A DNA stretch of 64,000 nt from an uncultured virus (IMG/VR IMGVR_UViG_3300034018_000714) (Duplodnaviria; Heunggongvirae; Uroviricota; Caudoviricetes): the IMG/VR virus record IMGVR_UViG_3300034018_000714. The stretch is one strand, 5' to 3'. The translations under genes and the position numbers were made by a program. How positions within the stretch are numbered: the first letter of the stretch is position 1; the number at the start of each line of letters is the position of its first letter. The notes below the pieces were generated by a model. That model was given only the letters and a program-made list of their open reading frames with translations. It was not told the DNA's origin and made no database searches. Shown here in pieces: positions 1 through 64,000 of the stretch.

Positions 1-337
1 GCCCTCTCGTGTGTGCCCCCGATTCCATAGCCCCAGCCGTAGTGCATGACCATGCAGTCATTTATGCATAAAAAGTGATCAATTTTGGTGATTTCCCTTA
101 CGCCACAAGGGTTTCCGCCGATGTATGAAAAATATGCGATGTCAAAACCAAAAAGCCCGTTTTTATTGCCTTTTTTGACATGGCTTATGTGCAATTAGTC
201 AATGAAAACAGGGGTATTTGCAATACTGCATAAACATGCAGAAACGCCGTAGAGGCGCCAAAAATGCTTTTTTGACTCGTTATAGCCAAAGGGGGGTTAC
301 TAACGGGTAGAGGGGCTCTACTAGCGGGTAATGGGCA

Positions 338-434
338 TGTGACGGTGGTCACATTTGGGGGTATGTGACGAAGGTCACAGGGTCATGGTGTGTCGTTGGT
401 CACACCCCCCCATGGTTAAGTGACGGGCGTCACA
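338..434. promoter_or_regulatory. Cluster of four CRP/GlxR-like palindromic boxes (TGTGA-N6-TCACA)
   Basis: TGTGAcggtggTCACA 338-353 and TGTGAcgaaggTCACA 364-379 (perfect); TGTGTcgttggTCACA 389-404 and AGTGAcgggcgTCACA 419-434 (one mismatch each). Confidence 0.6.
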
Positions 435-532
435 CGGTCGGGGGGTAGGGGCGACTAAGCCCTAAGTCACAAAACACCCCATAGCCCTATCCAGGAAAAC
501 ACCCCGATCACCAAATAGCCCTATACTGGGTC

Positions 533-727
533 ATGGCTATCCATGAATTCCAGCAGCCACTAGAGGTTTCTACCCCTCTCGGTGATGGGGTGGCCCTGCT
601 TCTCATTGATTATGGCTGGGGCGCTAACAGTTGCTGGGTTGTCGTGCTTGAGTCGGGTATTGTCAAGCACTTTGAGTCCAATGACATCAGGTTCCGACCT
701 AACCCCACATGGGGAATATTGAAGTAA
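533..727 (+). CDS. Hypothetical protein (64 aa)
   Basis: ORF track; TATACT 522-527 lies 5 nt before the ATG. Confidence 0.7.
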   Translation: MAIHEFQQPLEVSTPLGDGVALLLIDYGWGANSCWVVVLESGIVKHFESNDIRFRPNPTWGILK

Positions 728-736
728 ACTGGGTAT

Positions 737-1132
737 ATGGCACTTAACCCTAACCAATTCCATGCAATCCTGAAACCTAGTGTGACATGGAGCGCCGATG
801 AAAGTGGTTACAGTGCTGATATTGGTATTGTAAACCCAACAGACCCTGATTCTGCCGTGGGTGGGCGTATTAGTTGGTCTAGCCGTGGTGGTAATGCAAG
901 ATTCTTTAGCAATCGTGGGGATGTGTACGGCATTGATGGTCATCACAAGACACCTAGCGCCGCTGTGACTGCATTCAACAAACAACATATTCCTAGCGCC
1001 AAGATAACCAAAAAGTTCAAAAACTCTGAGGTACAGCCTCTTGCTGAACAAATCCAATCCGCTGGTGGTTATGACGGCTGGAAAGACATGGTCAATGCTT
1101 CTTCCGCCATGGTCGGTGGACCTTTTAAGTAG
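737..1132 (+). CDS. Hypothetical protein with N-terminal LNPNQF tag
   Basis: ORF track; TAAACT-N6-ATG; starts MALNPNQF. Confidence 0.75.
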   Translation: MALNPNQFHAILKPSVTWSADESGYSADIGIVNPTDPDSAVGGRISWSSRGGNARFFSNRGDVYGIDGHHKTPSAAVTAFNKQHIPSAKITKKFKNSEVQPLAEQIQSAGGYDGWKDMVNASSAMVGGPFK

Positions 1133-1144
1133 TAAACTAGTTAT

Positions 1145-1558
1145 ATGAGTCGTAGAGATAACTTTAATGAAGGCCATGGTAACGAGAACCATTGGTTGCA
1201 ACCCATTGGTCCTGAAGAAATACAGGAATTATTGGCTATTGGTCGTGCAAGTAAAGAGCGAGCAGATTGGAACAGAGAGCGTGAACAGGCTCCTGTCAAC
1301 CTGAGCGACCGAACTGACCTCCAAATGCACCTTGTAAGCGCACATGGCATGCATCCAGACGAAACTATGTTCTATGACGAGTCCTCACACGACTCTATCC
1401 CTGCATTAGCAGGTCGTAAGCGCAACTGGAACGGTCCTACAGTCCCCGAATTAGACCATACAGACCTCCACCACATGCATGATCACGAACACACAGCAGG
1501 TGAGTACGCATCAGACTACCCACACACCACAATGGGCTCTAGTCACTTCCACCACTGA
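1145..1558 (+). CDS. His-rich hypothetical protein, possibly metal-binding
   Basis: MHLVSAHGMH, LHHMHDHEH, terminal HFHH; TAAACT-N6-ATG. Confidence 0.7.
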   Translation: MSRRDNFNEGHGNENHWLQPIGPEEIQELLAIGRASKERADWNREREQAPVNLSDRTDLQMHLVSAHGMHPDETMFYDESSHDSIPALAGRKRNWNGPTVPELDHTDLHHMHDHEHTAGEYASDYPHTTMGSSHFHH

Positions 1559-1559
1559 C

Positions 1560-2081
1560 ATGCCAGTACCTACAGGTCCACAGTTTGTAGTCTTTCACTC
1601 ATCTAGTTCGCAAACACCCCCACATGAGGTAGAGCACCCAAGGGCGGCTAGGTTGGCTGTCGGAGGTGGTATGCCCCTTTCAAACAAGCACCCAGACATT
1701 GTTCACGCTGGAACCCTTGCCGCTGCACAAGAAGTAAGTGCTAACTCCAGAATCTGGTTCCACCAGTACGGTATTGACCCTTCTGAGGAGTACCCAGTCA
1801 CATTTGGCGATGAAACAGCGTCAACACACGACAACAATGTGGACTCAGTAAATTACAGTGATACTAAAAATTTTAAAGAAAAAATGTCTGGTGTACAGCC
1901 AGGATTGTTTGAGTCTGTGGCTGGAACCCCTGATATCGCTCTAAAGAGTAACCGTGCCGTCCCATACCGCAATGCTTTAGAAGACGCAGGAAATATCTCT
2001 TATATGATCCCCAAGGGAGCAGTCGGTAAGACAGTGAAGTACCTCGGTGTAAAGTCAGCACGAGAGTTAGAAGAACAATAG
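1560..2081 (+). CDS. Putative ADP-ribosyltransferase-like protein (paralog of 5460-6008)
   Basis: Start revised to MPVPTGPQF right after upstream stop; VFHSS...IVHAGT..AA...YRNALEDAGNISYMIP pattern resembles ART folds of phage polyvalent proteins. Confidence 0.55.
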   Translation: MPVPTGPQFVVFHSSSSQTPPHEVEHPRAARLAVGGGMPLSNKHPDIVHAGTLAAAQEVSANSRIWFHQYGIDPSEEYPVTFGDETASTHDNNVDSVNYSDTKNFKEKMSGVQPGLFESVAGTPDIALKSNRAVPYRNALEDAGNISYMIPKGAVGKTVKYLGVKSARELEEQ

Positions 2082-2140
2082 CCACTAGGGCGCTGAACGG
2101 AGTAAAAAATTTCGCCGTTTGACCATAGTAAAATAGTATT

Positions 2141-2503
2141 GTGCCTGCATACGATAAATTAAACAAAGTACTTTTCCACGGTACGGGACACTACTTTGAC
2201 GAGGGTGAAACAATTAAACCCTCTACTGGTCATGTTGTTGAAGGAGAGCACTCTGGTAGCGCACTATCCTTCGCTACGACAGACATTAGACGAGCACGGT
2301 CACGGGCTGGAGTAAAAGCAGCCAGTATGGGGATGTTGTTTGCCCCTGTTTATAGCGTTGAGTCACCTGACGATGTCAAAGTTAAAACAGGCGATCTGGT
2401 AGACAAGAGCGATCACATCTCTAAACAGGGCCATGTTGTTCAGAAAATCGTTGACTGGGGCGTGAATAAGAACATTCAACCCATTGACCCAGAATACGAG
2501 TAA
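2141..2503 (+). CDS. Arr-like ADP-ribosyltransferase-fold protein
   Basis: LFHGT...G.TI.P...FATTD...A...PVYSVE resembles the Arr (H-Y clade) ART signature; TAAAAT-N6-GTG. Confidence 0.65.
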   Translation: MPAYDKLNKVLFHGTGHYFDEGETIKPSTGHVVEGEHSGSALSFATTDIRRARSRAGVKAASMGMLFAPVYSVESPDDVKVKTGDLVDKSDHISKQGHVVQKIVDWGVNKNIQPIDPEYE

Positions 2504-2512
2504 ACTAGATAA

Positions 2513-2905
2513 ATGCCAGCCTCGGATCATGTCAACCCATATCAACTGAAGTTGTTTATGACAGCAGGTGAGTTGATGGACACTGACTCTAGTGACGCTA
2601 ATTTAAGTACTTTACGAGAAAATAGCAGCATACACGGACGAAAACTGGAAGAATCCAAGATGAACTGGGAGGATTACCACAATAATCACTTCCTTCCGTG
2701 GACTCCAGACTCAGATGACTCCAACTTGTACGAAAGTATCCAGAAAAAGGGTGTCCAGAAGCCCGTTGAAGTTTACTTAAGTAAAAATACAGGTCAGTAC
2801 AGACCGATTATTACCGATGGAAACCACAGAACAGCGGTTGCTAACGACATTAACCCCAATATGTACATTCCTGTTGAGTACGACCACTTCAAAATTAAGG
2901 ATTAG
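2513..2905 (+). CDS. Stand-alone ParB/Sulfiredoxin-like N-terminal domain protein
   Basis: LYESIQKKGVQKPVEV...IITDGNHRTAVA...IPV; no HTH. Confidence 0.75.
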   Translation: MPASDHVNPYQLKLFMTAGELMDTDSSDANLSTLRENSSIHGRKLEESKMNWEDYHNNHFLPWTPDSDDSNLYESIQKKGVQKPVEVYLSKNTGQYRPIITDGNHRTAVANDINPNMYIPVEYDHFKIKD

Positions 2906-2907
2906 CC

Positions 2908-3759
2908 ATGGCATTTGATTATTTTAAAGAAGCCAGATTACCCCGTATGCCTACATACACGGCTGTGGGACCAGAGTTTGAACAAAAAGATTCTTTTACT
3001 GGTGATATAGAAAAGCGCCGCCCGTATGCAAGTGTCTCTGTAATGCATAATCCATCACGGTATGTTGTTCCCTACCCTAATAACCAAAAATATAAACACA
3101 ACCAGCGTGATCCACATGGTGTTACAGGTTTAAGTGAAGGTTATTTAGACCATCTTTCAGAAACTATTAGGTCAAAGCCAGAGGACGACTGGACTGGTGC
3201 CGATGACTCTGCGATACAAGTATTACAAACTATTCACTCTGGTTCTCCCCATCGGATAAACGAGAGATTTGCAAAAACACACATGGAAGGTAACCCACAC
3301 TTTCAACCAGAAACTTTGTTTGAAAGAGTTCCATCGTCTATACAAATTGACAACATGATGGCGGACCCAAGTATGGGACACGCTGCTATTACACTTGCTG
3401 CCCTTGCCAAGCGTGACTTGGGGGCAGAAAAAGTGATTGCATCTAATGACTTATCTTATTACAGCAGTAAGTTAACTAAGACAGCACTAAAAAAGGGTTT
3501 AGTTGAGACAGACCCGTCAAACCCTGACGCAGATCAAACAAATTATATGAGACAACACAATCGTTCTGTAGATAGTGCGTCTGCCAACAATGTGTGGGGT
3601 AATGACGAGCCTGATACCCCTGTATCCCCTGACTTGGTTCGTGCAGCCCGACAGGATGTTCGTGAGATGCTTCGCAAGCCTAAGGCTAGAAATACCACAC
3701 CTGTAACCAAAAAAGGTCTCAGTGACCAGTTTCTCCCTGGTATGGAAGGATTTGTCTGA
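2908..3759 (+). CDS. Hypothetical protein with possible GNAT-like domain; paralog of 3759-4637
   Basis: IDNMMADPSMG..AITL...ASNDLSYYSSKL; C-terminal GLSDQFLPGMEGFV shared with next gene. Confidence 0.6.
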   Translation: MAFDYFKEARLPRMPTYTAVGPEFEQKDSFTGDIEKRRPYASVSVMHNPSRYVVPYPNNQKYKHNQRDPHGVTGLSEGYLDHLSETIRSKPEDDWTGADDSAIQVLQTIHSGSPHRINERFAKTHMEGNPHFQPETLFERVPSSIQIDNMMADPSMGHAAITLAALAKRDLGAEKVIASNDLSYYSSKLTKTALKKGLVETDPSNPDADQTNYMRQHNRSVDSASANNVWGNDEPDTPVSPDLVRAARQDVREMLRKPKARNTTPVTKKGLSDQFLPGMEGFV

Positions 3760-4637
3760 TGGTTGATTATATTCGTGAGAACCATAGTCGTTACGGAGGT
3801 AGTCGGTACAACCCTGCTGGGTCTGTTACTAACTACAGAGCACTAGGTAAGTCAGACGAAGAAACAGGTCGTACCCCTTACGCAGCCCTCACTGTGCACC
3901 ATACTTATGCTGGTTATGCCCCTACCTTTGATAATTCTGAAGAAGGCACTGTTTCTGGTCTATCAGATGACTATATCCAACACAAACGGTCAGAAATGTT
4001 TGACAAAGAACGGTCTGACGAACCTTCTACAAAGGAAAGAACTGATGCCATGGCTGCACTGAAAATTTTGCAGCACACTAGCACCTATGGGGAAGACCCT
4101 GACTCCGTAAAAGATATAAAGTCTTGGGCTGTTGATCAAGCGCATAACAATCCACACATTGCTCCAGATAAATTGTTTTTTGAAACTAATCCAGCAAAAA
4201 CACACATTGGTTCTATGTTTGTAGACCCCTCCATGAAAACCTCAGGAATCAACCTACTTGGTATTGCCTATGACGAGCATAATAAAGCACCATTTGAGGC
4301 GGATAGTTCACTTACACGATTTAGTAGTAGGTTGACCCAGAATGCAATGAAGCGTGGTCTACCAGTAACTGGTAGTTACTCTAACCCCAATGCAGAGAGC
4401 ACTGCTGACGATTGGGATAACCCAACTCACGGAGAGCAATCAATGGGTAATGACTATGCAGATAGATTGCGTAGAAGTGGTCCTTCTTTTACGAGGGCAC
4501 AACCTATCTCTGACTTAGGTCTTATCCGAGGTAAAACTGGTGTGCGTGAAATGCTTGGAAAAACACGAAACACAAAGCCAGTAACCTCTAAAGGTCTTAG
4601 TGATCAGTTCTTGCCAGGAATGGAAGGTTTTGTTTAA
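3759..4637 (+). CDS. Hypothetical protein with possible GNAT-like domain; paralog of 2908-3759
   Basis: IGSMFVDPSMKTSGINLL...ADSSLTRFSSRL; same C-terminal tail; TGATG coupling. Confidence 0.6.
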   Translation: MVDYIRENHSRYGGSRYNPAGSVTNYRALGKSDEETGRTPYAALTVHHTYAGYAPTFDNSEEGTVSGLSDDYIQHKRSEMFDKERSDEPSTKERTDAMAALKILQHTSTYGEDPDSVKDIKSWAVDQAHNNPHIAPDKLFFETNPAKTHIGSMFVDPSMKTSGINLLGIAYDEHNKAPFEADSSLTRFSSRLTQNAMKRGLPVTGSYSNPNAESTADDWDNPTHGEQSMGNDYADRLRRSGPSFTRAQPISDLGLIRGKTGVREMLGKTRNTKPVTSKGLSDQFLPGMEGFV

Positions 4638-4840
4638 TGGGTGAGTTAGTTGACCTCAATGAGTTTCGTGAGCGCAAATTAAGTTCACAGTTTGACGCTG
4701 AAAAGCAAAAGCGTGCAGACGACAAGAAAAAGCGCCAGCAGAAACAAAACCAGCGTGAACGCCGAGAAAATGAACTTGACGATTCAATGATGCGTCACCC
4801 TGCTTATCAGAGCAGAAAAAAGAAGTTTGAAGACGACTAG
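4637..4840 (+). CDS. Small charged hypothetical protein
   Basis: ORF track; TAATG coupling; VDLNEFRERK and LSSQF motifs. Confidence 0.65.
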   Translation: MGELVDLNEFRERKLSSQFDAEKQKRADDKKKRQQKQNQRERRENELDDSMMRHPAYQSRKKKFEDD

Positions 4841-4849
4841 ACTGTCAAA

Positions 4850-5023
4850 ATGCCTACATACCAGTACAAGTGCTCCAACGACCACTTCTATGAAGAAGAT
4901 CGGTCTATTCACTCAGAAGAACCAATTATTACCTGTGATCAATGCCATGAAGACATGAAGAAGGTTTTTGGCTCCCCAAGTATCAACCTTGTTGGTCGTG
5001 GGTTCTACCGCAACGGCGGTTGA
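4850..5023 (+). CDS. FmdB-family zinc-ribbon protein (57 aa, below ORF-track cutoff)
   Basis: Translated by hand: MPTYQYKCSNDH...TCDQCHEDMKKVFGSPSINLVGRGFYRNGG; TAGACT-N6-ATG. Confidence 0.8.
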   Translation: MPTYQYKCSNDHFYEEDRSIHSEEPIITCDQCHEDMKKVFGSPSINLVGRGFYRNGG

Positions 5024-5037
5024 TGTAAACTTATTAA

Positions 5038-5445
5038 ATGGCTACTTGGCATCATCTTAATGAACAACTCTTTATGCCAGCCAGTATGCTCCGTGAAGAA
5101 CTTGAAGGCTCAGACCTTGAAATGACCACAAAAGATGTCACTAGGTCTGGTCATCCTTCTGAAGAATTATTCTGGAATCGCAAAAGCGATGAAGCATATA
5201 AGTCAGGACTGCATACGAGCCTGCGTAAAGAGGGGATGGTCAACCCCATTCGTCTTGGCAGGAGCCGTGGTCAGACCAGTATTGTCAATGGTGCACACCG
5301 TATTGCCGCCGCACATGACATTGATCCCCTATGGATGGTCCCTGTGACCTACAAAGAGGCTGTCAACGACCCAGAGGCACAGTCTGACCGCCTCCCAGGC
5401 CATGTTCATCGTGAAGATGAGACTTATCTCCACGAACTTGACTAG
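5038..5445 (+). CDS. Stand-alone ParB/Sulfiredoxin-like domain protein
   Basis: LHTSLRKEGMVNPIRL...IVNGAHRIAAA...VPV; TAAACT-N6-ATG. Confidence 0.75.
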   Translation: MATWHHLNEQLFMPASMLREELEGSDLEMTTKDVTRSGHPSEELFWNRKSDEAYKSGLHTSLRKEGMVNPIRLGRSRGQTSIVNGAHRIAAAHDIDPLWMVPVTYKEAVNDPEAQSDRLPGHVHREDETYLHELD

Positions 5446-5459
5446 TGTAAAATAGATAG

Positions 5460-6008
5460 ATGCCAGCGCCCACAGGACCACAGTTTCAAAGAGTATTCCA
5501 TCGGTCTAACTCAGATACTCCTGTGCACCTTCAGGAAGCCACCACAAGGCAGGCATACCACCCTGACTCTAATTATCACCCTGACATCTTTCACGCTGGT
5601 ACAGAGGAATCTACCAAAGAAGTTCGTTTTAGTAACCGCCCATACATGCACGAGTATGAAATTGATATGTCCCACCCTTCTATATCACCTGTTACTTGGG
5701 GAGAAGAGGGAAGTATCTTGCGTGACCACGCTTCAGTAGAAAATAATCCAAATAATGACTGGTCCTCGTATAAATTAGGAGTAGTGCAGGAGTTTTCTGA
5801 CAGTATGAGGGGCAAACAAGAAGGGTTGTTTGAAAGCATTCCTGCTGATGCACAGTATGCAGCAGAAAAAGGATCTATTCTTCCATATCGCAACAGAGTT
5901 GAAGATAAAGGAAGTATTTCGTACATTGTTCCAAAATCATCTGTTGGTGGCGCTGTGCGCTTTGTTGGCACCACTAGAGTTCCAACACCCTACGATAAAG
6001 TACAATAG
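5460..6008 (+). CDS. Putative ADP-ribosyltransferase-like protein (paralog of 1560-2081)
   Basis: VFHRS...IFHAGT...YRNRVEDKGSISYIVP; MPAPTGPQF start; TAAAAT-N6-ATG. Confidence 0.55.
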   Translation: MPAPTGPQFQRVFHRSNSDTPVHLQEATTRQAYHPDSNYHPDIFHAGTEESTKEVRFSNRPYMHEYEIDMSHPSISPVTWGEEGSILRDHASVENNPNNDWSSYKLGVVQEFSDSMRGKQEGLFESIPADAQYAAEKGSILPYRNRVEDKGSISYIVPKSSVGGAVRFVGTTRVPTPYDKVQ

Positions 6009-6012
6009 ATAG

Positions 6013-6897
6013 ATGGCACGAAAAGGAACCAAGGACGCTCTGGGGACACCACTACCCCCAGAGGAAACAATTCCAGTTGCCAATGTTCCAAAAATTACCC
6101 CCGTTAAAGAGGGTCAACAACACCCTATGGGTAAGCACGGTCAGTACAAACTGTTCCATGAACATGTTTGGCCTAAGGGTTACACCCCTGACCGATTAAA
6201 GCAAGTTAGTGATGCACAGTTTCGTGTAAGTGCTGGTGGGTTTCACGACATTGATACCAGCAATTACGACAATCGTGATCGTGATCGTGCCATTAATAAC
6301 AAAATTGGTTCTGCTCTGGTAAATGATCACATTGCTAGATCAACTATTCCCATTGATGAAGTACGAAATTTAGCAAAAAATGTTACCTTTTGGATTGGTC
6401 AAGATAAACCATACCCAGAAACTAATAGTTTTAGTTTAAGTGGTCAAACAGTTAATCTGGCTTTAAAATCTCATAATACTGCTGGTGACATCCAAGCCAT
6501 TACCACTCATGAACTTGGTCATGCCAACGACTATTTAAACAATCCAAGTGGCATGTGGAACAGGCTTAGTGAGGCGCATAAAGATCCATTGAGTTATAGG
6601 TACGCTGGTGGTGGTGTAGCAGAACCACTAAGTGAAGGAAATGCCGAAGGGTACCGACTTGCCCACGCACGAGTAACCAGGGGTCAAAAAAGAACTGGTG
6701 GTGACTGGACCAAGTATGGGTACTCACCTAAGGGGTGGGTGTTTCCTGAAATGGGTAGTCGGTATTTAGAAGCAAGAAATACAACTTTTAAACAGGCTAC
6801 TGGTCATCACTTTGAAGAACAGTTGCCCGAAGGTTGGTCACCGTTTGATGGATACGAAAAGAAGAAGAAACAACCAACTCTATTTGATGACCTTTAA
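6013..6897 (+). CDS. Zincin-like metallopeptidase
   Basis: HELGH motif plus downstream E (LSEGNAEGY); TACAAT-N6-ATG; C-terminal QPTLF. Confidence 0.7.
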   Translation: MARKGTKDALGTPLPPEETIPVANVPKITPVKEGQQHPMGKHGQYKLFHEHVWPKGYTPDRLKQVSDAQFRVSAGGFHDIDTSNYDNRDRDRAINNKIGSALVNDHIARSTIPIDEVRNLAKNVTFWIGQDKPYPETNSFSLSGQTVNLALKSHNTAGDIQAITTHELGHANDYLNNPSGMWNRLSEAHKDPLSYRYAGGGVAEPLSEGNAEGYRLAHARVTRGQKRTGGDWTKYGYSPKGWVFPEMGSRYLEARNTTFKQATGHHFEEQLPEGWSPFDGYEKKKKQPTLFDDL

Positions 6898-6915
6898 TCG
6901 GCTAAAATAGATACT

Positions 6916-7146
6916 GTGAAACAGATTCTTCTCCGTATCCTTGCCACTTTTGCAGCCACTGGTCTTTCCGTTGTTGGCGCAGGTGCTATTGCTGGTATCC
7001 CACTATGGAAAGCCGTACTGATGGCAGGTATTGGTGGTGTCTCATTTGTAGTTGAAGGTCTTGCTCGTGCCTTCATGGATGATGGAAAACTTACCGTTGA
7101 CGAGATCAACGATGTATTTAACAAAGTTGATAAAAAAGGTAAATAA
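6916..7146 (+). CDS. Small two-TM membrane protein (holin-like)
   Basis: Two hydrophobic segments, then DDGKLTVDEIN and a basic tail. Confidence 0.6.
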   Translation: MKQILLRILATFAATGLSVVGAGAIAGIPLWKAVLMAGIGGVSFVVEGLARAFMDDGKLTVDEINDVFNKVDKKGK

Positions 7147-7598
7147 TGGCTGCCAAGCGTGCCATCAACCCTAACCAACTTCGTTTGTTTATGAGCGCCC
7201 GTGAGTTGCGTGAGCACTTTGATCCTAACTGGGGAGATTTTGAAGGTGACGAAACAGAACCAAAACAAGTTTGGGATAGAAAGTTAAGCGCCTCTAAAGA
7301 AACTGGTCTTTATGACGACATCAAAGATATTGGTGTTCGTGTACCAGTAACTATCACGGGTAACCCAGATGGTGGTGAATTTAACCCTGAGGTAATGGGT
7401 GGTCACCATAGAATCGCTGCCGCTTATGACATTAACCCTGACATGGAAATTCCAGTTAACTATGACGACAATGTTGAAAGTGCTTGGAATGTTGAGCGGG
7501 AGCGTGGATCGTCAGACCCCGTCCTTCAAGAACATGTGAAGAAAAAGTACGGCGGGTTTGGTCAGCCTCAAAACTTTAAAACCCTTAATGATTGGTAA
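7146..7598 (+). CDS. Stand-alone ParB/Sulfiredoxin-like domain protein
   Basis: LYDDIKDIGVRVPVTI...VMGGHHRIAAAYDINPDMEIPV. Confidence 0.75.
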   Translation: MAAKRAINPNQLRLFMSARELREHFDPNWGDFEGDETEPKQVWDRKLSASKETGLYDDIKDIGVRVPVTITGNPDGGEFNPEVMGGHHRIAAAYDINPDMEIPVNYDDNVESAWNVERERGSSDPVLQEHVKKKYGGFGQPQNFKTLNDW

Positions 7599-7612
7599 GG
7601 TACAATAGGTAC

Positions 7613-7855
7613 ATGTCAAGAAAAAAGCCTGAACAGGACAGCATGTCCGATGAAGAGATTAACGAAGACACCACCAGCGACTACATCGGTGGTCGTTTTT
7701 TAAGCCGTGCCCAGCGCAACCAAGCCGCTTTTGCAAAAGGTGTGACAGGTCGCTGTGGTTGTAAAGACGAAGGTTGCAAGGACTGTGAAAACCACCAGAT
7801 GTGGACGGCACTCCTTGACTCTGACGCAGGCGTCACTTCTCGTCAACAGTTCTGA
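7613..7855 (+). CDS. Small hypothetical protein with Cys cluster
   Basis: Start revised to ATG 7613 (TACAAT-N6-ATG); CGCKDEGCKDC. Confidence 0.65.
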   Translation: MSRKKPEQDSMSDEEINEDTTSDYIGGRFLSRAQRNQAAFAKGVTGRCGCKDEGCKDCENHQMWTALLDSDAGVTSRQQF

Positions 7856-7869
7856 TTTTTAATTAAACA

Positions 7870-8025
7870 ATGTTTGTAACCTACCCTGTTCACACGGTCC
7901 TCATGACCGATGCCATTAAGATTGCTACCAATCTGGCAAAGGCTAGTGGTTACAAGAACATTGTCCTTTCCAAGACTATCCAGGTTGCTGCCAGTTCTTG
8001 GGATGTCATCCTCGTGGTGTCATGA
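7870..8025 (+). CDS. Small hypothetical protein (51 aa)
   Basis: Hand translation MFVTYPVHTVLMTDAIKIATNLAKASGYKNIVLSK...; ATGA overlap with next ORF. Confidence 0.55.
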   Translation: MFVTYPVHTVLMTDAIKIATNLAKASGYKNIVLSKTIQVAASSWDVILVVS

Positions 8026-8147
8026 GTGATGCCAAAGACTGTTCTACTCAATGTGTTTGGTGTGGGGGCAAAATGCGTCCTGAACACGCTCATTATAAGT
8101 GCGAATCTTGCGGCGCTAGGGATGCTTGCTGCGAGGGAGTTTATTGA
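8022..8147 (+). CDS. Small zinc-finger protein (41 aa)
   Basis: Hand translation MSDAKDCSTQCVWCGGKMRPEHAHYKCESCGARDACCEGVY; two CxxC pairs. Confidence 0.7.
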   Translation: MSDAKDCSTQCVWCGGKMRPEHAHYKCESCGARDACCEGVY

Positions 8148-8482
8148 TGAGCGCCTCTGATCATGTAAACCCTCGGCTATTCCATGGAACAGGTCATTAT
8201 TTTGGTCCAGGAGAGACTATTGACCCAAGAAGTCCTGGCGCTAATCCTTCAAGAGAAAACCCAACTATTAATAAAACATATGCCACTAGTAATATGGAGT
8301 ATGCTCAATATTACGCTAAATTAGAAGCATGGGATAAGGGGATGTTGTTTGCCCCAGTTTATGAAGTAAAGATGGAAAACCCCGAACGCTTTGCTAATGA
8401 GTTGTATAGTTCAACCAAACCTTTAGTTCCAAAAAAGATTGCTGGATGGGGTACTTGGAACCAAATGAATGAAGATGAGTAA
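8147..8482 (+). CDS. Arr-like ADP-ribosyltransferase-fold protein (paralog of 2141-2503)
   Basis: Start revised to MSASDHVNPRLFHGT; TYATSN.EYA.YYA...GMLFAPVYEV. Confidence 0.7.
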   Translation: MSASDHVNPRLFHGTGHYFGPGETIDPRSPGANPSRENPTINKTYATSNMEYAQYYAKLEAWDKGMLFAPVYEVKMENPERFANELYSSTKPLVPKKIAGWGTWNQMNEDE

Positions 8483-8487
8483 TTCTG

Positions 8488-8517
8488 AATAATTATGCAC
8501 AGTTGTGTATAATTATT
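8488..8517. promoter_or_regulatory. Inverted repeat formed by two facing DnaA-box-like 9-mers
   Basis: TTATGCACA (8493-8501), 2-bp gap, TGTGTATAA (8504-8512); both fit TT[AT]TNCACA. Confidence 0.45.
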
Positions 8518-8535
8518 AATGAGGTCTTTACCCAC

Positions 8536-8568
8536 CGAGGGGGGCTGCTTGAGGGCGGCCCCTCTTCG
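8536..8568 (+). terminator. GC-rich stem-loop, probable terminator
   Basis: cgaggggggctgc...gcggcccctcttcg imperfect stem in an intergenic gap; no strong U-tract. Confidence 0.45.
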
Positions 8569-8587
8569 TGTCTAGTAGAATAGTTAT

Positions 8588-9088
8588 ATGGCAGGCAAAC
8601 GAATCTTAAATAATGATCAGTTTTTTTCTGAGGTTCATTCAGGTTTTAGTAGCCCTGTACGCATCATAAATGAACAAGGTATGTCAGAGTTAATTGGTCA
8701 TAAGGCTGATGTTCACCTCCACAGCCCTGCTACCGAAAAACTGGGGAGACCTATCTACAGTGTGTTAGTTGGTGGGATAGTCCAAGGTCAAGCCGAAAAC
8801 ATTTATCTTAGAGATTCAAAGATGAAGGTAGACAAGAAGCAACTACAGGCTCACCTTGATAGCCCAACAGGGGCTAAGACACGAAATACCTTTAACTCAG
8901 GAATTGTTGACAATGTTCCTGCGGAACCACCTACCCGTAGGTTAGATATGCGTCCAGGAATTATGCGAGATTTCAAAACAAAAGAAGATGTCTCTTCTGG
9001 TGTAAGTGGTACTTACCTTACCAGCAGAGTCAATACAAAAAATGTAGTAAAACCGTTTCTCGGCTATACCCCGTATCCTAAAAAGTAA
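8588..9088 (+). CDS. Hypothetical protein with N-terminal LNNDQF tag
   Basis: ORF track; TAGAAT-N6-ATG. Confidence 0.7.
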   Translation: MAGKRILNNDQFFSEVHSGFSSPVRIINEQGMSELIGHKADVHLHSPATEKLGRPIYSVLVGGIVQGQAENIYLRDSKMKVDKKQLQAHLDSPTGAKTRNTFNSGIVDNVPAEPPTRRLDMRPGIMRDFKTKEDVSSGVSGTYLTSRVNTKNVVKPFLGYTPYPKK

Positions 9089-9594
9089 TGCCTGCTCCAA
9101 ATGGTCCACAGTGGTACGAACACTGGCAAGACAAAGTTAAAAACGCACCAGACTCAGTAGTTAACGAGTACGAAGAGCGCCATACTGATATTAGAAAAAC
9201 TCCTAAACAAGTTCAAGAATGGTCACAATCTTCGGTATTTTCTCCAGCAGACTTTCCTACTAAAACACTAAGCAGTATGGATAGTCAAAACCCTAATGCC
9301 CAATCTACAGATCATCCTGACTTTCTACATGACATGATGAAAGGTACAGGTGTCCCTGAACATGTGACTGTTTATCACCATGGAGATGCACCTAAGGACG
9401 CTAAATATGCAAGCGGTTCTGTTGACCCTAACTGGAATAAAGATGTTAGAGAAGGGTGGCGCAGTACAGACCCTTCAGTAAATAAAGGTAGATTGCATAT
9501 CTATTTAGTACCTCATGAGGATATTTTGAGTGTGGCACCAATGGAGAAAGAGGTATTCTTCCGCCGTGGCGCACCACTCAGAAAAAAGAAGTAA
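9088..9594 (+). CDS. Putative ADP-ribosyltransferase-like protein (R-S-E-like topology)
   Basis: VTVYHHG...YASGSVDP...LHIYLVP..DIL...EKEVFF; MPAPNGPQW start. Confidence 0.5.
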   Translation: MPAPNGPQWYEHWQDKVKNAPDSVVNEYEERHTDIRKTPKQVQEWSQSSVFSPADFPTKTLSSMDSQNPNAQSTDHPDFLHDMMKGTGVPEHVTVYHHGDAPKDAKYASGSVDPNWNKDVREGWRSTDPSVNKGRLHIYLVPHEDILSVAPMEKEVFFRRGAPLRKKK

Positions 9595-9603
9595 ACTTAC
9601 TTA

Positions 9604-11031
9604 ATGCTGAAATCCCGTTTGCGGATTACAAGTTGTTTTTTGTGGCTATCGCTCACAATGTTGGGGTTTTATCCGTCATCTCCCGCTAAAGCCGAAACCT
9701 TAACCACCTCTGGTGCCAGTGACTTCTACTTTGAGTTAGAGGCTGGTAATACTTTTACTGTGCGCTCAACCGCCCAACAATACGGTATTGACAGCATGCT
9801 CTGGTTGTACAACAGTAATAACACTGTTCTGGTTTCAAATGATGACTACTTTGGTTTAGATTCATATATTTCTTATGATGTACAAGAAAGTGGTACATAC
9901 CGTCTCCGCACAGGAGTTTGTTGCGGTGATCCTAATAGGTGGTATGGAACTTCATACACAATTCAAACTAACTCTGTGCCTAGTGAAATGCCCCCACAAC
10001 CAACTACGACAACGACTAGCACCACCACAACGACAATTGCCCCGTATTTAAACGCCCCACAGAATTTAATTGTCACATCTACAAACCAAAATAAGGTTTA
10101 CTTATCATGGGATGCCCCAGAACAATCTAATGCTCAGGTAGAGAGATACGCTGTTTTTTTCTCAAATGACAACTGGCGTACTGGATGGGCAATTTCGTCA
10201 ATACAGACATCCGCAGTTGTTGAAGACCTAACACCGAATACCGAATACCAGTTTAAAGTTCGTGCTGATAACGATTCTATTACCGTTTATTCGGGATGGA
10301 GTAATGAGGTATCAGGTTTAACTTTGCCAGTACCTACGACAACGACCACTACAACGATTTATGTGGCACCTTCAACCACTGTGCAGCCAACCACCACGAC
10401 AACCGAGTTGACCACCACCACTTCTTCAACGACCACAACTTCTTCTTCAACAACGGTGCCACCAGTCGTGACGATGGCTCCAACCACAACCACAACGACA
10501 ACAGTGCCAGAAACAACAACCACAGTAATAATTCCATCAACTACGACTATAGCGCCTGAAGAAGACCCCGTGCAAGGGGTTGATACAGAGGTATTGGCTC
10601 TTCTGGGCGCTATTGCTGATCTTCCACAGGAAGAAATTCAAGCCGCTGTGGACAACATTATTGAAGAAGGTGTTAGCGCCGCAGAGGCTGAAGAACTGGC
10701 TACAAACCCTGATGTCATCCAATCGGTGACCGCAGAGCAAGCCGCAGAAATCTTTGATTCTGTGGAAGTATCTGATCTTTCTGACGAACAAGCAGAACAA
10801 CTGGTAGAAGCCGTTCAGGGCGCTTCAGAAGAAGTCAGAGCCGAATTTGAAGAAAGCATCAATGTGTTTGACAACAAGTTTAATAGTTATGTTCCCATTG
10901 GATCAAACATCAATGTTGGACAGCGTAAGGTTCTAGTAGCCGCAACTGGTGTATTATTTATGGCACCAGCAGTTACTGTAACTTCCTCGTCTTCCAGCGG
11001 TCACCAGTCAGATTCCCGTAAGAGGCAGTAG
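9604..11031 (+). CDS. Membrane-anchored surface protein: signal peptide, PPC-like domain, FN3 domain, Thr-rich stalk, C-terminal hydrophobic segment
   Basis: DSMLWLYN...NDDYFGLDSYI (PPC-like); APQNL..VYLSWDAP..LTPNTEYQFKVRA (FN3); long T-runs. Confidence 0.75.
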   Translation: MLKSRLRITSCFLWLSLTMLGFYPSSPAKAETLTTSGASDFYFELEAGNTFTVRSTAQQYGIDSMLWLYNSNNTVLVSNDDYFGLDSYISYDVQESGTYRLRTGVCCGDPNRWYGTSYTIQTNSVPSEMPPQPTTTTTSTTTTTIAPYLNAPQNLIVTSTNQNKVYLSWDAPEQSNAQVERYAVFFSNDNWRTGWAISSIQTSAVVEDLTPNTEYQFKVRADNDSITVYSGWSNEVSGLTLPVPTTTTTTTIYVAPSTTVQPTTTTTELTTTTSSTTTTSSSTTVPPVVTMAPTTTTTTTVPETTTTVIIPSTTTIAPEEDPVQGVDTEVLALLGAIADLPQEEIQAAVDNIIEEGVSAAEAEELATNPDVIQSVTAEQAAEIFDSVEVSDLSDEQAEQLVEAVQGASEEVRAEFEESINVFDNKFNSYVPIGSNINVGQRKVLVAATGVLFMAPAVTVTSSSSSGHQSDSRKRQ

Positions 11032-11201
11032 TGAATAGATTTTTTGAAGAATTGCAAGGTTTAGCATGGACCCTGGCTGGAACGGCTTTGGTTTTAATTA
11101 CTTTGTCTGGTCAAGTGCGTACTTATGGTCTGTGGATCAGCGGTGTAGCCCTAGTTGTACATGTTGTCTCTGCCATAGCCAAGGGCTCAGACGAGGACTA
11201 G
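11031..11201 (+). CDS. Small two-TM membrane protein (56 aa)
   Basis: Hand translation MNRFFEELQGLAWTLAGTALVLITLSGQVRTYGLWISGVALVVHVVSAIAKGSDED; start overlaps upstream stop. Confidence 0.65.
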   Translation: MNRFFEELQGLAWTLAGTALVLITLSGQVRTYGLWISGVALVVHVVSAIAKGSDED

Positions 11202-11223
11202 TAACCTCAAGTACAATAGATAC

Positions 11224-15520
<4,297 letters not shown>

Positions 15521-15521
<1 letters not shown>

Positions 15522-16729
15522 TGCCTACCAAAAAAGGCACATTTGCTTCTAGCATTGGTGAGTTACCAACCGTAACAACTAATGCTGTAACAAACTTTAA
15601 TCAAAATCAAGCAACTTTTAACGCTACTGTCAGCGCAAATAACTTATCAACAACTGTTTATTTTGATTACTCAACAAGTTCTGTTTTTTCTAGTTTTACA
15701 ACAGTGACAGCAACCACAACTACTGGACAAAACCAAACAATTTCTTCAACTGTTACTGGGTTATCAAATGGGACACTTTATTATGTCCGTTGCCGTGCAG
15801 TTAATGGCATTGGGACAACAACAGGTAGTTCTGTTTCATTTACTACTTGGAGTCTAAAGACTTATCTAAATACCACTGCTGGTGCTTATTCATTGTCTTT
15901 ACCCTCAATCCCTGGTGTTGCCCCTACCATTACAGAAATGCTTTTGTATGGTGGCGGTGGAGGAGCAAACTACGCAGGTGGAGGTGGAGGTGGATACCGC
16001 CTTTCCGCATCTCACACATCTTCCACTACAGGAACCCAAACGATTAGTGGAACTGTAGGTGCTGGTGGCGCAGGAGGAAATGGTGGCGGTGGCGCAGGCG
16101 GGGCTGGCGCAGGTGGAAACACAACATTAACTGTTGGTTCAACTACATGGACTGGTGGCGGCGGCGGTACTGGCGCACACCCTGGTACCTGTGGTGCGCC
16201 TAACGGAACTGGTGGTGCTGCTGGCTCAGGCACAAACACATCCCACGGCGGTGGAAACAACACCTATGGCTACTACTACGGTTATGCCTGTAACCCTTAT
16301 AACTGTAACCCCTACGCTTGCAACCCCTATCAGTGCAATCAGACCTGCTGTTCAGGGTATGACAAGAACGGAAACTGTCTTGGGTTTTGTTACGATACCT
16401 GCTATTCCACCTGTTACGAAACCTGTTACTCTACCTGTTATGCCTACGACTGTAACTATTACGCAGGTGGCGGTGGCGGTGGTACTGACGCAGGTGGCGC
16501 ATCTGCCGCCACACAAAATAGTACTTCCCATGTTGGTGGAGCAGGTGGCGCTGGAGGTGGAGCCTATGGTCTTCGTGGAGGAAACGGTGGCGGTGGTCGT
16601 GGAACCCAAGGAGTTGGAGCAAACGGCTCTGTCCCAGCAGGTAGCGGACCAATCGTAGGAACTGGTGGGCAAGGTTGGTTCAATGCAGGTGTCGCTGGTG
16701 GTGTAACCTTTAAATACTTCGGACCATAA
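15521..16729 (+). CDS. Fibre-associated protein: FN3-like domain plus glycine-rich domain with Cys/Tyr-rich insert
   Basis: TVTGLSNGTLYYVRCRAVN; GGGGG-rich repeats; CNPY and CYxT repeats. Confidence 0.7.
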
Positions 16730-16737
16730 GAGGATTC

Positions 16738-17823
16738 ATGATTGTTAAACCATTTAACATTGATGTTATTAAAACACACAAGTTGTTTTATGTACTAGAC
16801 CACATTGCAGAAACTACCGTAGATTTATACCGCCGTACTCCTGCTGGCGATGATCCATTTGTGGATGCCGAAGTATTTTCTATGCAAGATGGGCACCTTG
16901 TAGTTGCCATCGCACACCCTTTTAAATACTCTGCTAATAATTGTTTAATTGCTAAACAAGGGGATATTGAAGAGATTGTCAACCTTGTGTCATGGGAACG
17001 ACTTGTTGATTTTTATGACACAGACATCGCAAACACTGACCAAGGTTTCTTTGCTTTTTGTGATTCTCAAGCACTCTTTGACCCAGCAGTTGAGTGGCGG
17101 TGTGACAACACCATGTTTGGACCACACACTTTTATACGAGAAGATGGTCGCATTGTACCTACAATCAATAAACTAAAAGCGTATGAAACGATATTGAGCC
17201 TTCATGGTGTCGGTTATCTTATTTACTTACATCTTCATGACGATGCAGAAGTTCGTGAAAAATATAAAAATAACTCAGAAGTACCTTGCGTGGGTCTTAC
17301 GCTATCTGAATCTTTTAAATTACTTCATGAATGGTCGGAAGTAACTAAAGAACCGTTTAACAGTACACAAGACATTGCCCTTAAAGCATCTGAGTTTTTG
17401 AATACTTTTGGCTTTACCCCCGACCTTGTTGATAGCCAAGTTGACATGCAAGTTGCTAACTACTTAAAAGGTAGTGATCATGCACGGTTACGCCCTACGG
17501 ATGTACAGCCCAACAAACCAGAACTTATTGAGTTTGTTAAAAAGAATATGGCAAGTAGTTCACTATCATCGTTGTCAGTTCTTTACCCAGGAATTTGGGA
17601 TACGCAGGAACTTTTAAATGCGGAGCAAGATGAACTAAATGCTGGTATCCAACGATTTAGGGACTACTACCAAATTCCAGAAGATTGGGAAATGTCTGAT
17701 ACTTACCGAATCGTTGAGCATTGCCAATTACACATTCATGAAACAGTTGGACCATATGTACATAACCAGTTAAGATTATTTAAAAACAAGAAGCAGGTCC
17801 TTGATGAGATTCCACATAGTTAG
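16738..17823 (+). CDS. Hypothetical protein (361 aa)
   Basis: Long ORF with RBS (aagagga); no motif recognised. Confidence 0.75.
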   Translation: MIVKPFNIDVIKTHKLFYVLDHIAETTVDLYRRTPAGDDPFVDAEVFSMQDGHLVVAIAHPFKYSANNCLIAKQGDIEEIVNLVSWERLVDFYDTDIANTDQGFFAFCDSQALFDPAVEWRCDNTMFGPHTFIREDGRIVPTINKLKAYETILSLHGVGYLIYLHLHDDAEVREKYKNNSEVPCVGLTLSESFKLLHEWSEVTKEPFNSTQDIALKASEFLNTFGFTPDLVDSQVDMQVANYLKGSDHARLRPTDVQPNKPELIEFVKKNMASSSLSSLSVLYPGIWDTQELLNAEQDELNAGIQRFRDYYQIPEDWEMSDTYRIVEHCQLHIHETVGPYVHNQLRLFKNKKQVLDEIPHS

Positions 17824-18865
17824 TCTTCCTCACACAAACACCACTGAAGATTTTACGGCTTGCGCCTATACAGAAAAGATTCGCAAGTTCTGCATCATGA
17901 TGAAAGACCTTGGTCATACGGTATACCTGTATGGCGGAGAGTTTAATGAAGCACCTTGTGACGAACACATTGTTTGTATTACAGAAGAAGAACGGCTTGT
18001 TGCAGTCGGAGACAACCATTACTCAGCGGCTTCCTTTGATTGGACACTTCCCCACTGGGTTAGTTTCAACAATAATGTCATCAAGGGGATCCAAGAGCGT
18101 CTAGAGCACAAAGACTTTATTTGTCTTATATCTGGTTATGCTTCCAAACCAATTGCTGATGCTTTCCCCAACGAACTGAGTGTGGAGTTCGGTATTGGTT
18201 ATGGTGGATCATTTGCACCATTTAAGGTGTTTGAGTCCTACGCATGGATGCATTCCTGCTATGGGTCTAAGGTTACAGACCCTCATGCCCTTGACGGAAA
18301 GTTCTATGACACCGTCATTCCTAGTTACATTGATGTTGATGATTTTCCATTGCAAGAAACACCTGGGGATTACTATCTATACATGGGACGCCTTATTGAG
18401 CGCAAGGGCTATCAGATAGCCGTAGATGTCTGTAAGGCTCTAGGGAAGCGTCTGGTGATCGCTGGACAGGGTGTACCACCAGAGTACGGTGAGTATGTAG
18501 GTGTTGTAGGAACAGAAAAAAGAGCCGAACTCATGGGAGGCGCAATAGCCCTATTTGCACCCACAATTTATGTGGAGCCTTTTGGAACAGTGGCTATTGA
18601 AGCGATGGCTTGTGGCACCCCTGTTATCTCTACCGACTGGGGCGCTTTTACTGAAACTGTCCAAGACGGAGTGACGGGGTTCCGTTGCCATACTCTTCAA
18701 GAGTTTGTAGATGCGGCTAAAAAGGCTCCAGAACTAGACAGGAAATCAATCAGCACCTACGCTAAAGACCGATACGGTCTTACCCCCGTTGGTTTAATGT
18801 ATGAGAAGTACTTCAATCGCCTCCTCACTTTGTGGGAAGATGGTTGGTACCAATTAAAGGATTAA
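17804..18865 (+). CDS. GT-B fold glycosyltransferase (GT4 / Glycos_transf_1)
   Basis: YMGRLIERKG; EPFGTVAIEAMACGTPVISTDWGAFTETVQDGVTGF. Confidence 0.9.
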   Translation: MRFHIVSLPHTNTTEDFTACAYTEKIRKFCIMMKDLGHTVYLYGGEFNEAPCDEHIVCITEEERLVAVGDNHYSAASFDWTLPHWVSFNNNVIKGIQERLEHKDFICLISGYASKPIADAFPNELSVEFGIGYGGSFAPFKVFESYAWMHSCYGSKVTDPHALDGKFYDTVIPSYIDVDDFPLQETPGDYYLYMGRLIERKGYQIAVDVCKALGKRLVIAGQGVPPEYGEYVGVVGTEKRAELMGGAIALFAPTIYVEPFGTVAIEAMACGTPVISTDWGAFTETVQDGVTGFRCHTLQEFVDAAKKAPELDRKSISTYAKDRYGLTPVGLMYEKYFNRLLTLWEDGWYQLKD

Positions 18866-18867
18866 TC

Positions 18868-19194
18868 ATGCACTCTTGTCCATCTATTGTCCACCGTGCC
18901 TTAGTTACTTTTACTAACGCATCTACAGGTGAAATCAGGATAAAGATTCCTGCTGTCACAGGTAATAACACAGAGATTTCAATTTCTCGTATTGGTCGTC
19001 AACCATCTGGTGGTACTTGGGCTGTCCCAAATGTGGGAGAACAAATTATTGTTTCTGCGGATGATTCAAACATGACAAATGTGTTTTGGCTACAGACAAA
19101 TGGTGGTTCTCAAGATGGTTCAACTAATCTAGATGGTGGTTTCCCCAATTCTACATACGGTGGAATTGATTCAATTAACGCAGGTGGTGTGTAA
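18868..19194 (+). CDS. Gp5/gpV-like baseplate OB-fold protein, truncated
   Basis: [10 protein letters not shown]...[21 protein letters not shown] typical of Gp5-N OB domain; ends in LDGG motif. Confidence 0.65.
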
Positions 19195-19715
19195 TGCCAA
19201 TTAAAATTCAACTTCGTAGAGGAACAGCGGCTGAATGGACTGCTGCTAACCCCACACTTGCTGAGGGTGAGATGGGTCTTGAAAAAGACACTGGTAAGTT
19301 TAAAGTAGGTACTGGAACCACTGCGTGGACTTCTCTTGCGTACTCTTCAGGGCCTGCTGGTCCTACAGGGGCAGCATCTACAATTGCAGGACCAACAGGT
19401 CCGACTGGTGCTACTGGTCCCGTAGGTGCAACAGGTGCAAACAGTACCGTAGCAGGTCCAACAGGTCCAACAGGGCTAACAGGACCAACGGGTCCCACTG
19501 GAATTGGTGCGACAGGTGCTACTGGTCCCACTGGTCTAACGGGTGCAACAGGTGCTACTGGCCCCGTAGGCGCTACTGGCCCCGCAGGTGGACCAACTGG
19601 TCCCACAGGTGCTACTGGTCCTACAGGTGCCACAGGTCCCGCTTCTACTGCAATTACCGTATCTGCTAGTGGTCCCACAGGTGGAAGTAACGGTGATGTT
19701 TGGATTGTGGTTTAA
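19194..19715 (+). CDS. Mtd_N-like domain plus collagen fibre protein
   Basis: [35 protein letters not shown] followed by GPT/GAT repeats. Confidence 0.8.
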
Positions 19716-19718
19716 GAC

Positions 19719-20372
19719 ATGGCTCTCAAAGCCAACAAAAATGGAACATGGGTTGGTGGTGATGACCAATCCCAAGGAACCGTTATGTATGGTAAATCAG
19801 CAGGAAACTGGCTTTACGCTAAAAGTGTATGGGCTAAGAAAGACGGCGTATGGGCACGGGCATGGACTGATTGCCGTAGGCATGACGCTGGTGGTCGTGA
19901 TTGGGGAACAACTACTTTAAGTGCTGTGTACTCAGGGTCATGTGGCAACCGCACCTACCAGATTCCCACTCGTTATACAAAGGATGGTTGTCCATCTTAT
20001 GATGTTGCTGGTTCTACTGTTTCTTCCCCTGACTGCAATAGCGGTTGCTTTACTGCATCATCGGTGGATTGCGCTGGCTGCGGTTCTGCCACTTTGTATA
20101 CCGCTAATAGTGGTTCTGGTTGCACTACTTACACAACTGGTTCCTGTGGTTCATGGACTTCATACTTTGATTTTGTTACCATCCAACTTAACAATGGTCA
20201 GTATGTAACTGGAACTATTTGGGGATGGCTATACTCCGATAGTGCAGGAACTGCTAATGCATCCTGTTCAGGCGGTTCAGGGCTAGTTGGCCCTGAGAAT
20301 GTAGATAGTTGCTCTGTTGGCGGCTATCGTAAGACAGGTACAGACCAGTGCGTAATCATTAGTTGCTGTTAA
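19719..20372 (+). CDS. Cys-rich putative fibre tip/receptor-binding protein
   Basis: N-terminal K.NGTW / K..G.W repeats, many Cys; follows fibre gene. Confidence 0.55.
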   Translation: MALKANKNGTWVGGDDQSQGTVMYGKSAGNWLYAKSVWAKKDGVWARAWTDCRRHDAGGRDWGTTTLSAVYSGSCGNRTYQIPTRYTKDGCPSYDVAGSTVSSPDCNSGCFTASSVDCAGCGSATLYTANSGSGCTTYTTGSCGSWTSYFDFVTIQLNNGQYVTGTIWGWLYSDSAGTANASCSGGSGLVGPENVDSCSVGGYRKTGTDQCVIISCC

Positions 20373-20380
20373 GGAGCGAT

Positions 20381-20563
20381 ATGTCACATTTTATTTTTGT
20401 AGTAGATGGAGAAGTAGCAGGCGAAATGCCTGTCCCAAATATCCAGTCGGATGCTGTTGATAAGTTGATAGCCATTCTCAGCAGCGACCCAAAGATTATT
20501 GTCTCCGATGTCCCTGTTGAAGAAGGGTTGCTTTGGAACGGTGAAGGGTTTGTTAGGCCATGA
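20381..20563 (+). CDS. Small hypothetical protein (fibre assembly-like)
   Basis: RBS aaggag before ATG 20381; FIFVVDGEVA...VEEGLLWNGEGF. Confidence 0.6.
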   Translation: MSHFIFVVDGEVAGEMPVPNIQSDAVDKLIAILSSDPKIIVSDVPVEEGLLWNGEGFVRP

Positions 20564-20802
20564 GTCCTTGGCAAGACTGGAAGGCTAAGAACCTAGCCAA
20601 ACAACAAGCAGGAATCGTTACCCCTACAGCCCTTTTTAATCCTGATACTCCAAAAGTATCTGACACTGTGAAAGCAGAGCGATTGGCAATTTGTGAAGCC
20701 TGCCCACACTACTTGATTACCCATCAATGTAGTAAGTGTGGTTGTCATATGCCTACAAAAACAGAGTTGCTACACGCTTCTTGTCCTGTAAATAAGTGGT
20801 GA
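20560..20802 (+). CDS. Small Cys-rich metal-binding protein
   Basis: RLAICEACP...QCSKCGC.M..K......CP.NKW. Confidence 0.7.
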   Translation: MSPWQDWKAKNLAKQQAGIVTPTALFNPDTPKVSDTVKAERLAICEACPHYLITHQCSKCGCHMPTKTELLHASCPVNKW

Positions 20803-20845
20803 TTCTGCATCAACGAGCCTTGACTAGATAGGCTAAAATAGGTGC

Positions 20846-21373
20846 ATGCCAAGAAAATACAGTTATTATCCCGCATTTGATGGAAAAGGCGCACAGCCTG
20901 GAACCGAGAAACTGGCAGAACTTTGTGCCAAGAGATGGAAAACAAAGAATCTGGGAATTTATTCCGCCCGATTGATGCGAAACTCTAAGACCGCTGGTAA
21001 GAAAATTGGCGATCCTGGTATGGAGAAATTCCTCAGTGTCCACGCCACTGGAGCCGCTGTAGATATTGGTTATTCTGACCGCAAGGTCGGCGTTGCCATG
21101 TGGAACTGGTTCATCAAGTACACAAAAGAATTAGGAATTGAAGAAATTCATGACTATGCATTTGATGCAAACCCCAAGGACAAGAACCAAGGCTATGGAA
21201 GAGGTTTCAGGTGCTCTCGTGGGGAAAATGAGGCTGGGGTAAAAATTTTTACCGAGGACGATAACGCTGGCTCTTTTGGAGGAAAGTGGTTGCATTTAGA
21301 ACTTTCTCCTGAAATGGCTAAGGATGCGGCTAAGTTTGAAGCCGCATGGCGTGCACTTCCAAAGCCTGAATAG
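20846..21373 (+). CDS. M15/LAS-type Zn peptidase, endolysin candidate
   Basis: LSVHATGAAVD (SxHxxGxAxD) and WLHLE; TAAAAT-N6-ATG. Confidence 0.7.
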   Translation: MPRKYSYYPAFDGKGAQPGTEKLAELCAKRWKTKNLGIYSARLMRNSKTAGKKIGDPGMEKFLSVHATGAAVDIGYSDRKVGVAMWNWFIKYTKELGIEEIHDYAFDANPKDKNQGYGRGFRCSRGENEAGVKIFTEDDNAGSFGGKWLHLELSPEMAKDAAKFEAAWRALPKPE

Positions 21374-21387
21374 GCTAACATCTCTGC

Positions 21388-21525
21388 ATGGAAATTGACC
21401 CACAAGAAGTAATCAAGCATCTCTCTTCTGAGATCTCTCGTCTTAATATTGAATTAGCAATTCTAAGAGCGGCTCTTAGTAAGAAGGAATCTGATGGCGG
21501 CGAAGAAGAAACCAGGACTAGGTAA
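21388..21525 (+). CDS. Small coiled-coil protein (45 aa)
   Basis: Hand translation MEIDPQEVIKHLSSEISRLNIELAILRAAL...; TAACAT-N6-ATG. Confidence 0.55.
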   Translation: MEIDPQEVIKHLSSEISRLNIELAILRAALSKKESDGGEEETRTR

Positions 21526-22066
21526 AGGTCTTAACAGCATCCTTGCTGAAGAGGGTCGTATTGGCTCTAACAGAGAGATGCGTCAATTAATTCCTCTAGA
21601 AGCACCCACTCAAGATCCAGACGACCATCTTCCACCATTTGAAATGTTTGGTAGTCCTCGTGTTAGGGACACCGAAACACCAGATTCTGGAGAAGTTAGT
21701 GGAATAGATGTTGATTACAACACCCAATATGTGGGTGATGCTCGTCCACCAGAAGATAACTATGGTCAGGGTCCTAGCCGATCAACTCGTGTAGCGGCTC
21801 ACAAGTTTGTGCCAAATCCTGCTGAACAACTATACTTACTTGGCAGGGCAGGTGTAAACAACAAATCTGCTAACAACTTGGGCACGGTTTATGTTAAGTT
21901 CCACAAGCGTGGTGATACATACAAGTATTCCCATGTTCCTGAGAGTGTCTATAACAGTTTTGCTAATAGTAACTCAAAGGGTAGATTCATCAATGATTTT
22001 TTAAACTCATACAAATACGGAAGAATTGGTTCACGAGATGATAGGTACCACACGGGCGACTTTTAA
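21494..22066 (+). CDS. KTSC-domain protein with ParB-like N-terminal peptide
   Basis: TVYVKFHKRGDTYKYSHVPESVYNSFANSNSKGRFIN (KTSC); N-terminus KKKPGLGKGLNSIL. Confidence 0.75.
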   Translation: MAAKKKPGLGKGLNSILAEEGRIGSNREMRQLIPLEAPTQDPDDHLPPFEMFGSPRVRDTETPDSGEVSGIDVDYNTQYVGDARPPEDNYGQGPSRSTRVAAHKFVPNPAEQLYLLGRAGVNNKSANNLGTVYVKFHKRGDTYKYSHVPESVYNSFANSNSKGRFINDFLNSYKYGRIGSRDDRYHTGDF

Positions 22067-22481
22067 AAAGATCGCATCAATATTTACATACGCACCATTG
22101 GTAATCATGGTTGGTTACTTGTTGGTTTCCATTTTGGTTCACCCTGTGTTTCTTTTCCCCACTGTTGTTTACTGGTGGTTAATCTTTCATGGAGATCTAG
22201 ACCAGGTCTACATCATGGGAAACCTTTATTGGATTACCAAGCGTGATAACCGTATTGCCAGTGTCGGTAAAGGCACAATGCACCAAACATACGCCCCTTG
22301 GCGTAAAGGAGCAGGTGTATACATAGCCCTATTCAAATACTGCTTTCAATTTGGTTACGCAAAACCACAGGATCTTGATGATGAGGCTGGTATCTTGTCA
22401 GCCACACAAGGTCGTTATTTGGATTTGACCCCTCATGAGATTGGTAATGGTAATTGGGATGCTCTTCAGAAAAGAAACTAA
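22038..22481 (+). CDS. Hypothetical membrane protein
   Basis: ORF track; two hydrophobic segments; start uncertain. Confidence 0.55.
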   Translation: MIGTTRATFKKIASIFTYAPLVIMVGYLLVSILVHPVFLFPTVVYWWLIFHGDLDQVYIMGNLYWITKRDNRIASVGKGTMHQTYAPWRKGAGVYIALFKYCFQFGYAKPQDLDDEAGILSATQGRYLDLTPHEIGNGNWDALQKRN

Positions 22482-22683
22482 GAACGAAATTCCACGCCCC
22501 GCAAGAATTAAAAACATGGACGACCACCAGTTGCGTGCTTGGCTTAACTCTTGTCTTATGGAACTGGGAGCGTCTTATGACAACTGGGCATACCACCAGG
22601 CTGACCCCGCCGAATTTAATAAGATCTTGGTACTTGTCAAAGATTTGTGGGACGAGATACAGTCCCGTTCTGTTCACATTTAG
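22459..22683 (+). CDS. Small hypothetical protein upstream of terminase
   Basis: ORF track 22435-22683; start uncertain. Confidence 0.5.
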   Translation: MLFRKETKNEIPRPARIKNMDDHQLRAWLNSCLMELGASYDNWAYHQADPAEFNKILVLVKDLWDEIQSRSVHI

Positions 22684-22698
22684 TATAATGTTTACACT

Positions 22699-24261
22699 GT
22701 GATCTCAGAAGACGAACTAAATGAACCATTGGAAGACTTCGGTGACCCCGAAGAACTTGACGAAACTTCTGCGGAGTTCGTTGACCAACTGGTTAAGCGC
22801 ATCATTATTTTTACCGAAGAGTTCTGCGATGTTGAGTTCTTCCCTTACCAGATTCCAATTGCGTACCGCATTGTAGAGTCGGTAGTTTTAGGTGACGGTG
22901 ACCTGATGACCGTAGTGGCTACTCGCCAGTCGGGTAAGTCAGAAGTTCTCTCTGCCTGCATTGCAGGAATGATGGTCATCCTTCCTAAGTTGGCTCCTAT
23001 CTATCCAACATGGCTTGGAAAGTTTGATAAGGGATTCTGGGTGGGTACTTTTGCACCAACAGAAGAACAGGCAGAAACTGTGTTTAGTCGTATTGTCACT
23101 AAGTTGACCAGCGACCACGCACTTGAGTTCCTTCTTGACCCTGAAATTGACGACAAAGCAACTGGTGGAGGTACCCGTGGTCGTGGTCGTCTGATTACAC
23201 TCAAGCACGCTGGGTCTCTCTGTCGTATGCAGACTTGTAACCCCAAGGCAAAAATTGAGTCCAAGACCTACCACATGGTTCTAGTAGACGAGGCTCAAGA
23301 AGCCGATGAAGTCATGATCACCAAGTCAATTGCCCCCATGCTTGCGTTCAACAACGGATCCATGGTTCTGACTGGTACGGCTAATAGAAACAAATCATAT
23401 TTCTACCGAATGATTCAGTTTAACAAGCGCCGTTCCGCTAATGGTGGTCGTAAGTTCCGTGAGGCTCACTTTGAGTACGACTACCGTGTCGCCTCTAAGT
23501 ACAACCCTAACTACGCCAAGTTCATCTCCAAAGAGAAGTTGCGTATCGGTGAGGACTCAGACGAATTCCAAATGTCTTACATGAACAAGTTCATCCTTGA
23601 AAAAGGTATGTTTGTTACAGAAGAGCGTATGGACCGTCTCTATGACCCTTCTATGCCTCTTGTTAAAGAGTGGTGGCGCACACCTTGTGTTGCTGGGATT
23701 GATGTGGCTAGAGCCAATGACTCCACAGTAGTAACTGTGTGCTGGGTTGACTGGGACCATCCCGATGCCTTTGGTTTCTACGAGCACCGTGTTCTAAACT
23801 GGCTTGAGATTAACAATGAAGAATGGGAATCTCAGTACTTTCACATTGTGGACTTTCTGAGACATTATGACCTTCTCCGTGTAGGGGTAGACGCACAGGG
23901 CGTTGGTGGCGCTGTAGCAGAGCGTCTGGCACTTCTACTACCTAATATTGAAGTCCTACCTATTTCATCTGATTCAAAGGCTCAGAACGAGCGTTGGGTT
24001 CATCTAACTGAACTTATCCAGCGTGATCAATTAGTTCTTCCAGGACACTCCAAAGCCCGTAGAACACGCACATGGAAAAGATTTAATCAACAAATGTCAG
24101 ACCTTGAAAAGGTCTACAAAGGACCGTATCTTTTGGCTGCTGCACCTAACGAAAAGGGTGCATTTGATGACTATCCAGACTCTCTGGCTATTGCTTGTCA
24201 TATGACCTTGCAAGATACGATGCCGATGATTCAAGCCTCAAACAGCCCATTTTTCAGATAG
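22699..24261 (+). CDS. terL: Terminase large subunit
   Basis: Walker A ATRQSGKS, Walker B VLVDEAQ, motif III LTGT, nuclease AGIDVA and DDYPDSLA. Confidence 0.92.
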   Translation: MISEDELNEPLEDFGDPEELDETSAEFVDQLVKRIIIFTEEFCDVEFFPYQIPIAYRIVESVVLGDGDLMTVVATRQSGKSEVLSACIAGMMVILPKLAPIYPTWLGKFDKGFWVGTFAPTEEQAETVFSRIVTKLTSDHALEFLLDPEIDDKATGGGTRGRGRLITLKHAGSLCRMQTCNPKAKIESKTYHMVLVDEAQEADEVMITKSIAPMLAFNNGSMVLTGTANRNKSYFYRMIQFNKRRSANGGRKFREAHFEYDYRVASKYNPNYAKFISKEKLRIGEDSDEFQMSYMNKFILEKGMFVTEERMDRLYDPSMPLVKEWWRTPCVAGIDVARANDSTVVTVCWVDWDHPDAFGFYEHRVLNWLEINNEEWESQYFHIVDFLRHYDLLRVGVDAQGVGGAVAERLALLLPNIEVLPISSDSKAQNERWVHLTELIQRDQLVLPGHSKARRTRTWKRFNQQMSDLEKVYKGPYLLAAAPNEKGAFDDYPDSLAIACHMTLQDTMPMIQASNSPFFR

Positions 24262-24324
24262 ACCCGTCTAAAAAATGGTATTCTTGTAGAAAGTCACAAC
24301 CCCCTACTTGGAGGACTACCTTAA

Positions 24325-24726
24325 GTGAATGTTTCACCTGCACCAATGTTTCCTGAGAAGCACAGCCCAATGTTTGAGCGTTCGTTCGCTCCTAGCATTC
24401 CAATGAACAAGGGCCCTCTTCGTTTTGAAGAGGGTGTTGCCACTGACACCGATGTCCCTCGTGACTTCGCTCAGGGCGCATACATGGACGGCGCACCATC
24501 TCCAATGCGTATGAACCACAACAACCCAGAGATGTTCTACAAGCATGCAGAGCAGACAATGCAAGAGCGTGCACATGTTGGCGCTGCTACCTGGATTGAG
24601 GCTCCTACGGTTCTTAGCGAATTCGTACAGGGCTCAGTTGCTGGTGATGCAATGCCATACTTTGAGTATGAGTACAACACGGGTGGACACATGAACCGTC
24701 CGAACCCAACTGTCGTATACGACTGA
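24325..24726 (+). CDS. Hypothetical protein
   Basis: RBS ggagg; GPLRFEEGVATDTDVP; located between terminase and portal. Confidence 0.7.
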   Translation: MNVSPAPMFPEKHSPMFERSFAPSIPMNKGPLRFEEGVATDTDVPRDFAQGAYMDGAPSPMRMNHNNPEMFYKHAEQTMQERAHVGAATWIEAPTVLSEFVQGSVAGDAMPYFEYEYNTGGHMNRPNPTVVYD

Positions 24727-24732
24727 TAACTC

Positions 24733-25173
24733 ATGGAGGGCGCAGACTCAGGCGCTCCTGCACAGGACAGTAGTGGTCCAACCTCTACGGGCGATATGCC
24801 CATCGCTCCTGTATTTGCGGGGGCAGTAGCCCCCTACAACTTCAGGGGAAACATTAAACAACTTCGTCAAGGTTTGTTTAGTGAGCAGTTTTATAAGCGA
24901 CCAGACTTTGGAACTGAATTTACTAACCCCTATGTTCCAACACCTGTTGGTCCTCGTGGCGGTATTGATGTACAGCGCCACATGTCTGGCGTAGGTATTC
25001 CATTCTCTGATCCCTTGGATAACTTTAAGCCAGGTCGCCTTGACATTGACAAGAAGCCAGAGCCTGTTCGCCGTCCTTCTCGTCCTATTGACACTGGTCG
25101 CCAGCGTAAGCGTGGCACTGCGGCATACCGTAAGGTAAATAAGGAAAATGTAGACGCTGGAGGCGATTACTGA
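24733..25173 (+). CDS. Hypothetical protein, Pro/Arg-rich
   Basis: ORF track; TGATG coupling to next gene. Confidence 0.65.
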   Translation: MEGADSGAPAQDSSGPTSTGDMPIAPVFAGAVAPYNFRGNIKQLRQGLFSEQFYKRPDFGTEFTNPYVPTPVGPRGGIDVQRHMSGVGIPFSDPLDNFKPGRLDIDKKPEPVRRPSRPIDTGRQRKRGTAAYRKVNKENVDAGGDY

Positions 25174-26075
25174 TGGCAAAAGAACAACCATTTGGAGATC
25201 GTTATTTGTATGTCCCTACTGGACACGCAGCAGGCGGAGCAATTCCCCTTGTTGGTAAGGGCGCTGGCAATATTGACAAGGGAACCGCTACACGCATGGT
25301 CAGTGACATGACCAGAAACTTAGTTCATCTTGCTACACCGACATCCGAAGGTGGTCTTGCTACAGATGAAGATATTGAGGCTGGACGAATTTGGTACCCA
25401 AGTGCTAGACAAGAACATGCTCGTAGAATAAGTTCAATGCTTGGCACAGATCATCGTGTTGGTAGTGCCCTTATTTCATCATTAAGTCCTCAAACTGAGT
25501 GGGAACAAAACTTAATTAAAACTCATGATATTGCTACCCATGGTCGCCCAACATCAGAACTTGCTGGATGGGGTGCAGAACACATGGGCGGGGCAAATCC
25601 AGAATTTTCTACCGATGCTCGCATTCGCAAAGCACATGCCATCTTGAACCACGCACAAATGGGTGGCGCTGGAGACGGTCGTTTTAATATTACTCTTCGT
25701 GGCTACTCTAAAGAGACAGGTTTTACTGATCCAACAGAAAAACCAGTGTTTCAAAGAGGTCTTAAAACACATAGTTTTATGGAAAATATCCATGATCCAT
25801 CTAATCGTGATTTTGTAACTATTGACACTCATGCACATAACGCTGCGGTAGCATCCCGTACTCCATCTGCTGGTACTAAACTAGGCGCTTTAGGTCGGTA
25901 TAACACATTTGCACAGGCATACCACAACACAGCAGAGCACCTTGGATTAGACCCGTCAGAGACTCAAGCACGAATTTGGACTACATGGAAGCGCATGAAT
26001 CCTCAACCTGGTGGACGAAACTTTGACACTTACCTGCAAAAAACAGGTAAGTTTGACGATTACTATTCCCGTTAA
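25173..26075 (+). CDS. HhH-GPD/DNA-glycosylase-like helical domain protein (DUF7178-like)
   Basis: G..WY...LSPQTEWEQNL...KTHSFMENI...VTIDTHA...QA.IW pattern. Confidence 0.6.
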   Translation: MAKEQPFGDRYLYVPTGHAAGGAIPLVGKGAGNIDKGTATRMVSDMTRNLVHLATPTSEGGLATDEDIEAGRIWYPSARQEHARRISSMLGTDHRVGSALISSLSPQTEWEQNLIKTHDIATHGRPTSELAGWGAEHMGGANPEFSTDARIRKAHAILNHAQMGGAGDGRFNITLRGYSKETGFTDPTEKPVFQRGLKTHSFMENIHDPSNRDFVTIDTHAHNAAVASRTPSAGTKLGALGRYNTFAQAYHNTAEHLGLDPSETQARIWTTWKRMNPQPGGRNFDTYLQKTGKFDDYYSR

Positions 26076-26077
26076 TC

Positions 26078-26284
26078 ATGGATCCCGCAATCGCTTCTAT
26101 TGTCGTAGCCTGTATTGGCGTCTTCGGTAGTATTGGCGGCATTGCAATCAAAGAGTTTAAATCAATGAAGAAAACCAACGCTCAGGATCATGGTCAAGTC
26201 ATGGCTCGGTTGGACAAAGTGCAGACTTCTGTTGATGGTGTCTCTGAAAGACTTAATGACCACATTGATTGGCATTTAAAGTAG
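26078..26284 (+). CDS. Single-TM coiled-coil membrane protein (holin/lysis-like)
   Basis: N-terminal TM, C-terminal RLNDHIDWH. Confidence 0.6.
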   Translation: MDPAIASIVVACIGVFGSIGGIAIKEFKSMKKTNAQDHGQVMARLDKVQTSVDGVSERLNDHIDWHLK

Positions 26285-26317
26285 GTACTCCACATACGCA
26301 CAAGTAGGTGCTAGTAT

Positions 26318-26346
26318 TCATGATGAGGTTTATAACTTCATCATGA
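26318..26346. promoter_or_regulatory. 13-bp inverted repeat between a -10 box and RBS (operator or translation-control hairpin)
   Basis: TCATGATGAGGTT-tat-AACTTCATCATGA, preceded by TAGTAT (26312-26317) and overlapping gaggag. Confidence 0.5.
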
Positions 26347-26358
26347 GGAGATTCCTAA

Positions 26359-26655
26359 ATGGCAGACAAGCCCAAGAAGAGTTCGCTTAGTGCGGACCTT
26401 GATGCACCGCCACCGAATTACACGGTAGGTATTTGCAAAATTAAACTCATCTGCGAAACCGTAGATGAGGACGACAAACTAAGCATTGATCGTGCTGTGG
26501 AAAAAGTAAGGACTGACCGTGGTCAGGGACGCTCTAAAGCACACAGTTCAACATGGTTGACTAAGATGCTCCGTAAGAACGGGCATGACATTAGTGTCTC
26601 AACAGTACAACGACATATCAACAAGGAGTGTGCCTGTGAGCGAACTGGCGAATGA
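26359..26655 (+). CDS. Small HTH-like/Zn-binding protein
   Basis: WLTKMLRKNGHDISVSTVQRH...ECAC. Confidence 0.6.
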   Translation: MADKPKKSSLSADLDAPPPNYTVGICKIKLICETVDEDDKLSIDRAVEKVRTDRGQGRSKAHSSTWLTKMLRKNGHDISVSTVQRHINKECACERTGE

Positions 26656-27784
26656 TCTGAATACACCAGCAAACAATGCAAAAGCATTGGGTAAATTGTT
26701 GGAAGTTCTTGAGCGTCAAAATATTGATGTCAATGAAATTGGTGCTGTAAAGCGTGTATCGCTTTATCAGTCACTGACAAAAGACAAAGAGGGTGAAGCA
26801 ACAATTCACGACCTCTCCGCTATTCAGTTTTCTCCTAAGTGGGCAGAAGGTCCTGAGTGGAATCCTGTACATCAGGGACCAGCAGTTAAATTGCCACCTG
26901 TCAAAGTTACGAAGAACAACAAGCAGACAGAATGGAAGACCGCAGTTGTCCTTCCTGACATGCAGATTGGTTACTTCCGTAATTCAAAGGGTGATCTTGA
27001 GCCAATGCATGACGAGAGAGCAATTGATATTTGTGTAGCAATGATTAAGGATTTGAAGCCTGCAAAGGTTGTCATGCACGGTGACAACTTGGACTTCGCT
27101 GAGTTTGGCAAGTACCGACTTAGTCCTGCTTACGCATTGACCACACAGAAGTCAATTGACTACGCAACTATCTTGTGCGCCCGCCTTCGTGCAGTTGCAC
27201 CTGATGCTGAGATTGTTTGGCTTGCAGGTAACCATGAAGAGCGCCTTGTTAATTACACACTTGATAACGCAAAGGCTTCCTTTGGTTTGAAGCGTGGCGA
27301 CACACCAGACAACTGGCCTGTACTTTCAGTACCATTCCTTTGTCGCTTTGATGATTTCAACATCAAGTATGTTCCTGGATACCCAGCAGGGTATTACTGG
27401 ATTAACCAGAAGTTGAAAGTCATTCATGGAACCAAAGTTAAGTCAAATGGTTCTACAGCACACATGTATTTGGGTAGCGAAAAGACATCAGTGCTCTATG
27501 GTCACATTCACCGCCGTGAGTGGGCAGAAGTAACCCGTGAAGACTTTGATGGTCGTAAGACTATCCTTGCCGCTTCTGCTGGTTGTCTTGCTCGTGTTGA
27601 TGGTGTCGTACCATCTACTAAGGGTGGTATTGACCTTGACGGGCGTCCTATGACTGTTACAGAGAACTGGCAACAGGGTCTCTGTGTAGTCACCTACAAA
27701 GACGGTGATGCTGAATTCAACCTTGAGATGATCCCTATTCGTGAAGGATGGGCGATGTATCACAACAAGGAGTACACGGCATAA
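26636..27784 (+). CDS. Calcineurin-like metallophosphoesterase
   Basis: LPDMQ, GDNLD, GNHE, HG, GHIH motifs; start revised to GTG 26636 after aaggag. Confidence 0.88.
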   Translation: MSELANDLNTPANNAKALGKLLEVLERQNIDVNEIGAVKRVSLYQSLTKDKEGEATIHDLSAIQFSPKWAEGPEWNPVHQGPAVKLPPVKVTKNNKQTEWKTAVVLPDMQIGYFRNSKGDLEPMHDERAIDICVAMIKDLKPAKVVMHGDNLDFAEFGKYRLSPAYALTTQKSIDYATILCARLRAVAPDAEIVWLAGNHEERLVNYTLDNAKASFGLKRGDTPDNWPVLSVPFLCRFDDFNIKYVPGYPAGYYWINQKLKVIHGTKVKSNGSTAHMYLGSEKTSVLYGHIHRREWAEVTREDFDGRKTILAASAGCLARVDGVVPSTKGGIDLDGRPMTVTENWQQGLCVVTYKDGDAEFNLEMIPIREGWAMYHNKEYTA

Positions 27785-28401
27785 TGACTACCATTGTTGG
27801 CATCCAGGGAGATACTTACGCAGTTATCTGTACTGACTCACGCATCTCTTCATTTGATGATTCTGGAATGGCATTTCAAATCACCACTTTAGGTGCTGGT
27901 ACCTCTAAGGTTGCTTACAATGGTAAATACATTCTTGGTGCGGCGGGGGATGTGAGGGCAATTAATATCATGCACCATGCTTTCACTCCCCCAGCGCCAC
28001 CAATCAATGCCTACGGTAAAAAACTAGACCAATTCATTACCCGAATGTTTATCCCTGCTCTCAGGGCTTGTTTTGAAGAACAGGGGTACGCCAACCAAAA
28101 CCGTGACAATGGTGCCCACATTGCCGAACAAGACAGCACCATCATTGTTGTTGTCCATGGGACTGTCTACATTATTGAGAGTGACTACTCGTGGACATCG
28201 GATACCTCAGGTATCTATGCCATCGGAACTGGTTCATCCTATGCTTTGGGCGCTCTTCAAGCCCTTATCGGCACCAAGAAGTTAACCGCACAGCAGGCCA
28301 AGACTATGGCTAATAAGGCTCTGACGGTAGCCAGTAAGTTTGATCCCTACACGGGATCCCCATTTCAAGCGTTTTCCCAAGAAAGAGACGCTAAAAAATA
28401 G
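27784..28401 (+). CDS. Ntn-hydrolase of proteasome-beta/HslV type
   Basis: Start revised to MTTIVG (N-terminal Thr nucleophile); TDSR..., K, GAAG, AIGTGSSYALGAL, D.YTG. Confidence 0.85.
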   Translation: MTTIVGIQGDTYAVICTDSRISSFDDSGMAFQITTLGAGTSKVAYNGKYILGAAGDVRAINIMHHAFTPPAPPINAYGKKLDQFITRMFIPALRACFEEQGYANQNRDNGAHIAEQDSTIIVVVHGTVYIIESDYSWTSDTSGIYAIGTGSSYALGALQALIGTKKLTAQQAKTMANKALTVASKFDPYTGSPFQAFSQERDAKK

Positions 28402-28433
28402 TATCATTGGAGTGTCCATCCTAAGGAGCACTC

Positions 28434-28757
28434 ATGGCTACAAAGAACCAACAGGTCGCAGACCAGACTCTTAAGGGCGCAGTTGTAGGCGCCATCTCTT
28501 TTTTCCTTGCTAAAGCAAACATTGACCCAGGCGCACAAGCCGCAATTATGCCTCTCGTTATCACAGGTCTTGCTTACGCAAGCACACTTGTAGGGGACAA
28601 GGGAACAGCATCGTTCCTTGCTAAGGCATCTACAGAACTTCCTGAAATCGTTGAAGAAGTCACAGCAGAGGTTGCCAAGAAGAAGGCACCTGCAAAAAAG
28701 GCTGTGGCTAAGAAAGTGGCTCCAGCAAAGAAAGCAGCACCTAAGGCTGGTGCTTAA
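28434..28757 (+). CDS. Membrane protein with Lys/Ala-rich (PAKK) tail
   Basis: Two hydrophobic segments, KKAPAKKAVAKKVAPAKK tail; RBS aaggag. Confidence 0.7.
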   Translation: MATKNQQVADQTLKGAVVGAISFFLAKANIDPGAQAAIMPLVITGLAYASTLVGDKGTASFLAKASTELPEIVEEVTAEVAKKKAPAKKAVAKKVAPAKKAAPKAGA

Positions 28758-29467
28758 TGTCTGAAGAGGCATTCGTCCCGAAAGAGGGATTTAGTTACGA
28801 TAAAGCAGAAAAGGCTGGTCGTAGCGCACGCTTCAAAAGTTATGTTACTAATCTAGGTATTGTTAGAGGTACGCTAGATGATGGTGGTTCTACTACATTT
28901 GTAAGCGGTGAGAAACCAACATCTGGTACTGCTGTGTCTCTTGGTGGATTTGAGCAGACCGTTCCAAAAGATGATTTTGGTCTGTCACCGCTTCAAAGGT
29001 ACACGCACACACCAGAACACCTTGGCGCTCTTACTGCTCGCCCTAACCGTGCACTTGGTACTTGGGTAGACGCAGACCAAAAGGGTGATCCTCAAGTTTT
29101 CTTGGATGTGTCTCGTGTATTTAAGGACACCCCTCGCAGTAATCGTTTAGCCCGAATTTCCACGGTGGGAAGTAACCAGATGGGTAGTTTCAACCTTGGA
29201 ACATTCACCACTGAGTACAATCCACTACACCCTGAAGTACTCAGCCGTGTTGGCGGAGATGTCAAACTTGATGAAGGTGAAGCAGATCGCTACATGACCT
29301 CAGAAAAACCTATTGGTACTGAGGTAGTATTTGGTGAAACAACAACTCCACAAAAGATTTCTCGTGGGCGTGGTCGTAAGAGGACAACAGTACAGCCAGG
29401 ACAGGGAACATTTATTTTCACTGGTTCTGACCAAATGGCTCCTCCTCCAAACACTCAGAAAAAGTAG
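28757..29467 (+). CDS. Hypothetical protein
   Basis: ORF track; DDGGST...LGTWVD...VFLDVS. Confidence 0.7.
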   Translation: MSEEAFVPKEGFSYDKAEKAGRSARFKSYVTNLGIVRGTLDDGGSTTFVSGEKPTSGTAVSLGGFEQTVPKDDFGLSPLQRYTHTPEHLGALTARPNRALGTWVDADQKGDPQVFLDVSRVFKDTPRSNRLARISTVGSNQMGSFNLGTFTTEYNPLHPEVLSRVGGDVKLDEGEADRYMTSEKPIGTEVVFGETTTPQKISRGRGRKRTTVQPGQGTFIFTGSDQMAPPPNTQKK

Positions 29468-29480
29468 TAAGGTCTAGCAC

Positions 29481-31175
29481 ATGGCAATGGATTTCTGGTC
29501 GCCGTCATACAGGGCGGCATCAAGTGACCTCACAGTTGCAATTTCACCACTTGGATTGGTTGAACTTGCTGACGAAGAATTTGAGGTACATGGTCCACGC
29601 CTAAACCGTTATGCCGCTGCATGGGCTTGGTACCTCGGTCACCACTGGTCTTACCGCCGTGAGATGGGTGAATCTCAGTTCTATATGAACTATGTCCGCA
29701 CCATGTCGGACTACATCACTAACTTCTGCTTTGGTAAGGGCGTACAGTTCCGTACCCCTGAGCAAAATGCTGCAATTATTCCTCACCTTCTTGCACAAGT
29801 TTGGGAAAACCACAACGCCAAGCATTATGTTCTTTGGGAAATGGGGCAGTTGGCTTCTGTTACTGGTGACTGTTTTGTTAAAGTTGCATACGAAGAACCA
29901 TATGTAGATCCAGCAGGTGTCCCTGTTGAGGGTCGTATCCGCATTATTCCTCTGAACCCAGCACACTGCTTCCCTGAGTATCACCCCCATGACCGCAACC
30001 GTCTTCAACGCTTTAAGTTAAAGTATCGTTTCTGGGGAACCTCTCCTGAAGGAACCCGACAGGTTTATACCTTTACCGAGATCCTCACTGAAGGAACTAT
30101 TCAGCAGTTTATTAATGATGAATTAGTGGACGAATACCCCAACGCTTTGGGAACAATCCCTGTTGTCCACATTGTTAACACTTCAATTTCTTCTTCTCCA
30201 TGGGGTCAATCAGACATCTGGGACATTATCCCTCTGAACCGTGAACTAAACGAGAAGATGGTTGAAGTTTCTGACATCATCAACTACCACGCCGCCCCTG
30301 TCACTATCATCACTGGTGCTAAGGCTTCCCAGTTGGAGCGTGGACCTAAGAAGGTTTGGGCTGGTCTCCCTAAAGATGCCAGTGTATTTAACCTTGAATC
30401 TCGTGGTGAGATGTCTGGTGCTTTGGAATACATCCAATTCCTAAAGCGCACTATGCATGAAATTACAGGAGTGCCTGAGACTGCTCTTGGACAGTTCCAG
30501 CCTGTATCAAACACTTCTGGTGTAGCACTGGCTATCCAATACCAGCCAATGATGAACCGCTTTTTGATGAAGAAAGTTCACTTTACTAAGGGTCTTGAGC
30601 GCATCAACGAACTAGTTATTCGCACAGCCGCAATCTTTGAGCCACAGATGCTCCAGTACGACCCATCCAAGTCGGCTATGCCAGAGCGTGACCAAGCAAC
30701 TGCCCTTGATCCAGGTGACCCTCTTACCTATAAGACCATGATTCATTGGCCTGAACCTCTCCCCGTTGACCAACTTATTAAACTCAATGAGGTACAAGCC
30801 AAAATGGCTCTCGGACTTGAATCCAAGCGTGGTGCCCTGCGTATCCTTGGCGAAGAATTCCCGAACGAAAAGATGGAAGAAATCTTTGAGGAATTGCATG
30901 ATGACGCCATGGATCAAGGCGCCCTTGACATGTTGAACGCTCAAATCCAGATGGCAGTAATGCTTGCCACTGGTATGGTTCCAGGTCCTGGAGGACCTGA
31001 AATGGCGTCTGCTGGAGGTGCTAATGTATCTTCCGCAAACGGTTCTTCTGAAGGGGGTGCTAGTCCAATGCCTGGACCAATCATCACTCCTGAAGAAGAG
31101 CAGATGGTAAATCAACTCGTATCTAAGGCTTATGGTGCCAGGTTCGCTCAACGGCGAGTCCCTGACGAAGAATAA
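29481..31175 (+). CDS. Portal protein
   Basis: GDCFVKV, N.LG.IPVVH, WGQSDI, SGVALAIQYQP; size and position. Confidence 0.88.
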   Translation: MAMDFWSPSYRAASSDLTVAISPLGLVELADEEFEVHGPRLNRYAAAWAWYLGHHWSYRREMGESQFYMNYVRTMSDYITNFCFGKGVQFRTPEQNAAIIPHLLAQVWENHNAKHYVLWEMGQLASVTGDCFVKVAYEEPYVDPAGVPVEGRIRIIPLNPAHCFPEYHPHDRNRLQRFKLKYRFWGTSPEGTRQVYTFTEILTEGTIQQFINDELVDEYPNALGTIPVVHIVNTSISSSPWGQSDIWDIIPLNRELNEKMVEVSDIINYHAAPVTIITGAKASQLERGPKKVWAGLPKDASVFNLESRGEMSGALEYIQFLKRTMHEITGVPETALGQFQPVSNTSGVALAIQYQPMMNRFLMKKVHFTKGLERINELVIRTAAIFEPQMLQYDPSKSAMPERDQATALDPGDPLTYKTMIHWPEPLPVDQLIKLNEVQAKMALGLESKRGALRILGEEFPNEKMEEIFEELHDDAMDQGALDMLNAQIQMAVMLATGMVPGPGGPEMASAGGANVSSANGSSEGGASPMPGPIITPEEEQMVNQLVSKAYGARFAQRRVPDEE

Positions 31176-31244
31176 GTCTTAACAAAAACAATTAGTCGTA
31201 TTAAATAAGCCCCTAAAAGCCAAACTAACAAGGTAGGTAACCCT

Positions 31245-32042
31245 ATGGCAAAGAACACAGGTCCCGAAGGGGACATCATTTCCGTTCCTATGGACGCTCC
31301 AATTGTGGAGCAGTTTGTAGAGAATGCAACTAAGAACAGCAAACTCTTTTCTGAGGATGAAGTAGAAAGCATCCGTAAGCAGGAAAAAGACAAGATGTAC
31401 AAGCGTCTTGAAGAGGCTGACACCCGTGTGAAGAGCATGGAAGAGCAGATGGCAGTTATTTCCCAAGAGCGTGAAGCCGCTCGTCAGGAAGCAGAAGCCC
31501 GTGCTGCAAAAGAAGCAGAAATCCTCCGTGAGCGTGAACTTCAGGAATTGAGCGCAAAGGAACTCCTCCTCCGTAAGGAAGACGAATTCAACCAGCGCAT
31601 CAATACTGTGGAGCAGGAATGGCAAGCACGCCTTTCTGAGATTGAATCACAGCGTCAGGCACAGGAAGCACTCCTTGATAAGGAGCGCCAGATGCAGGCA
31701 CTTAATCACTATCGTGAGTCCCGTTTGCAGGCAGAGCAGGAATCAATCATTCCTGAACTCATTGACCTTGTAGCAGGCAACAACGAAGATGAGATTGAAC
31801 AATCTATTGCTGTACTCCGTGAGCGTTCATCTGCTATTATTGAATCAATCCAACAAGCAACTCAGCAATCGCAGGGTCGCTTGCGGGGGGCGCCCGTTAC
31901 GGCTCCTCCTGTTGGGCCAATGGAAACTCAGACGGAATACCAACAGTTAAGTGCGGAGGACATCCGCAACATGTCAATGGATCAGTATGCAAAGATGCGG
32001 GACAGGCTCCTAAATGCACGGTCTCCACGAGGCCGTTTCTAA
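31245..32042 (+). CDS. Capsid scaffolding protein
   Basis: Glu/Gln/Arg coiled coil between portal and capsid; C-terminal I.NMSM.QYAK.R.RLL. Confidence 0.8.
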   Translation: MAKNTGPEGDIISVPMDAPIVEQFVENATKNSKLFSEDEVESIRKQEKDKMYKRLEEADTRVKSMEEQMAVISQEREAARQEAEARAAKEAEILRERELQELSAKELLLRKEDEFNQRINTVEQEWQARLSEIESQRQAQEALLDKERQMQALNHYRESRLQAEQESIIPELIDLVAGNNEDEIEQSIAVLRERSSAIIESIQQATQQSQGRLRGAPVTAPPVGPMETQTEYQQLSAEDIRNMSMDQYAKMRDRLLNARSPRGRF

Positions 32043-32079
32043 CAACCCCAACAATTAATTACCCAAAGGAATAAGCCCA

Positions 32080-33162
32080 ATGGCATACCCATCCCCAGCA
32101 GGCGGTGCAATTACCACCGCAGGCGCAACATCAGCCGCAGGTTATACTGACGGCGGTGCTGCACTCAGTCCAGCAATCCAGACAATTTGGTCCAAGGAAA
32201 TCTTGTTCCAAGCAATGCCTGTCCTCCGCTTTGAGCAGTTCGCTGTAAAGAAGACGGAACTCGGCGTTATGCCTGGTTTGACCATCAACTTCATGCGTTA
32301 CAACAACCTGTCAATCAACGAAACCGTTGGTGCAGAGTTGACTGAAGGTGTTCGCATGGACCCAGTTGCCCTCTCGGCAAGCCAGATCCAGATCACCGTT
32401 AAGGAACAGGGTCGTGCAGTTTCGGTTACCGAACTCCTTCTCAACGCTTCGTTTGACGATGTTATGGCATCGGCTTCTCGCCTCCTTGGTCGCCACATGG
32501 CACAGTCCATGGATGTTCAGGCACGCAACACCCTTTACAAGCCAGGCGTCCCATTCGGTGGCGGAGCCGCAGTTGCTCCAAACCTCGTGTTTGGTCGCAC
32601 TGCAACGGCAACCCGTGGCTCACTTGCTCCATACGAGTACAAGGCCGCTGGTAACTCAGGTGCTCCTGGCTACCTCTCACCTGCAACCATTAAGGACGCA
32701 GTGGAGATCTTGGCTGGACAGAACATTCCTCGCCTTGGCGACACCTATGTCTGCTTCGTAAACCCTGCACAGGCTCGCTCACTGCGTGACTGGCCTGAGT
32801 TCATTGAAGTGACGAAGTACGCTGCTCCTGGCAACTTCATGCTTGGTGAAATCGGACGCATCTACGATGTGGTCTTCATTGAAACCACACAGGTGAAGTC
32901 GGGTCTCGGCTCGGTTGACTCCAACCCAGCAACGAGCACTGTAGACGCAGTCCTCTCCAACTCATACACAGGCATCATGATCGGTGACAACGCATTCGGT
33001 CAGGCAATTGCCCTTCCAGTTGAACTCCGTGACGGTGGTGTGATTGACTTCGGTCGTGAGCACGGCTTGTCCTGGTACGCAATCTGGGGCTTTGGTGTTA
33101 TCACGCACGAATCTCGTGTGCTTATCAACACCCTTGGTGGCTCAGTTCCTGCTGGAGCCTAA
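32080..33162 (+). CDS. Major capsid protein (N4-gp56-like family)
   Basis: WSKEIL..., PG.TINF.RY, LTEG, GEIGRI..V.FIET, D.GR..G.SWY; strongly biased codon use. Confidence 0.88.
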   Translation: MAYPSPAGGAITTAGATSAAGYTDGGAALSPAIQTIWSKEILFQAMPVLRFEQFAVKKTELGVMPGLTINFMRYNNLSINETVGAELTEGVRMDPVALSASQIQITVKEQGRAVSVTELLLNASFDDVMASASRLLGRHMAQSMDVQARNTLYKPGVPFGGGAAVAPNLVFGRTATATRGSLAPYEYKAAGNSGAPGYLSPATIKDAVEILAGQNIPRLGDTYVCFVNPAQARSLRDWPEFIEVTKYAAPGNFMLGEIGRIYDVVFIETTQVKSGLGSVDSNPATSTVDAVLSNSYTGIMIGDNAFGQAIALPVELRDGGVIDFGREHGLSWYAIWGFGVITHESRVLINTLGGSVPAGA

Positions 33163-33176
33163 TCCACAAATTTGAT

Positions 33177-33218
33177 GTAAGGTGGGGGAACGGCGCAAGC
33201 CTAGTACCCCACCTTTAC
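33177..33218 (+). terminator. Stem-loop after capsid gene
   Basis: gtaaggtgggg...ggc-GCAA-gcc...ccccacctttac. Confidence 0.65.
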
Positions 33219-33252
33219 ACTTAATTACCCACTTTTACAAAAAGGAGTAGCC

Positions 33253-33510
33253 ATGGCTGCTAAAAAAATCACCAATCCAGAGTTTGTTGAGGCCCCTGAG
33301 GCAGTTGAGGAAGTTGTTGTTGAAGCAACTCCTGAAAAGGAAGTAGTCGCACCTGGCGCACCCGCCACAAAGAAGGGTCGTGTTAAGGGCACATGGACAA
33401 TGTATTGGGGTACCCAGTCTTTTGATTTTGAAGATGGCACCACATACACACTTCCTACTGATCTCTACAATCACCTCGCTAACCACGGAAACATCTACGA
33501 CACCCTCTAA
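33253..33510 (+). CDS. Small head-associated hypothetical protein
   Basis: RBS aaggag; follows capsid gene. Confidence 0.7.
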   Translation: MAAKKITNPEFVEAPEAVEEVVVEATPEKEVVAPGAPATKKGRVKGTWTMYWGTQSFDFEDGTTYTLPTDLYNHLANHGNIYDTL

Positions 33511-33517
33511 GGAATAA

Positions 33518-34900
33518 ATGTCTGGCTTTACAATTCCAAATACTCCTGATGCTTTTAATCAGAATCAGGCAGAGCCAGACTCCCTTGACTTCCAAATTCT
33601 TGGAAGTGCTGACACTGGCGTTGTCAGTGGCATGGATGTCATCCCTGGCTCATCAGTTACTGTAGATGTTCTAGCAGGAGAAGTTTTAATTAAAGGCGTC
33701 TACTACAGACTCGCCAGTAACAAACTTGGTCTTGCTCTAACATCTGCTGGAACCGATGGGTTCTTTGATATTGTGTATGCCCGTATTAACGGGGCTAACA
33801 CGGTTGATGTCTATGTCACTGGTACCGCTACAGGTCCAAACCCCCGATTTCCTGCTACAGGAAATGGTGTAGGTCAAATCAATACCGACACAGATGTTGT
33901 ACTAGCCTCTGTTTGGCGTACAGCAAACATTGCCCCCACCTCTCAACACATTACTGATAAGAGGATTTTTGTCCGTTCTAACGGAAACAGGGTAGCGAAC
34001 ACCGCACCTACCAACGGCACAGCCATTGGTTCTGGGTCTTCTGGTGACACCTATGTTAATACCGCTTGGGTAACTAACGCTACTAACCTTTCTTCCCCAC
34101 TGTCAGTTAAGGTTGGTAACACCTGGTACAACCTTGCTAAGTACAGCGAAAACTTTACCGCAGGAACCATTACTGCCACCCTTGTAGGCAATGTCAGCGG
34201 AAACGCAACAACAGCCACAACCGCCAGTGCAGTTCCATGGAGTGGTATTACAGGTATCCCATCATTGGTTTATAACAACAATGGAACTTACAGCATAAAT
34301 GTTACAGGTAGCGCAGGAAGTGCTGGGTCTGCTGGCAGTGCTACAACTGCTGGTTATCTCTCTGTATTTGTCAATGCTGATCCACTTGGTGGACCTTACA
34401 TTGGGTGGAGTAGTAGTCTTGGCACTTGGTCAGTGGTTGGCAACATTTTTTTTGGTGATGGGTTCTTTACAAATTCAACAGTAAGTCTTCCTTATGTTAA
34501 TGGTTATGGCGGAGTTGCAGCAACGGGTACCACAAATGCTTTAGTTAGACAAGCAGCCAACGGAAACTTGAGAATTTCTTCTTCACGCAGAGACTTAAAA
34601 ACAAATATTAAAGACTATTCAAATGGTCTATCTATTATTAAAGATCTTCGCCCTCGTTTGTTCAACTGGAAACCACAGCCTGACGATCCAGAAATTGAAC
34701 TTACTGCAAAAGCCACTCTTCCTGAACATGGTTTTATTGTTGAAGAGGTTTTTGAAAAATACCCAGAACTTGTAACTTATCTTTATGAAAAAGATGGGTC
34801 AAAGACTCCAATCATGTGGAAAACAAATGATGTCATTTCTATCCTTGTGCAATCTGTTCAAGAGTTGTCAGAGCGCATTGAAGCCCTAGAGGCACAATGA
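33518..34900 (+). CDS. Fibre protein with C-terminal peptidase S74 intramolecular chaperone
   Basis: SSRRDLKTNIKD...I.DLRP.LFNWK...HGFIVEEV...LVQSVQELSERIEALE. Confidence 0.8.
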   Translation: MSGFTIPNTPDAFNQNQAEPDSLDFQILGSADTGVVSGMDVIPGSSVTVDVLAGEVLIKGVYYRLASNKLGLALTSAGTDGFFDIVYARINGANTVDVYVTGTATGPNPRFPATGNGVGQINTDTDVVLASVWRTANIAPTSQHITDKRIFVRSNGNRVANTAPTNGTAIGSGSSGDTYVNTAWVTNATNLSSPLSVKVGNTWYNLAKYSENFTAGTITATLVGNVSGNATTATTASAVPWSGITGIPSLVYNNNGTYSINVTGSAGSAGSAGSATTAGYLSVFVNADPLGGPYIGWSSSLGTWSVVGNIFFGDGFFTNSTVSLPYVNGYGGVAATGTTNALVRQAANGNLRISSSRRDLKTNIKDYSNGLSIIKDLRPRLFNWKPQPDDPEIELTAKATLPEHGFIVEEVFEKYPELVTYLYEKDGSKTPIMWKTNDVISILVQSVQELSERIEALEAQ

Positions 34901-35052
34901 CAGACGAGCGCCCAATCCCAGTGCCCACTGGTACGGTCGCTGACATTAAAAAAGTCCGCACCATCATGACCAGGCGTCACCGTGAGTCACAACCACAAGT
35001 TAATCAACCGCTGCAAGACACCCTCCCAGGAACTGGTTCAGGAGATCAATAA
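34897..35052 (+). CDS. Small hypothetical protein (51 aa)
   Basis: Hand translation MTDERPIPVPTGTVADIKKVRTIMTRRH...; ATGA and TAATG overlaps on both sides. Confidence 0.6.
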   Translation: MTDERPIPVPTGTVADIKKVRTIMTRRHRESQPQVNQPLQDTLPGTGSGDQ

Positions 35053-35855
35053 TGGCAAATTTAACCCCACTTCAATATATTGTGGAAGTAGCACGAAATT
35101 ACTTGCGTGATTTCCCTAAGTTCTTTCAGGTGTCTTTTGACGCAATTGGTCGCACATATGAACTAGGTCAACTTAACATTGACCCCACTACCGTCTGGGT
35201 GGCTACCGTTACTGGTGGAACAGTCACTGAACTAACATCTAGCCAGTACACCCTTGACAACCGTAATGGTATTTTGCGCCTTTCTGCTACCCCTGCTGCT
35301 AACACAACCATCATGGTTGAGGGCTACTACTACGAGTGGTTACTTCCTGCTGACCTTGAGTTTTACTCAAAGAAATCAATTAATTACCATATCCCCACAA
35401 TTGATGTTCCTTTGGAACAGGCTAATCTTGCAGTATTGGATGTAGTGGGCCTGGGAGCCCTTGTAGAGTCCCTACAGGCTCTTATGACAGAGTTTGCCCG
35501 TGACATTGATGTCATGACCTCTGAGTCCATCCACATCCCTGGATCACAGCGTTTTCGCATGCTTCAAAGCCTTATTCAGCAATGGGAAGTTGAGTACCGT
35601 AAGCACGCCAACAACCTCAACATTGGTCCTGAAAAAATATCTCAATTCAGTCTACGCCGTGTGTCCCGCACAACCAATCGTTATGTACCTCTGTACAAGG
35701 CTAAGGAACTTGGTGACTACGGTCCAATGGAGCGTATCTGGGCGGAAGACAGTGAAGGAAAAATCCTTATTGCAGAAGAAAATGAGCCGTTGCGTGAGGA
35801 TGTCTATATTGATGGTCCCCCACCAAGGGGCTACACAAGTAATGCGTTTTACTAA
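35052..35855 (+). CDS. Head-tail adaptor/neck protein
   Basis: Position; YTLD..NG.L.L...P motif. Confidence 0.6.
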   Translation: MANLTPLQYIVEVARNYLRDFPKFFQVSFDAIGRTYELGQLNIDPTTVWVATVTGGTVTELTSSQYTLDNRNGILRLSATPAANTTIMVEGYYYEWLLPADLEFYSKKSINYHIPTIDVPLEQANLAVLDVVGLGALVESLQALMTEFARDIDVMTSESIHIPGSQRFRMLQSLIQQWEVEYRKHANNLNIGPEKISQFSLRRVSRTTNRYVPLYKAKELGDYGPMERIWAEDSEGKILIAEENEPLREDVYIDGPPPRGYTSNAFY

Positions 35856-36403
35856 TGGACCTAAGGCGTGAACTAGCCCATATTAGAAAGAACTACCGCA
35901 GTTACCACCGTAACAACGGTGAGTCAATCGTATGGTTTGAATTTACTCCTTTGGGAACCAACACATCCACACAGTCTGTGTATGACGATGTTTACGATGA
36001 AGGTGTGCCAGGCGCTGGTGGTAAAAGGTACAAAAACGGTGTAATCATCCCTGTACTAATGATTACAGAGGCTGAAGACCAGAAGCGTGCTATCCCTGAA
36101 GGTCGCCAGCCAGTACAGTTGACTAACTTTGTGGCATCAGTTGAGGATTTTCGTGATGCTGGGGTGGTCAACCCTTTTGAATACCGTGGTCACCTTAATG
36201 ACATGTTCCTCTATGACGGTCGCTATTTTTCTGTAGTTTCCTACCGTGTCCGTGGTCGTGCCTCAGATGATGTATTGATTGTGGTTGAAGGTATTGAAGT
36301 CTTCATCAGCCAAGAAATGCCTTTTGATCCAGGTCCACAATCTTATGGTGTGCAGAATTTGCCATGGCCTGCCACCCTTCCCCCCTCCTCCACGATTCCC
36401 TAA
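35855..36403 (+). CDS. Head-tail stopper/neck protein
   Basis: Position; YDDVYDEG...LND.F.YDGRYF.V. Confidence 0.6.
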   Translation: MDLRRELAHIRKNYRSYHRNNGESIVWFEFTPLGTNTSTQSVYDDVYDEGVPGAGGKRYKNGVIIPVLMITEAEDQKRAIPEGRQPVQLTNFVASVEDFRDAGVVNPFEYRGHLNDMFLYDGRYFSVVSYRVRGRASDDVLIVVEGIEVFISQEMPFDPGPQSYGVQNLPWPATLPPSSTIP

Positions 36404-36473
36404 CTCTGATAAACTGTATATAACCTTGGTGAGCGCCAAGGGGTATAACGCCTAGAGTTCCGTGGGAGAAGTA

Positions 36474-36872
36474 ATGACTTCTGCACAATCGCATACACGC
36501 ACGAACTCTAATTCTGTTATCACTGGGGAATTCCCATTTGTTTCTTTCTTTTCAGAATACCTTGTGAATTTTCCATCAGCCTATAAAGGCGCCCTTGAAG
36601 ACACTATTGCGGCTGAACACTCACACCTTTCTGAAAGAATGTCATCCCACCCCGATTGGGTGGAACATGCTCCCCATGCAGATGTTTCCGTAGTAGGTAA
36701 TCATCTTGAGTATGGTGTAAGTGCTAATAAAGATAAAGCCAAATTGGTTGAATATGGTGACCCCTCTAAGAAGGTTGTTCCCACAGGGCTGTTGCGGTCT
36801 ACTGCTTTACACCGTTCGTATAATTTAAAGTCTGAATTTTCCGACCGTATTTCAAATCGGATGATTAACTAA
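36474..36872 (+). CDS. Tail completion-like hypothetical protein
   Basis: A.LVEYG motif; position. Confidence 0.5.
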   Translation: MTSAQSHTRTNSNSVITGEFPFVSFFSEYLVNFPSAYKGALEDTIAAEHSHLSERMSSHPDWVEHAPHADVSVVGNHLEYGVSANKDKAKLVEYGDPSKKVVPTGLLRSTALHRSYNLKSEFSDRISNRMIN

Positions 36873-37531
36873 TGCCGAACCCAGGATTTCTTCTTGCTGA
36901 AGATGCTGCCCTTAAAGCACGGTTTTCTACCTTGACTGTTAGTGATGACCGCAACGGTTCACGACCTGTACAGGTATTCTTCCGTTACCCAGAGGCAGAA
37001 ACTGAGCGTAGTTATCCTTTTCTTACTATTGAAATGATTGACATTGTGCATGCACGCAACCGTCAGCATTCAGAAACACAAGTAATTTACCCTAAAGTGG
37101 GTATTCCAAACCGCTCTAAGTTTGATACTTCGCCAGACCGTTTGAACTACTGGCCTAGCCGTATCTCTAATTTAGAAACAGTACCTTCCACAGGTAAAGA
37201 GTTTATTGTCAGCAACGAGTTTGTTCCCGTAGATCTTTTGTATCAAGTTTCTACATTTACTCGTAGTGCACTACACGATCGCCAACTTAGCAGTCAAATG
37301 TTGAGTACAATTGTTCCATTCCGACAGGGCTTTATCACAGTCCCAGAGGATGACACAATTCGGCGTTTAGATCTTTTGGATTGGACAACTGCGGACCTCC
37401 TTGACTCAGAGGCAGGATACCGTAAGCGTATTTTCCGAAAGATTTACACACTTCAAATGTCTGCTGAGATCCCCTCACAAGACATGTATGGTCTCCATCA
37501 AATCACATCTACTGTCCCAACAATTGTCTAA
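36872..37531 (+). CDS. Tail terminator/sheath stabiliser
   Basis: YPFLTIE...PVDLLYQVST; immediately before sheath. Confidence 0.65.
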   Translation: MPNPGFLLAEDAALKARFSTLTVSDDRNGSRPVQVFFRYPEAETERSYPFLTIEMIDIVHARNRQHSETQVIYPKVGIPNRSKFDTSPDRLNYWPSRISNLETVPSTGKEFIVSNEFVPVDLLYQVSTFTRSALHDRQLSSQMLSTIVPFRQGFITVPEDDTIRRLDLLDWTTADLLDSEAGYRKRIFRKIYTLQMSAEIPSQDMYGLHQITSTVPTIV

Positions 37532-37574
37532 ATATAAGTACCCCGTAAACCCCGTCTATTGCTAAGGAGCAAAA

Positions 37575-39227
37575 ATGGCATTCTCCCGCCCTGGTGTCTA
37601 CATTACAGAAGGCCCATTCACTACAAACGCATCAATAGGACCACAGGTTACTCCTGCGGCGTTCTTTGGAACAGTCGCTCGTGGACCTATTGGACCTACA
37701 CGCATTGATTCGTGGAATCAGTACAAGGCACTTTATGGTGACCTGACTAACACTTCTGATCTTGGTTACTCCGTCTACCAATTTTTTGCAAACGGTGGTC
37801 GTTCCGCATACATCAACCGCATTGCCCATACCACGACTGCCCAGAACAACGCCGCCGCTGTGACCGCTAAGTCTGGTTCTATTACTGGAACAATTGGCGC
37901 TTCCTCTTCAGTAGTGACTTTGTTTAAGGTTCAAGCAAAGAGCCCAGGAACTTGGGCTAACTGGGTTGCATCAAGCACCACAACGACAGAACTTGGTTTG
38001 AAGGTTGTCCTTACACCAGGACAGCGTGATGGTATTCCCGAAACAGTTAATGTTGGTGGTGGTGTTTTTGGTAAAGGCGCTCCACGAACATTCAACCTTT
38101 TTGTATACTTCAACGGAGTTGAGGTAGAGCGTTGGACTGAGGTTTCTCTTGATCCTGACTCAGCACAATACATCCTTAACATTGTTAACACATACTCTAT
38201 TTACGCCGATGTCGTTGAGGTTGATGCTGGTTTAACCGCAGGTGTTGATTACACACTGACAGGTCTTACCTACGGAAACCCATCCTCAGGATCGGCTACC
38301 TACAAGATTGGTGACGCCACTGCTTCTGGAGATGTTGAAGGAACCAATGGTACTGTTGTTGACGCAGACTGGACAACCGCTGTTGACGCACTGGACACAG
38401 TTCCTGGTGCACTACTGATTAACTTGGTTGGTCAAACATCTAAGAGTCTTGTAGATAAGGCGACAACATACGCCGAAACTCGTGGTAATGCTTTTGTCAT
38501 TATTGACCCAAGCAAGACCCTACTTACCAGTGCCGCAATCACAGGATTGACTGATACATACAACAAGTCTTCCTATGGCGCTGTGTATTACCCAGTCCTA
38601 AAGATGCCAGATCCTGCTCGTTCAGGTTCTGCTACTCTTCGGGACACTTTCCCAGGTGGCGCAATTGCTGGATTGTTCTCTCGTGTTGAGCAAGAGCGTA
38701 CCGTGGCTAAAGCACCTGCTGGTTATGCTTACGACATCCGTAACGCATACGCTTTGACTACAAACTTCACGGAAGCAAGCATTGGTCTCCTTTATGATTC
38801 CAATGTCAACACCATGAAGAACATCCCTGGTGGTGGAATCATTATTAATGGTGCCCGAACCCTTAAGCGCACCGACATCACAAAGTATGTTCCAGTACGC
38901 CGTTCCCTTAACTACATCAAGCACAATGTTGAAACAATTGCTAACTATGCATTGTTTGAGCCAAACGGTGAGCGTGTCTGGACAGACATCAATAACCGTG
39001 TCTGGAAGTTCCTGGCGGACTTCTGGGGTGCTGGTGGTCTTAAGGGACGAAATGTAACAGAAGCGTTCTATATCATTTGTGATTCAACCAACAACACAAC
39101 TTATACAATTGAAAACGGCGAACTTCATGTTGAAGTTGGTGTGGCATTACAGTCACCTGCCGAATTCATTGTTATTAATGTAAGCCAGTTTGCTGGTTCT
39201 TCAAACACGACCGCAGAAACTATCTAA
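37575..39227 (+). CDS. Contractile tail sheath protein
   Basis: RPGVYI.E, FFANGG, AVYYP, KAPAG, GARTL, YVPVRR, FEPN, GVAL..PAEFIVI. Confidence 0.95.
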   Translation: MAFSRPGVYITEGPFTTNASIGPQVTPAAFFGTVARGPIGPTRIDSWNQYKALYGDLTNTSDLGYSVYQFFANGGRSAYINRIAHTTTAQNNAAAVTAKSGSITGTIGASSSVVTLFKVQAKSPGTWANWVASSTTTTELGLKVVLTPGQRDGIPETVNVGGGVFGKGAPRTFNLFVYFNGVEVERWTEVSLDPDSAQYILNIVNTYSIYADVVEVDAGLTAGVDYTLTGLTYGNPSSGSATYKIGDATASGDVEGTNGTVVDADWTTAVDALDTVPGALLINLVGQTSKSLVDKATTYAETRGNAFVIIDPSKTLLTSAAITGLTDTYNKSSYGAVYYPVLKMPDPARSGSATLRDTFPGGAIAGLFSRVEQERTVAKAPAGYAYDIRNAYALTTNFTEASIGLLYDSNVNTMKNIPGGGIIINGARTLKRTDITKYVPVRRSLNYIKHNVETIANYALFEPNGERVWTDINNRVWKFLADFWGAGGLKGRNVTEAFYIICDSTNNTTYTIENGELHVEVGVALQSPAEFIVINVSQFAGSSNTTAETI

Positions 39228-39238
39228 GGAGATAAATA

Positions 39239-39856
39239 ATGGCTAATGTACAACGCACTGATCCACTTCGTAACTTTAAGTTTCAAGTTCAGATCACCCC
39301 ATCTGGAGCACTTGCTAACTTTAGTAAGGACTTAGGAAAAATTGGATTCACCAACATGAGTGGTCTTAGTGTTACTAATGACCTCTTGTCTTACCGTGAG
39401 GGTGGTATGAACACCCACACGCATAAGATGGTTGGTTTGTCTGACTTTAGCGCCGTGTCATTCGTTCGTGGCGTATTTGCTGACGGAGACCAACTCTGGA
39501 AGTGGCAACAATTCATCCACTCATGGGAGAGTGGTGTCCCTGGTGGAAGCACTGGTATTAATGAGCAGGGCGACTACCGCTGTGACATCGTGGTAAAGGT
39601 CTATGACCACCCAACCACGAGTAACACCTACACCTACTCTGGTGGAGGAAACCTCTCAACCAATGATGAAAAGCCTGGTAAGGTTAAACTTGCCATGAAG
39701 TTGTTCAACTGCTGGCCTGGAGTTTTCAGTCTTGGTGGATTGTCTGCTGGAGACAGTGGAATTATGGTTCAAGAACTTACTGTGCACCATGAAGGATTTG
39801 TTCTTGCTTGGAATGCAGCAGATGCAGCCAAGTACAACATCCAGGGCTTTAACTGA
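39239..39856 (+). CDS. Tail tube protein (T4 gp19-like)
   Basis: DPLRNFKFQV, GF..MSGL, YREGG.N, NCWP, QELTV.HEGF. Confidence 0.92.
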   Translation: MANVQRTDPLRNFKFQVQITPSGALANFSKDLGKIGFTNMSGLSVTNDLLSYREGGMNTHTHKMVGLSDFSAVSFVRGVFADGDQLWKWQQFIHSWESGVPGGSTGINEQGDYRCDIVVKVYDHPTTSNTYTYSGGGNLSTNDEKPGKVKLAMKLFNCWPGVFSLGGLSAGDSGIMVQELTVHHEGFVLAWNAADAAKYNIQGFN

Positions 39857-39883
39857 TCTAACTTAACTTAAAAGGAAAACTAA

Positions 39884-40681
39884 ATGTCAGAATCATTATC
39901 CAGTCTAGCGAATGCGGCTAATAGCGCAATCGCAGAATCAGCACCAACTATTGACAATTCTCCAGACACAACTGTAACCCTTCTTAAAGGTGTCCTTAAT
40001 ACGGAAACCAATGACTGGGAAACTGTGGCACAAGTCCGTGAACTTACTGGAGAAGACGAGGAATCATTAGCGGCACTTGACGCTAAAGAAGAATTGTCAT
40101 ACGGAGACTATCTAAACGAATTGTTAAAAAAAGCAGTTGTAACTATTGGCTCTATGTCTATTGCTAGTAACCAGCATCTTATTGATGAATTACTTATTGG
40201 TGATCGTGACTTATTGTTTTTAGGTGTTGTTCGTGCAACTTATGGTAAGTCACGAGAAATGCAACTCAACTGCGGAACATGTGGCAAAAGCAACGATGTA
40301 ACTATTGACCTAGTTGATGACTTTAAAGTTGACAAAGTAGATGTAGACCTTACAAAGCCAATTAATGTTGTTCTTAAAAATGGGGAAACTTCCTCATTTA
40401 ATTACCCAACATCAGGTGATAGTAGGTATGCGGCTAAAAAAGGTAAAACCGCTGCTGAACAAAATACATACATTATTGCTCGTTGTCTTATTAACACCAT
40501 GGATCGTGAATCTCGTGAATCATGGGCTAAAAAGTTAAACATTGCAGACCGTAAAAAGATCACAAAAGCAATCACCTCGGTACAACCAGGTCCTCAAATG
40601 GAGGAGGTGGAGACTCAGTGTGCCCATTGTGATACTAATTTAACAGTGGTGATAGATTGGGTCTCACTTTTATTCGGTTGA
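39884..40681 (+). CDS. Tail assembly chaperone / T4 gp26-like protein
   Basis: VRELTG.DEE, LLIGDRD.L, two CxxC motifs; between tube and tape measure. Confidence 0.75.
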   Translation: MSESLSSLANAANSAIAESAPTIDNSPDTTVTLLKGVLNTETNDWETVAQVRELTGEDEESLAALDAKEELSYGDYLNELLKKAVVTIGSMSIASNQHLIDELLIGDRDLLFLGVVRATYGKSREMQLNCGTCGKSNDVTIDLVDDFKVDKVDVDLTKPINVVLKNGETSSFNYPTSGDSRYAAKKGKTAAEQNTYIIARCLINTMDRESRESWAKKLNIADRKKITKAITSVQPGPQMEEVETQCAHCDTNLTVVIDWVSLLFG

Positions 40682-40814
40682 TCTGACACTTATTTATTGG
40701 GAATACGAAAGAATTGTCTCTGCGTACAGAGGCTTTGGTCTCCAAGACCTCAAAACAATGACAGTGCGCCAGCGTGCCTTTTGGTTCAGCATGGCAAAGT
40801 GGCGTAATAAATAA
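40656..40814 (+). CDS. Start-less ORF, probable frameshift extension of the tail assembly chaperone
   Basis: +1 frame reads YSVDLTLIYWEYERIVSAYRGFGLQDLKTMTVRQRAFWFSMAKWRNK; no ATG/GTG/TTG between in-frame TAG 40653 and ATG 40758. Confidence 0.55.
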   Translation: MGSHFYSVDLTLIYWEYERIVSAYRGFGLQDLKTMTVRQRAFWFSMAKWRNK

Positions 40815-40827
40815 TTAAGGATTTATC

Positions 40828-43212
40828 ATGACTCCAGAAAACCAAGGTGGTGAAAGCCCAATTGACCGTGTTGCCCAGCCCTCTAGGGGTGGTAATGGTC
40901 GTGCCACACTTGGTATTGATGCTCGTCAAGAAGCCCAAGTCCTTGGTTTCATGGACAAACTTACCCGCAAGGTTGAGGTCCTTACTGACAAGGTATCCAA
41001 AGCACATACTGCTTTAGGAAAAATTGGTAGCAACCTAAACTCCATTAACCCTTCTGGAGGACAACGCCCTGCTTCGGGTAGTGCAGGAAGTGTGTCTGCT
41101 TCCATGGCATCTTCTAGAGGGTCTATTTCTGCTCCATCTGCCACAGCGGGTACCGCAGGTGCGGGAACAGGTACATCAGGTACCTTTGCTGCTGCTATGC
41201 CTTCAATGGCTCAAATGGCTCAACTGCTTAAAAAGATCCCAATGCCTAGTGGAGGCGGAGGCGGAGGCGGAGGCGGAGGCGGAGGCGGAGGCGGAGGCGG
41301 AGTCCCATTCTTGTCAGATGCTGGGCGAATGCCAGGAATCACCTCCGATGCACGAATAGGTGTTGGTGCAGAATACTCTCTCCAAGCGGACAGAATGACT
41401 GCACTATATCAACAGATGTATGGTGCATCTAACGCAGAAATCCGTAATGGTGTTCGTAAACCTTTAACCAGCCATTACATGCTTGGTGGCTCTGATGCCA
41501 TTAATCAGATGATGAACCTACAAGCCACCACAGGTTTGACGGCTACTAAGCAAGCATCCAGCGTAGAAGCCATGCGTGCTATTACAGGATTCTCTTTAAG
41601 CACAGAGGGTGCTACAAAGATGATTGCTGGCATGTCTTCCCCAGATGTTGCTAACCGTATGTTCATGATGGGTGGCGGTGGTATGTACGGAATTGGCGGT
41701 AAAGAAAACACCGCCATGGGAAACATTCAAGGAATTGTTCGCCGTGCTGGATTGACTAACCCAGAGGCTCTTCGTGGAGCCCTACAACCTGGATCTAACA
41801 CCCGTCAACGACTTACGGCTATGGGTGTTCCTGAAGACATGCAAGACATGGTTATTCAGTACGCCATGGAAAACACACAGTTTCAAAAGAAAACAAATGG
41901 TAAAGAAGGGATGTATGACCCTTCACAAGAATCTGATCGCAAAACTATGGGTATTGAAGGCAACTACATTACCCAACACGAAAAAACAACTGGTGAAAAG
42001 ATCAAGCGTGAAGAACGCTTTTATGGTCGTCAAACAGATAACTTTGCTGACTTTGAGAAAAACTTGCGTAGTGCTACCAAAATGCTTGCAATGTTTGAAG
42101 ACCAACTATCAGGAATCATTGGAGTTAAAATTAGTACCGCTGGAAACCCAGCAGTTAACTTCTTAAAAGACACTTTTGGTAATAAAACAGGTGTGGGTAC
42201 TGGTTTAATTAATGCGTTTAGAAACATTTTTTCTGGTGGTGGTGACGGTAATAAACCATCTGCTGGTCCCGCAGCAAACTTTACTGCTACAAAAACAACT
42301 ACATCAACTCCAAGAGACTCGTTGCCAGCGACTGACGAAAGAAAACTATCTTCACTTAAACCACAGTTAGCAGAACCATTACGCAACATGTTGTTGGCAA
42401 ACAACAAATTGTACATTGGACAAGGATTTAGAAGTTTACAAGAACAGGAATCTGAGTTCCGCCGCCGTTATGAAGAACGCCCAGATCTAACTGAAAAAAC
42501 TAGTTCGTCAGACAGAATTTGGAATGACACCGTTTGGGTCAAGAAAAAAGGTTCTGGTTATGACTTGGCTGCTCCAGGAGAGTCATACCACGCTGAATAC
42601 CTTGCAGCAGATGTTATGGGAGACAACGAGTGGATTAGGGCAAACGCCGCAGCATATGGACTAGATCATGGTGGTACAAAAGGTGGGGGAACAGGAGACG
42701 AACCATTCCATGTTCAGCCCGCAGGAAGTATGCGTACTCCTTTAGATAAATACTTAAAATCAATTGGTGCAACACGAGTCAACCCCTATAAATCAGTTAA
42801 AGGATCTGGTAAAGGCTCTGTTAGGTCGTCTTCTGCAAAAGGAAAAAACTATGTTGTTGCAAAAGGTCCAAACAAAAAGGGTGGTTCTTTAGGAGGTGTT
42901 GCTGCTGGTCGGGCATCAGCGGCTACAGCCCCAGAAGTTACTTCTGCATTCAACAGAATTGAGGGTATTGACAAACCAGTGTCTCCAACTGCACTTAGTA
43001 GAAACTTTGGTGATGGTAATACCTACTCCCAAGACACGAGCGTTAGTGGAGGCGTAGGTGGTGGTTCCTACGGTAGTGGATCAATTGTTATTTCACCTAA
43101 CATCTACCTACAAGGTGGGCAAGACACCAATGGCGACATCCGCCGTATTGCTAAGGAAGTCGGAAGGCTTCTTGAAAGTGAAGTTAAACTAGTAATGATG
43201 AGGCAAACATGA
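40828..43212 (+). CDS. Tape measure protein with C-terminal M15-type peptidase domain
   Basis: Position; G.RS..EQ...AAPGESYH...AAD...EPFHVQ. Confidence 0.8.
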   Translation: MTPENQGGESPIDRVAQPSRGGNGRATLGIDARQEAQVLGFMDKLTRKVEVLTDKVSKAHTALGKIGSNLNSINPSGGQRPASGSAGSVSASMASSRGSISAPSATAGTAGAGTGTSGTFAAAMPSMAQMAQLLKKIPMPSGGGGGGGGGGGGGGGGGVPFLSDAGRMPGITSDARIGVGAEYSLQADRMTALYQQMYGASNAEIRNGVRKPLTSHYMLGGSDAINQMMNLQATTGLTATKQASSVEAMRAITGFSLSTEGATKMIAGMSSPDVANRMFMMGGGGMYGIGGKENTAMGNIQGIVRRAGLTNPEALRGALQPGSNTRQRLTAMGVPEDMQDMVIQYAMENTQFQKKTNGKEGMYDPSQESDRKTMGIEGNYITQHEKTTGEKIKREERFYGRQTDNFADFEKNLRSATKMLAMFEDQLSGIIGVKISTAGNPAVNFLKDTFGNKTGVGTGLINAFRNIFSGGGDGNKPSAGPAANFTATKTTTSTPRDSLPATDERKLSSLKPQLAEPLRNMLLANNKLYIGQGFRSLQEQESEFRRRYEERPDLTEKTSSSDRIWNDTVWVKKKGSGYDLAAPGESYHAEYLAADVMGDNEWIRANAAAYGLDHGGTKGGGTGDEPFHVQPAGSMRTPLDKYLKSIGATRVNPYKSVKGSGKGSVRSSSAKGKNYVVAKGPNKKGGSLGGVAAGRASAATAPEVTSAFNRIEGIDKPVSPTALSRNFGDGNTYSQDTSVSGGVGGGSYGSGSIVISPNIYLQGGQDTNGDIRRIAKEVGRLLESEVKLVMMRQT
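41251..41301 (+). repeat. Perfect (GGAGGC)8.5 microsatellite encoding poly-Gly
   Basis: Read directly from sequence. Confidence 0.95.
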
Positions 43213-44879
43213 GTCTTGATAATGTGCGATTTAGTCCAGAGGCACTTGCTGCATATAAAGAGGCATACCCTGAGTATGGTATTGGAAAGATGGCAGGTGT
43301 AGGCAACACTTACTCTACAAACCAATTTTATGGAATTTCTGGTATGCCAGGTTCGCCAGAACCTATGGGTATCGCTCGCACCAATATTGATAACCCTCCA
43401 TTTTTGTATCCTAAAAAACAATACATGGACTCTGCTGGCAGAACACATGCTGTACAGCGTGGTTATATGCGTAGCCTTCTTACTGACCCTGCTGTTGACT
43501 TATCAGGTAATGCAAAACCACGAAGAGTATTCTTTCAATTTAATCCTGTAGCACTTCAGCGTTCTGTGCAACAGAACATTGGTGCAATGAACCCATTGCT
43601 TCAAGACCCCGTACAGTTAACACAGCCTGTTCCTGGTACGGCTACTTTTGCGTTTGAGTTGTTTTTTAACCGTGAACACGAAGTAAATGCTCACTACAAC
43701 TATTCAGATACCGATTGGTTGATGCTACCTAATGGTCAAAAGGCTCTTGTTTCAGAGATTGGTGTTTTAGCAGACCTCATGCTCCTTGACTCTATTACGG
43801 GTCAAGGTTTATCTCAAGACCTTATTAAAACCCTAACCTCATATTCTCAGGCTCAATACAACGCACAAAACAAAGACATCAATGATGCTAAACAAGACGC
43901 AATTGACCGTGGAGACAATGAGGCTGCTAAAACATACGAACCATATGAAGTTCCTGATCAAGCAGATATTGACAAAATCTTTAAAAATAACTTAGGAAAC
44001 ACAGCATTCCTTAACCCACTTCCATTCCGTGTGATGTTCTCATCATTGTTTATGGTTGAAGGTGTTGCTACCAGCGTTGATGTTATTTTCCAAAAGTTCA
44101 GTAGGACGATGGTACCTACACAATGTAAAGTAACTATTCAAATGTATGCGCTATACCTTGGCTTTGCTAAGAAGAATACATTTATCTATGACAACTTGAT
44201 TCAAAGTGCACAACTTGTAGAGGAACAACAAGTTAATGACCCTGTTACTCAACAAGCACTTGATATTGGTCTTAACTATTGTGAAGCACGGTTAATAACT
44301 AAGGGTGAAAAGATAGATAAAAACAATCCCTTTATACAAATTAGAAAATTAACAATAAATCCTTTATTGCTTGATCTTGAAAAAAAGCGTACATTAGGAA
44401 ACATTACTTATCAATTTTTTATTGAGTATAAAATTACAGAAACTGTATCAACAACAATTACTGATGAAAATCTAAAGGCTTCTCGTAAAATTCTTACAGA
44501 AGAAGATGGTAAAGATACCTTTGAACAAGGTACTCAAGAAATTGATATTATGCTTGTTGGAGAAGACTTTGTAGACTCTATGTATTCTGGAGTTGGTGGC
44601 GAGGGTGGTGGTGGAACCTACCAAAACACCCCATATGAGCCCTATGTTACATGGCGTGTTGGTATGACCATTAGCGCAGAATCATCAGGTGGTAGTGCGC
44701 TTACTTCTAAAGATTTTATATTTACTCAATTTAATAATGACCAATGGTTTGAGCCACAAAGTGCAAGCCCAACATCAAAAGTGCTGGGTCCTTCTACCTA
44801 CTCTCGTAAAATAACTGGTCGTAATGGACAACCTACTGGAACAACGGGACCAACACCTACACCAAGGATTGTCCCATGA
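43209..44879 (+). CDS. Tail tube initiator / baseplate protein
   Basis: FQFNP..LQRS, FELFFNR, V.FQKFS..MVPTQC.V. Confidence 0.65.
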   Translation: MSLDNVRFSPEALAAYKEAYPEYGIGKMAGVGNTYSTNQFYGISGMPGSPEPMGIARTNIDNPPFLYPKKQYMDSAGRTHAVQRGYMRSLLTDPAVDLSGNAKPRRVFFQFNPVALQRSVQQNIGAMNPLLQDPVQLTQPVPGTATFAFELFFNREHEVNAHYNYSDTDWLMLPNGQKALVSEIGVLADLMLLDSITGQGLSQDLIKTLTSYSQAQYNAQNKDINDAKQDAIDRGDNEAAKTYEPYEVPDQADIDKIFKNNLGNTAFLNPLPFRVMFSSLFMVEGVATSVDVIFQKFSRTMVPTQCKVTIQMYALYLGFAKKNTFIYDNLIQSAQLVEEQQVNDPVTQQALDIGLNYCEARLITKGEKIDKNNPFIQIRKLTINPLLLDLEKKRTLGNITYQFFIEYKITETVSTTITDENLKASRKILTEEDGKDTFEQGTQEIDIMLVGEDFVDSMYSGVGGEGGGGTYQNTPYEPYVTWRVGMTISAESSGGSALTSKDFIFTQFNNDQWFEPQSASPTSKVLGPSTYSRKITGRNGQPTGTTGPTPTPRIVP

Positions 44880-45130
44880 TCCAAACTATTTCTCGCTATA
44901 AAGTATTTACTGAAGTCCGTAATGACGAATTAGCCGTTATATCACTACCAATGCCTGTAACTAATGGTGGATACCTTACACATATCACTAGAGAAAATGA
45001 ATCATTTGACTTGTTGGCTACTAAATACCTTGGCGCCCCAATTTTTTATTGGATGATTGCAAAAATAAATCCACAAGTACAGTTTCCTGACAGAATTCCA
45101 CCAGGAACGGCTATCCGTATTCCACGATGA
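44876..45130 (+). CDS. LysM-like baseplate protein (P2 gpX-like)
   Basis: ESFDLLATKYLG...YWMIAKINP...IPPGT.IRIP. Confidence 0.85.
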   Translation: MIQTISRYKVFTEVRNDELAVISLPMPVTNGGYLTHITRENESFDLLATKYLGAPIFYWMIAKINPQVQFPDRIPPGTAIRIPR

Positions 45131-46290
45131 TTACCACAGGCTCGTCTTCACTTGAACTTAAATTTGAAGTTGCTATTAACGGAGTACCTTTTGATATTAC
45201 GGCAATACAACGAGTAAGTATTGAGTTGCAAGAAAATATGCATAATATTGCAATTTTAGATATTGCTGGTCTTCCTACAAAGTTTTTAGGTGCTTATGTG
45301 GATGCCCCTATTGCTATCCATATCACGGTAGCCAAAACACGGTCACAGTTTTTTATGGGCTATGTAGCCTATTTAGAGCCTGAATCAAAAAACATTGATG
45401 GACTAGTAAACAAAAGCCCATTCCAAACAACACGCATTTATTGTTTTGGATCGTCATATGTTATGCGTAGCCGTAAAACCCGTGCGTGGAATCAAAAGAC
45501 ACTGCCACAAATTGCCACTGAACTTGCAGACAATTACAATTTCACGGTTGCTGTACCTAATGATCGTTATGTATTTCCACGATTAGTGCAATCAGGTAAA
45601 TCAGATTGGGAATTTTTAGTAGACGCTGCAAACTACCTTGGGTACCATGTGGTTATGCGTGGAACCCACATTGATATCTGGGATCCCTATACCTCCCTTA
45701 GTCGCTATGTGTCTACTCCTCTCTACGCTATGACTGGTAATAAGGGAAATATTCAAGCACAGCCAGGACAGGTAATTAAGTTTTCTGCCACAGTTGGAGC
45801 AGTAAACCCTATTTCTGCCAAAGTTCCCGACACCATCTACGCACTGACCAGTACAAATAATATTTCTTCTTTAACCCAGAACACTTACACAGGTTATGGA
45901 GAGGAAGTTACATCCATATTTTCTGATGAAATAGCACACAATGCTGATTCCATTGATATGGCAAAAGCAATCATTAAAGGAAGAACTCGCCAAAAGTTCC
46001 CGTATACCGCAGAGGTAGAGGTAGTTGGAGATCCCACTTTAGAGCCAGGCATGGCTATTGATCTAGATAAATATGACTCAATTGTGGATGGTATCTGGAT
46101 TGTAAAATCCGCTCGGCATGATATGTTTCGTGGGTCTGCTATGAGTTATTTAACACTTGTAAAAGATTCCAACTATAATGGTGTAGTAAATCCCACAGAA
46201 AAAACAAGTCCCGCACCCGTTCTTCCAGAGCCAATTCTTAAAAATGGTAAATGGTCCACAACAAAAACTTTATCGTATGTCTACTCTTAG
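45127..46290 (+). CDS. Baseplate hub (gpD/gp27-like)
   Basis: Q...SDWEFL..AA...GY; GDPTL.PG..I...G.WIV..ARH. Confidence 0.85.
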   Translation: MITTGSSSLELKFEVAINGVPFDITAIQRVSIELQENMHNIAILDIAGLPTKFLGAYVDAPIAIHITVAKTRSQFFMGYVAYLEPESKNIDGLVNKSPFQTTRIYCFGSSYVMRSRKTRAWNQKTLPQIATELADNYNFTVAVPNDRYVFPRLVQSGKSDWEFLVDAANYLGYHVVMRGTHIDIWDPYTSLSRYVSTPLYAMTGNKGNIQAQPGQVIKFSATVGAVNPISAKVPDTIYALTSTNNISSLTQNTYTGYGEEVTSIFSDEIAHNADSIDMAKAIIKGRTRQKFPYTAEVEVVGDPTLEPGMAIDLDKYDSIVDGIWIVKSARHDMFRGSAMSYLTLVKDSNYNGVVNPTEKTSPAPVLPEPILKNGKWSTTKTLSYVYS

Positions 46291-46299
46291 GGGATATTT

Positions 46300-46743
46300 A
46301 TGAAATCAATTTCAATACCTTTTAGATTTGAGTCTAGTTCTGGTCAAGTGGCAACAGCAAAGACCAAAGGAAAAGTTGTTACGACTACTAACAACAATAC
46401 TATTGCTCGTCAAAGAATTGCAGATGTGTTGGCTACTCGCCGTTTTGAAAGAGTAAATAGACCAGAGTATGGTGCAGGTATTAGTGATCTTTTGTTTGAA
46501 CCACTTGACGAACTGATTTTTGCTGACTTCCGTCTTGACGCAATTAATACTCTTAATGACTATGTATCAAACGCAGATATTAGAGACTTACAAATTAGGA
46601 CAGGAAACCCTATACAATACTCTGGAGACGGAGATTCTACACTTGTTGTTCGTGTTATCTACCATACAGCAGACACGGGTACATCTACATTTACTGCCAG
46701 TATTGGACAAAACACTATTTTAACTGAGGAAAGTAAAATTTAA
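46300..46743 (+). CDS. Baseplate wedge gp25/gpW-like protein
   Basis: VL.T...ERV.RPEYG.GI..LLFEP. Confidence 0.9.
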   Translation: MKSISIPFRFESSSGQVATAKTKGKVVTTTNNNTIARQRIADVLATRRFERVNRPEYGAGISDLLFEPLDELIFADFRLDAINTLNDYVSNADIRDLQIRTGNPIQYSGDGDSTLVVRVIYHTADTGTSTFTASIGQNTILTEESKI

Positions 46744-46745
46744 TT

Positions 46746-48554
46746 ATGGCTACTTTTGATTACACAAGCAGGGATTACCTGTCTATTCGTCAAGATTTAA
46801 TTAACCGTGCGGCAACTACTGTCCCTGAGTGGAACTCTATTGACTCTTCAGATTTTGCCAATGTGTTTGTTGATCTTTGGGCGTACATGGGAGACATCCT
46901 CCATTTCTATGTAGACCGTGCTGCTTCAGAAACATTTTTAGCAACAGCCACACAGCGTGAATCAGTGATAGCAATTGCTAATTTAATGGATTACATCCCT
47001 TCGTCTGTTCGTGCTGCCCGTGGGTCAATCAACATCACCTTAAATGTGTTGCCTACAGGCGCAACAACCTATGTTCTTCCTGCATACACCGTGCTAACTG
47101 GTTACGATGACAACAATAATATGTATAGTTTCTATACATCTGCTGATTCAGGATCGTTGAGTTCTGGGACACCCACTGCTAGTGCTATCCCCATTGTGCA
47201 AGGAACCATTATCTTTAATGAAGAAACTTCTAGTAGAAGTTCTGGAAACCCTGCTCAAAAATACACACTGCTAAAAAAGAATGTTGACTCAAATAGCATT
47301 ACCGTACAAGTACTGGAAGGTCCACTATCTGGTGGTATTCCTACACTAGTTGAATACCAGTATGTTACGCAATTGTCGGACGCTAACTATCTAGACAAAG
47401 TTTTTACAGCACGGATTACTTCCGATGGATTTACTGAAATCTTGTTTGGTAATGGGTTTAATGGATTTATTCCAACAACAAATGCTCAAATTTTTGTATC
47501 GTACAGAACAGCAGATGGTTCGGCTGGAAATATCCCAGCAAACAAAATTACCGAGATATCTGGAGTTCCTTCAAACTATGTGAGCATCTCTTCATCAACC
47601 GCTACTAGTGGTGGTGCAGATATGGAAACAATTAATTCCATTAAAAACAATGTTACTAGGTTGTACAGAACAAATGATCGTGCTGTGTCTTTACAAGACT
47701 ATAAAGACTTGTCTTTACAAATTCCTGGAGTAAGTAAGGTTACTGCTGAGTTTGGTCCAAGTTCTGCTAAAACAATTAGCACATCTACAGTTAACACCAC
47801 TCACCTAACAGTTAACACTTCTGTAGCACATAAGTTTATTGCTGGACAAACGGTTACCCTTTCTGGAATTAGTCAAAGTTCTCACAACATTGCAAGCATT
47901 GTTATTGACGCAGTACCTACTGCAACATCATTCACTGTTTTAAAGAGTGGGTATTCATCAGCACCTACAGGAAGTGGTACTGGAGGAACTGCAACCACCG
48001 TTGACTCAACGGTAGTTATCTACCCAGTACCCCACCAAAGTTCCTACCCACCAGCACCTGTTCTTGATGGTGGGATACCTAAAGTTTTAATGGATATCCC
48101 AAATTCTATGTCGGAACTTATTGAAAGTTACTTTGCAACACGGTCTATGTTGGGAGTAACAACTAAAGTTACTAATCCTGTAAACATTGCATCCTTAGAT
48201 AAATACATCCAAATTATTCCTGTATACCTAAACCTTACAATTAATGTAAGAGAGAATTATGTACAGAGTTTGGTAAGGGCTCAAGTAGACAATGCAGTAA
48301 GAAAACTTCTTTCTTTTGACAATGTTTATTTTAATCAGTTACTGACAATTGGTGAGGTTTACCGTGCGGCGCTTTCAGTTGTTGGCGTGGATTATGTTTC
48401 AATCGTAAATATGAGTACAACATATGCCCCTAGTGGTGGCACAGTTGCAAATATCCAGGCTGATACAACAAAACTACTATGTTTCACTGACCTGATATCA
48501 AGCAACCCTGCAATCATCTACACAATGGTTGGTGGATTGACTGGAAGTAATTAA
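46746..48554 (+). CDS. Baseplate wedge J / T4 gp6-like protein
   Basis: DYTSRDY.SIR, AYMGDIL.FY.DR...E.FL.TA, FGNG..G.IP, RAVSL.DY. Confidence 0.9.
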   Translation: MATFDYTSRDYLSIRQDLINRAATTVPEWNSIDSSDFANVFVDLWAYMGDILHFYVDRAASETFLATATQRESVIAIANLMDYIPSSVRAARGSINITLNVLPTGATTYVLPAYTVLTGYDDNNNMYSFYTSADSGSLSSGTPTASAIPIVQGTIIFNEETSSRSSGNPAQKYTLLKKNVDSNSITVQVLEGPLSGGIPTLVEYQYVTQLSDANYLDKVFTARITSDGFTEILFGNGFNGFIPTTNAQIFVSYRTADGSAGNIPANKITEISGVPSNYVSISSSTATSGGADMETINSIKNNVTRLYRTNDRAVSLQDYKDLSLQIPGVSKVTAEFGPSSAKTISTSTVNTTHLTVNTSVAHKFIAGQTVTLSGISQSSHNIASIVIDAVPTATSFTVLKSGYSSAPTGSGTGGTATTVDSTVVIYPVPHQSSYPPAPVLDGGIPKVLMDIPNSMSELIESYFATRSMLGVTTKVTNPVNIASLDKYIQIIPVYLNLTINVRENYVQSLVRAQVDNAVRKLLSFDNVYFNQLLTIGEVYRAALSVVGVDYVSIVNMSTTYAPSGGTVANIQADTTKLLCFTDLISSNPAIIYTMVGGLTGSN

Positions 48555-50335
48555 TGCCAATTTCATCATTCATCCTTCGTAAGACACTTACAGAAAATGG
48601 ATCAGCACTACGCAGAACAAAAGTTATCCAAGATATCTCAAACCCTGGTAGTGGTGACACAGTCTATGACAGCGGTTTGCGTGCTGATGGGTTCTTTCCC
48701 CCTACCCCTGTTTCCTACAGTGAATCTACTTTAGAAGCCGCTGTTTATTATCGCAATAAAGTAACACTCAAGTGGCGTTTATCAGAAGTGTTAATAAGTG
48801 CCCCTGAAACTTTGGATTTTGATCCTGTGGAGTTACTCATCCGTGGATCTGGTTCTGGAGAACCTATTACTCCAGAAGATGGTTTTTTTGTGATATCTGT
48901 TAATTCAGAAAACTATGTTGAGACTATTGAGGATATTTCTAGTCAAGCAAACCCTTATATCGTTGAAGGTAATTGGTGTTACTACTCTTTATTTATTAAG
49001 TACGCCAATGAAGCAGGTGATTCGTATTACGAAAAAGCAACTGATTTGTCTGTACAAATTCCATACAATTTTGATTCTACAGAAAACTTATGGAGAAGAA
49101 TACCAGTCTATTACCGAGAGTTAGATCAGCAGTACGCATTAAACACGCCTGATTATGCTGAGGCTGATGGTCCCTTGTACCGATATGTTGAATTATTTGG
49201 CTGGGAACTTGACAAAATTCGCACAACAATCTATGACACGATGCGGGTAAATGACCCAGATGTTGTACATAGTTCTGCTATTGACGCATTAGCATCTCAA
49301 GTAGGTCTTCCCATATCTAAAGATTTTTTAGGAACATCTAAACTTAGGACATTACTAAATAACGCAGGGTACCTACAGAGGAATAAAGGAACGCAGAACA
49401 GTGTAGAAGCATACATTACTGCCCTTACTGGATGCGGTGTAACCACTAACTACTCAAGTGGACTCACAACTTTTAGCGTACACCCAATGAGGGTAAATCT
49501 TTTTACTGACCCATTCTTTAACCAAGGTGTTACCAACCCAACTGTTGCCGATACGGGTGCCATTCAAAGGAAATGGACACAACTGGACGAAGGTGGAAGA
49601 TCATATGGTTGGGGTGTGTATACCCAATTTAGTTCTGCACCATCAAGTACACTAAGTGTTTCAACTGCAAATGATATATTAACAATCACTCTCCCACCTT
49701 TGTCTGGAACGGTCACTCTTTTGGTCTATTCCCGTGGTGAATTTGTATACAACAATAATTTAACTTATTATTACTCGGCAAAAAGTTCCCATAACTTTAG
49801 TCCAAGGTTTTTATACGCTCACGACATGATGAATTTGGAAACAACTCCACCAACAAGTATTCCGTATTTTGATTCATGGAACAATGCAGTGACCAATTTT
49901 CCAGAGTTTAATGATTCTTTGACTAATGGTTTACGAGATATTAAAGCAACTATCCCAAGTACTTCCACAGTTACTTCTGACTATGTAATTCCAGTTTATA
50001 AATTTGACATTACATTGTCAGCAACTACGCCAACTGTTGTAACTCTTCAAAACCCATTAGTTGAATACCGAAATACAAGTGGGGCGTTCTTTACAGGAAG
50101 CAACACAAACGGCGGGTTTGTACCCACAGCAGGTGGTGCACCAAACGCAGGTAGATATGACTACCATTGGGGCACTTACACAGAGGGAAGCAGCCCTAAC
50201 ACAAACTTTTCGTATTACACCCTTGATGGTTACCGATCCCAAAAAGTAACCGAGAATATCATTGAAAATAATGTTATGCCAGTTAACATGGTTAATGGTA
50301 TTGATTACGACATTATTTGGGATGTACTTGAGTGA
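48554..50335 (+). CDS. Baseplate wedge / tail protein I-like
   Basis: IPVYYR..D, L.R..ELFG.E.D, KGT...VE.YI.ALTG. Confidence 0.75.
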   Translation: MPISSFILRKTLTENGSALRRTKVIQDISNPGSGDTVYDSGLRADGFFPPTPVSYSESTLEAAVYYRNKVTLKWRLSEVLISAPETLDFDPVELLIRGSGSGEPITPEDGFFVISVNSENYVETIEDISSQANPYIVEGNWCYYSLFIKYANEAGDSYYEKATDLSVQIPYNFDSTENLWRRIPVYYRELDQQYALNTPDYAEADGPLYRYVELFGWELDKIRTTIYDTMRVNDPDVVHSSAIDALASQVGLPISKDFLGTSKLRTLLNNAGYLQRNKGTQNSVEAYITALTGCGVTTNYSSGLTTFSVHPMRVNLFTDPFFNQGVTNPTVADTGAIQRKWTQLDEGGRSYGWGVYTQFSSAPSSTLSVSTANDILTITLPPLSGTVTLLVYSRGEFVYNNNLTYYYSAKSSHNFSPRFLYAHDMMNLETTPPTSIPYFDSWNNAVTNFPEFNDSLTNGLRDIKATIPSTSTVTSDYVIPVYKFDITLSATTPTVVTLQNPLVEYRNTSGAFFTGSNTNGGFVPTAGGAPNAGRYDYHWGTYTEGSSPNTNFSYYTLDGYRSQKVTENIIENNVMPVNMVNGIDYDIIWDVLE

Positions 50336-50586
50336 ATTATCTATTAGCAGGTCTTGCTGTTTACAAGTTGATGCAGTTTCTTAATACGCTGACACCTAAA
50401 GAGGCGATGCCTTGGGTGAAAGTACTAGTTGGGATTGCTCTTGGCTATGGTGTGGCGTTTGTCACAAATCTTCCAGATGCGTGGACAAGTGGGTTGGTAG
50501 TCGCTACAATCGCTTCTGCCTGCCACGGTCTCTTGCGTCTACTGACACTTCATGGGGACTTGGCGGCTCGTAAAACTTACAAGTAG
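50332..50586 (+). CDS. Small multi-TM membrane protein (holin-like)
   Basis: Three hydrophobic segments at the end of the tail module. Confidence 0.6.
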   Translation: MNYLLAGLAVYKLMQFLNTLTPKEAMPWVKVLVGIALGYGVAFVTNLPDAWTSGLVVATIASACHGLLRLLTLHGDLAARKTYK

Positions 50587-50595
50587 GAGCAACAC

Positions 50596-51402
50596 ATGAA
50601 GTATGGAATTATCGGTAGCGGGTCTGCCAATACCAAAGTTGTACAAGAAGGTCTCATTGACATCTTGAAGAGTGACGAAGACGCAATCTTTGTCATCCAC
50701 GCACGCCGTGCACCGCAGGGAGCAGTCAGTGATGTCTATGACTTCCTGGTGGACCACAAGGTTCCTTTTAGCGCAGTAACACGCATTGATGACAAAGCCC
50801 CACAAGGTCTACTTAACTTTGCCCTTGAGGTAGTTACAAACGATGATCCAACAAAGACCATCATTAATGTTTGTGATGAGGTTCTTTTGCTTTGGGATGA
50901 GTCCAGCGAAGAAGCATCAGAGAAGTTGGCAATCATGAGCGCAGATGCTGGTAAACCTATTAAGGACTTGACCATGGCATTGACACCAATTGTTATTGAG
51001 GGTTCTCCAGAACCAGTGAACATGGATGTCATTGAACCAGAGATTGTCTATGAAAAGCCCGTTGCACATGATCCTGATGAGACCACTGAGGGAACACCAT
51101 TTACTCGTGATGAGTTGATGAACATGAACATTGGTGTTCTTCGCCGTCAGGCTAAAGCACTAGGTGTTGAAAACATTGGTAAGACCAAGCAGGAAATTGT
51201 TGATGCGATCTTCTACCACGAACCAGTAGATGGTGATGCGTCAATCATCTCAGCGGATGTTGTGGCAACAGAAATTGTTGAACCACTCAATGTCACTCAA
51301 GGACAACTCACTTGGATTGAAGATGGTGTATTGCAGTCTGTGATGCTTGGAGAAAACTTCACCAAGCGGTTCCTTGCAGACTTGCGTTACAAACCTATTT
51401 AG
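50596..51402 (+). CDS. Hypothetical protein: Rossmannoid (SLOG-like) N-terminus plus Rho-N/HeH-like motif
   Basis: IIGSGS...; ELMNMNIGVLRRQAKALGV...KTKQEIVDAI. Confidence 0.55.
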   Translation: MKYGIIGSGSANTKVVQEGLIDILKSDEDAIFVIHARRAPQGAVSDVYDFLVDHKVPFSAVTRIDDKAPQGLLNFALEVVTNDDPTKTIINVCDEVLLLWDESSEEASEKLAIMSADAGKPIKDLTMALTPIVIEGSPEPVNMDVIEPEIVYEKPVAHDPDETTEGTPFTRDELMNMNIGVLRRQAKALGVENIGKTKQEIVDAIFYHEPVDGDASIISADVVATEIVEPLNVTQGQLTWIEDGVLQSVMLGENFTKRFLADLRYKPI

Positions 51403-51829
51403 TAGAAGCGGTAAGTTGCCAGCGCCACTTCTTATGCATGTCATCACGACTTGCCAGGAAGTCCATAATGCCTTGCTCGCCTGCTTTTTCGGCAGACTTA
51501 AAAGCCTTGTTGATTGTTTCAATGACACCGTCATTAACTTTCAGCAAGGCTTTTGCCATTGCCTTAGGCTCAGGCTTAACCTCTACTGACTCAACGGTGC
51601 GGAGGTCAGTAAACTTGCTGAGGGTAAATGGCGCATACTCATCCAACTTGCGAAGGTTTTCCGCAATAGGGTCAATACTGCTATAGACATCTTCGTAGAT
51701 ATCCGCAAAAAGGTCATGGTACTGAGAGAAGTCTTGTCCTTCAACATTCCAGTGATAACCGTGTGCCACGAAGTACATCGTGACAGCGTCAGCCATCAGT
51801 GTCTTAAGGTCATTAGTTAATGCGCTCAC
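51395..51829 (-). CDS. dps: Dps-family mini-ferritin
   Basis: AHGYHWNVEG.DF...H.LF..IYE.....D.IAE.LR...H.K.RWQL; start revised to GTG 51829 after AAGGAG. Confidence 0.92.
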   Translation of the reverse strand: MSALTNDLKTLMADAVTMYFVAHGYHWNVEGQDFSQYHDLFADIYEDVYSSIDPIAENLRKLDEYAPFTLSKFTDLRTVESVEVKPEPKAMAKALLKVNDGVIETINKAFKSAEKAGEQGIMDFLASRDDMHKKWRWQLTASTK

Positions 51830-52092
51830 CACTTCTCCTTGTTTGCCCAATAGGCAGCACTCATCTTGCCCTTAGCAATATTCTTTGCATGACGAGCCTT
51901 GAAAGATTCATTGCGTGCAGAACCATCGGGCGAACCAGACACACCTTGTTGACCAAAACGAATGGTCTTAATCTGGTCGCCTTCTTTGGCAACAACAATA
52001 TGAGACTTAGTTGGGTGGTCTGGTGTTGCCTTTGGCTTATTGAAACCAGAGACGCCAGCACGCTCTAAACGGGGGTCTTTCTTACTAGCCAT
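51826..52092 (-). CDS. Small basic protein
   Basis: KTIRFGQQG...R..SFKARH...SAAYWA...W. Confidence 0.75.
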   Translation of the reverse strand: MASKKDPRLERAGVSGFNKPKATPDHPTKSHIVVAKEGDQIKTIRFGQQGVSGSPDGSARNESFKARHAKNIAKGKMSAAYWANKEKW

Positions 52093-52355
52093 TATTTCTT
52101 TCCTCGGTTACGACCACGGTTAGTGGATGGGGATTCAGCAACAATTTTACCGTCTTTGGTGTGGGACATATCTTTGCCACCCTTGCCATAGACACCACGG
52201 TCTCTGCGTTCTTGGACAAGTTCAGCACGCTTTTCTTTCTGCTCTGGCTTCTTGTTGAACTCTTTATCGTAAGCGCCCTTCTTAGCCTTTGCTTCAGGAT
52301 TATCGTTGTAATACTGAGCAGACTTTTTAGGTGCACTTGACTTGGACGGAGCCAT
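52092..52355 (-). CDS. Small basic protein, HNH-derived-like
   Basis: KRAE....RR...GKGGKDMSH...S.NRGRN. Confidence 0.65.
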   Translation of the reverse strand: MAPSKSSAPKKSAQYYNDNPEAKAKKGAYDKEFNKKPEQKEKRAELVQERRDRGVYGKGGKDMSHTKDGKIVAESPSTNRGRNRGKK

Positions 52356-52522
52356 TACTTCTTACCCTTTTTGGACACAGCCATGTTGTCCACAAGATTT
52401 GGATAAGGGCGACCTGCTTTTTTAGCACGAGCCTTTGCATCTGACTTCTGTTCAGGAGTCAACTTCTTGTCTTTTTTGGAAGGGTCTGGTGTATCCCAAA
52501 CTTCTTTTTTCTTTGTAGCCAT
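52355..52522 (-). CDS. Small basic protein (55 aa)
   Basis: Hand translation MATKKKEVWDTPDPSKKDKKLTPEQKSDAKARAKKAGRPYPNLVDNMAVSKKGKK; TAAAAT-N6-ATG on minus strand. Confidence 0.75.
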   Translation of the reverse strand: MATKKKEVWDTPDPSKKDKKLTPEQKSDAKARAKKAGRPYPNLVDNMAVSKKGKK

Positions 52523-52669
52523 AGCACCATTTTACCCTATAAACGACTAAGGACTGGGACACAGTTAAGCGCCCCAGCCCTTCGTCTGAGCAACCAACAC
52601 AGGGTATGTCCAAGTGTTGGAAAAAGAGTGTATCATCACTACCCCGTAGCAACCAACAAGGAGTACGAG

Positions 52670-53152
52670 ATGAGTACAAAATTTGGAGGACCCTTCTTAG
52701 CCTTTCCACGCTGGGTTTTGCCGTATCTCAATGGGGACTCTGTAGCCAAGTCAGTCCTACTGGAATTGCTGGTTTACATGAAGCCAGATACCCAGACCAC
52801 TACGACTTCCTACAAGTACATCGCAGAGCAGGTGGGTGTTGACCGCCGAACGGTTATCCGTGCCGTTAAGCGACTTGAGTCTGCTGGAGTATTGATCCGC
52901 CAGCATCGTGGAACCAAGGGACACAACCTGTCCAACGCATTTATCATCAACTTTAATAACCCAGAGGTAGTGTCAGCCGTGACACTAGGTAGTGACACCA
53001 GTGACACCACTAGTGGTGACTCCCGTGACACTACCCCTAGTGTCACCAGTGACACCCAAATAAGAACTAATAACAAGAGTAAAAATAAGAGTACCCATAA
53101 CAAGAGACCAAAATCGGACTATGACGATCTGGAGGCAAGCCATGTCGGATGA
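52670..53152 (+). CDS. Replication initiator, winged-HTH (lambda O-like N-terminal part)
   Basis: SYKYIAEQVGVDRRTVIRAVKRLESAGVL; internal iterons; RBS aaggag; upstream of loader. Confidence 0.75.
   Translation: MSTKFGGPFLAFPRWVLPYLNGDSVAKSVLLELLVYMKPDTQTTTTSYKYIAEQVGVDRRTVIRAVKRLESAGVLIRQHRGTKGHNLSNAFIINFNNPEVVSAVTLGSDTSDTTSGDSRDTTPSVTSDTQIRTNNKSKNKSTHNKRPKSDYDDLEASHVG
52970..53110. repeat. Putative replication origin: four 16-bp iterons plus A-rich tract
   Basis: GTGTCAGCCGTGACAC 52970, GTGACACCAGTGACAC 52992, GTGACTCCCGTGACAC 53016, GTGTCACCAGTGACAC 53040. Confidence 0.75.
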
Positions 53153-53549
53153 TTGGGGCAAGTCCTGGGGAGAAGACCCAGACGACAAGAAGGCACCAGC
53201 CAAGAAGAAGTCCGCTCGGAAAGACACTCTCATGGGATTGGTCATTCACTTCTCGGAATTACTTCCAAAAGACGCTTGGGGTAAACTTAATTCACCAGTG
53301 AATGCCAAAGCCATGATTGTCGGTTTGAAGAAACTCCAAGGTGCTGGGTTTACCCCAGATCAAATCCGTGGGATGATGACAACTTTTGTTTTAGAAATGC
53401 AACGCAAACCACTTGCCGTAGGTATTGCTCCATGGCGTGCCTTCTTGGCTAACCTTGACTCCCTCGCCTCACAGGCAACAGCAACCAGCAATCAGGAGCC
53501 CGATAGTTATGATGACCTTCAGACTGACAACCGACTTGGAGGCAACTAG
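53142..53549 (+). CDS. Hypothetical replication-module protein
   Basis: RBS ggagg; between initiator and loader. Confidence 0.7.
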   Translation: MSDDWGKSWGEDPDDKKAPAKKKSARKDTLMGLVIHFSELLPKDAWGKLNSPVNAKAMIVGLKKLQGAGFTPDQIRGMMTTFVLEMQRKPLAVGIAPWRAFLANLDSLASQATATSNQEPDSYDDLQTDNRLGGN

Positions 53550-54202
53550 TGCGTGAACTTCGTAGCCAGAAATACTGGCGTAACCGTCCAGAAGACGAGC
53601 GTCTTCGCAACACCCTGATTCCAAAGCGTTACCGCATGGACACACTTGACACATTCAAGATTTCAGAGAAGGACAGACCTACATGGGATCTCATCTCTAA
53701 CTGGGTTGAGACGGCTCCTGAGCAGGTTGAAAAGGGACAAGGGCTCTACATATGCGGAACCACTGGTTCAGGAAAGACACACCTCGCTCAAGCAATCCTG
53801 AAGCGTGTGGTTCACAACAACAAACTTTGCGGAATGTTCATCACCGCTGACAAGTACATCCAAATGGCTTACAACGAAATCAAGTTTGGCGATGATCTTC
53901 CAGAAGGTTATGAAGATCCAAACACCATGAAGTATTTGCAAGATGTTCTTGACATCGTGGTCATTGACTCTCTTGGTTCTGAACGACCAACAGATTTTAC
54001 TAAGCGCACAATCATTTCTCTTTTAGAAACTCGTTATCACGAAAAGTTAACGACAATTGTTACGAGCACATTGAAGCCACAGATGCTTGAGTCCATGTAC
54101 AGCGCAAGCGTTGCATCAATCGTTACCTCGTCTTGTTACATTGCTCCAATCAAGAGCGGTGACAATCGCATTGGGCAATGGATTGAACACAATGCAGGGT
54201 AA
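53549..54202 (+). CDS. DnaC/IstB-like helicase loader (AAA+)
   Basis: IPKRY, GTTGSGKTHLA, VVIDSLGSE, RY...LTTIVTS. Confidence 0.88.
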   Translation: MRELRSQKYWRNRPEDERLRNTLIPKRYRMDTLDTFKISEKDRPTWDLISNWVETAPEQVEKGQGLYICGTTGSGKTHLAQAILKRVVHNNKLCGMFITADKYIQMAYNEIKFGDDLPEGYEDPNTMKYLQDVLDIVVIDSLGSERPTDFTKRTIISLLETRYHEKLTTIVTSTLKPQMLESMYSASVASIVTSSCYIAPIKSGDNRIGQWIEHNAG

Positions 54203-54632
54203 TGACATCACCAGTTATGCACCCACAGGTCAAGGCGTAATCTTTGATGGGTTTTTAGCATCACCACCAGAAGGTGCTAAAGCAATGCTGGAAACAATTC
54301 AAAGACGCCGTAATAATTGGGATGCAGTATTGCGTATGTGGGAGCCACACACTCTTCCACTTAAAGCATTATCCGACAGTGTAAATCGTTTAGGTATCGG
54401 AACAGATATTTACACATTCATCCATCCCGATGCGGTTGATGCTATTGATAGTTGGTTAGTACGCAAAGGAATTAATTGCCCTGTGTATTACTACGAATCT
54501 CCAGAATTGTTGGAATACGACTTGCGATTCAGTCGTGCTGTCCGTATCATCTACACCTCCAACGAACATGTTGCTCAAGTACTAGGTCCACGGGCTACGG
54601 TAGTGAGCACGGAAAAGGCATGGGCCCCGTAA
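54192..54632 (+). CDS. Hypothetical protein
   Basis: Start revised to MQGNDI; coupled to helicase. Confidence 0.65.
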   Translation: MQGNDITSYAPTGQGVIFDGFLASPPEGAKAMLETIQRRRNNWDAVLRMWEPHTLPLKALSDSVNRLGIGTDIYTFIHPDAVDAIDSWLVRKGINCPVYYYESPELLEYDLRFSRAVRIIYTSNEHVAQVLGPRATVVSTEKAWAP

Positions 54633-55894
54633 TGGCTAGTAGCGAACATCTGCTCATTAGCAAAATCATTCAGACAGGCAGTGTTGCAGAATCAATTGAT
54701 GCTGGCATTCGTCCAGATCACTTTAATTCCGAACTCTCTACTGTGTACATGTGGCTTCTCGGCTACTGGCGTGAGTACAGTGTTGTACCAACACCACGAG
54801 TAGTCAAGCAACAGTTTGCTGATTTGCAATTACTCAACGCAGAAGCAGAACCATTTGCTCGCTTAGTTGATGAACTGTTCTTGGCGTACAAGCACAAGCA
54901 TTTGGTACTTGCAGTCACTGCGGCTACACCATCTCTCAATGAGCACGACACAGACGAAGCGGCAAAGATTCTTTCAGAGGGATTGCAAAAAGCGTCTCTT
55001 GAAGTTGCACACCTTCGTGATGTTGACATTATTCAAAACTGGGAGCAACGCATTGATCGCTACAAAGAGATGCGTGAAACGCCTAACTCTCTGCGTGGTA
55101 TTCCAACAGGTTTTGCAGGTCTTGACAGAATCACCGCAGGGTTCCGACCCCAACAGTTGATTACCTTTGTAGGTGAGGCAAAGAAAGGTAAGTCCTTGAT
55201 GACACTCATCATGGCTAACACTGCTCACCAGCATGGAATCACTCCACTGTTTGTTTCGTTTGAAATGAGTATTGAAGAACAAGAAGCACGCTATGACGCC
55301 ATCGTCTCTGGTGTATCTCACACACGCATCATGCGTGGAGATTTAAGCATGGGTGAACTTGAAAAGATTGAAAAGACCATCAAGGTTCGTAAGAACATGC
55401 ACCCATTCATCTTCACAGAGGACACCGCATCATTGACAACCATTAGCGCACTTGCTGGAAAGATTCAGCAGTACCGACCTGGTCTTGTTGTCGTTGACGG
55501 TGTATACATGATGGATGATGAGAATGGTGAGCCAAAGAACAGCCCACAAGCGTTGACGAATATCACCAGAGGTCTTAAGCGTCTTGCACAGAGGTTTGAT
55601 GTCCCCATTCTTGGAACTACACAGGTGCTGTCTTCTAAGTTGAACAACAAGAAGTCACGACAGATTTCAGCAGACTCCATTGGTTACTCATCATCTTTTG
55701 CACAAGACTCTGACCTAGTGCTTGGTGTTGAATCAGACCCAGACATTGACAACCAGTCAATCATCCGAGTGGTGATTGCACGAGCCGCACCTAAGGGTGA
55801 AGTGCGAATCAAGTGGGACTGGGAAAACATGGACTTCACTGAAGTGGGAGAAGACGGAGAGGAGACAAGCGATAATGATGGCTGGTACTACTGA
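54632..55894 (+). CDS. dnaB: DnaB-like replicative helicase
   Basis: GIPTGF..LD..T.G, GEAKKGKS, SFEM, VVVDGVYMM, QDSD. Confidence 0.92.
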   Translation: MASSEHLLISKIIQTGSVAESIDAGIRPDHFNSELSTVYMWLLGYWREYSVVPTPRVVKQQFADLQLLNAEAEPFARLVDELFLAYKHKHLVLAVTAATPSLNEHDTDEAAKILSEGLQKASLEVAHLRDVDIIQNWEQRIDRYKEMRETPNSLRGIPTGFAGLDRITAGFRPQQLITFVGEAKKGKSLMTLIMANTAHQHGITPLFVSFEMSIEEQEARYDAIVSGVSHTRIMRGDLSMGELEKIEKTIKVRKNMHPFIFTEDTASLTTISALAGKIQQYRPGLVVVDGVYMMDDENGEPKNSPQALTNITRGLKRLAQRFDVPILGTTQVLSSKLNNKKSRQISADSIGYSSSFAQDSDLVLGVESDPDIDNQSIIRVVIARAAPKGEVRIKWDWENMDFTEVGEDGEETSDNDGWYY

Positions 55895-56768
55895 CCTCGG
55901 AGATTTCCTGTTGTCCATCGGAGTAGATGTACGCAGGTCTGGGCAAGAAATTTCTGCACGATGCCCAGTGCACTTGTCACGCACAGGCAAAGAGGACAAC
56001 TCTCCCTCGTGGTCTATGAACTCAGAGACAGGTCTATGGATCTGTTACTCATGTGGTGCTCGTGGAACACTTCAAGGACTTGTTATGGAACTAACTGGTA
56101 AGGAAGACCTTGCCGTTACTGAAATGATTATGAACAACAATGTTGAGCGCCTTCAGATGCCTGAGTGGGAACGGCGCCCAGAGGTTGATCATCAGATGTA
56201 CTTGCACTATGAGGAGGTTCCACAAAAGCGTCTTGCTAGTCGTGGCATTACTTCAGAAGCGGCTCGTGCTTACGGAATCCGTTGGAATGCAGACAAGCGT
56301 TCCTGGATTATCCCTATCGTCTCTTCGGAAGGAGAACTTCTTGGCTGGCAAGAAAAAGGAACCGACTATGTGTACAACCACCCCACTGGGGTTAAGAAAG
56401 GTGACACCTTGTTCGGTATTGAACGATTCAAGTCACAGACAGCCATACTCGTGGAGTCACCTCTTGATGTTGTGCGGTTTGCATCCTCGTTTGACGGAAT
56501 GCAGTGTCTTGGAACCTTTGGAGCCCAAATAACTAAGAAGCAATTACAACTTGTGTATAGCGTGGCTGACAAAGTCATCGTGGCTATGGACAACGATGAA
56601 GCAGGTATTGCTAGTGCAAAAAAGATATTCAAAGACATGCCACTCCTAAAGGGTGGCGTATACTGGCTCAAGTATTCACACACAGGTGCAAAGGACATTG
56701 GAGAAATGTCTGACACAGAAATTGAAAAAGCAATTACTGGTGCATCAGTTATTCCTTGGTGGCTTTAA
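55878..56768 (+). CDS. DNA primase (CHC2 zinc finger + Toprim)
   Basis: CPVH...CYSCG; LVESPLD; MDNDEAG; KDIGEM. Confidence 0.9.
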   Translation: MAGTTDLGDFLLSIGVDVRRSGQEISARCPVHLSRTGKEDNSPSWSMNSETGLWICYSCGARGTLQGLVMELTGKEDLAVTEMIMNNNVERLQMPEWERRPEVDHQMYLHYEEVPQKRLASRGITSEAARAYGIRWNADKRSWIIPIVSSEGELLGWQEKGTDYVYNHPTGVKKGDTLFGIERFKSQTAILVESPLDVVRFASSFDGMQCLGTFGAQITKKQLQLVYSVADKVIVAMDNDEAGIASAKKIFKDMPLLKGGVYWLKYSHTGAKDIGEMSDTEIEKAITGASVIPWWL

Positions 56769-58312
56769 TGTTTAAAGGAACTCTTTACCCCTTCCAAGAA
56801 GAAGCAAGTCACAAGATGTCCGACAAGGGTCAGATGCTCCTTGCCATGGTCATGGGCGCTGGTAAGACAGTGACGACCCTATCTGCTACAGAAGAACTGT
56901 TTGATACTAATGAAGTAGACCGTTGCCTTGTTGTTGTGCCCAGCAGTTTGAAGTACCAGTGGCTTTCTGAGATTAAGAAGTTCACTGACTCCACAGCAAT
57001 CGTCATTGATGGTTCACCAAAGCAGCGTGAAGTTCTTTGGCGCACAGCGTTGCGTTGTAAGTATGTCATCGTTAACCCAGAGACTCTTTTGAACGATCAA
57101 AACTATTTAACACATCTAGGTGCTAATGCCATCGTCATTGATGAGGCAACTATCATTAAGTCACCTCGTGCAAAGCGTTCCAAGATGTTAAAGAAGTTGG
57201 GCAAGAAGTTCCAGTACCGTTTTGCGTTGACTGGTCAACCTATTGAGAACAGACCAGAAGAATTATTCTCTATTATGGAGTTTGTTGATCCATCAGTACT
57301 CGGTCGCTTTGATGTATTTGACCGCACCTTCATCGTGCGTAACCACTTCGGTGCACCTGTTCGTTATCGTAATCTTAGTTCTCTTAATGAGTCCCTTGCT
57401 GAATCAATGATTCGTAAGACTCGTGAAGACATCCAAGACCAATTGCCAAAGGTCATCAACCAAGTTGTGCCAGTTCCTTTTGATAGGGCAGGTGCGTCAG
57501 CATATGAGAAGATCAGTAAAGACCTTCAAAACGAAATCAGTAAAGCAATCACCACAAACGGTCGTGGATTTGACCTGTGGTCTCACTATAACGGAGGTGG
57601 CGGAAGTGACGCCCAAGGTCAAATTATGTCTAGGCTTACTGTTCTCCGCATGCTCTGCGATAACCCTTCACTGGTGGTGGAGTCAGCAAAAGCGTATGAA
57701 GACCCATCGCAAAATAGTTCAGGCAGTCAATATGCTTCAACTGTCATCAAAGCAGGATGGCTTCCCACGACCACTAAGACACCCAAACTAGACGCAGTTA
57801 TTACCTACATTGAGGATGTATTAAATGAAGACCCAAATAACAAAGTGGTTCTATTCTCGTTCTTTAAGAAGAACCTACGGCTTATCCAGGAAGCAACTAA
57901 AGGACTTACGGACAGCGTACTCTTCATGGGTGGTATGGATGCGAGCGATAGAGACCGTTCCAAGCAACGGTTCCAGACCGATCCTAATGTTCGGCTCTTT
58001 CTATCATCTGATGCGGGAGGTTATGGCGTGGACTTACCACAAGCCAATTACCTCATCTCTTATGATCTCCCTTGGTCGGCTGGAAAACTGGACCAAAGAG
58101 ACGCCCGTATTATCCGATTATCTTCAACACACCCCCATGTCACAATTACATCGTTCGTAATGAAGGGCTCCATTGAGGAAAGGCAGTATGAAATGCTTCA
58201 GCAAAAGCGTGGCATTAACTCAGCCTTCCTTGACAAGGGGTATGACCAACAGGGTAAGTTTGAATTATCACTTGGAACATTGTCCGATTTTTTAAAGAAC
58301 ACAGAGGTTTAA
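56768..58312 (+). CDS. SNF2-family helicase
   Basis: MGAGKT, VIDEA, ALTGQPIEN, SDAGGYGVDL, QR.ARI.R. Confidence 0.92.
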   Translation: MFKGTLYPFQEEASHKMSDKGQMLLAMVMGAGKTVTTLSATEELFDTNEVDRCLVVVPSSLKYQWLSEIKKFTDSTAIVIDGSPKQREVLWRTALRCKYVIVNPETLLNDQNYLTHLGANAIVIDEATIIKSPRAKRSKMLKKLGKKFQYRFALTGQPIENRPEELFSIMEFVDPSVLGRFDVFDRTFIVRNHFGAPVRYRNLSSLNESLAESMIRKTREDIQDQLPKVINQVVPVPFDRAGASAYEKISKDLQNEISKAITTNGRGFDLWSHYNGGGGSDAQGQIMSRLTVLRMLCDNPSLVVESAKAYEDPSQNSSGSQYASTVIKAGWLPTTTKTPKLDAVITYIEDVLNEDPNNKVVLFSFFKKNLRLIQEATKGLTDSVLFMGGMDASDRDRSKQRFQTDPNVRLFLSSDAGGYGVDLPQANYLISYDLPWSAGKLDQRDARIIRLSSTHPHVTITSFVMKGSIEERQYEMLQQKRGINSAFLDKGYDQQGKFELSLGTLSDFLKNTEV

Positions 58313-58313
58313 T

Positions 58314-58733
58314 ATGAGGGTTGTAAAACGGGAACAAGAGCAAGCACAGCCAGATACCGCCTATCTTGAACGGTTGGCTGAAGAGTACAAGCGTTCTAAG
58401 GAGACACTTGCTGTCATTGAAAAGCGCACTAATGACATGAAGAAAGAACTGTCAGTTGCTGTTGAATCTTTCGGTGATCCAGATGATAAAGGACATCTTT
58501 GGTTGACAGTAGGTGATTTGGTCCTTAAGCGTGAGAAGCGTGTGTCTCGTTCATTTGATACACAGTCAGCAGAAGTGTGGGCTCGTGAGACGGGTCGCTG
58601 GGATGATGTGAAGATGGTGCTTGAAGTTCTTGATGAAGACAAGATCCTTGGTCTGGCATGGAATGACAAAGAACTTGAAGAGACCATCATGTCTTTTTAC
58701 ATTGAGAAAGAATCTTGGGCTTTTAAAGCATGA
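58314..58733 (+). CDS. Hypothetical protein
   Basis: ORF track; coiled-coil N-terminus. Confidence 0.7.
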   Translation: MRVVKREQEQAQPDTAYLERLAEEYKRSKETLAVIEKRTNDMKKELSVAVESFGDPDDKGHLWLTVGDLVLKREKRVSRSFDTQSAEVWARETGRWDDVKMVLEVLDEDKILGLAWNDKELEETIMSFYIEKESWAFKA

Positions 58734-59182
58734 GAGATGTTCTTGATTTGTTTGGAGAACTTCCTGATTACCCAGGTAAGACCAAGCCAAAAAACCGTAC
58801 CGATAGTGGTAATAAACAAAAAGACTTTGATGACCCTTTTAAAGGTGTCTCAAAGCGTATTGCCACCATCGGGGGAACACCTCGTGAGTTGTATACCATA
58901 GGTTCAGTTGCCAAGATACTTGGTCGCTCTGCGGTTACACTTCGTAAATGGGAGAGTAAAGGGTGGATTCCTGCTCCCACATACCGAACCTCAAAAGCAA
59001 GTGGTGCGGAGTTGTTAAACACCGACCGTAAGGGGTATCGTCTCTACTCCCGTGAGCAGGTGGAAGTGTTGTTAGAAGCACTGACACTAAGTAATCTCAT
59101 GGGGGAGAGAAACCCTAGTTGGCAAGACGCCAACAATTGGGTATCTTTCATTAATCACACAAAAGCCAATTGGCCCAAGTAA
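58730..59182 (+). CDS. MerR-like HTH DNA-binding protein
   Basis: YTIGSVAKILGRSAVTLRKWESKGWIP...GYRLYSREQV. Confidence 0.85.
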   Translation: MRDVLDLFGELPDYPGKTKPKNRTDSGNKQKDFDDPFKGVSKRIATIGGTPRELYTIGSVAKILGRSAVTLRKWESKGWIPAPTYRTSKASGAELLNTDRKGYRLYSREQVEVLLEALTLSNLMGERNPSWQDANNWVSFINHTKANWPK

Positions 59183-59194
59183 GGAGCAAACAAC

Positions 59195-59911
59195 ATGGGA
59201 AGATGGGATAACGAGTTTGAGGATGACGAGACAGAGTTCTCTGAACCTTCTAAGTCAACCGCACCAACAGGTCTTACACGCAAGGCACCAAGCCTTGTAG
59301 AAGATGACGCACCTGCACGCAAAGTCGTTCGTAGTGGTTGGGGAAGCACCGACCGTTCAACACCAACGAGTAGCGATGATTTTGCAAAGCGTCTTAAGGT
59401 AACAGAGGACATTCAGATCATCAAGTTCATTGAGGACGCACCATACGCTCGCTACCGCCAGCACTGGGTAGAGCGCAAGGGTCAAATGTCTTTTACTTGT
59501 ATTGCTGACATGGAGTCTGGCACTTCTTGCCCACTTTGTGAAGCAGGTAATCGTCCGTCATGGCGCTTTAACTTCAATGTCATTCTCTTGACAGCAGGGG
59601 AAGAGCCAGTGCTTCGTTCATACGAAGTTGGTGCACGAGTCATTGACCAGTTGAAAAACTTCAACGACCACCCAGCAATGGGACCTCTTCCTAAGCACTA
59701 CTGGACAGTATCTCGTTCAGGTAAGGGAGCAACCACTGCTACCAACCATCAGATGGTTCGTGAGGGCGACCTTGATGAATGGGGTATTGAGGCATTGACT
59801 AGTGAAGCACTCAAGCATTTCAGTGGCACTGCGTATACCGATGAGATCATCCGTACACCATCTCGTAAGACACTCGCTGAAGTTGCACTTGAGATTCAGA
59901 CAGACGACTGA
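59195..59911 (+). CDS. Single-stranded DNA-binding protein (gp32-like)
   Basis: IIKF...PYA.YRQHW...C...CPLC...F.FNV; position before polymerase. Confidence 0.7.
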   Translation: MGRWDNEFEDDETEFSEPSKSTAPTGLTRKAPSLVEDDAPARKVVRSGWGSTDRSTPTSSDDFAKRLKVTEDIQIIKFIEDAPYARYRQHWVERKGQMSFTCIADMESGTSCPLCEAGNRPSWRFNFNVILLTAGEEPVLRSYEVGARVIDQLKNFNDHPAMGPLPKHYWTVSRSGKGATTATNHQMVREGDLDEWGIEALTSEALKHFSGTAYTDEIIRTPSRKTLAEVALEIQTDD

Positions 59912-61959
59912 TGTCTTACGGCGTTGTAACAACGCTTGATGAAGTTAGGGAAGCCGTAGCCGTTATCCAAGCCCACGGAGCCTTTGCATTTGATGTGGAG
60001 ACCCGTGGGAACTTGGAACGGCATCCCGACCTCTTAGAGTTTGTTGAATCAGATTGGAAGACACATCTTTCCAAGTTGAAGAGTCCTAGCCCAGAGATTG
60101 CTCGTAAGGCTAAGGAAAACATTGAGGCTAAATACCGCAGTGAACTTGCTCTTGACCCACTTCGTAATGAAGTGTTCTGGATCTCTCTTGCTACCTACGG
60201 TCATTCTTGGGCTATCCCAATGGGTCACCGTGTTGGTATCACTTTGGTACCAGAAGAAGTAGGTGATGGTTCTACAACACCTCCTGAGGGTTACCGAAAG
60301 AAGTTAAAGAACGGTGAGGAATCCATGGCTAAAGCCAAGTATGTGATTCCTGCTGTGATGTCTGAACCACCAGAGCAGTTAGATCGTTCTGAGGTGCTTG
60401 AGGTATTGCGACCATTGTTCTTTAGTGACGCTGTCAAGATTGGACACAATGTCAAGTTTGATGCTCGCTCTATTGGTAAGTACTACGGAGAGATTCCAGC
60501 GGGACCTTTCTTTGACACCATCTTAATGCAACACATCCTTGATGAGAACCTCATGAGTTACTCCATGGAGCAGGTAGTGCTCAACAACTTCCGTACACAT
60601 TCGCATGGTCGTGAAGGGAAGTTGGGCGCAATCATTGAGCGTGTTCCATTTGATAAAGCGGCACGCTATGTACACCTTGACGCTCGTTGGACATGGTCTC
60701 TTTACACACGCATGTGGAGACTCATTAGTGCTAATGAGGAGTTGGAGAAGGCATTCAAACTGGATGTTGAAGTTGTCCGTGTTCTGATGGAAATGGAAGA
60801 CAACGGAATCCTGGTGGATAGTCGTGCACTCAAGCGTTTAGGTAAAGAGTTAGATACCAAGTTGCGTGATGTAATTCTTGCTATCAGTGAGCATTCTTTT
60901 GTTGGGTTCAATCCTGACTCTAATCCACACAAGCAGGCTCTCTTATTCAACAAGAAGCGTGAAGGTGGTCTGGCGTTAAAGCCTGTGAAGAAGACAGCCA
61001 AGGGTGCTCCGTCTGTTGATGAAGAGTCACTCCAGAAGTTGAAGCATGAACATCCAGTGATCCCACTTCTCTTGGAATACTCTGAAACACAGAAACTTAA
61101 ATCAACATATGTTGATGGTCTTATCCCTAAGTTAAACAACAGTAAGTTGCACCCATCATTTCACCTGCACCGAACAGCAACGGGTCGTCTGTCCTCTAGT
61201 AACCCAAACCTTCAAAACATTCCACGCTCATCCAGTATCCGTAGTTTGTTCGTTGCACCTGAGGGTCATCAGTTGCTTGTGGCTGACTACGACCAAATTG
61301 AATTGCGTGTTATGGCGATGTTCTCTCAAGATAAGCAGTTGCTACGAATCTTTAGAAACAACGAGGACATTCACGCAGGAGCAGCCGCATTGTTGTTTAA
61401 GAAGCCACTTGAAGAAGTGACTAATGAAGAACGACAGATTGGTAAGGGAGTTAACTTCCTCACTGCATACGGTGGTGGACCACATAAGTTGGCAAACACC
61501 ACAGGCATCTCTGTAGATGATGCTCGTGAAATGATTGACCAGTACTACAAGCAGTTCGCAGGTCTTACCGAATGGAAACACCGTGTGATTGAAACAGGAA
61601 GAAGGAAAGGTTTTGTTTCCACCATTGCTGGTCGCCGTAGGCGATTGCCTGATCTTAATGACAACAATGACTACACAAGGTCACGGGCTGAGAGACAGGC
61701 TGTCAATGCTGTTGTCCAGGGTTCTGCGGCTGATATCTGTAAAGAAGCCATGGTAGACATCGCAAAGGTGTTGAGGAACACTGGAGCAAATTTACTTGTA
61801 CAAGTTCATGACGAACTTGTGGTCTCTGTACCAGACGACATCATTGAAGAATTAACCCCCAAGTTCATGGAAGCCATGGGTCATGGTCGTATCGTTAGTG
61901 GTGTACCACTCGTTGTATCAGCAGATACGGCGTATAGTTGGGCGGAGGCTAAAGGATGA
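59911..61959 (+). CDS. polA: Family A DNA polymerase with 3'-5' exonuclease
   Basis: FDVET, GHNVKFD, TATGRLSSSNPNLQNIP, ADYDQIELR, K.VNF...YG, VQGSAADI, QVHDEL. Confidence 0.95.
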   Translation: MSYGVVTTLDEVREAVAVIQAHGAFAFDVETRGNLERHPDLLEFVESDWKTHLSKLKSPSPEIARKAKENIEAKYRSELALDPLRNEVFWISLATYGHSWAIPMGHRVGITLVPEEVGDGSTTPPEGYRKKLKNGEESMAKAKYVIPAVMSEPPEQLDRSEVLEVLRPLFFSDAVKIGHNVKFDARSIGKYYGEIPAGPFFDTILMQHILDENLMSYSMEQVVLNNFRTHSHGREGKLGAIIERVPFDKAARYVHLDARWTWSLYTRMWRLISANEELEKAFKLDVEVVRVLMEMEDNGILVDSRALKRLGKELDTKLRDVILAISEHSFVGFNPDSNPHKQALLFNKKREGGLALKPVKKTAKGAPSVDEESLQKLKHEHPVIPLLLEYSETQKLKSTYVDGLIPKLNNSKLHPSFHLHRTATGRLSSSNPNLQNIPRSSSIRSLFVAPEGHQLLVADYDQIELRVMAMFSQDKQLLRIFRNNEDIHAGAAALLFKKPLEEVTNEERQIGKGVNFLTAYGGGPHKLANTTGISVDDAREMIDQYYKQFAGLTEWKHRVIETGRRKGFVSTIAGRRRRLPDLNDNNDYTRSRAERQAVNAVVQGSAADICKEAMVDIAKVLRNTGANLLVQVHDELVVSVPDDIIEELTPKFMEAMGHGRIVSGVPLVVSADTAYSWAEAKG

Positions 61960-62324
61960 GTGCAATTGACAGGAGAATGTATTATCTGATGCTTTCCCCT
62001 TCTATGGGTCAAGGTTTTGCAGAAGATGTTGGTTTCTCCACACCTTCAGAAGAAGTACAAGAAGCGGAGACATACGAGGTAATTTCTCGCTGGGCTTTAC
62101 TTACTTCTATGGGGTTGCTTGAAGAAATAATTCAATGTTCTGATTGGTTCTGTGAACTAAAGGACATCCATGAATTGTCTGAAGAAACTAAAGATGAGTT
62201 TCATAGAACACTTGTTTCACACGGCGTTGCTCTTGTGAATAAACTGTTGGACTCAGAAAAAGTTATTTTAATGCTGGAAGACACAGACCTACTTGATCTT
62301 GAAGGAGATGATTACGATGACTGA
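61956..62324 (+). CDS. Acidic hypothetical protein
   Basis: ORF track; ATGA overlap. Confidence 0.7.
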   Translation: MSAIDRRMYYLMLSPSMGQGFAEDVGFSTPSEEVQEAETYEVISRWALLTSMGLLEEIIQCSDWFCELKDIHELSEETKDEFHRTLVSHGVALVNKLLDSEKVILMLEDTDLLDLEGDDYDD

Positions 62325-62721
62325 TTGGTGGTCAAAGAAACTTGCTGGAGAGAACCCAACTCCACAGCGTTCACTTACAACTCCCCCCACTTCTCCTCCT
62401 TTGCGTATTCCTACATCTACTCCGATGCAGTCTCCACAACAGCAACAACAGAATGTTGTGCAACAAGGTGGTCGTCAAGAGTTACTTGACCCAAGCCGTG
62501 GAGCCAATGAGCAGATTGATATGAGCACTGCAATTCGTATGTGGCAAGGTGGGGAAGCCACACGAAAAGAAGGTAACATGACCTGCCCAGATTGCGGAAG
62601 CATTTATGTTTTCAGCAGAACGGGGCGTGGTCATAACACCATGATTAACGGTGCAAGCCCAGCACCACGCTGTTACGAGTGTGGTTGGAACGGCATGTAC
62701 GATCAAGCACTACCGAGGTAA
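62317..62721 (+). CDS. Zinc-ribbon protein
   Basis: CPDCGS...RCYECGW; RBS aaggag. Confidence 0.75.
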   Translation: MTDWWSKKLAGENPTPQRSLTTPPTSPPLRIPTSTPMQSPQQQQQNVVQQGGRQELLDPSRGANEQIDMSTAIRMWQGGEATRKEGNMTCPDCGSIYVFSRTGRGHNTMINGASPAPRCYECGWNGMYDQALPR

Positions 62722-62725
62722 CAAA

Positions 62726-63745
62726 ATGTCAGAATACGAATCACTTCAATCCATCATCGCATCAGTTAAGAAGAAGTACGGTGATGGAAGTATCGTCCGA
62801 GGTTCTGATGTTCGTGAGATGATCCCACGCATCACCACTGGTGTCTTGTCCTACGACTTAATGCTTGGCGGAGGTTGGCCTGTTAACCAGTGGAGTGAAA
62901 TCATCGGTGAAGAGTCATCAGGTAAGACCGCTATGGCATTCAAGACCATTGCGGCTAACCAAGCACTTGACCCAGAGTTTTGCGCCATGTGGATTGCGGC
63001 TGAGGACTTTGTTCCTGAGTATGCAAAGGCAATTGGCGTAGACCTTGATCGCCTCTGGATTGTAGAGAACAACATCATGGAGCAGGTGTATGACCTTGCT
63101 ATCCGTGCGCTGGACAACCGTGCAGTTGACATGATTGTTATTGACTCTTTGCCTGCGCTTGTTCCAGACGCAGAAGCAGAGAAGATGATGGAAGAGTTCA
63201 CCGTTGGTCTTGGTGCTCGCCTTACTGGCAAATTCTTCCGCAAGTCTTCTAAGTCACAGAAGCGTTCATTGATTGAAGACGACCGTGGTTGCACTGGTCT
63301 CATTATTAACCAGTGGCGTGAGAAGATCGGCGTTATGTGGGGAGACAACCGCACCACACCAGGTGGTAAAGCAAAGAACTTTCACTACTTCTGTCGTGTT
63401 GAAGTCAAGCGTGATGAATGGCTCAAGGAGAAAGACGAAACCGTTGGTCAGTCAGTCAAGGGTCGTACCATCAAGAACAAGACACACCGCCCACAGCAGT
63501 CAGCCATTGTTGACTTCTACTTTGCAGATGCAACTAACTTTGAGTTTGGCGACTTTGATGTCATCAAGGACATGGTAAACATCGGCATTGCATCCAACAT
63601 CATTGAGCGTGCAGGTGCGTTCTACTCATACGGTGGAGAGCGTTGGCAGGGTAAGGACAAGGCACTTGCTGGTGTCCGTGAAGACCTTGACATGCAAGCA
63701 AGCCTTCGCAAGGATGTCTTTGAGAAGCACGGTATTGAACTGTGA
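62726..63745 (+). CDS. recA: RecA-family recombinase
   Basis: TG..S.D.MLGGG.P, EIIGEESSGKT, VIDSL.ALVP, INQWREKIGVMWG...TTPGG. Confidence 0.95.
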   Translation: MSEYESLQSIIASVKKKYGDGSIVRGSDVREMIPRITTGVLSYDLMLGGGWPVNQWSEIIGEESSGKTAMAFKTIAANQALDPEFCAMWIAAEDFVPEYAKAIGVDLDRLWIVENNIMEQVYDLAIRALDNRAVDMIVIDSLPALVPDAEAEKMMEEFTVGLGARLTGKFFRKSSKSQKRSLIEDDRGCTGLIINQWREKIGVMWGDNRTTPGGKAKNFHYFCRVEVKRDEWLKEKDETVGQSVKGRTIKNKTHRPQQSAIVDFYFADATNFEFGDFDVIKDMVNIGIASNIIERAGAFYSYGGERWQGKDKALAGVREDLDMQASLRKDVFEKHGIEL

Positions 63746-64000
63746 ACCTTGAAGATAAGCGCCAGATCATGAAGACTTCTCGTAAGCAAGAGCAGAGAAC
63801 TGCTGACACTTACAAGGGAAGCCGTAATGCTGGCTCAGGCTCTTTCTGGTTGCGTAAGAACGATGTGCGTTCAGCAGAGTTTTTATTTGAAAACAAGTTC
63901 ACTACTAACAAGAAGTCCATCACCTTAAAAGAGGTTGACCTTCGTGAGTTGGTTGAACGAGCAATCGTAGAAGACAGGATGCCAGTGCTTCAGTTTGACC
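63742..64000 (+). CDS. PD-(D/E)xK nuclease, probable Holliday-junction resolvase (truncated by window end)
   Basis: Hand translation S.KQE.R.A...GS.N.GSG...K.DV...FLFENK.T...SITLK. Confidence 0.75.
   Translation, partial: MNLEDKRQIMKTSRKQEQRTADTYKGSRNAGSGSFWLRKNDVRSAEFLFENKFTTNKKSITLKEVDLRELVERAIVEDRMPVLQFD

Follow-up and report, generated by a model that had tools for sequence, protein, structure and literature searches.

The window analysed here, a 64,000-nucleotide stretch of an uncultured Caudoviricetes genome (IMG/VR IMGVR_UViG_3300034018_000714), encodes terminase, portal, capsid, sheath, baseplate, DnaB, and PolA proteins, the gene content of a myovirus. Its capsid protein shares 60% identity with that of Streptomyces phage BRock, and the metagenomes holding the region come from lake and freshwater sites only, with no RNA run among the holders listed. 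The source is likely an uncultured freshwater actinophage with a host of actinobacterial lineage. Positions 533-9594 hold 21 small ORFs, all on the + strand, in line with the roughly 20 short co-oriented genes of a preliminary description, and this array is the start of a long rightward gene block leading into tail-fibre and head genes. BLASTP recovers real paralog families whose copies are interspersed, the sole exception being the 2908/3759 pair, as had been proposed. Several proteins carry one of two N-terminal peptide tags, T1 (approximately M-A/S-A-x-D/E-H-L/I/V-N/S) or T2 (MPAPTGPQ-like). The array and its conserved flank are as follows (ART, ADP-ribosyltransferase).

533..727, +: small ORF, 64 aa; TATACT five bases 5′ of ATG
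737..1132, +: orphan ORF, 131 aa; leaderless-type promoter, heptamer at 724
1145..1558, +: His-rich ORF, 137 aa; promoter heptamer at 1132; homolog in related locus L038 (43% identity)
1560..2081, +: family A copy 1, predicted ART fold; T2 tag (MPxPTGPQ-type); start coupled to the stop of 1145-1558
2141..2503, +: family B copy 1, predicted ART fold; GTG start; degenerate T1 tag; promoter heptamer at 2128
2513..2905, +: family C copy 1; T1 tag; promoter heptamer at 2500; phrog_723 at 1.4e-4
2908..3759, +: family D copy 1 of 283 aa; start with a Shine-Dalgarno sequence; no confirmed GNAT fold
3759..4637, +: family D copy 2, 292 aa; start overlaps the stop of copy 1
4637..4840, +: small charged ORF, 67 aa; homologs in 5 loci
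4850..5023, +: Zn-ribbon protein (FmdB-like), conserved backbone gene; in 18 loci
5038..5445, +: family C copy 2; promoter heptamer at 5025; different location in L006
5460..6008, +: family A copy 2, predicted ART fold; T2 tag; promoter heptamer at 5447
6013..6897, +: zincin-like protein with HExxH motif; promoter heptamer at 6000
6916..7146, +: backbone gene for a small, holin-like membrane protein; in 20 loci
7146..7598, +: family C copy 3
7613..7855, +: small ORF, 80 aa; promoter heptamer at 7600; homologs in 8 loci
7870-8025 and 7998-8147, +: two small conserved backbone ORFs (46 and 21 loci)
8147..8482, +: family B copy 2, predicted ART fold; T1 tag; Shine-Dalgarno start
8483..8587, +: conserved element between genes, with two hairpins ahead of the 8588 promoter
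8588..9088, +: family E, 166 aa, no assigned function; promoter heptamer at 8575; in 15 loci
9088..9594, +: family N, putatively ART-like; T2 tag; conserved H...SGS...ExE
9604..11031, +: secreted or membrane PPC+fn3 protein, conserved flank; array-type promoter, heptamer at 9591
11224..11943, +: anchor gene, conserved, LtfC-like beta-sandwich; array-type promoter, heptamer at 11211

The true starts of family A copy 1, family B copy 2, and the 80-aa ORF are 1560, 8147, and 7613; starts at 1479, 8126, and 7592, respectively, were rejected.

Families A and B account for four of the five proteins previously called ART-like. The copies are paralogs (1560 versus 5460, 41% identity, E 5e-37; 2141 versus 8147, 39% identity, E 5e-18; both BLASTP), and the fold of 1560 and 2141 is assigned through the modelled structures of 5460 and 8147. 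These models confirm an ART fold, with ParT/RES toxins and PolyVal ARTs nearest to family A and Arr and Tpt1 nearest to family B. In BFVD, the family A model matches ART-PolyVal-like (E 1.4e-3) and PolyVal ADP-ribosyltransferase (E 2.3e-3) proteins as well as a 1375-aa large polyvalent-associated protein. Its Foldseek E-values against the PDB are weak (best 0.066), the closest solved folds being the toxin-antitoxin toxins ParT, RES, MbcT, and NatT. Identity is 4-9% between family A and ParT, RES, and MbcT and 9-18% between family B and KptA and Arr. Neither family has sequence-profile membership in known ART families, Pfam ART-PolyVal and MPTase-PolyVal give no match at E ≤ 0.1, and A and B have no detectable relation to each other (hhalign probability 0.1%). 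Of 17 family B sequences, 15 have the candidate glutamate; copy 2141 has a serine at that position. The fifth protein, 9088, has no Pfam or PDB sequence match; its H...SGS...ExE pattern and its nearest Atlas clusters, language-model neighbours that carry PF03496 (score 0.93), suggest an ART-like protein.

The three proteins described as ParB/Srx-like (2513, 5038, and 7146) are confirmed as such at the profile level. They pair among themselves at E 5e-18 to 2e-9 (BLASTP), and their family C profile matches ParB 6t1f at E 9.4e-5 and sulfiredoxin at 0.11, with an invariant G-x-H-R in the alignment and Pfam matches that fall short of the cut-off. Inside the first 25 residues, 40 of 65 family C members carry Q[LF]x[LM]F, and this N-terminus (Q-L-R/K-L/M-F) resembles the beta-clamp-binding pentapeptide consensus.

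A GNAT identity for the 2908/3759 pair is not confirmed. The two copies (33% identity, E 1e-32 by BLASTP) have an LPGMEGF-type C-terminal end in common and belong to a widespread family, yet none of the best 150 relatives, all of 153-328 aa, matches a GNAT Pfam model, and PDB profiles give no match; an Atlas model of low confidence (pLDDT 0.51) is weakly GNAT-like and flagged under the bar. For the presumed zincin at 6013, the HExxH motif holds (H166, E167, H170, and D173 are invariant in five of five family members), whereas its metallopeptidase matches are weak and sub-threshold.

Among the remaining genes, the frame of 533..727 shows 97% amino acid identity to L006, versus 58% for the opposite-strand ORF, and no family match was found for it; 737..1132 has no homolog among 83 loci and no Pfam or PHROG match. 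The Zn-ribbon protein matches PF09723 at 5.7e-9, passing that model's cut-off, and the membrane protein matches phrog_26427 at 1.2e-20 and phrog_443 (holin) at 1.9e-5. These two genes and the two tiny ORFs probably form a conserved backbone on top of which single-gene cassettes are set. The family E gene is missing from L006 and swapped for other content in a variant from run X8. In the flank, 9604..11031 (fn3 at 1e-12) occurs in 67 loci, and the anchor gene served as the query that fetched 80 relatives.

Ten array genes and two flanking genes have a -10-like motif six bases 5′ of the ATG, which is the geometry of leaderless transcripts; leaderless starts, and any timing of expression, are predictions from that geometry. 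The pattern TAnA[ACT]T-N6-[AG]TG before an ORF of at least 40 aa occurs 18 times in the window versus a mean of 1.8 (maximum 6) in 100 shuffles, which upholds the proposed per-gene promoters, and 12 of the 18 matches lie on the + strand from 737 to 11224. Within the window, neither -35/-10 promoters (10 found versus 18.5 in shuffles) nor terminators (13 versus 11) are in excess. The array-type promoter also precedes the conserved flank genes 9604 and 11224 and is found at genes 20846, 46746, and 52522 on the minus strand; since conserved flank and distant genes carry it, it is no marker of an early class. The hairpins at 8483-8587 (MFE -42.4 kcal/mol, z -4.3) are kept at 84-96% identity in L006, L007, L009, and L016 and have no match in Rfam.

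The shared peptide tags of the preliminary description are real: T1 and T2 are interchangeable and occur on at least 20 unrelated families, T1 alone marking 65 different gene starts, which fall into 20 clusters or singletons. Where tag residues are identical, third-base identity reaches 0.40, versus 0.38 expected from codon usage, so the tags are conserved as peptide, not as DNA. Upstream of the anchor gene, 76 of 1207 ORFs are tagged, versus 11 of 1024 downstream. N-termini vary within family A (T2, T1, or a third type) and family N (T2 or T1), while across 17 family B sequences the tag ranks with the most conserved stretches. All tagged genes open with M-A, M-S, or M-P, and the first 10 residues have lower model confidence (67) in both models, those of families A (5460) and B (8147).

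Cassettes turn over, with junctions at promoters. Across the 55 relatives with at least 7 kb upstream of the anchor gene, array order is not fixed and copy number varies (family D, for example, has one to four copies), as expected of the separate, shuffleable genes proposed earlier. Blocks of 88-96% identity shared with L006 stop within ~15 bases of gene starts or promoters, except that one end lies 37 bases within gene 737-1132. The segment missing from L006 is exactly 8575-9590, running from promoter to promoter, and L006 positions 311-720 match window positions 5035-5444 at 95%. The family B copy 1 cassette (promoter plus gene) is missing in three of four lake metagenome runs, at a 2126->2499 joint where AGTAAA opens both sides and which contigs bridge by 101-107 bases in two runs and by 24 in the third; each of the remaining joints depends on a single contig whose sides span 30 bases. 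A family A gene has its start overlapped by a family D gene in L001 and L003.

The preliminary description is thus confirmed in part as observation and supported in part as interpretation. Its polyvalent-type repertoire stands: ART is the commonest protein-modifying domain of polyvalent proteins, which also include ParB-like domains and a zincin peptidase, and solo ParB, GNAT, and ART versions adjoin late (virion) genes, a setting that Iyer et al. (2017, PMC5512222) took to indicate late expression and packaging. The family A match to proteins named PolyVal ART adds to this likeness. In contrast to polyvalent proteins, the array proteins are single-domain (110-295 aa), and the available text of PMC5512222 makes no mention of own promoters with short terminal tags. 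A split polyvalent protein is not supported: the search for fused forms gave none for family B (weak evidence), and the best 150 family D relatives include none either. The array also resembles the hyperplastic regions of T4-type phages with their PeSL promoter/stem-loop cassettes (Arbiol et al. 2010, PMC2839356), where small non-essential genes each lie behind a repeated host-type promoter and motif recombination explains insertions, deletions, and replacements between close relatives. Here, however, the motif is -10-only and abuts the ATG without a -35 box, the stem-loop is mostly absent (8483-8587 is the one hairpin-plus-promoter composite), the host lineage is actinobacterial, and the cargo is mainly ART and ParB-like enzymes.

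One possible but rather unlikely reading is that the tags load unrelated small enzymes into the prohead for injection with the DNA. The precedent is the T4 internal proteins and Alt, in which a short N-terminal peptide is common to unrelated small counter-defence or host-modifying proteins; the internal proteins are diverse defence proteins with only the capsid targeting sequence in common (PMC3012670). The breadth of T1, its peptide-level conservation, the concentration of tagged ORFs upstream of the anchor gene, and the swapping of tags within families A and N alongside their conservation in family B favour such packaging, as does the published reading of solo ParB and GNAT versions near late genes as capsid cargo (PMC5512222). 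The array tags, however, come in two or three interchangeable types unrelated in sequence to the T4 capsid targeting sequence, and have no known processing site or partner. Moreover, none of the window's genes for head, scaffold, or tail carries a tag, promoters that host polymerase can read would agree at least equally well with early expression, and a search of cultured relatives found none carrying the array gene families.

It is improbable that the tags lack a targeting role and instead meet a translation or N-terminal processing need of leaderless mRNAs or dock a host factor. Their uniform first residues and low model confidence, which fits a flexible peptide, would agree with this, and the family C pentapeptide with docking, but that clamp-like motif is restricted to family C, several tagged genes are not leaderless (8147 has a Shine-Dalgarno start; 1560 and 9088 are translationally coupled), and the lack of conservation at the DNA level argues against an mRNA signal. 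Very improbable is a role of the ART genes as toxin modules, with small neighbours as antidotes, in addiction or exclusion between phages or between phage and host: the toxin folds closest to family A and the D/A overlaps in L001 and L003 would suit it, but there is no fixed partner (the window A copies follow 1145 and 5038), neighbours vary between relatives, and no Xre- or ParS-type antitoxin family was matched in Pfam or PHROG. Families A and B differ from Arr, Tpt1/KptA, ParT, and RES/MbcT in their 4-18% identity and in having no antitoxin partner.

The best explanation, and a probable one, is a hyperplastic region serving host takeover or anti-defence, with cassettes that recombine at their promoters. 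Counted against it are the occurrence of the array-type promoter at conserved flank and distant genes, the single-contig basis of the remaining joints, the position of the array at the head of a block into tail-fibre and head genes, a context that Iyer et al. read as late (PMC5512222), the weak family A Foldseek E-values, and the family B glutamate that is not universal. In the proposed mechanism, most cassettes bring their own -10-only promoter, (A/T)GTAnA(A/C)T; because this lies six bases from the ATG, transcripts made by host RNA polymerase should begin with the start-codon A, giving leaderless mRNAs. The repeated promoter sequences would be recombination sites, so that promoter-plus-gene units are deleted, inserted, and moved. 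Their products, presumably small enzymes (three ART-type families, ParB/Srx-like NTPase or nuclease domains, the HExxH protein, and family D), would most likely modify or deplete host targets such as proteins, NAD+, and nucleic acids in the service of takeover or counter-defence.

The DNA between 533 and 9594 holds 21 small ORFs, all in one orientation, and the best-supported reading of it is a hyperplastic accessory region whose promoter-plus-gene cassettes recombine at their promoters. BLASTP among these ORFs, named here by their start coordinates, confirms the paralogy noted in the preliminary description: (i) family A, 1560 and 5460 (41% identity, E 5e-37), (ii) family B, 2141 and 8147 (39% identity, E 5e-18), (iii) family C, in which 2513, 5038, and 7146 group together, and (iv) family D, 2908 and 3759 (33% identity, E 1e-32). 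Paralogs are interspersed, as described there, for all save the D pair. Pfam and PHROGs recognize almost nothing in the array beyond weak ParB matches (2513, 5038), a Zn-ribbon in 4850 with a Pfam match above the cut-off, and the holin-like membrane protein 6916. Among 5.8 billion clustered proteins, families A and B have only 21 and 14 relatives, respectively, and family D has 605 representative clusters at E ≤ 1e-3. Gene 1145–1558 encodes a small His-rich protein, with H and D concentrated in the final 40 residues. A leaderless-type promoter of its own precedes the gene, whose stop adjoins the start of the ART gene 1560, and a 43% identical homolog is present in the related viral locus L038.

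The window, 64 kb and nearly all on the + strand, carries the gene set of a contractile-tailed phage, including tube, helicase, and UvsX-like recombinase genes and, by start position:

22699, terminase
29481, portal
32080, major capsid protein
37575, sheath
46746, baseplate wedge
54476, DnaB
59911, PolA

At 60% identity, the capsid protein matches those of Streptomyces phages BRock, GiJojo, and others, the GC content is ~45%, and the array region occurs, whole or in part, in 24 runs from 21 studies, only in lake-water or freshwater metagenomes and in none recorded as RNA. The host is therefore likely a low-GC freshwater actinobacterium; a search of the window for WhiB or another host-marker gene gave no match. 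The 50,697 cultured phage records searched gave no match by blastn with 1500–9400 or by tblastn with 8147 and 7146. Scanning viral contigs with the 5460 protein by itself returned no relative, family A has no match in the nearest virus record (G001; 60 kb, 64% complete), and no Rfam family lies within 1–12000. Other genes in the window include:

9604–11031, conserved flank gene (67 loci): signal-peptide-like start, PPC and fn3 domains, long Thr-rich linkers, hydrophobic C-terminus
11880–15521, tail-fibre protein of 1213 aa, largely collagen-like G-x-T/G-A-T repeats
17801–18862, glycosyltransferase genes between both collagen-like tail-fibre genes
19194–19715, shorter paralog of the 1213-aa tail-fibre protein
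27748–28398, proteasome/HslV-type peptidase gene (PF00227 1.1e-9, above cut-off; phrog_1040), flanked by a metallophosphoesterase gene and the portal gene
51398–51850, − strand, ferritin/Dps-like gene (PF00210 at 2.3e-17), within a short leftward block of small basic proteins directly ahead of the replication module

The Thr-rich part of 9604–11031 varies in populations, since lake contigs hold many alternative sequences of it (loose ends at 10001–10524). The peptidase may serve this lineage as prohead protease, or its substrates may be the tagged proteins.

Eleven genes, all within 724–11224, have the heptamer GTA[ACG]A[AC]T placed six bases ahead of their ATG. A looser pattern, TAnA[ACT]T-N6-[AG]TG ahead of an ORF of at least 40 aa, occurs 18 times in the window, whereas 100 shuffles averaged 1.8 occurrences and never exceeded 6, an enrichment that bears out the per-gene promoters proposed earlier; 12 of the 18 sites lie on the + strand at 737–11224. 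Genes 533 and 6916 carry the same hexamer with spacings of 5 and 7. Actinobacterial promoters have a −10 element of the form TANNNT, leaderless mRNAs are frequent in these bacteria, and six bases after the −10 hexamer put +1 at the A of the ATG. This spacing leads us to read the genes as transcribed leaderless by the host polymerase; the gap between promoter and ATG is too short for a ribosome-binding site, and the window shows no excess of −35/−10 pairs. Remaining genes have a Shine-Dalgarno sequence (2908, 3759, 4637, and 8147) or overlap the preceding stop (1560, 7146, and 9088).

The array resembles an actinophage, leaderless counterpart of the PeSL-flanked T4-type cassettes, as the excerpted text of PMC2839356 portrays them: both have a repeated host-type promoter before each small gene and recombination between the copies. 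PeSLs bring a stem-loop terminator with each promoter, whereas the window has no excess of terminators (13 versus 11 expected) and a single hairpin-plus-promoter composite at 8483–8587. Two strong hairpins form in this intergenic element (MFE −42.4 kcal/mol, z −4.3), of which the second is rich in GC and immediately precedes the 8588 promoter. The element is 84–96% identical in four relatives, exceeding the conservation of the flanking genes. It has no Rfam match and may be a terminator-plus-promoter composite like PeSL.

Turnover of the cassettes is evident among relatives. The anchor gene (11224–11943, LtfC-like beta-sandwich) was used as the seed of the locus scan, the alignments of families B and C (A2, A3) being too variable, and retrieved 80 related viral loci on contigs of up to ~99 kb. 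In the 55 loci with at least 7 kb upstream, array content, order, and copy number all differ, as in the following examples (Z, HExxH gene 6013; E, 8588 family; N, 9088 family; F, conserved flank gene 9604):

Window: A-B-C-D-D-...-C-A-Z-...-C-...-B-E-N-F
L009: B-C-B-D-D-D-...-C-A-...-C-N-B-F
L004-6: D-D-D-C-...-D-C-...-F
L020: Z-A-B-...-D

The order is kept for small backbone genes (Zn-ribbon, membrane protein, and two tiny ORFs), F, and the anchor. Homology to L006, whose anchor is 86% identical, comes in 88–96% blocks ending at gene or promoter borders, with the exception of a block end at 774, 37 bases into gene 737–1132. The block 6903–7149 is exactly one gene, another ends five codons into 8147, just past the start of its tag, and the ParB-like cassette 5035–5444 has a different location in L006. 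L006 also runs directly from 8573 to 9591 and thus lacks both cassettes between the promoters of 8588 and 9604.

Exchange of the same kind is seen within lake populations. The joint 2126->2499 is present in contigs from three of four lake runs, with a shorter bridging side of 101–107 bases in two runs and only 24 in run X5; it removes exactly the promoter and gene of 2141, and both sides begin with AGTAAA, the promoter core. In run X8, the sequence past the ATG at 8588 is a T2-tagged gene that replaces family E (a loose end). Joints 1147->1555, 8151->9088, and 9129->9603 were rejected as evidence, being single contigs with 30-base sides.

Two N-terminal peptide tags recur on unrelated families of the array, as first noticed in the preliminary description. 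T1 (approximately M-A/S/P-A-x-D/E-H/N-L/I/V-N/S) is found in strict form in 2513 and 8147 and in a looser form in 2141, 7146, 5038, 8588, and 1145, while T2 (MPxP-T/N-GPQ) starts 1560, 5460, and 9088. In the window and 83 related loci, the T1 pattern is found in 76 of 1207 ORFs upstream of the anchor versus 11 of 1024 downstream; its 65 distinct starts fall into 20 clusters or singletons, which comprise ParB-like proteins, ARTs of families A and B, small GNATs, and several families without assigned function. Between families, third codon bases at identical tag residues agree at 0.40 versus 0.38 expected from codon usage, and by this sequence comparison the tag is conserved as a peptide and not as DNA. 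Positions 8–9, outside the search pattern, are mostly N/S, then P/G. The tags are interchangeable: members of family A start with T2, T1, or a third type, and those of family N with T2 or T1.

Five genes had been called ART-like. AlphaFold models of families A and B contain the split beta-sheet ART fold, and four genes (1560, 5460, 2141, and 8147) have it by these fold matches. H14, H45, Y66, E125, and E148 are invariant in 16 family A sequences, as are H13 and Y72 in 17 of family B, 15 of which also have a Glu; by alignment, these are candidates for the catalytic H-Y-E or R-S-E residues that ARTs carry on strands 1, 2, and 5. Against predicted viral structures, the family A model retrieves a family member (E 9e-13); it also matches "ART-PolyVal-like domain-containing" proteins (E 1.4e-3 and 6.4e-3), a "PolyVal ADP-Ribosyltransferase" (E 2.3e-3), and a 1375-aa "large polyvalent protein associated domain" protein (E 1.3e-2), with low TM-scores of 0.35–0.41 for the PolyVal-named matches. 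No relationship between families A and B is detectable by hhalign (A1 versus A2), and at E ≤ 0.1 no Pfam family, Arr and ART-PolyVal profiles included, matches 1560, 2141, 5460, 8147, or 9088. No significant match among PDB sequences was obtained with profiles of alignments A1 (family A), A6, A7 (6013), A8 (9088), and A9 (family D), and the family B profile (A2) found only pertussis toxin S1 (E 0.39–0.95).

The fifth gene, 9088, has only its first nine residues in common with family A. H97, S109-G110-S111, and E153-x-E155 are invariant in all six members of its family N, and the Atlas clusters closest to it in language-model features carry PF03496 ADPrib_exo_Tox (score 0.93, 20 of 30 hits). 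On the basis of this motif and these neighbours, 9088 likely encodes a further ART fold, with no Pfam or PDB sequence match. By analogy of fold with Alt/ModA/ModB, ParT/RES, and Arr/Tpt1, the ARTs would be expected either to consume NAD+ or to modify proteins, nucleic acids, or small molecules of the host. The arrays of relatives contain further tagged, probably ART-like families (L058:6116–6664, L068:1337–1765, and relatives); one tagged family has T1 followed by LFHGTS and a weak PARP match (E 0.006), a second has T1 or T2 ahead of RLHRG/RLYRG, and methyltransferases, a PhyH dioxygenase, and an epimerase are also present.

The assignment of 2513, 5038, and 7146 as stand-alone ParB/Srx-like genes is upheld. 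The family C profile (A3, 11 sequences) matches Caulobacter ParB (6t1f) at E 9.4e-5, with sulfiredoxin, KorB, Spo0J, and Noc at 0.1–0.5, a ParB-like PHROG matches at 1.4e-4, and G86, H88, and R89 of the G-x-x-R box (here G-x-H-R) are invariant in the 11 sequences. At E ≤ 0.1, PF02195 is found in 3 of 11 members (best 0.0037), and the best score, 14 bits, does not reach the gathering cut-off of 26.3. A partition ParB would have HTH DNA-binding and dimerisation domains and a ParA partner. These proteins of 100–150 aa correspond to the N-terminal domain only, and no ParA-like gene was matched within the window. "NPxQPR" is the ParB box motif; T1 was considered as this box and rejected, as the ParB match spans profile positions 50–114 only and the tag lies 35–45 residues ahead of the core. 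A Q-L/F-x-L/M-F motif resembling the bacterial beta-clamp-binding pentapeptide consensus occurs within the first 25 residues of 40 of 65 family C members. It is confined to family C and was discarded as a common basis of all tags. The HExxH proteins of the window and L020 have Q-x-x-L-F-D-like C-termini.

The GNAT identity proposed for 2908 and 3759 was not confirmed: none of 150 family D members matches an Acetyltransf Pfam family at E ≤ 0.05, and 25- and 150-sequence profiles found no GNAT in the PDB. A low-confidence Atlas model (pLDDT 0.51) aligns ~96 residues to GNAT clusters (TM 0.28 by query, 0.44–0.62 by row), with 9 of 10 rows GNATs and flagged "under the bar". Genuine small GNATs with the same N-terminal tag exist in the arrays of relatives (L008:6186–6566, PF00583 23.5 bits versus a cut-off of 20.7), where a second tagged small GNAT scores 19.8 bits against that cut-off (L001:7722–8036). 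In L001:9132–10486 and L003:9240–10519, a gene of family D runs over the start of an ART gene of family A. A GNAT domain is a typical neighbour of the ART domain in polyvalent proteins, according to the portion consulted of Iyer et al. (PMC5512222), and the overlap would parallel that neighbourhood only if family D were a GNAT.

For 6013, described as an HExxH zincin, the motif holds, with H166, E167, H170, and D173 of HExxHxxD invariant in 5/5 sequences, while peptidase family matches are all sub-threshold: ADAM17 at E 0.5 around the motif, and PF10023, PF20573, and PF14891 in one of five members each (E 0.011–0.031). An LPGME(GF)-type ending at the C-terminus recurs in 27 of 41 family D members and, although the HExxH family is unrelated, in 3 of its 6 members; it is found in the window (2908–4637, 6013–6897) and in L016, L038, and L068. 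Because its codons in the window hold GGAAGG right ahead of the next gene's ATG, they may also serve the downstream gene as its ribosome-binding site.

The same domain repertoire is found fused in polyvalent proteins and solo beside late genes, as the consulted sections of Iyer et al. (PMC5512222) present it. Polyvalent proteins have at least two disparate domains per polypeptide, whereas all ORFs here are single-domain. No longer relative of family B was found, which argues only weakly, and the best 150 family D relatives measure 153–328 aa. With no fused forms found for family B or among those 150 relatives, the earlier image of a split polyvalent protein is unsupported as history and stands as a functional comparison.

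The array proteins may act after early expression or may instead arrive in the virion; in the latter, less likely case, they would be cargo loaded by means of the tags. The T4 capsid targeting sequence, as the available text of PMC3012670 describes it, is likewise a short N-terminal peptide on unrelated proteins, and the array adjoins tail-fibre genes. The T4-type signal entails encapsidation and prohead protease cleavage. A host-type promoter on each gene argues against packaging here, as does the lack of the tag on any structural protein of the window. An extended and unlikely form of this idea takes the two interchangeable peptides as address labels of a plug-and-play cargo system, in which any small enzyme gene gaining both a label and a leaderless promoter cassette would have its product directed to the virion (or another common phage or host machine) for delivery at infection. 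In the literature searched, neither leaderless promoter cassettes nor N-terminal tags held in common were described for the effector arrays of actinophages.

Were the address-label idea true, a freshwater actinophage lineage would maintain ARTs, ParB-like enzymes, and acetyltransferases in separate genes, an arsenal reshuffled fast and variable in populations, in contrast to other phages that fuse the same domains into one polyvalent protein. Whether short N-terminal peptides on unrelated effectors are a general addressing device outside T4 is a testable question. Two ART-fold families and a family of >600 clusters, none with a cultured representative, are candidate enzymes for host takeover or anti-defence, and the minimal −10-to-ATG promoter might find use in actinobacteria as a compact element for expression. 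Phages of lake Actinobacteria, which are abundant hosts, offer a sequence-resolved natural example of trade in counter-host genes, in which a single promoter and its gene are exchanged as a unit with the junction inside the promoter, visible both between relatives and within single lake populations.
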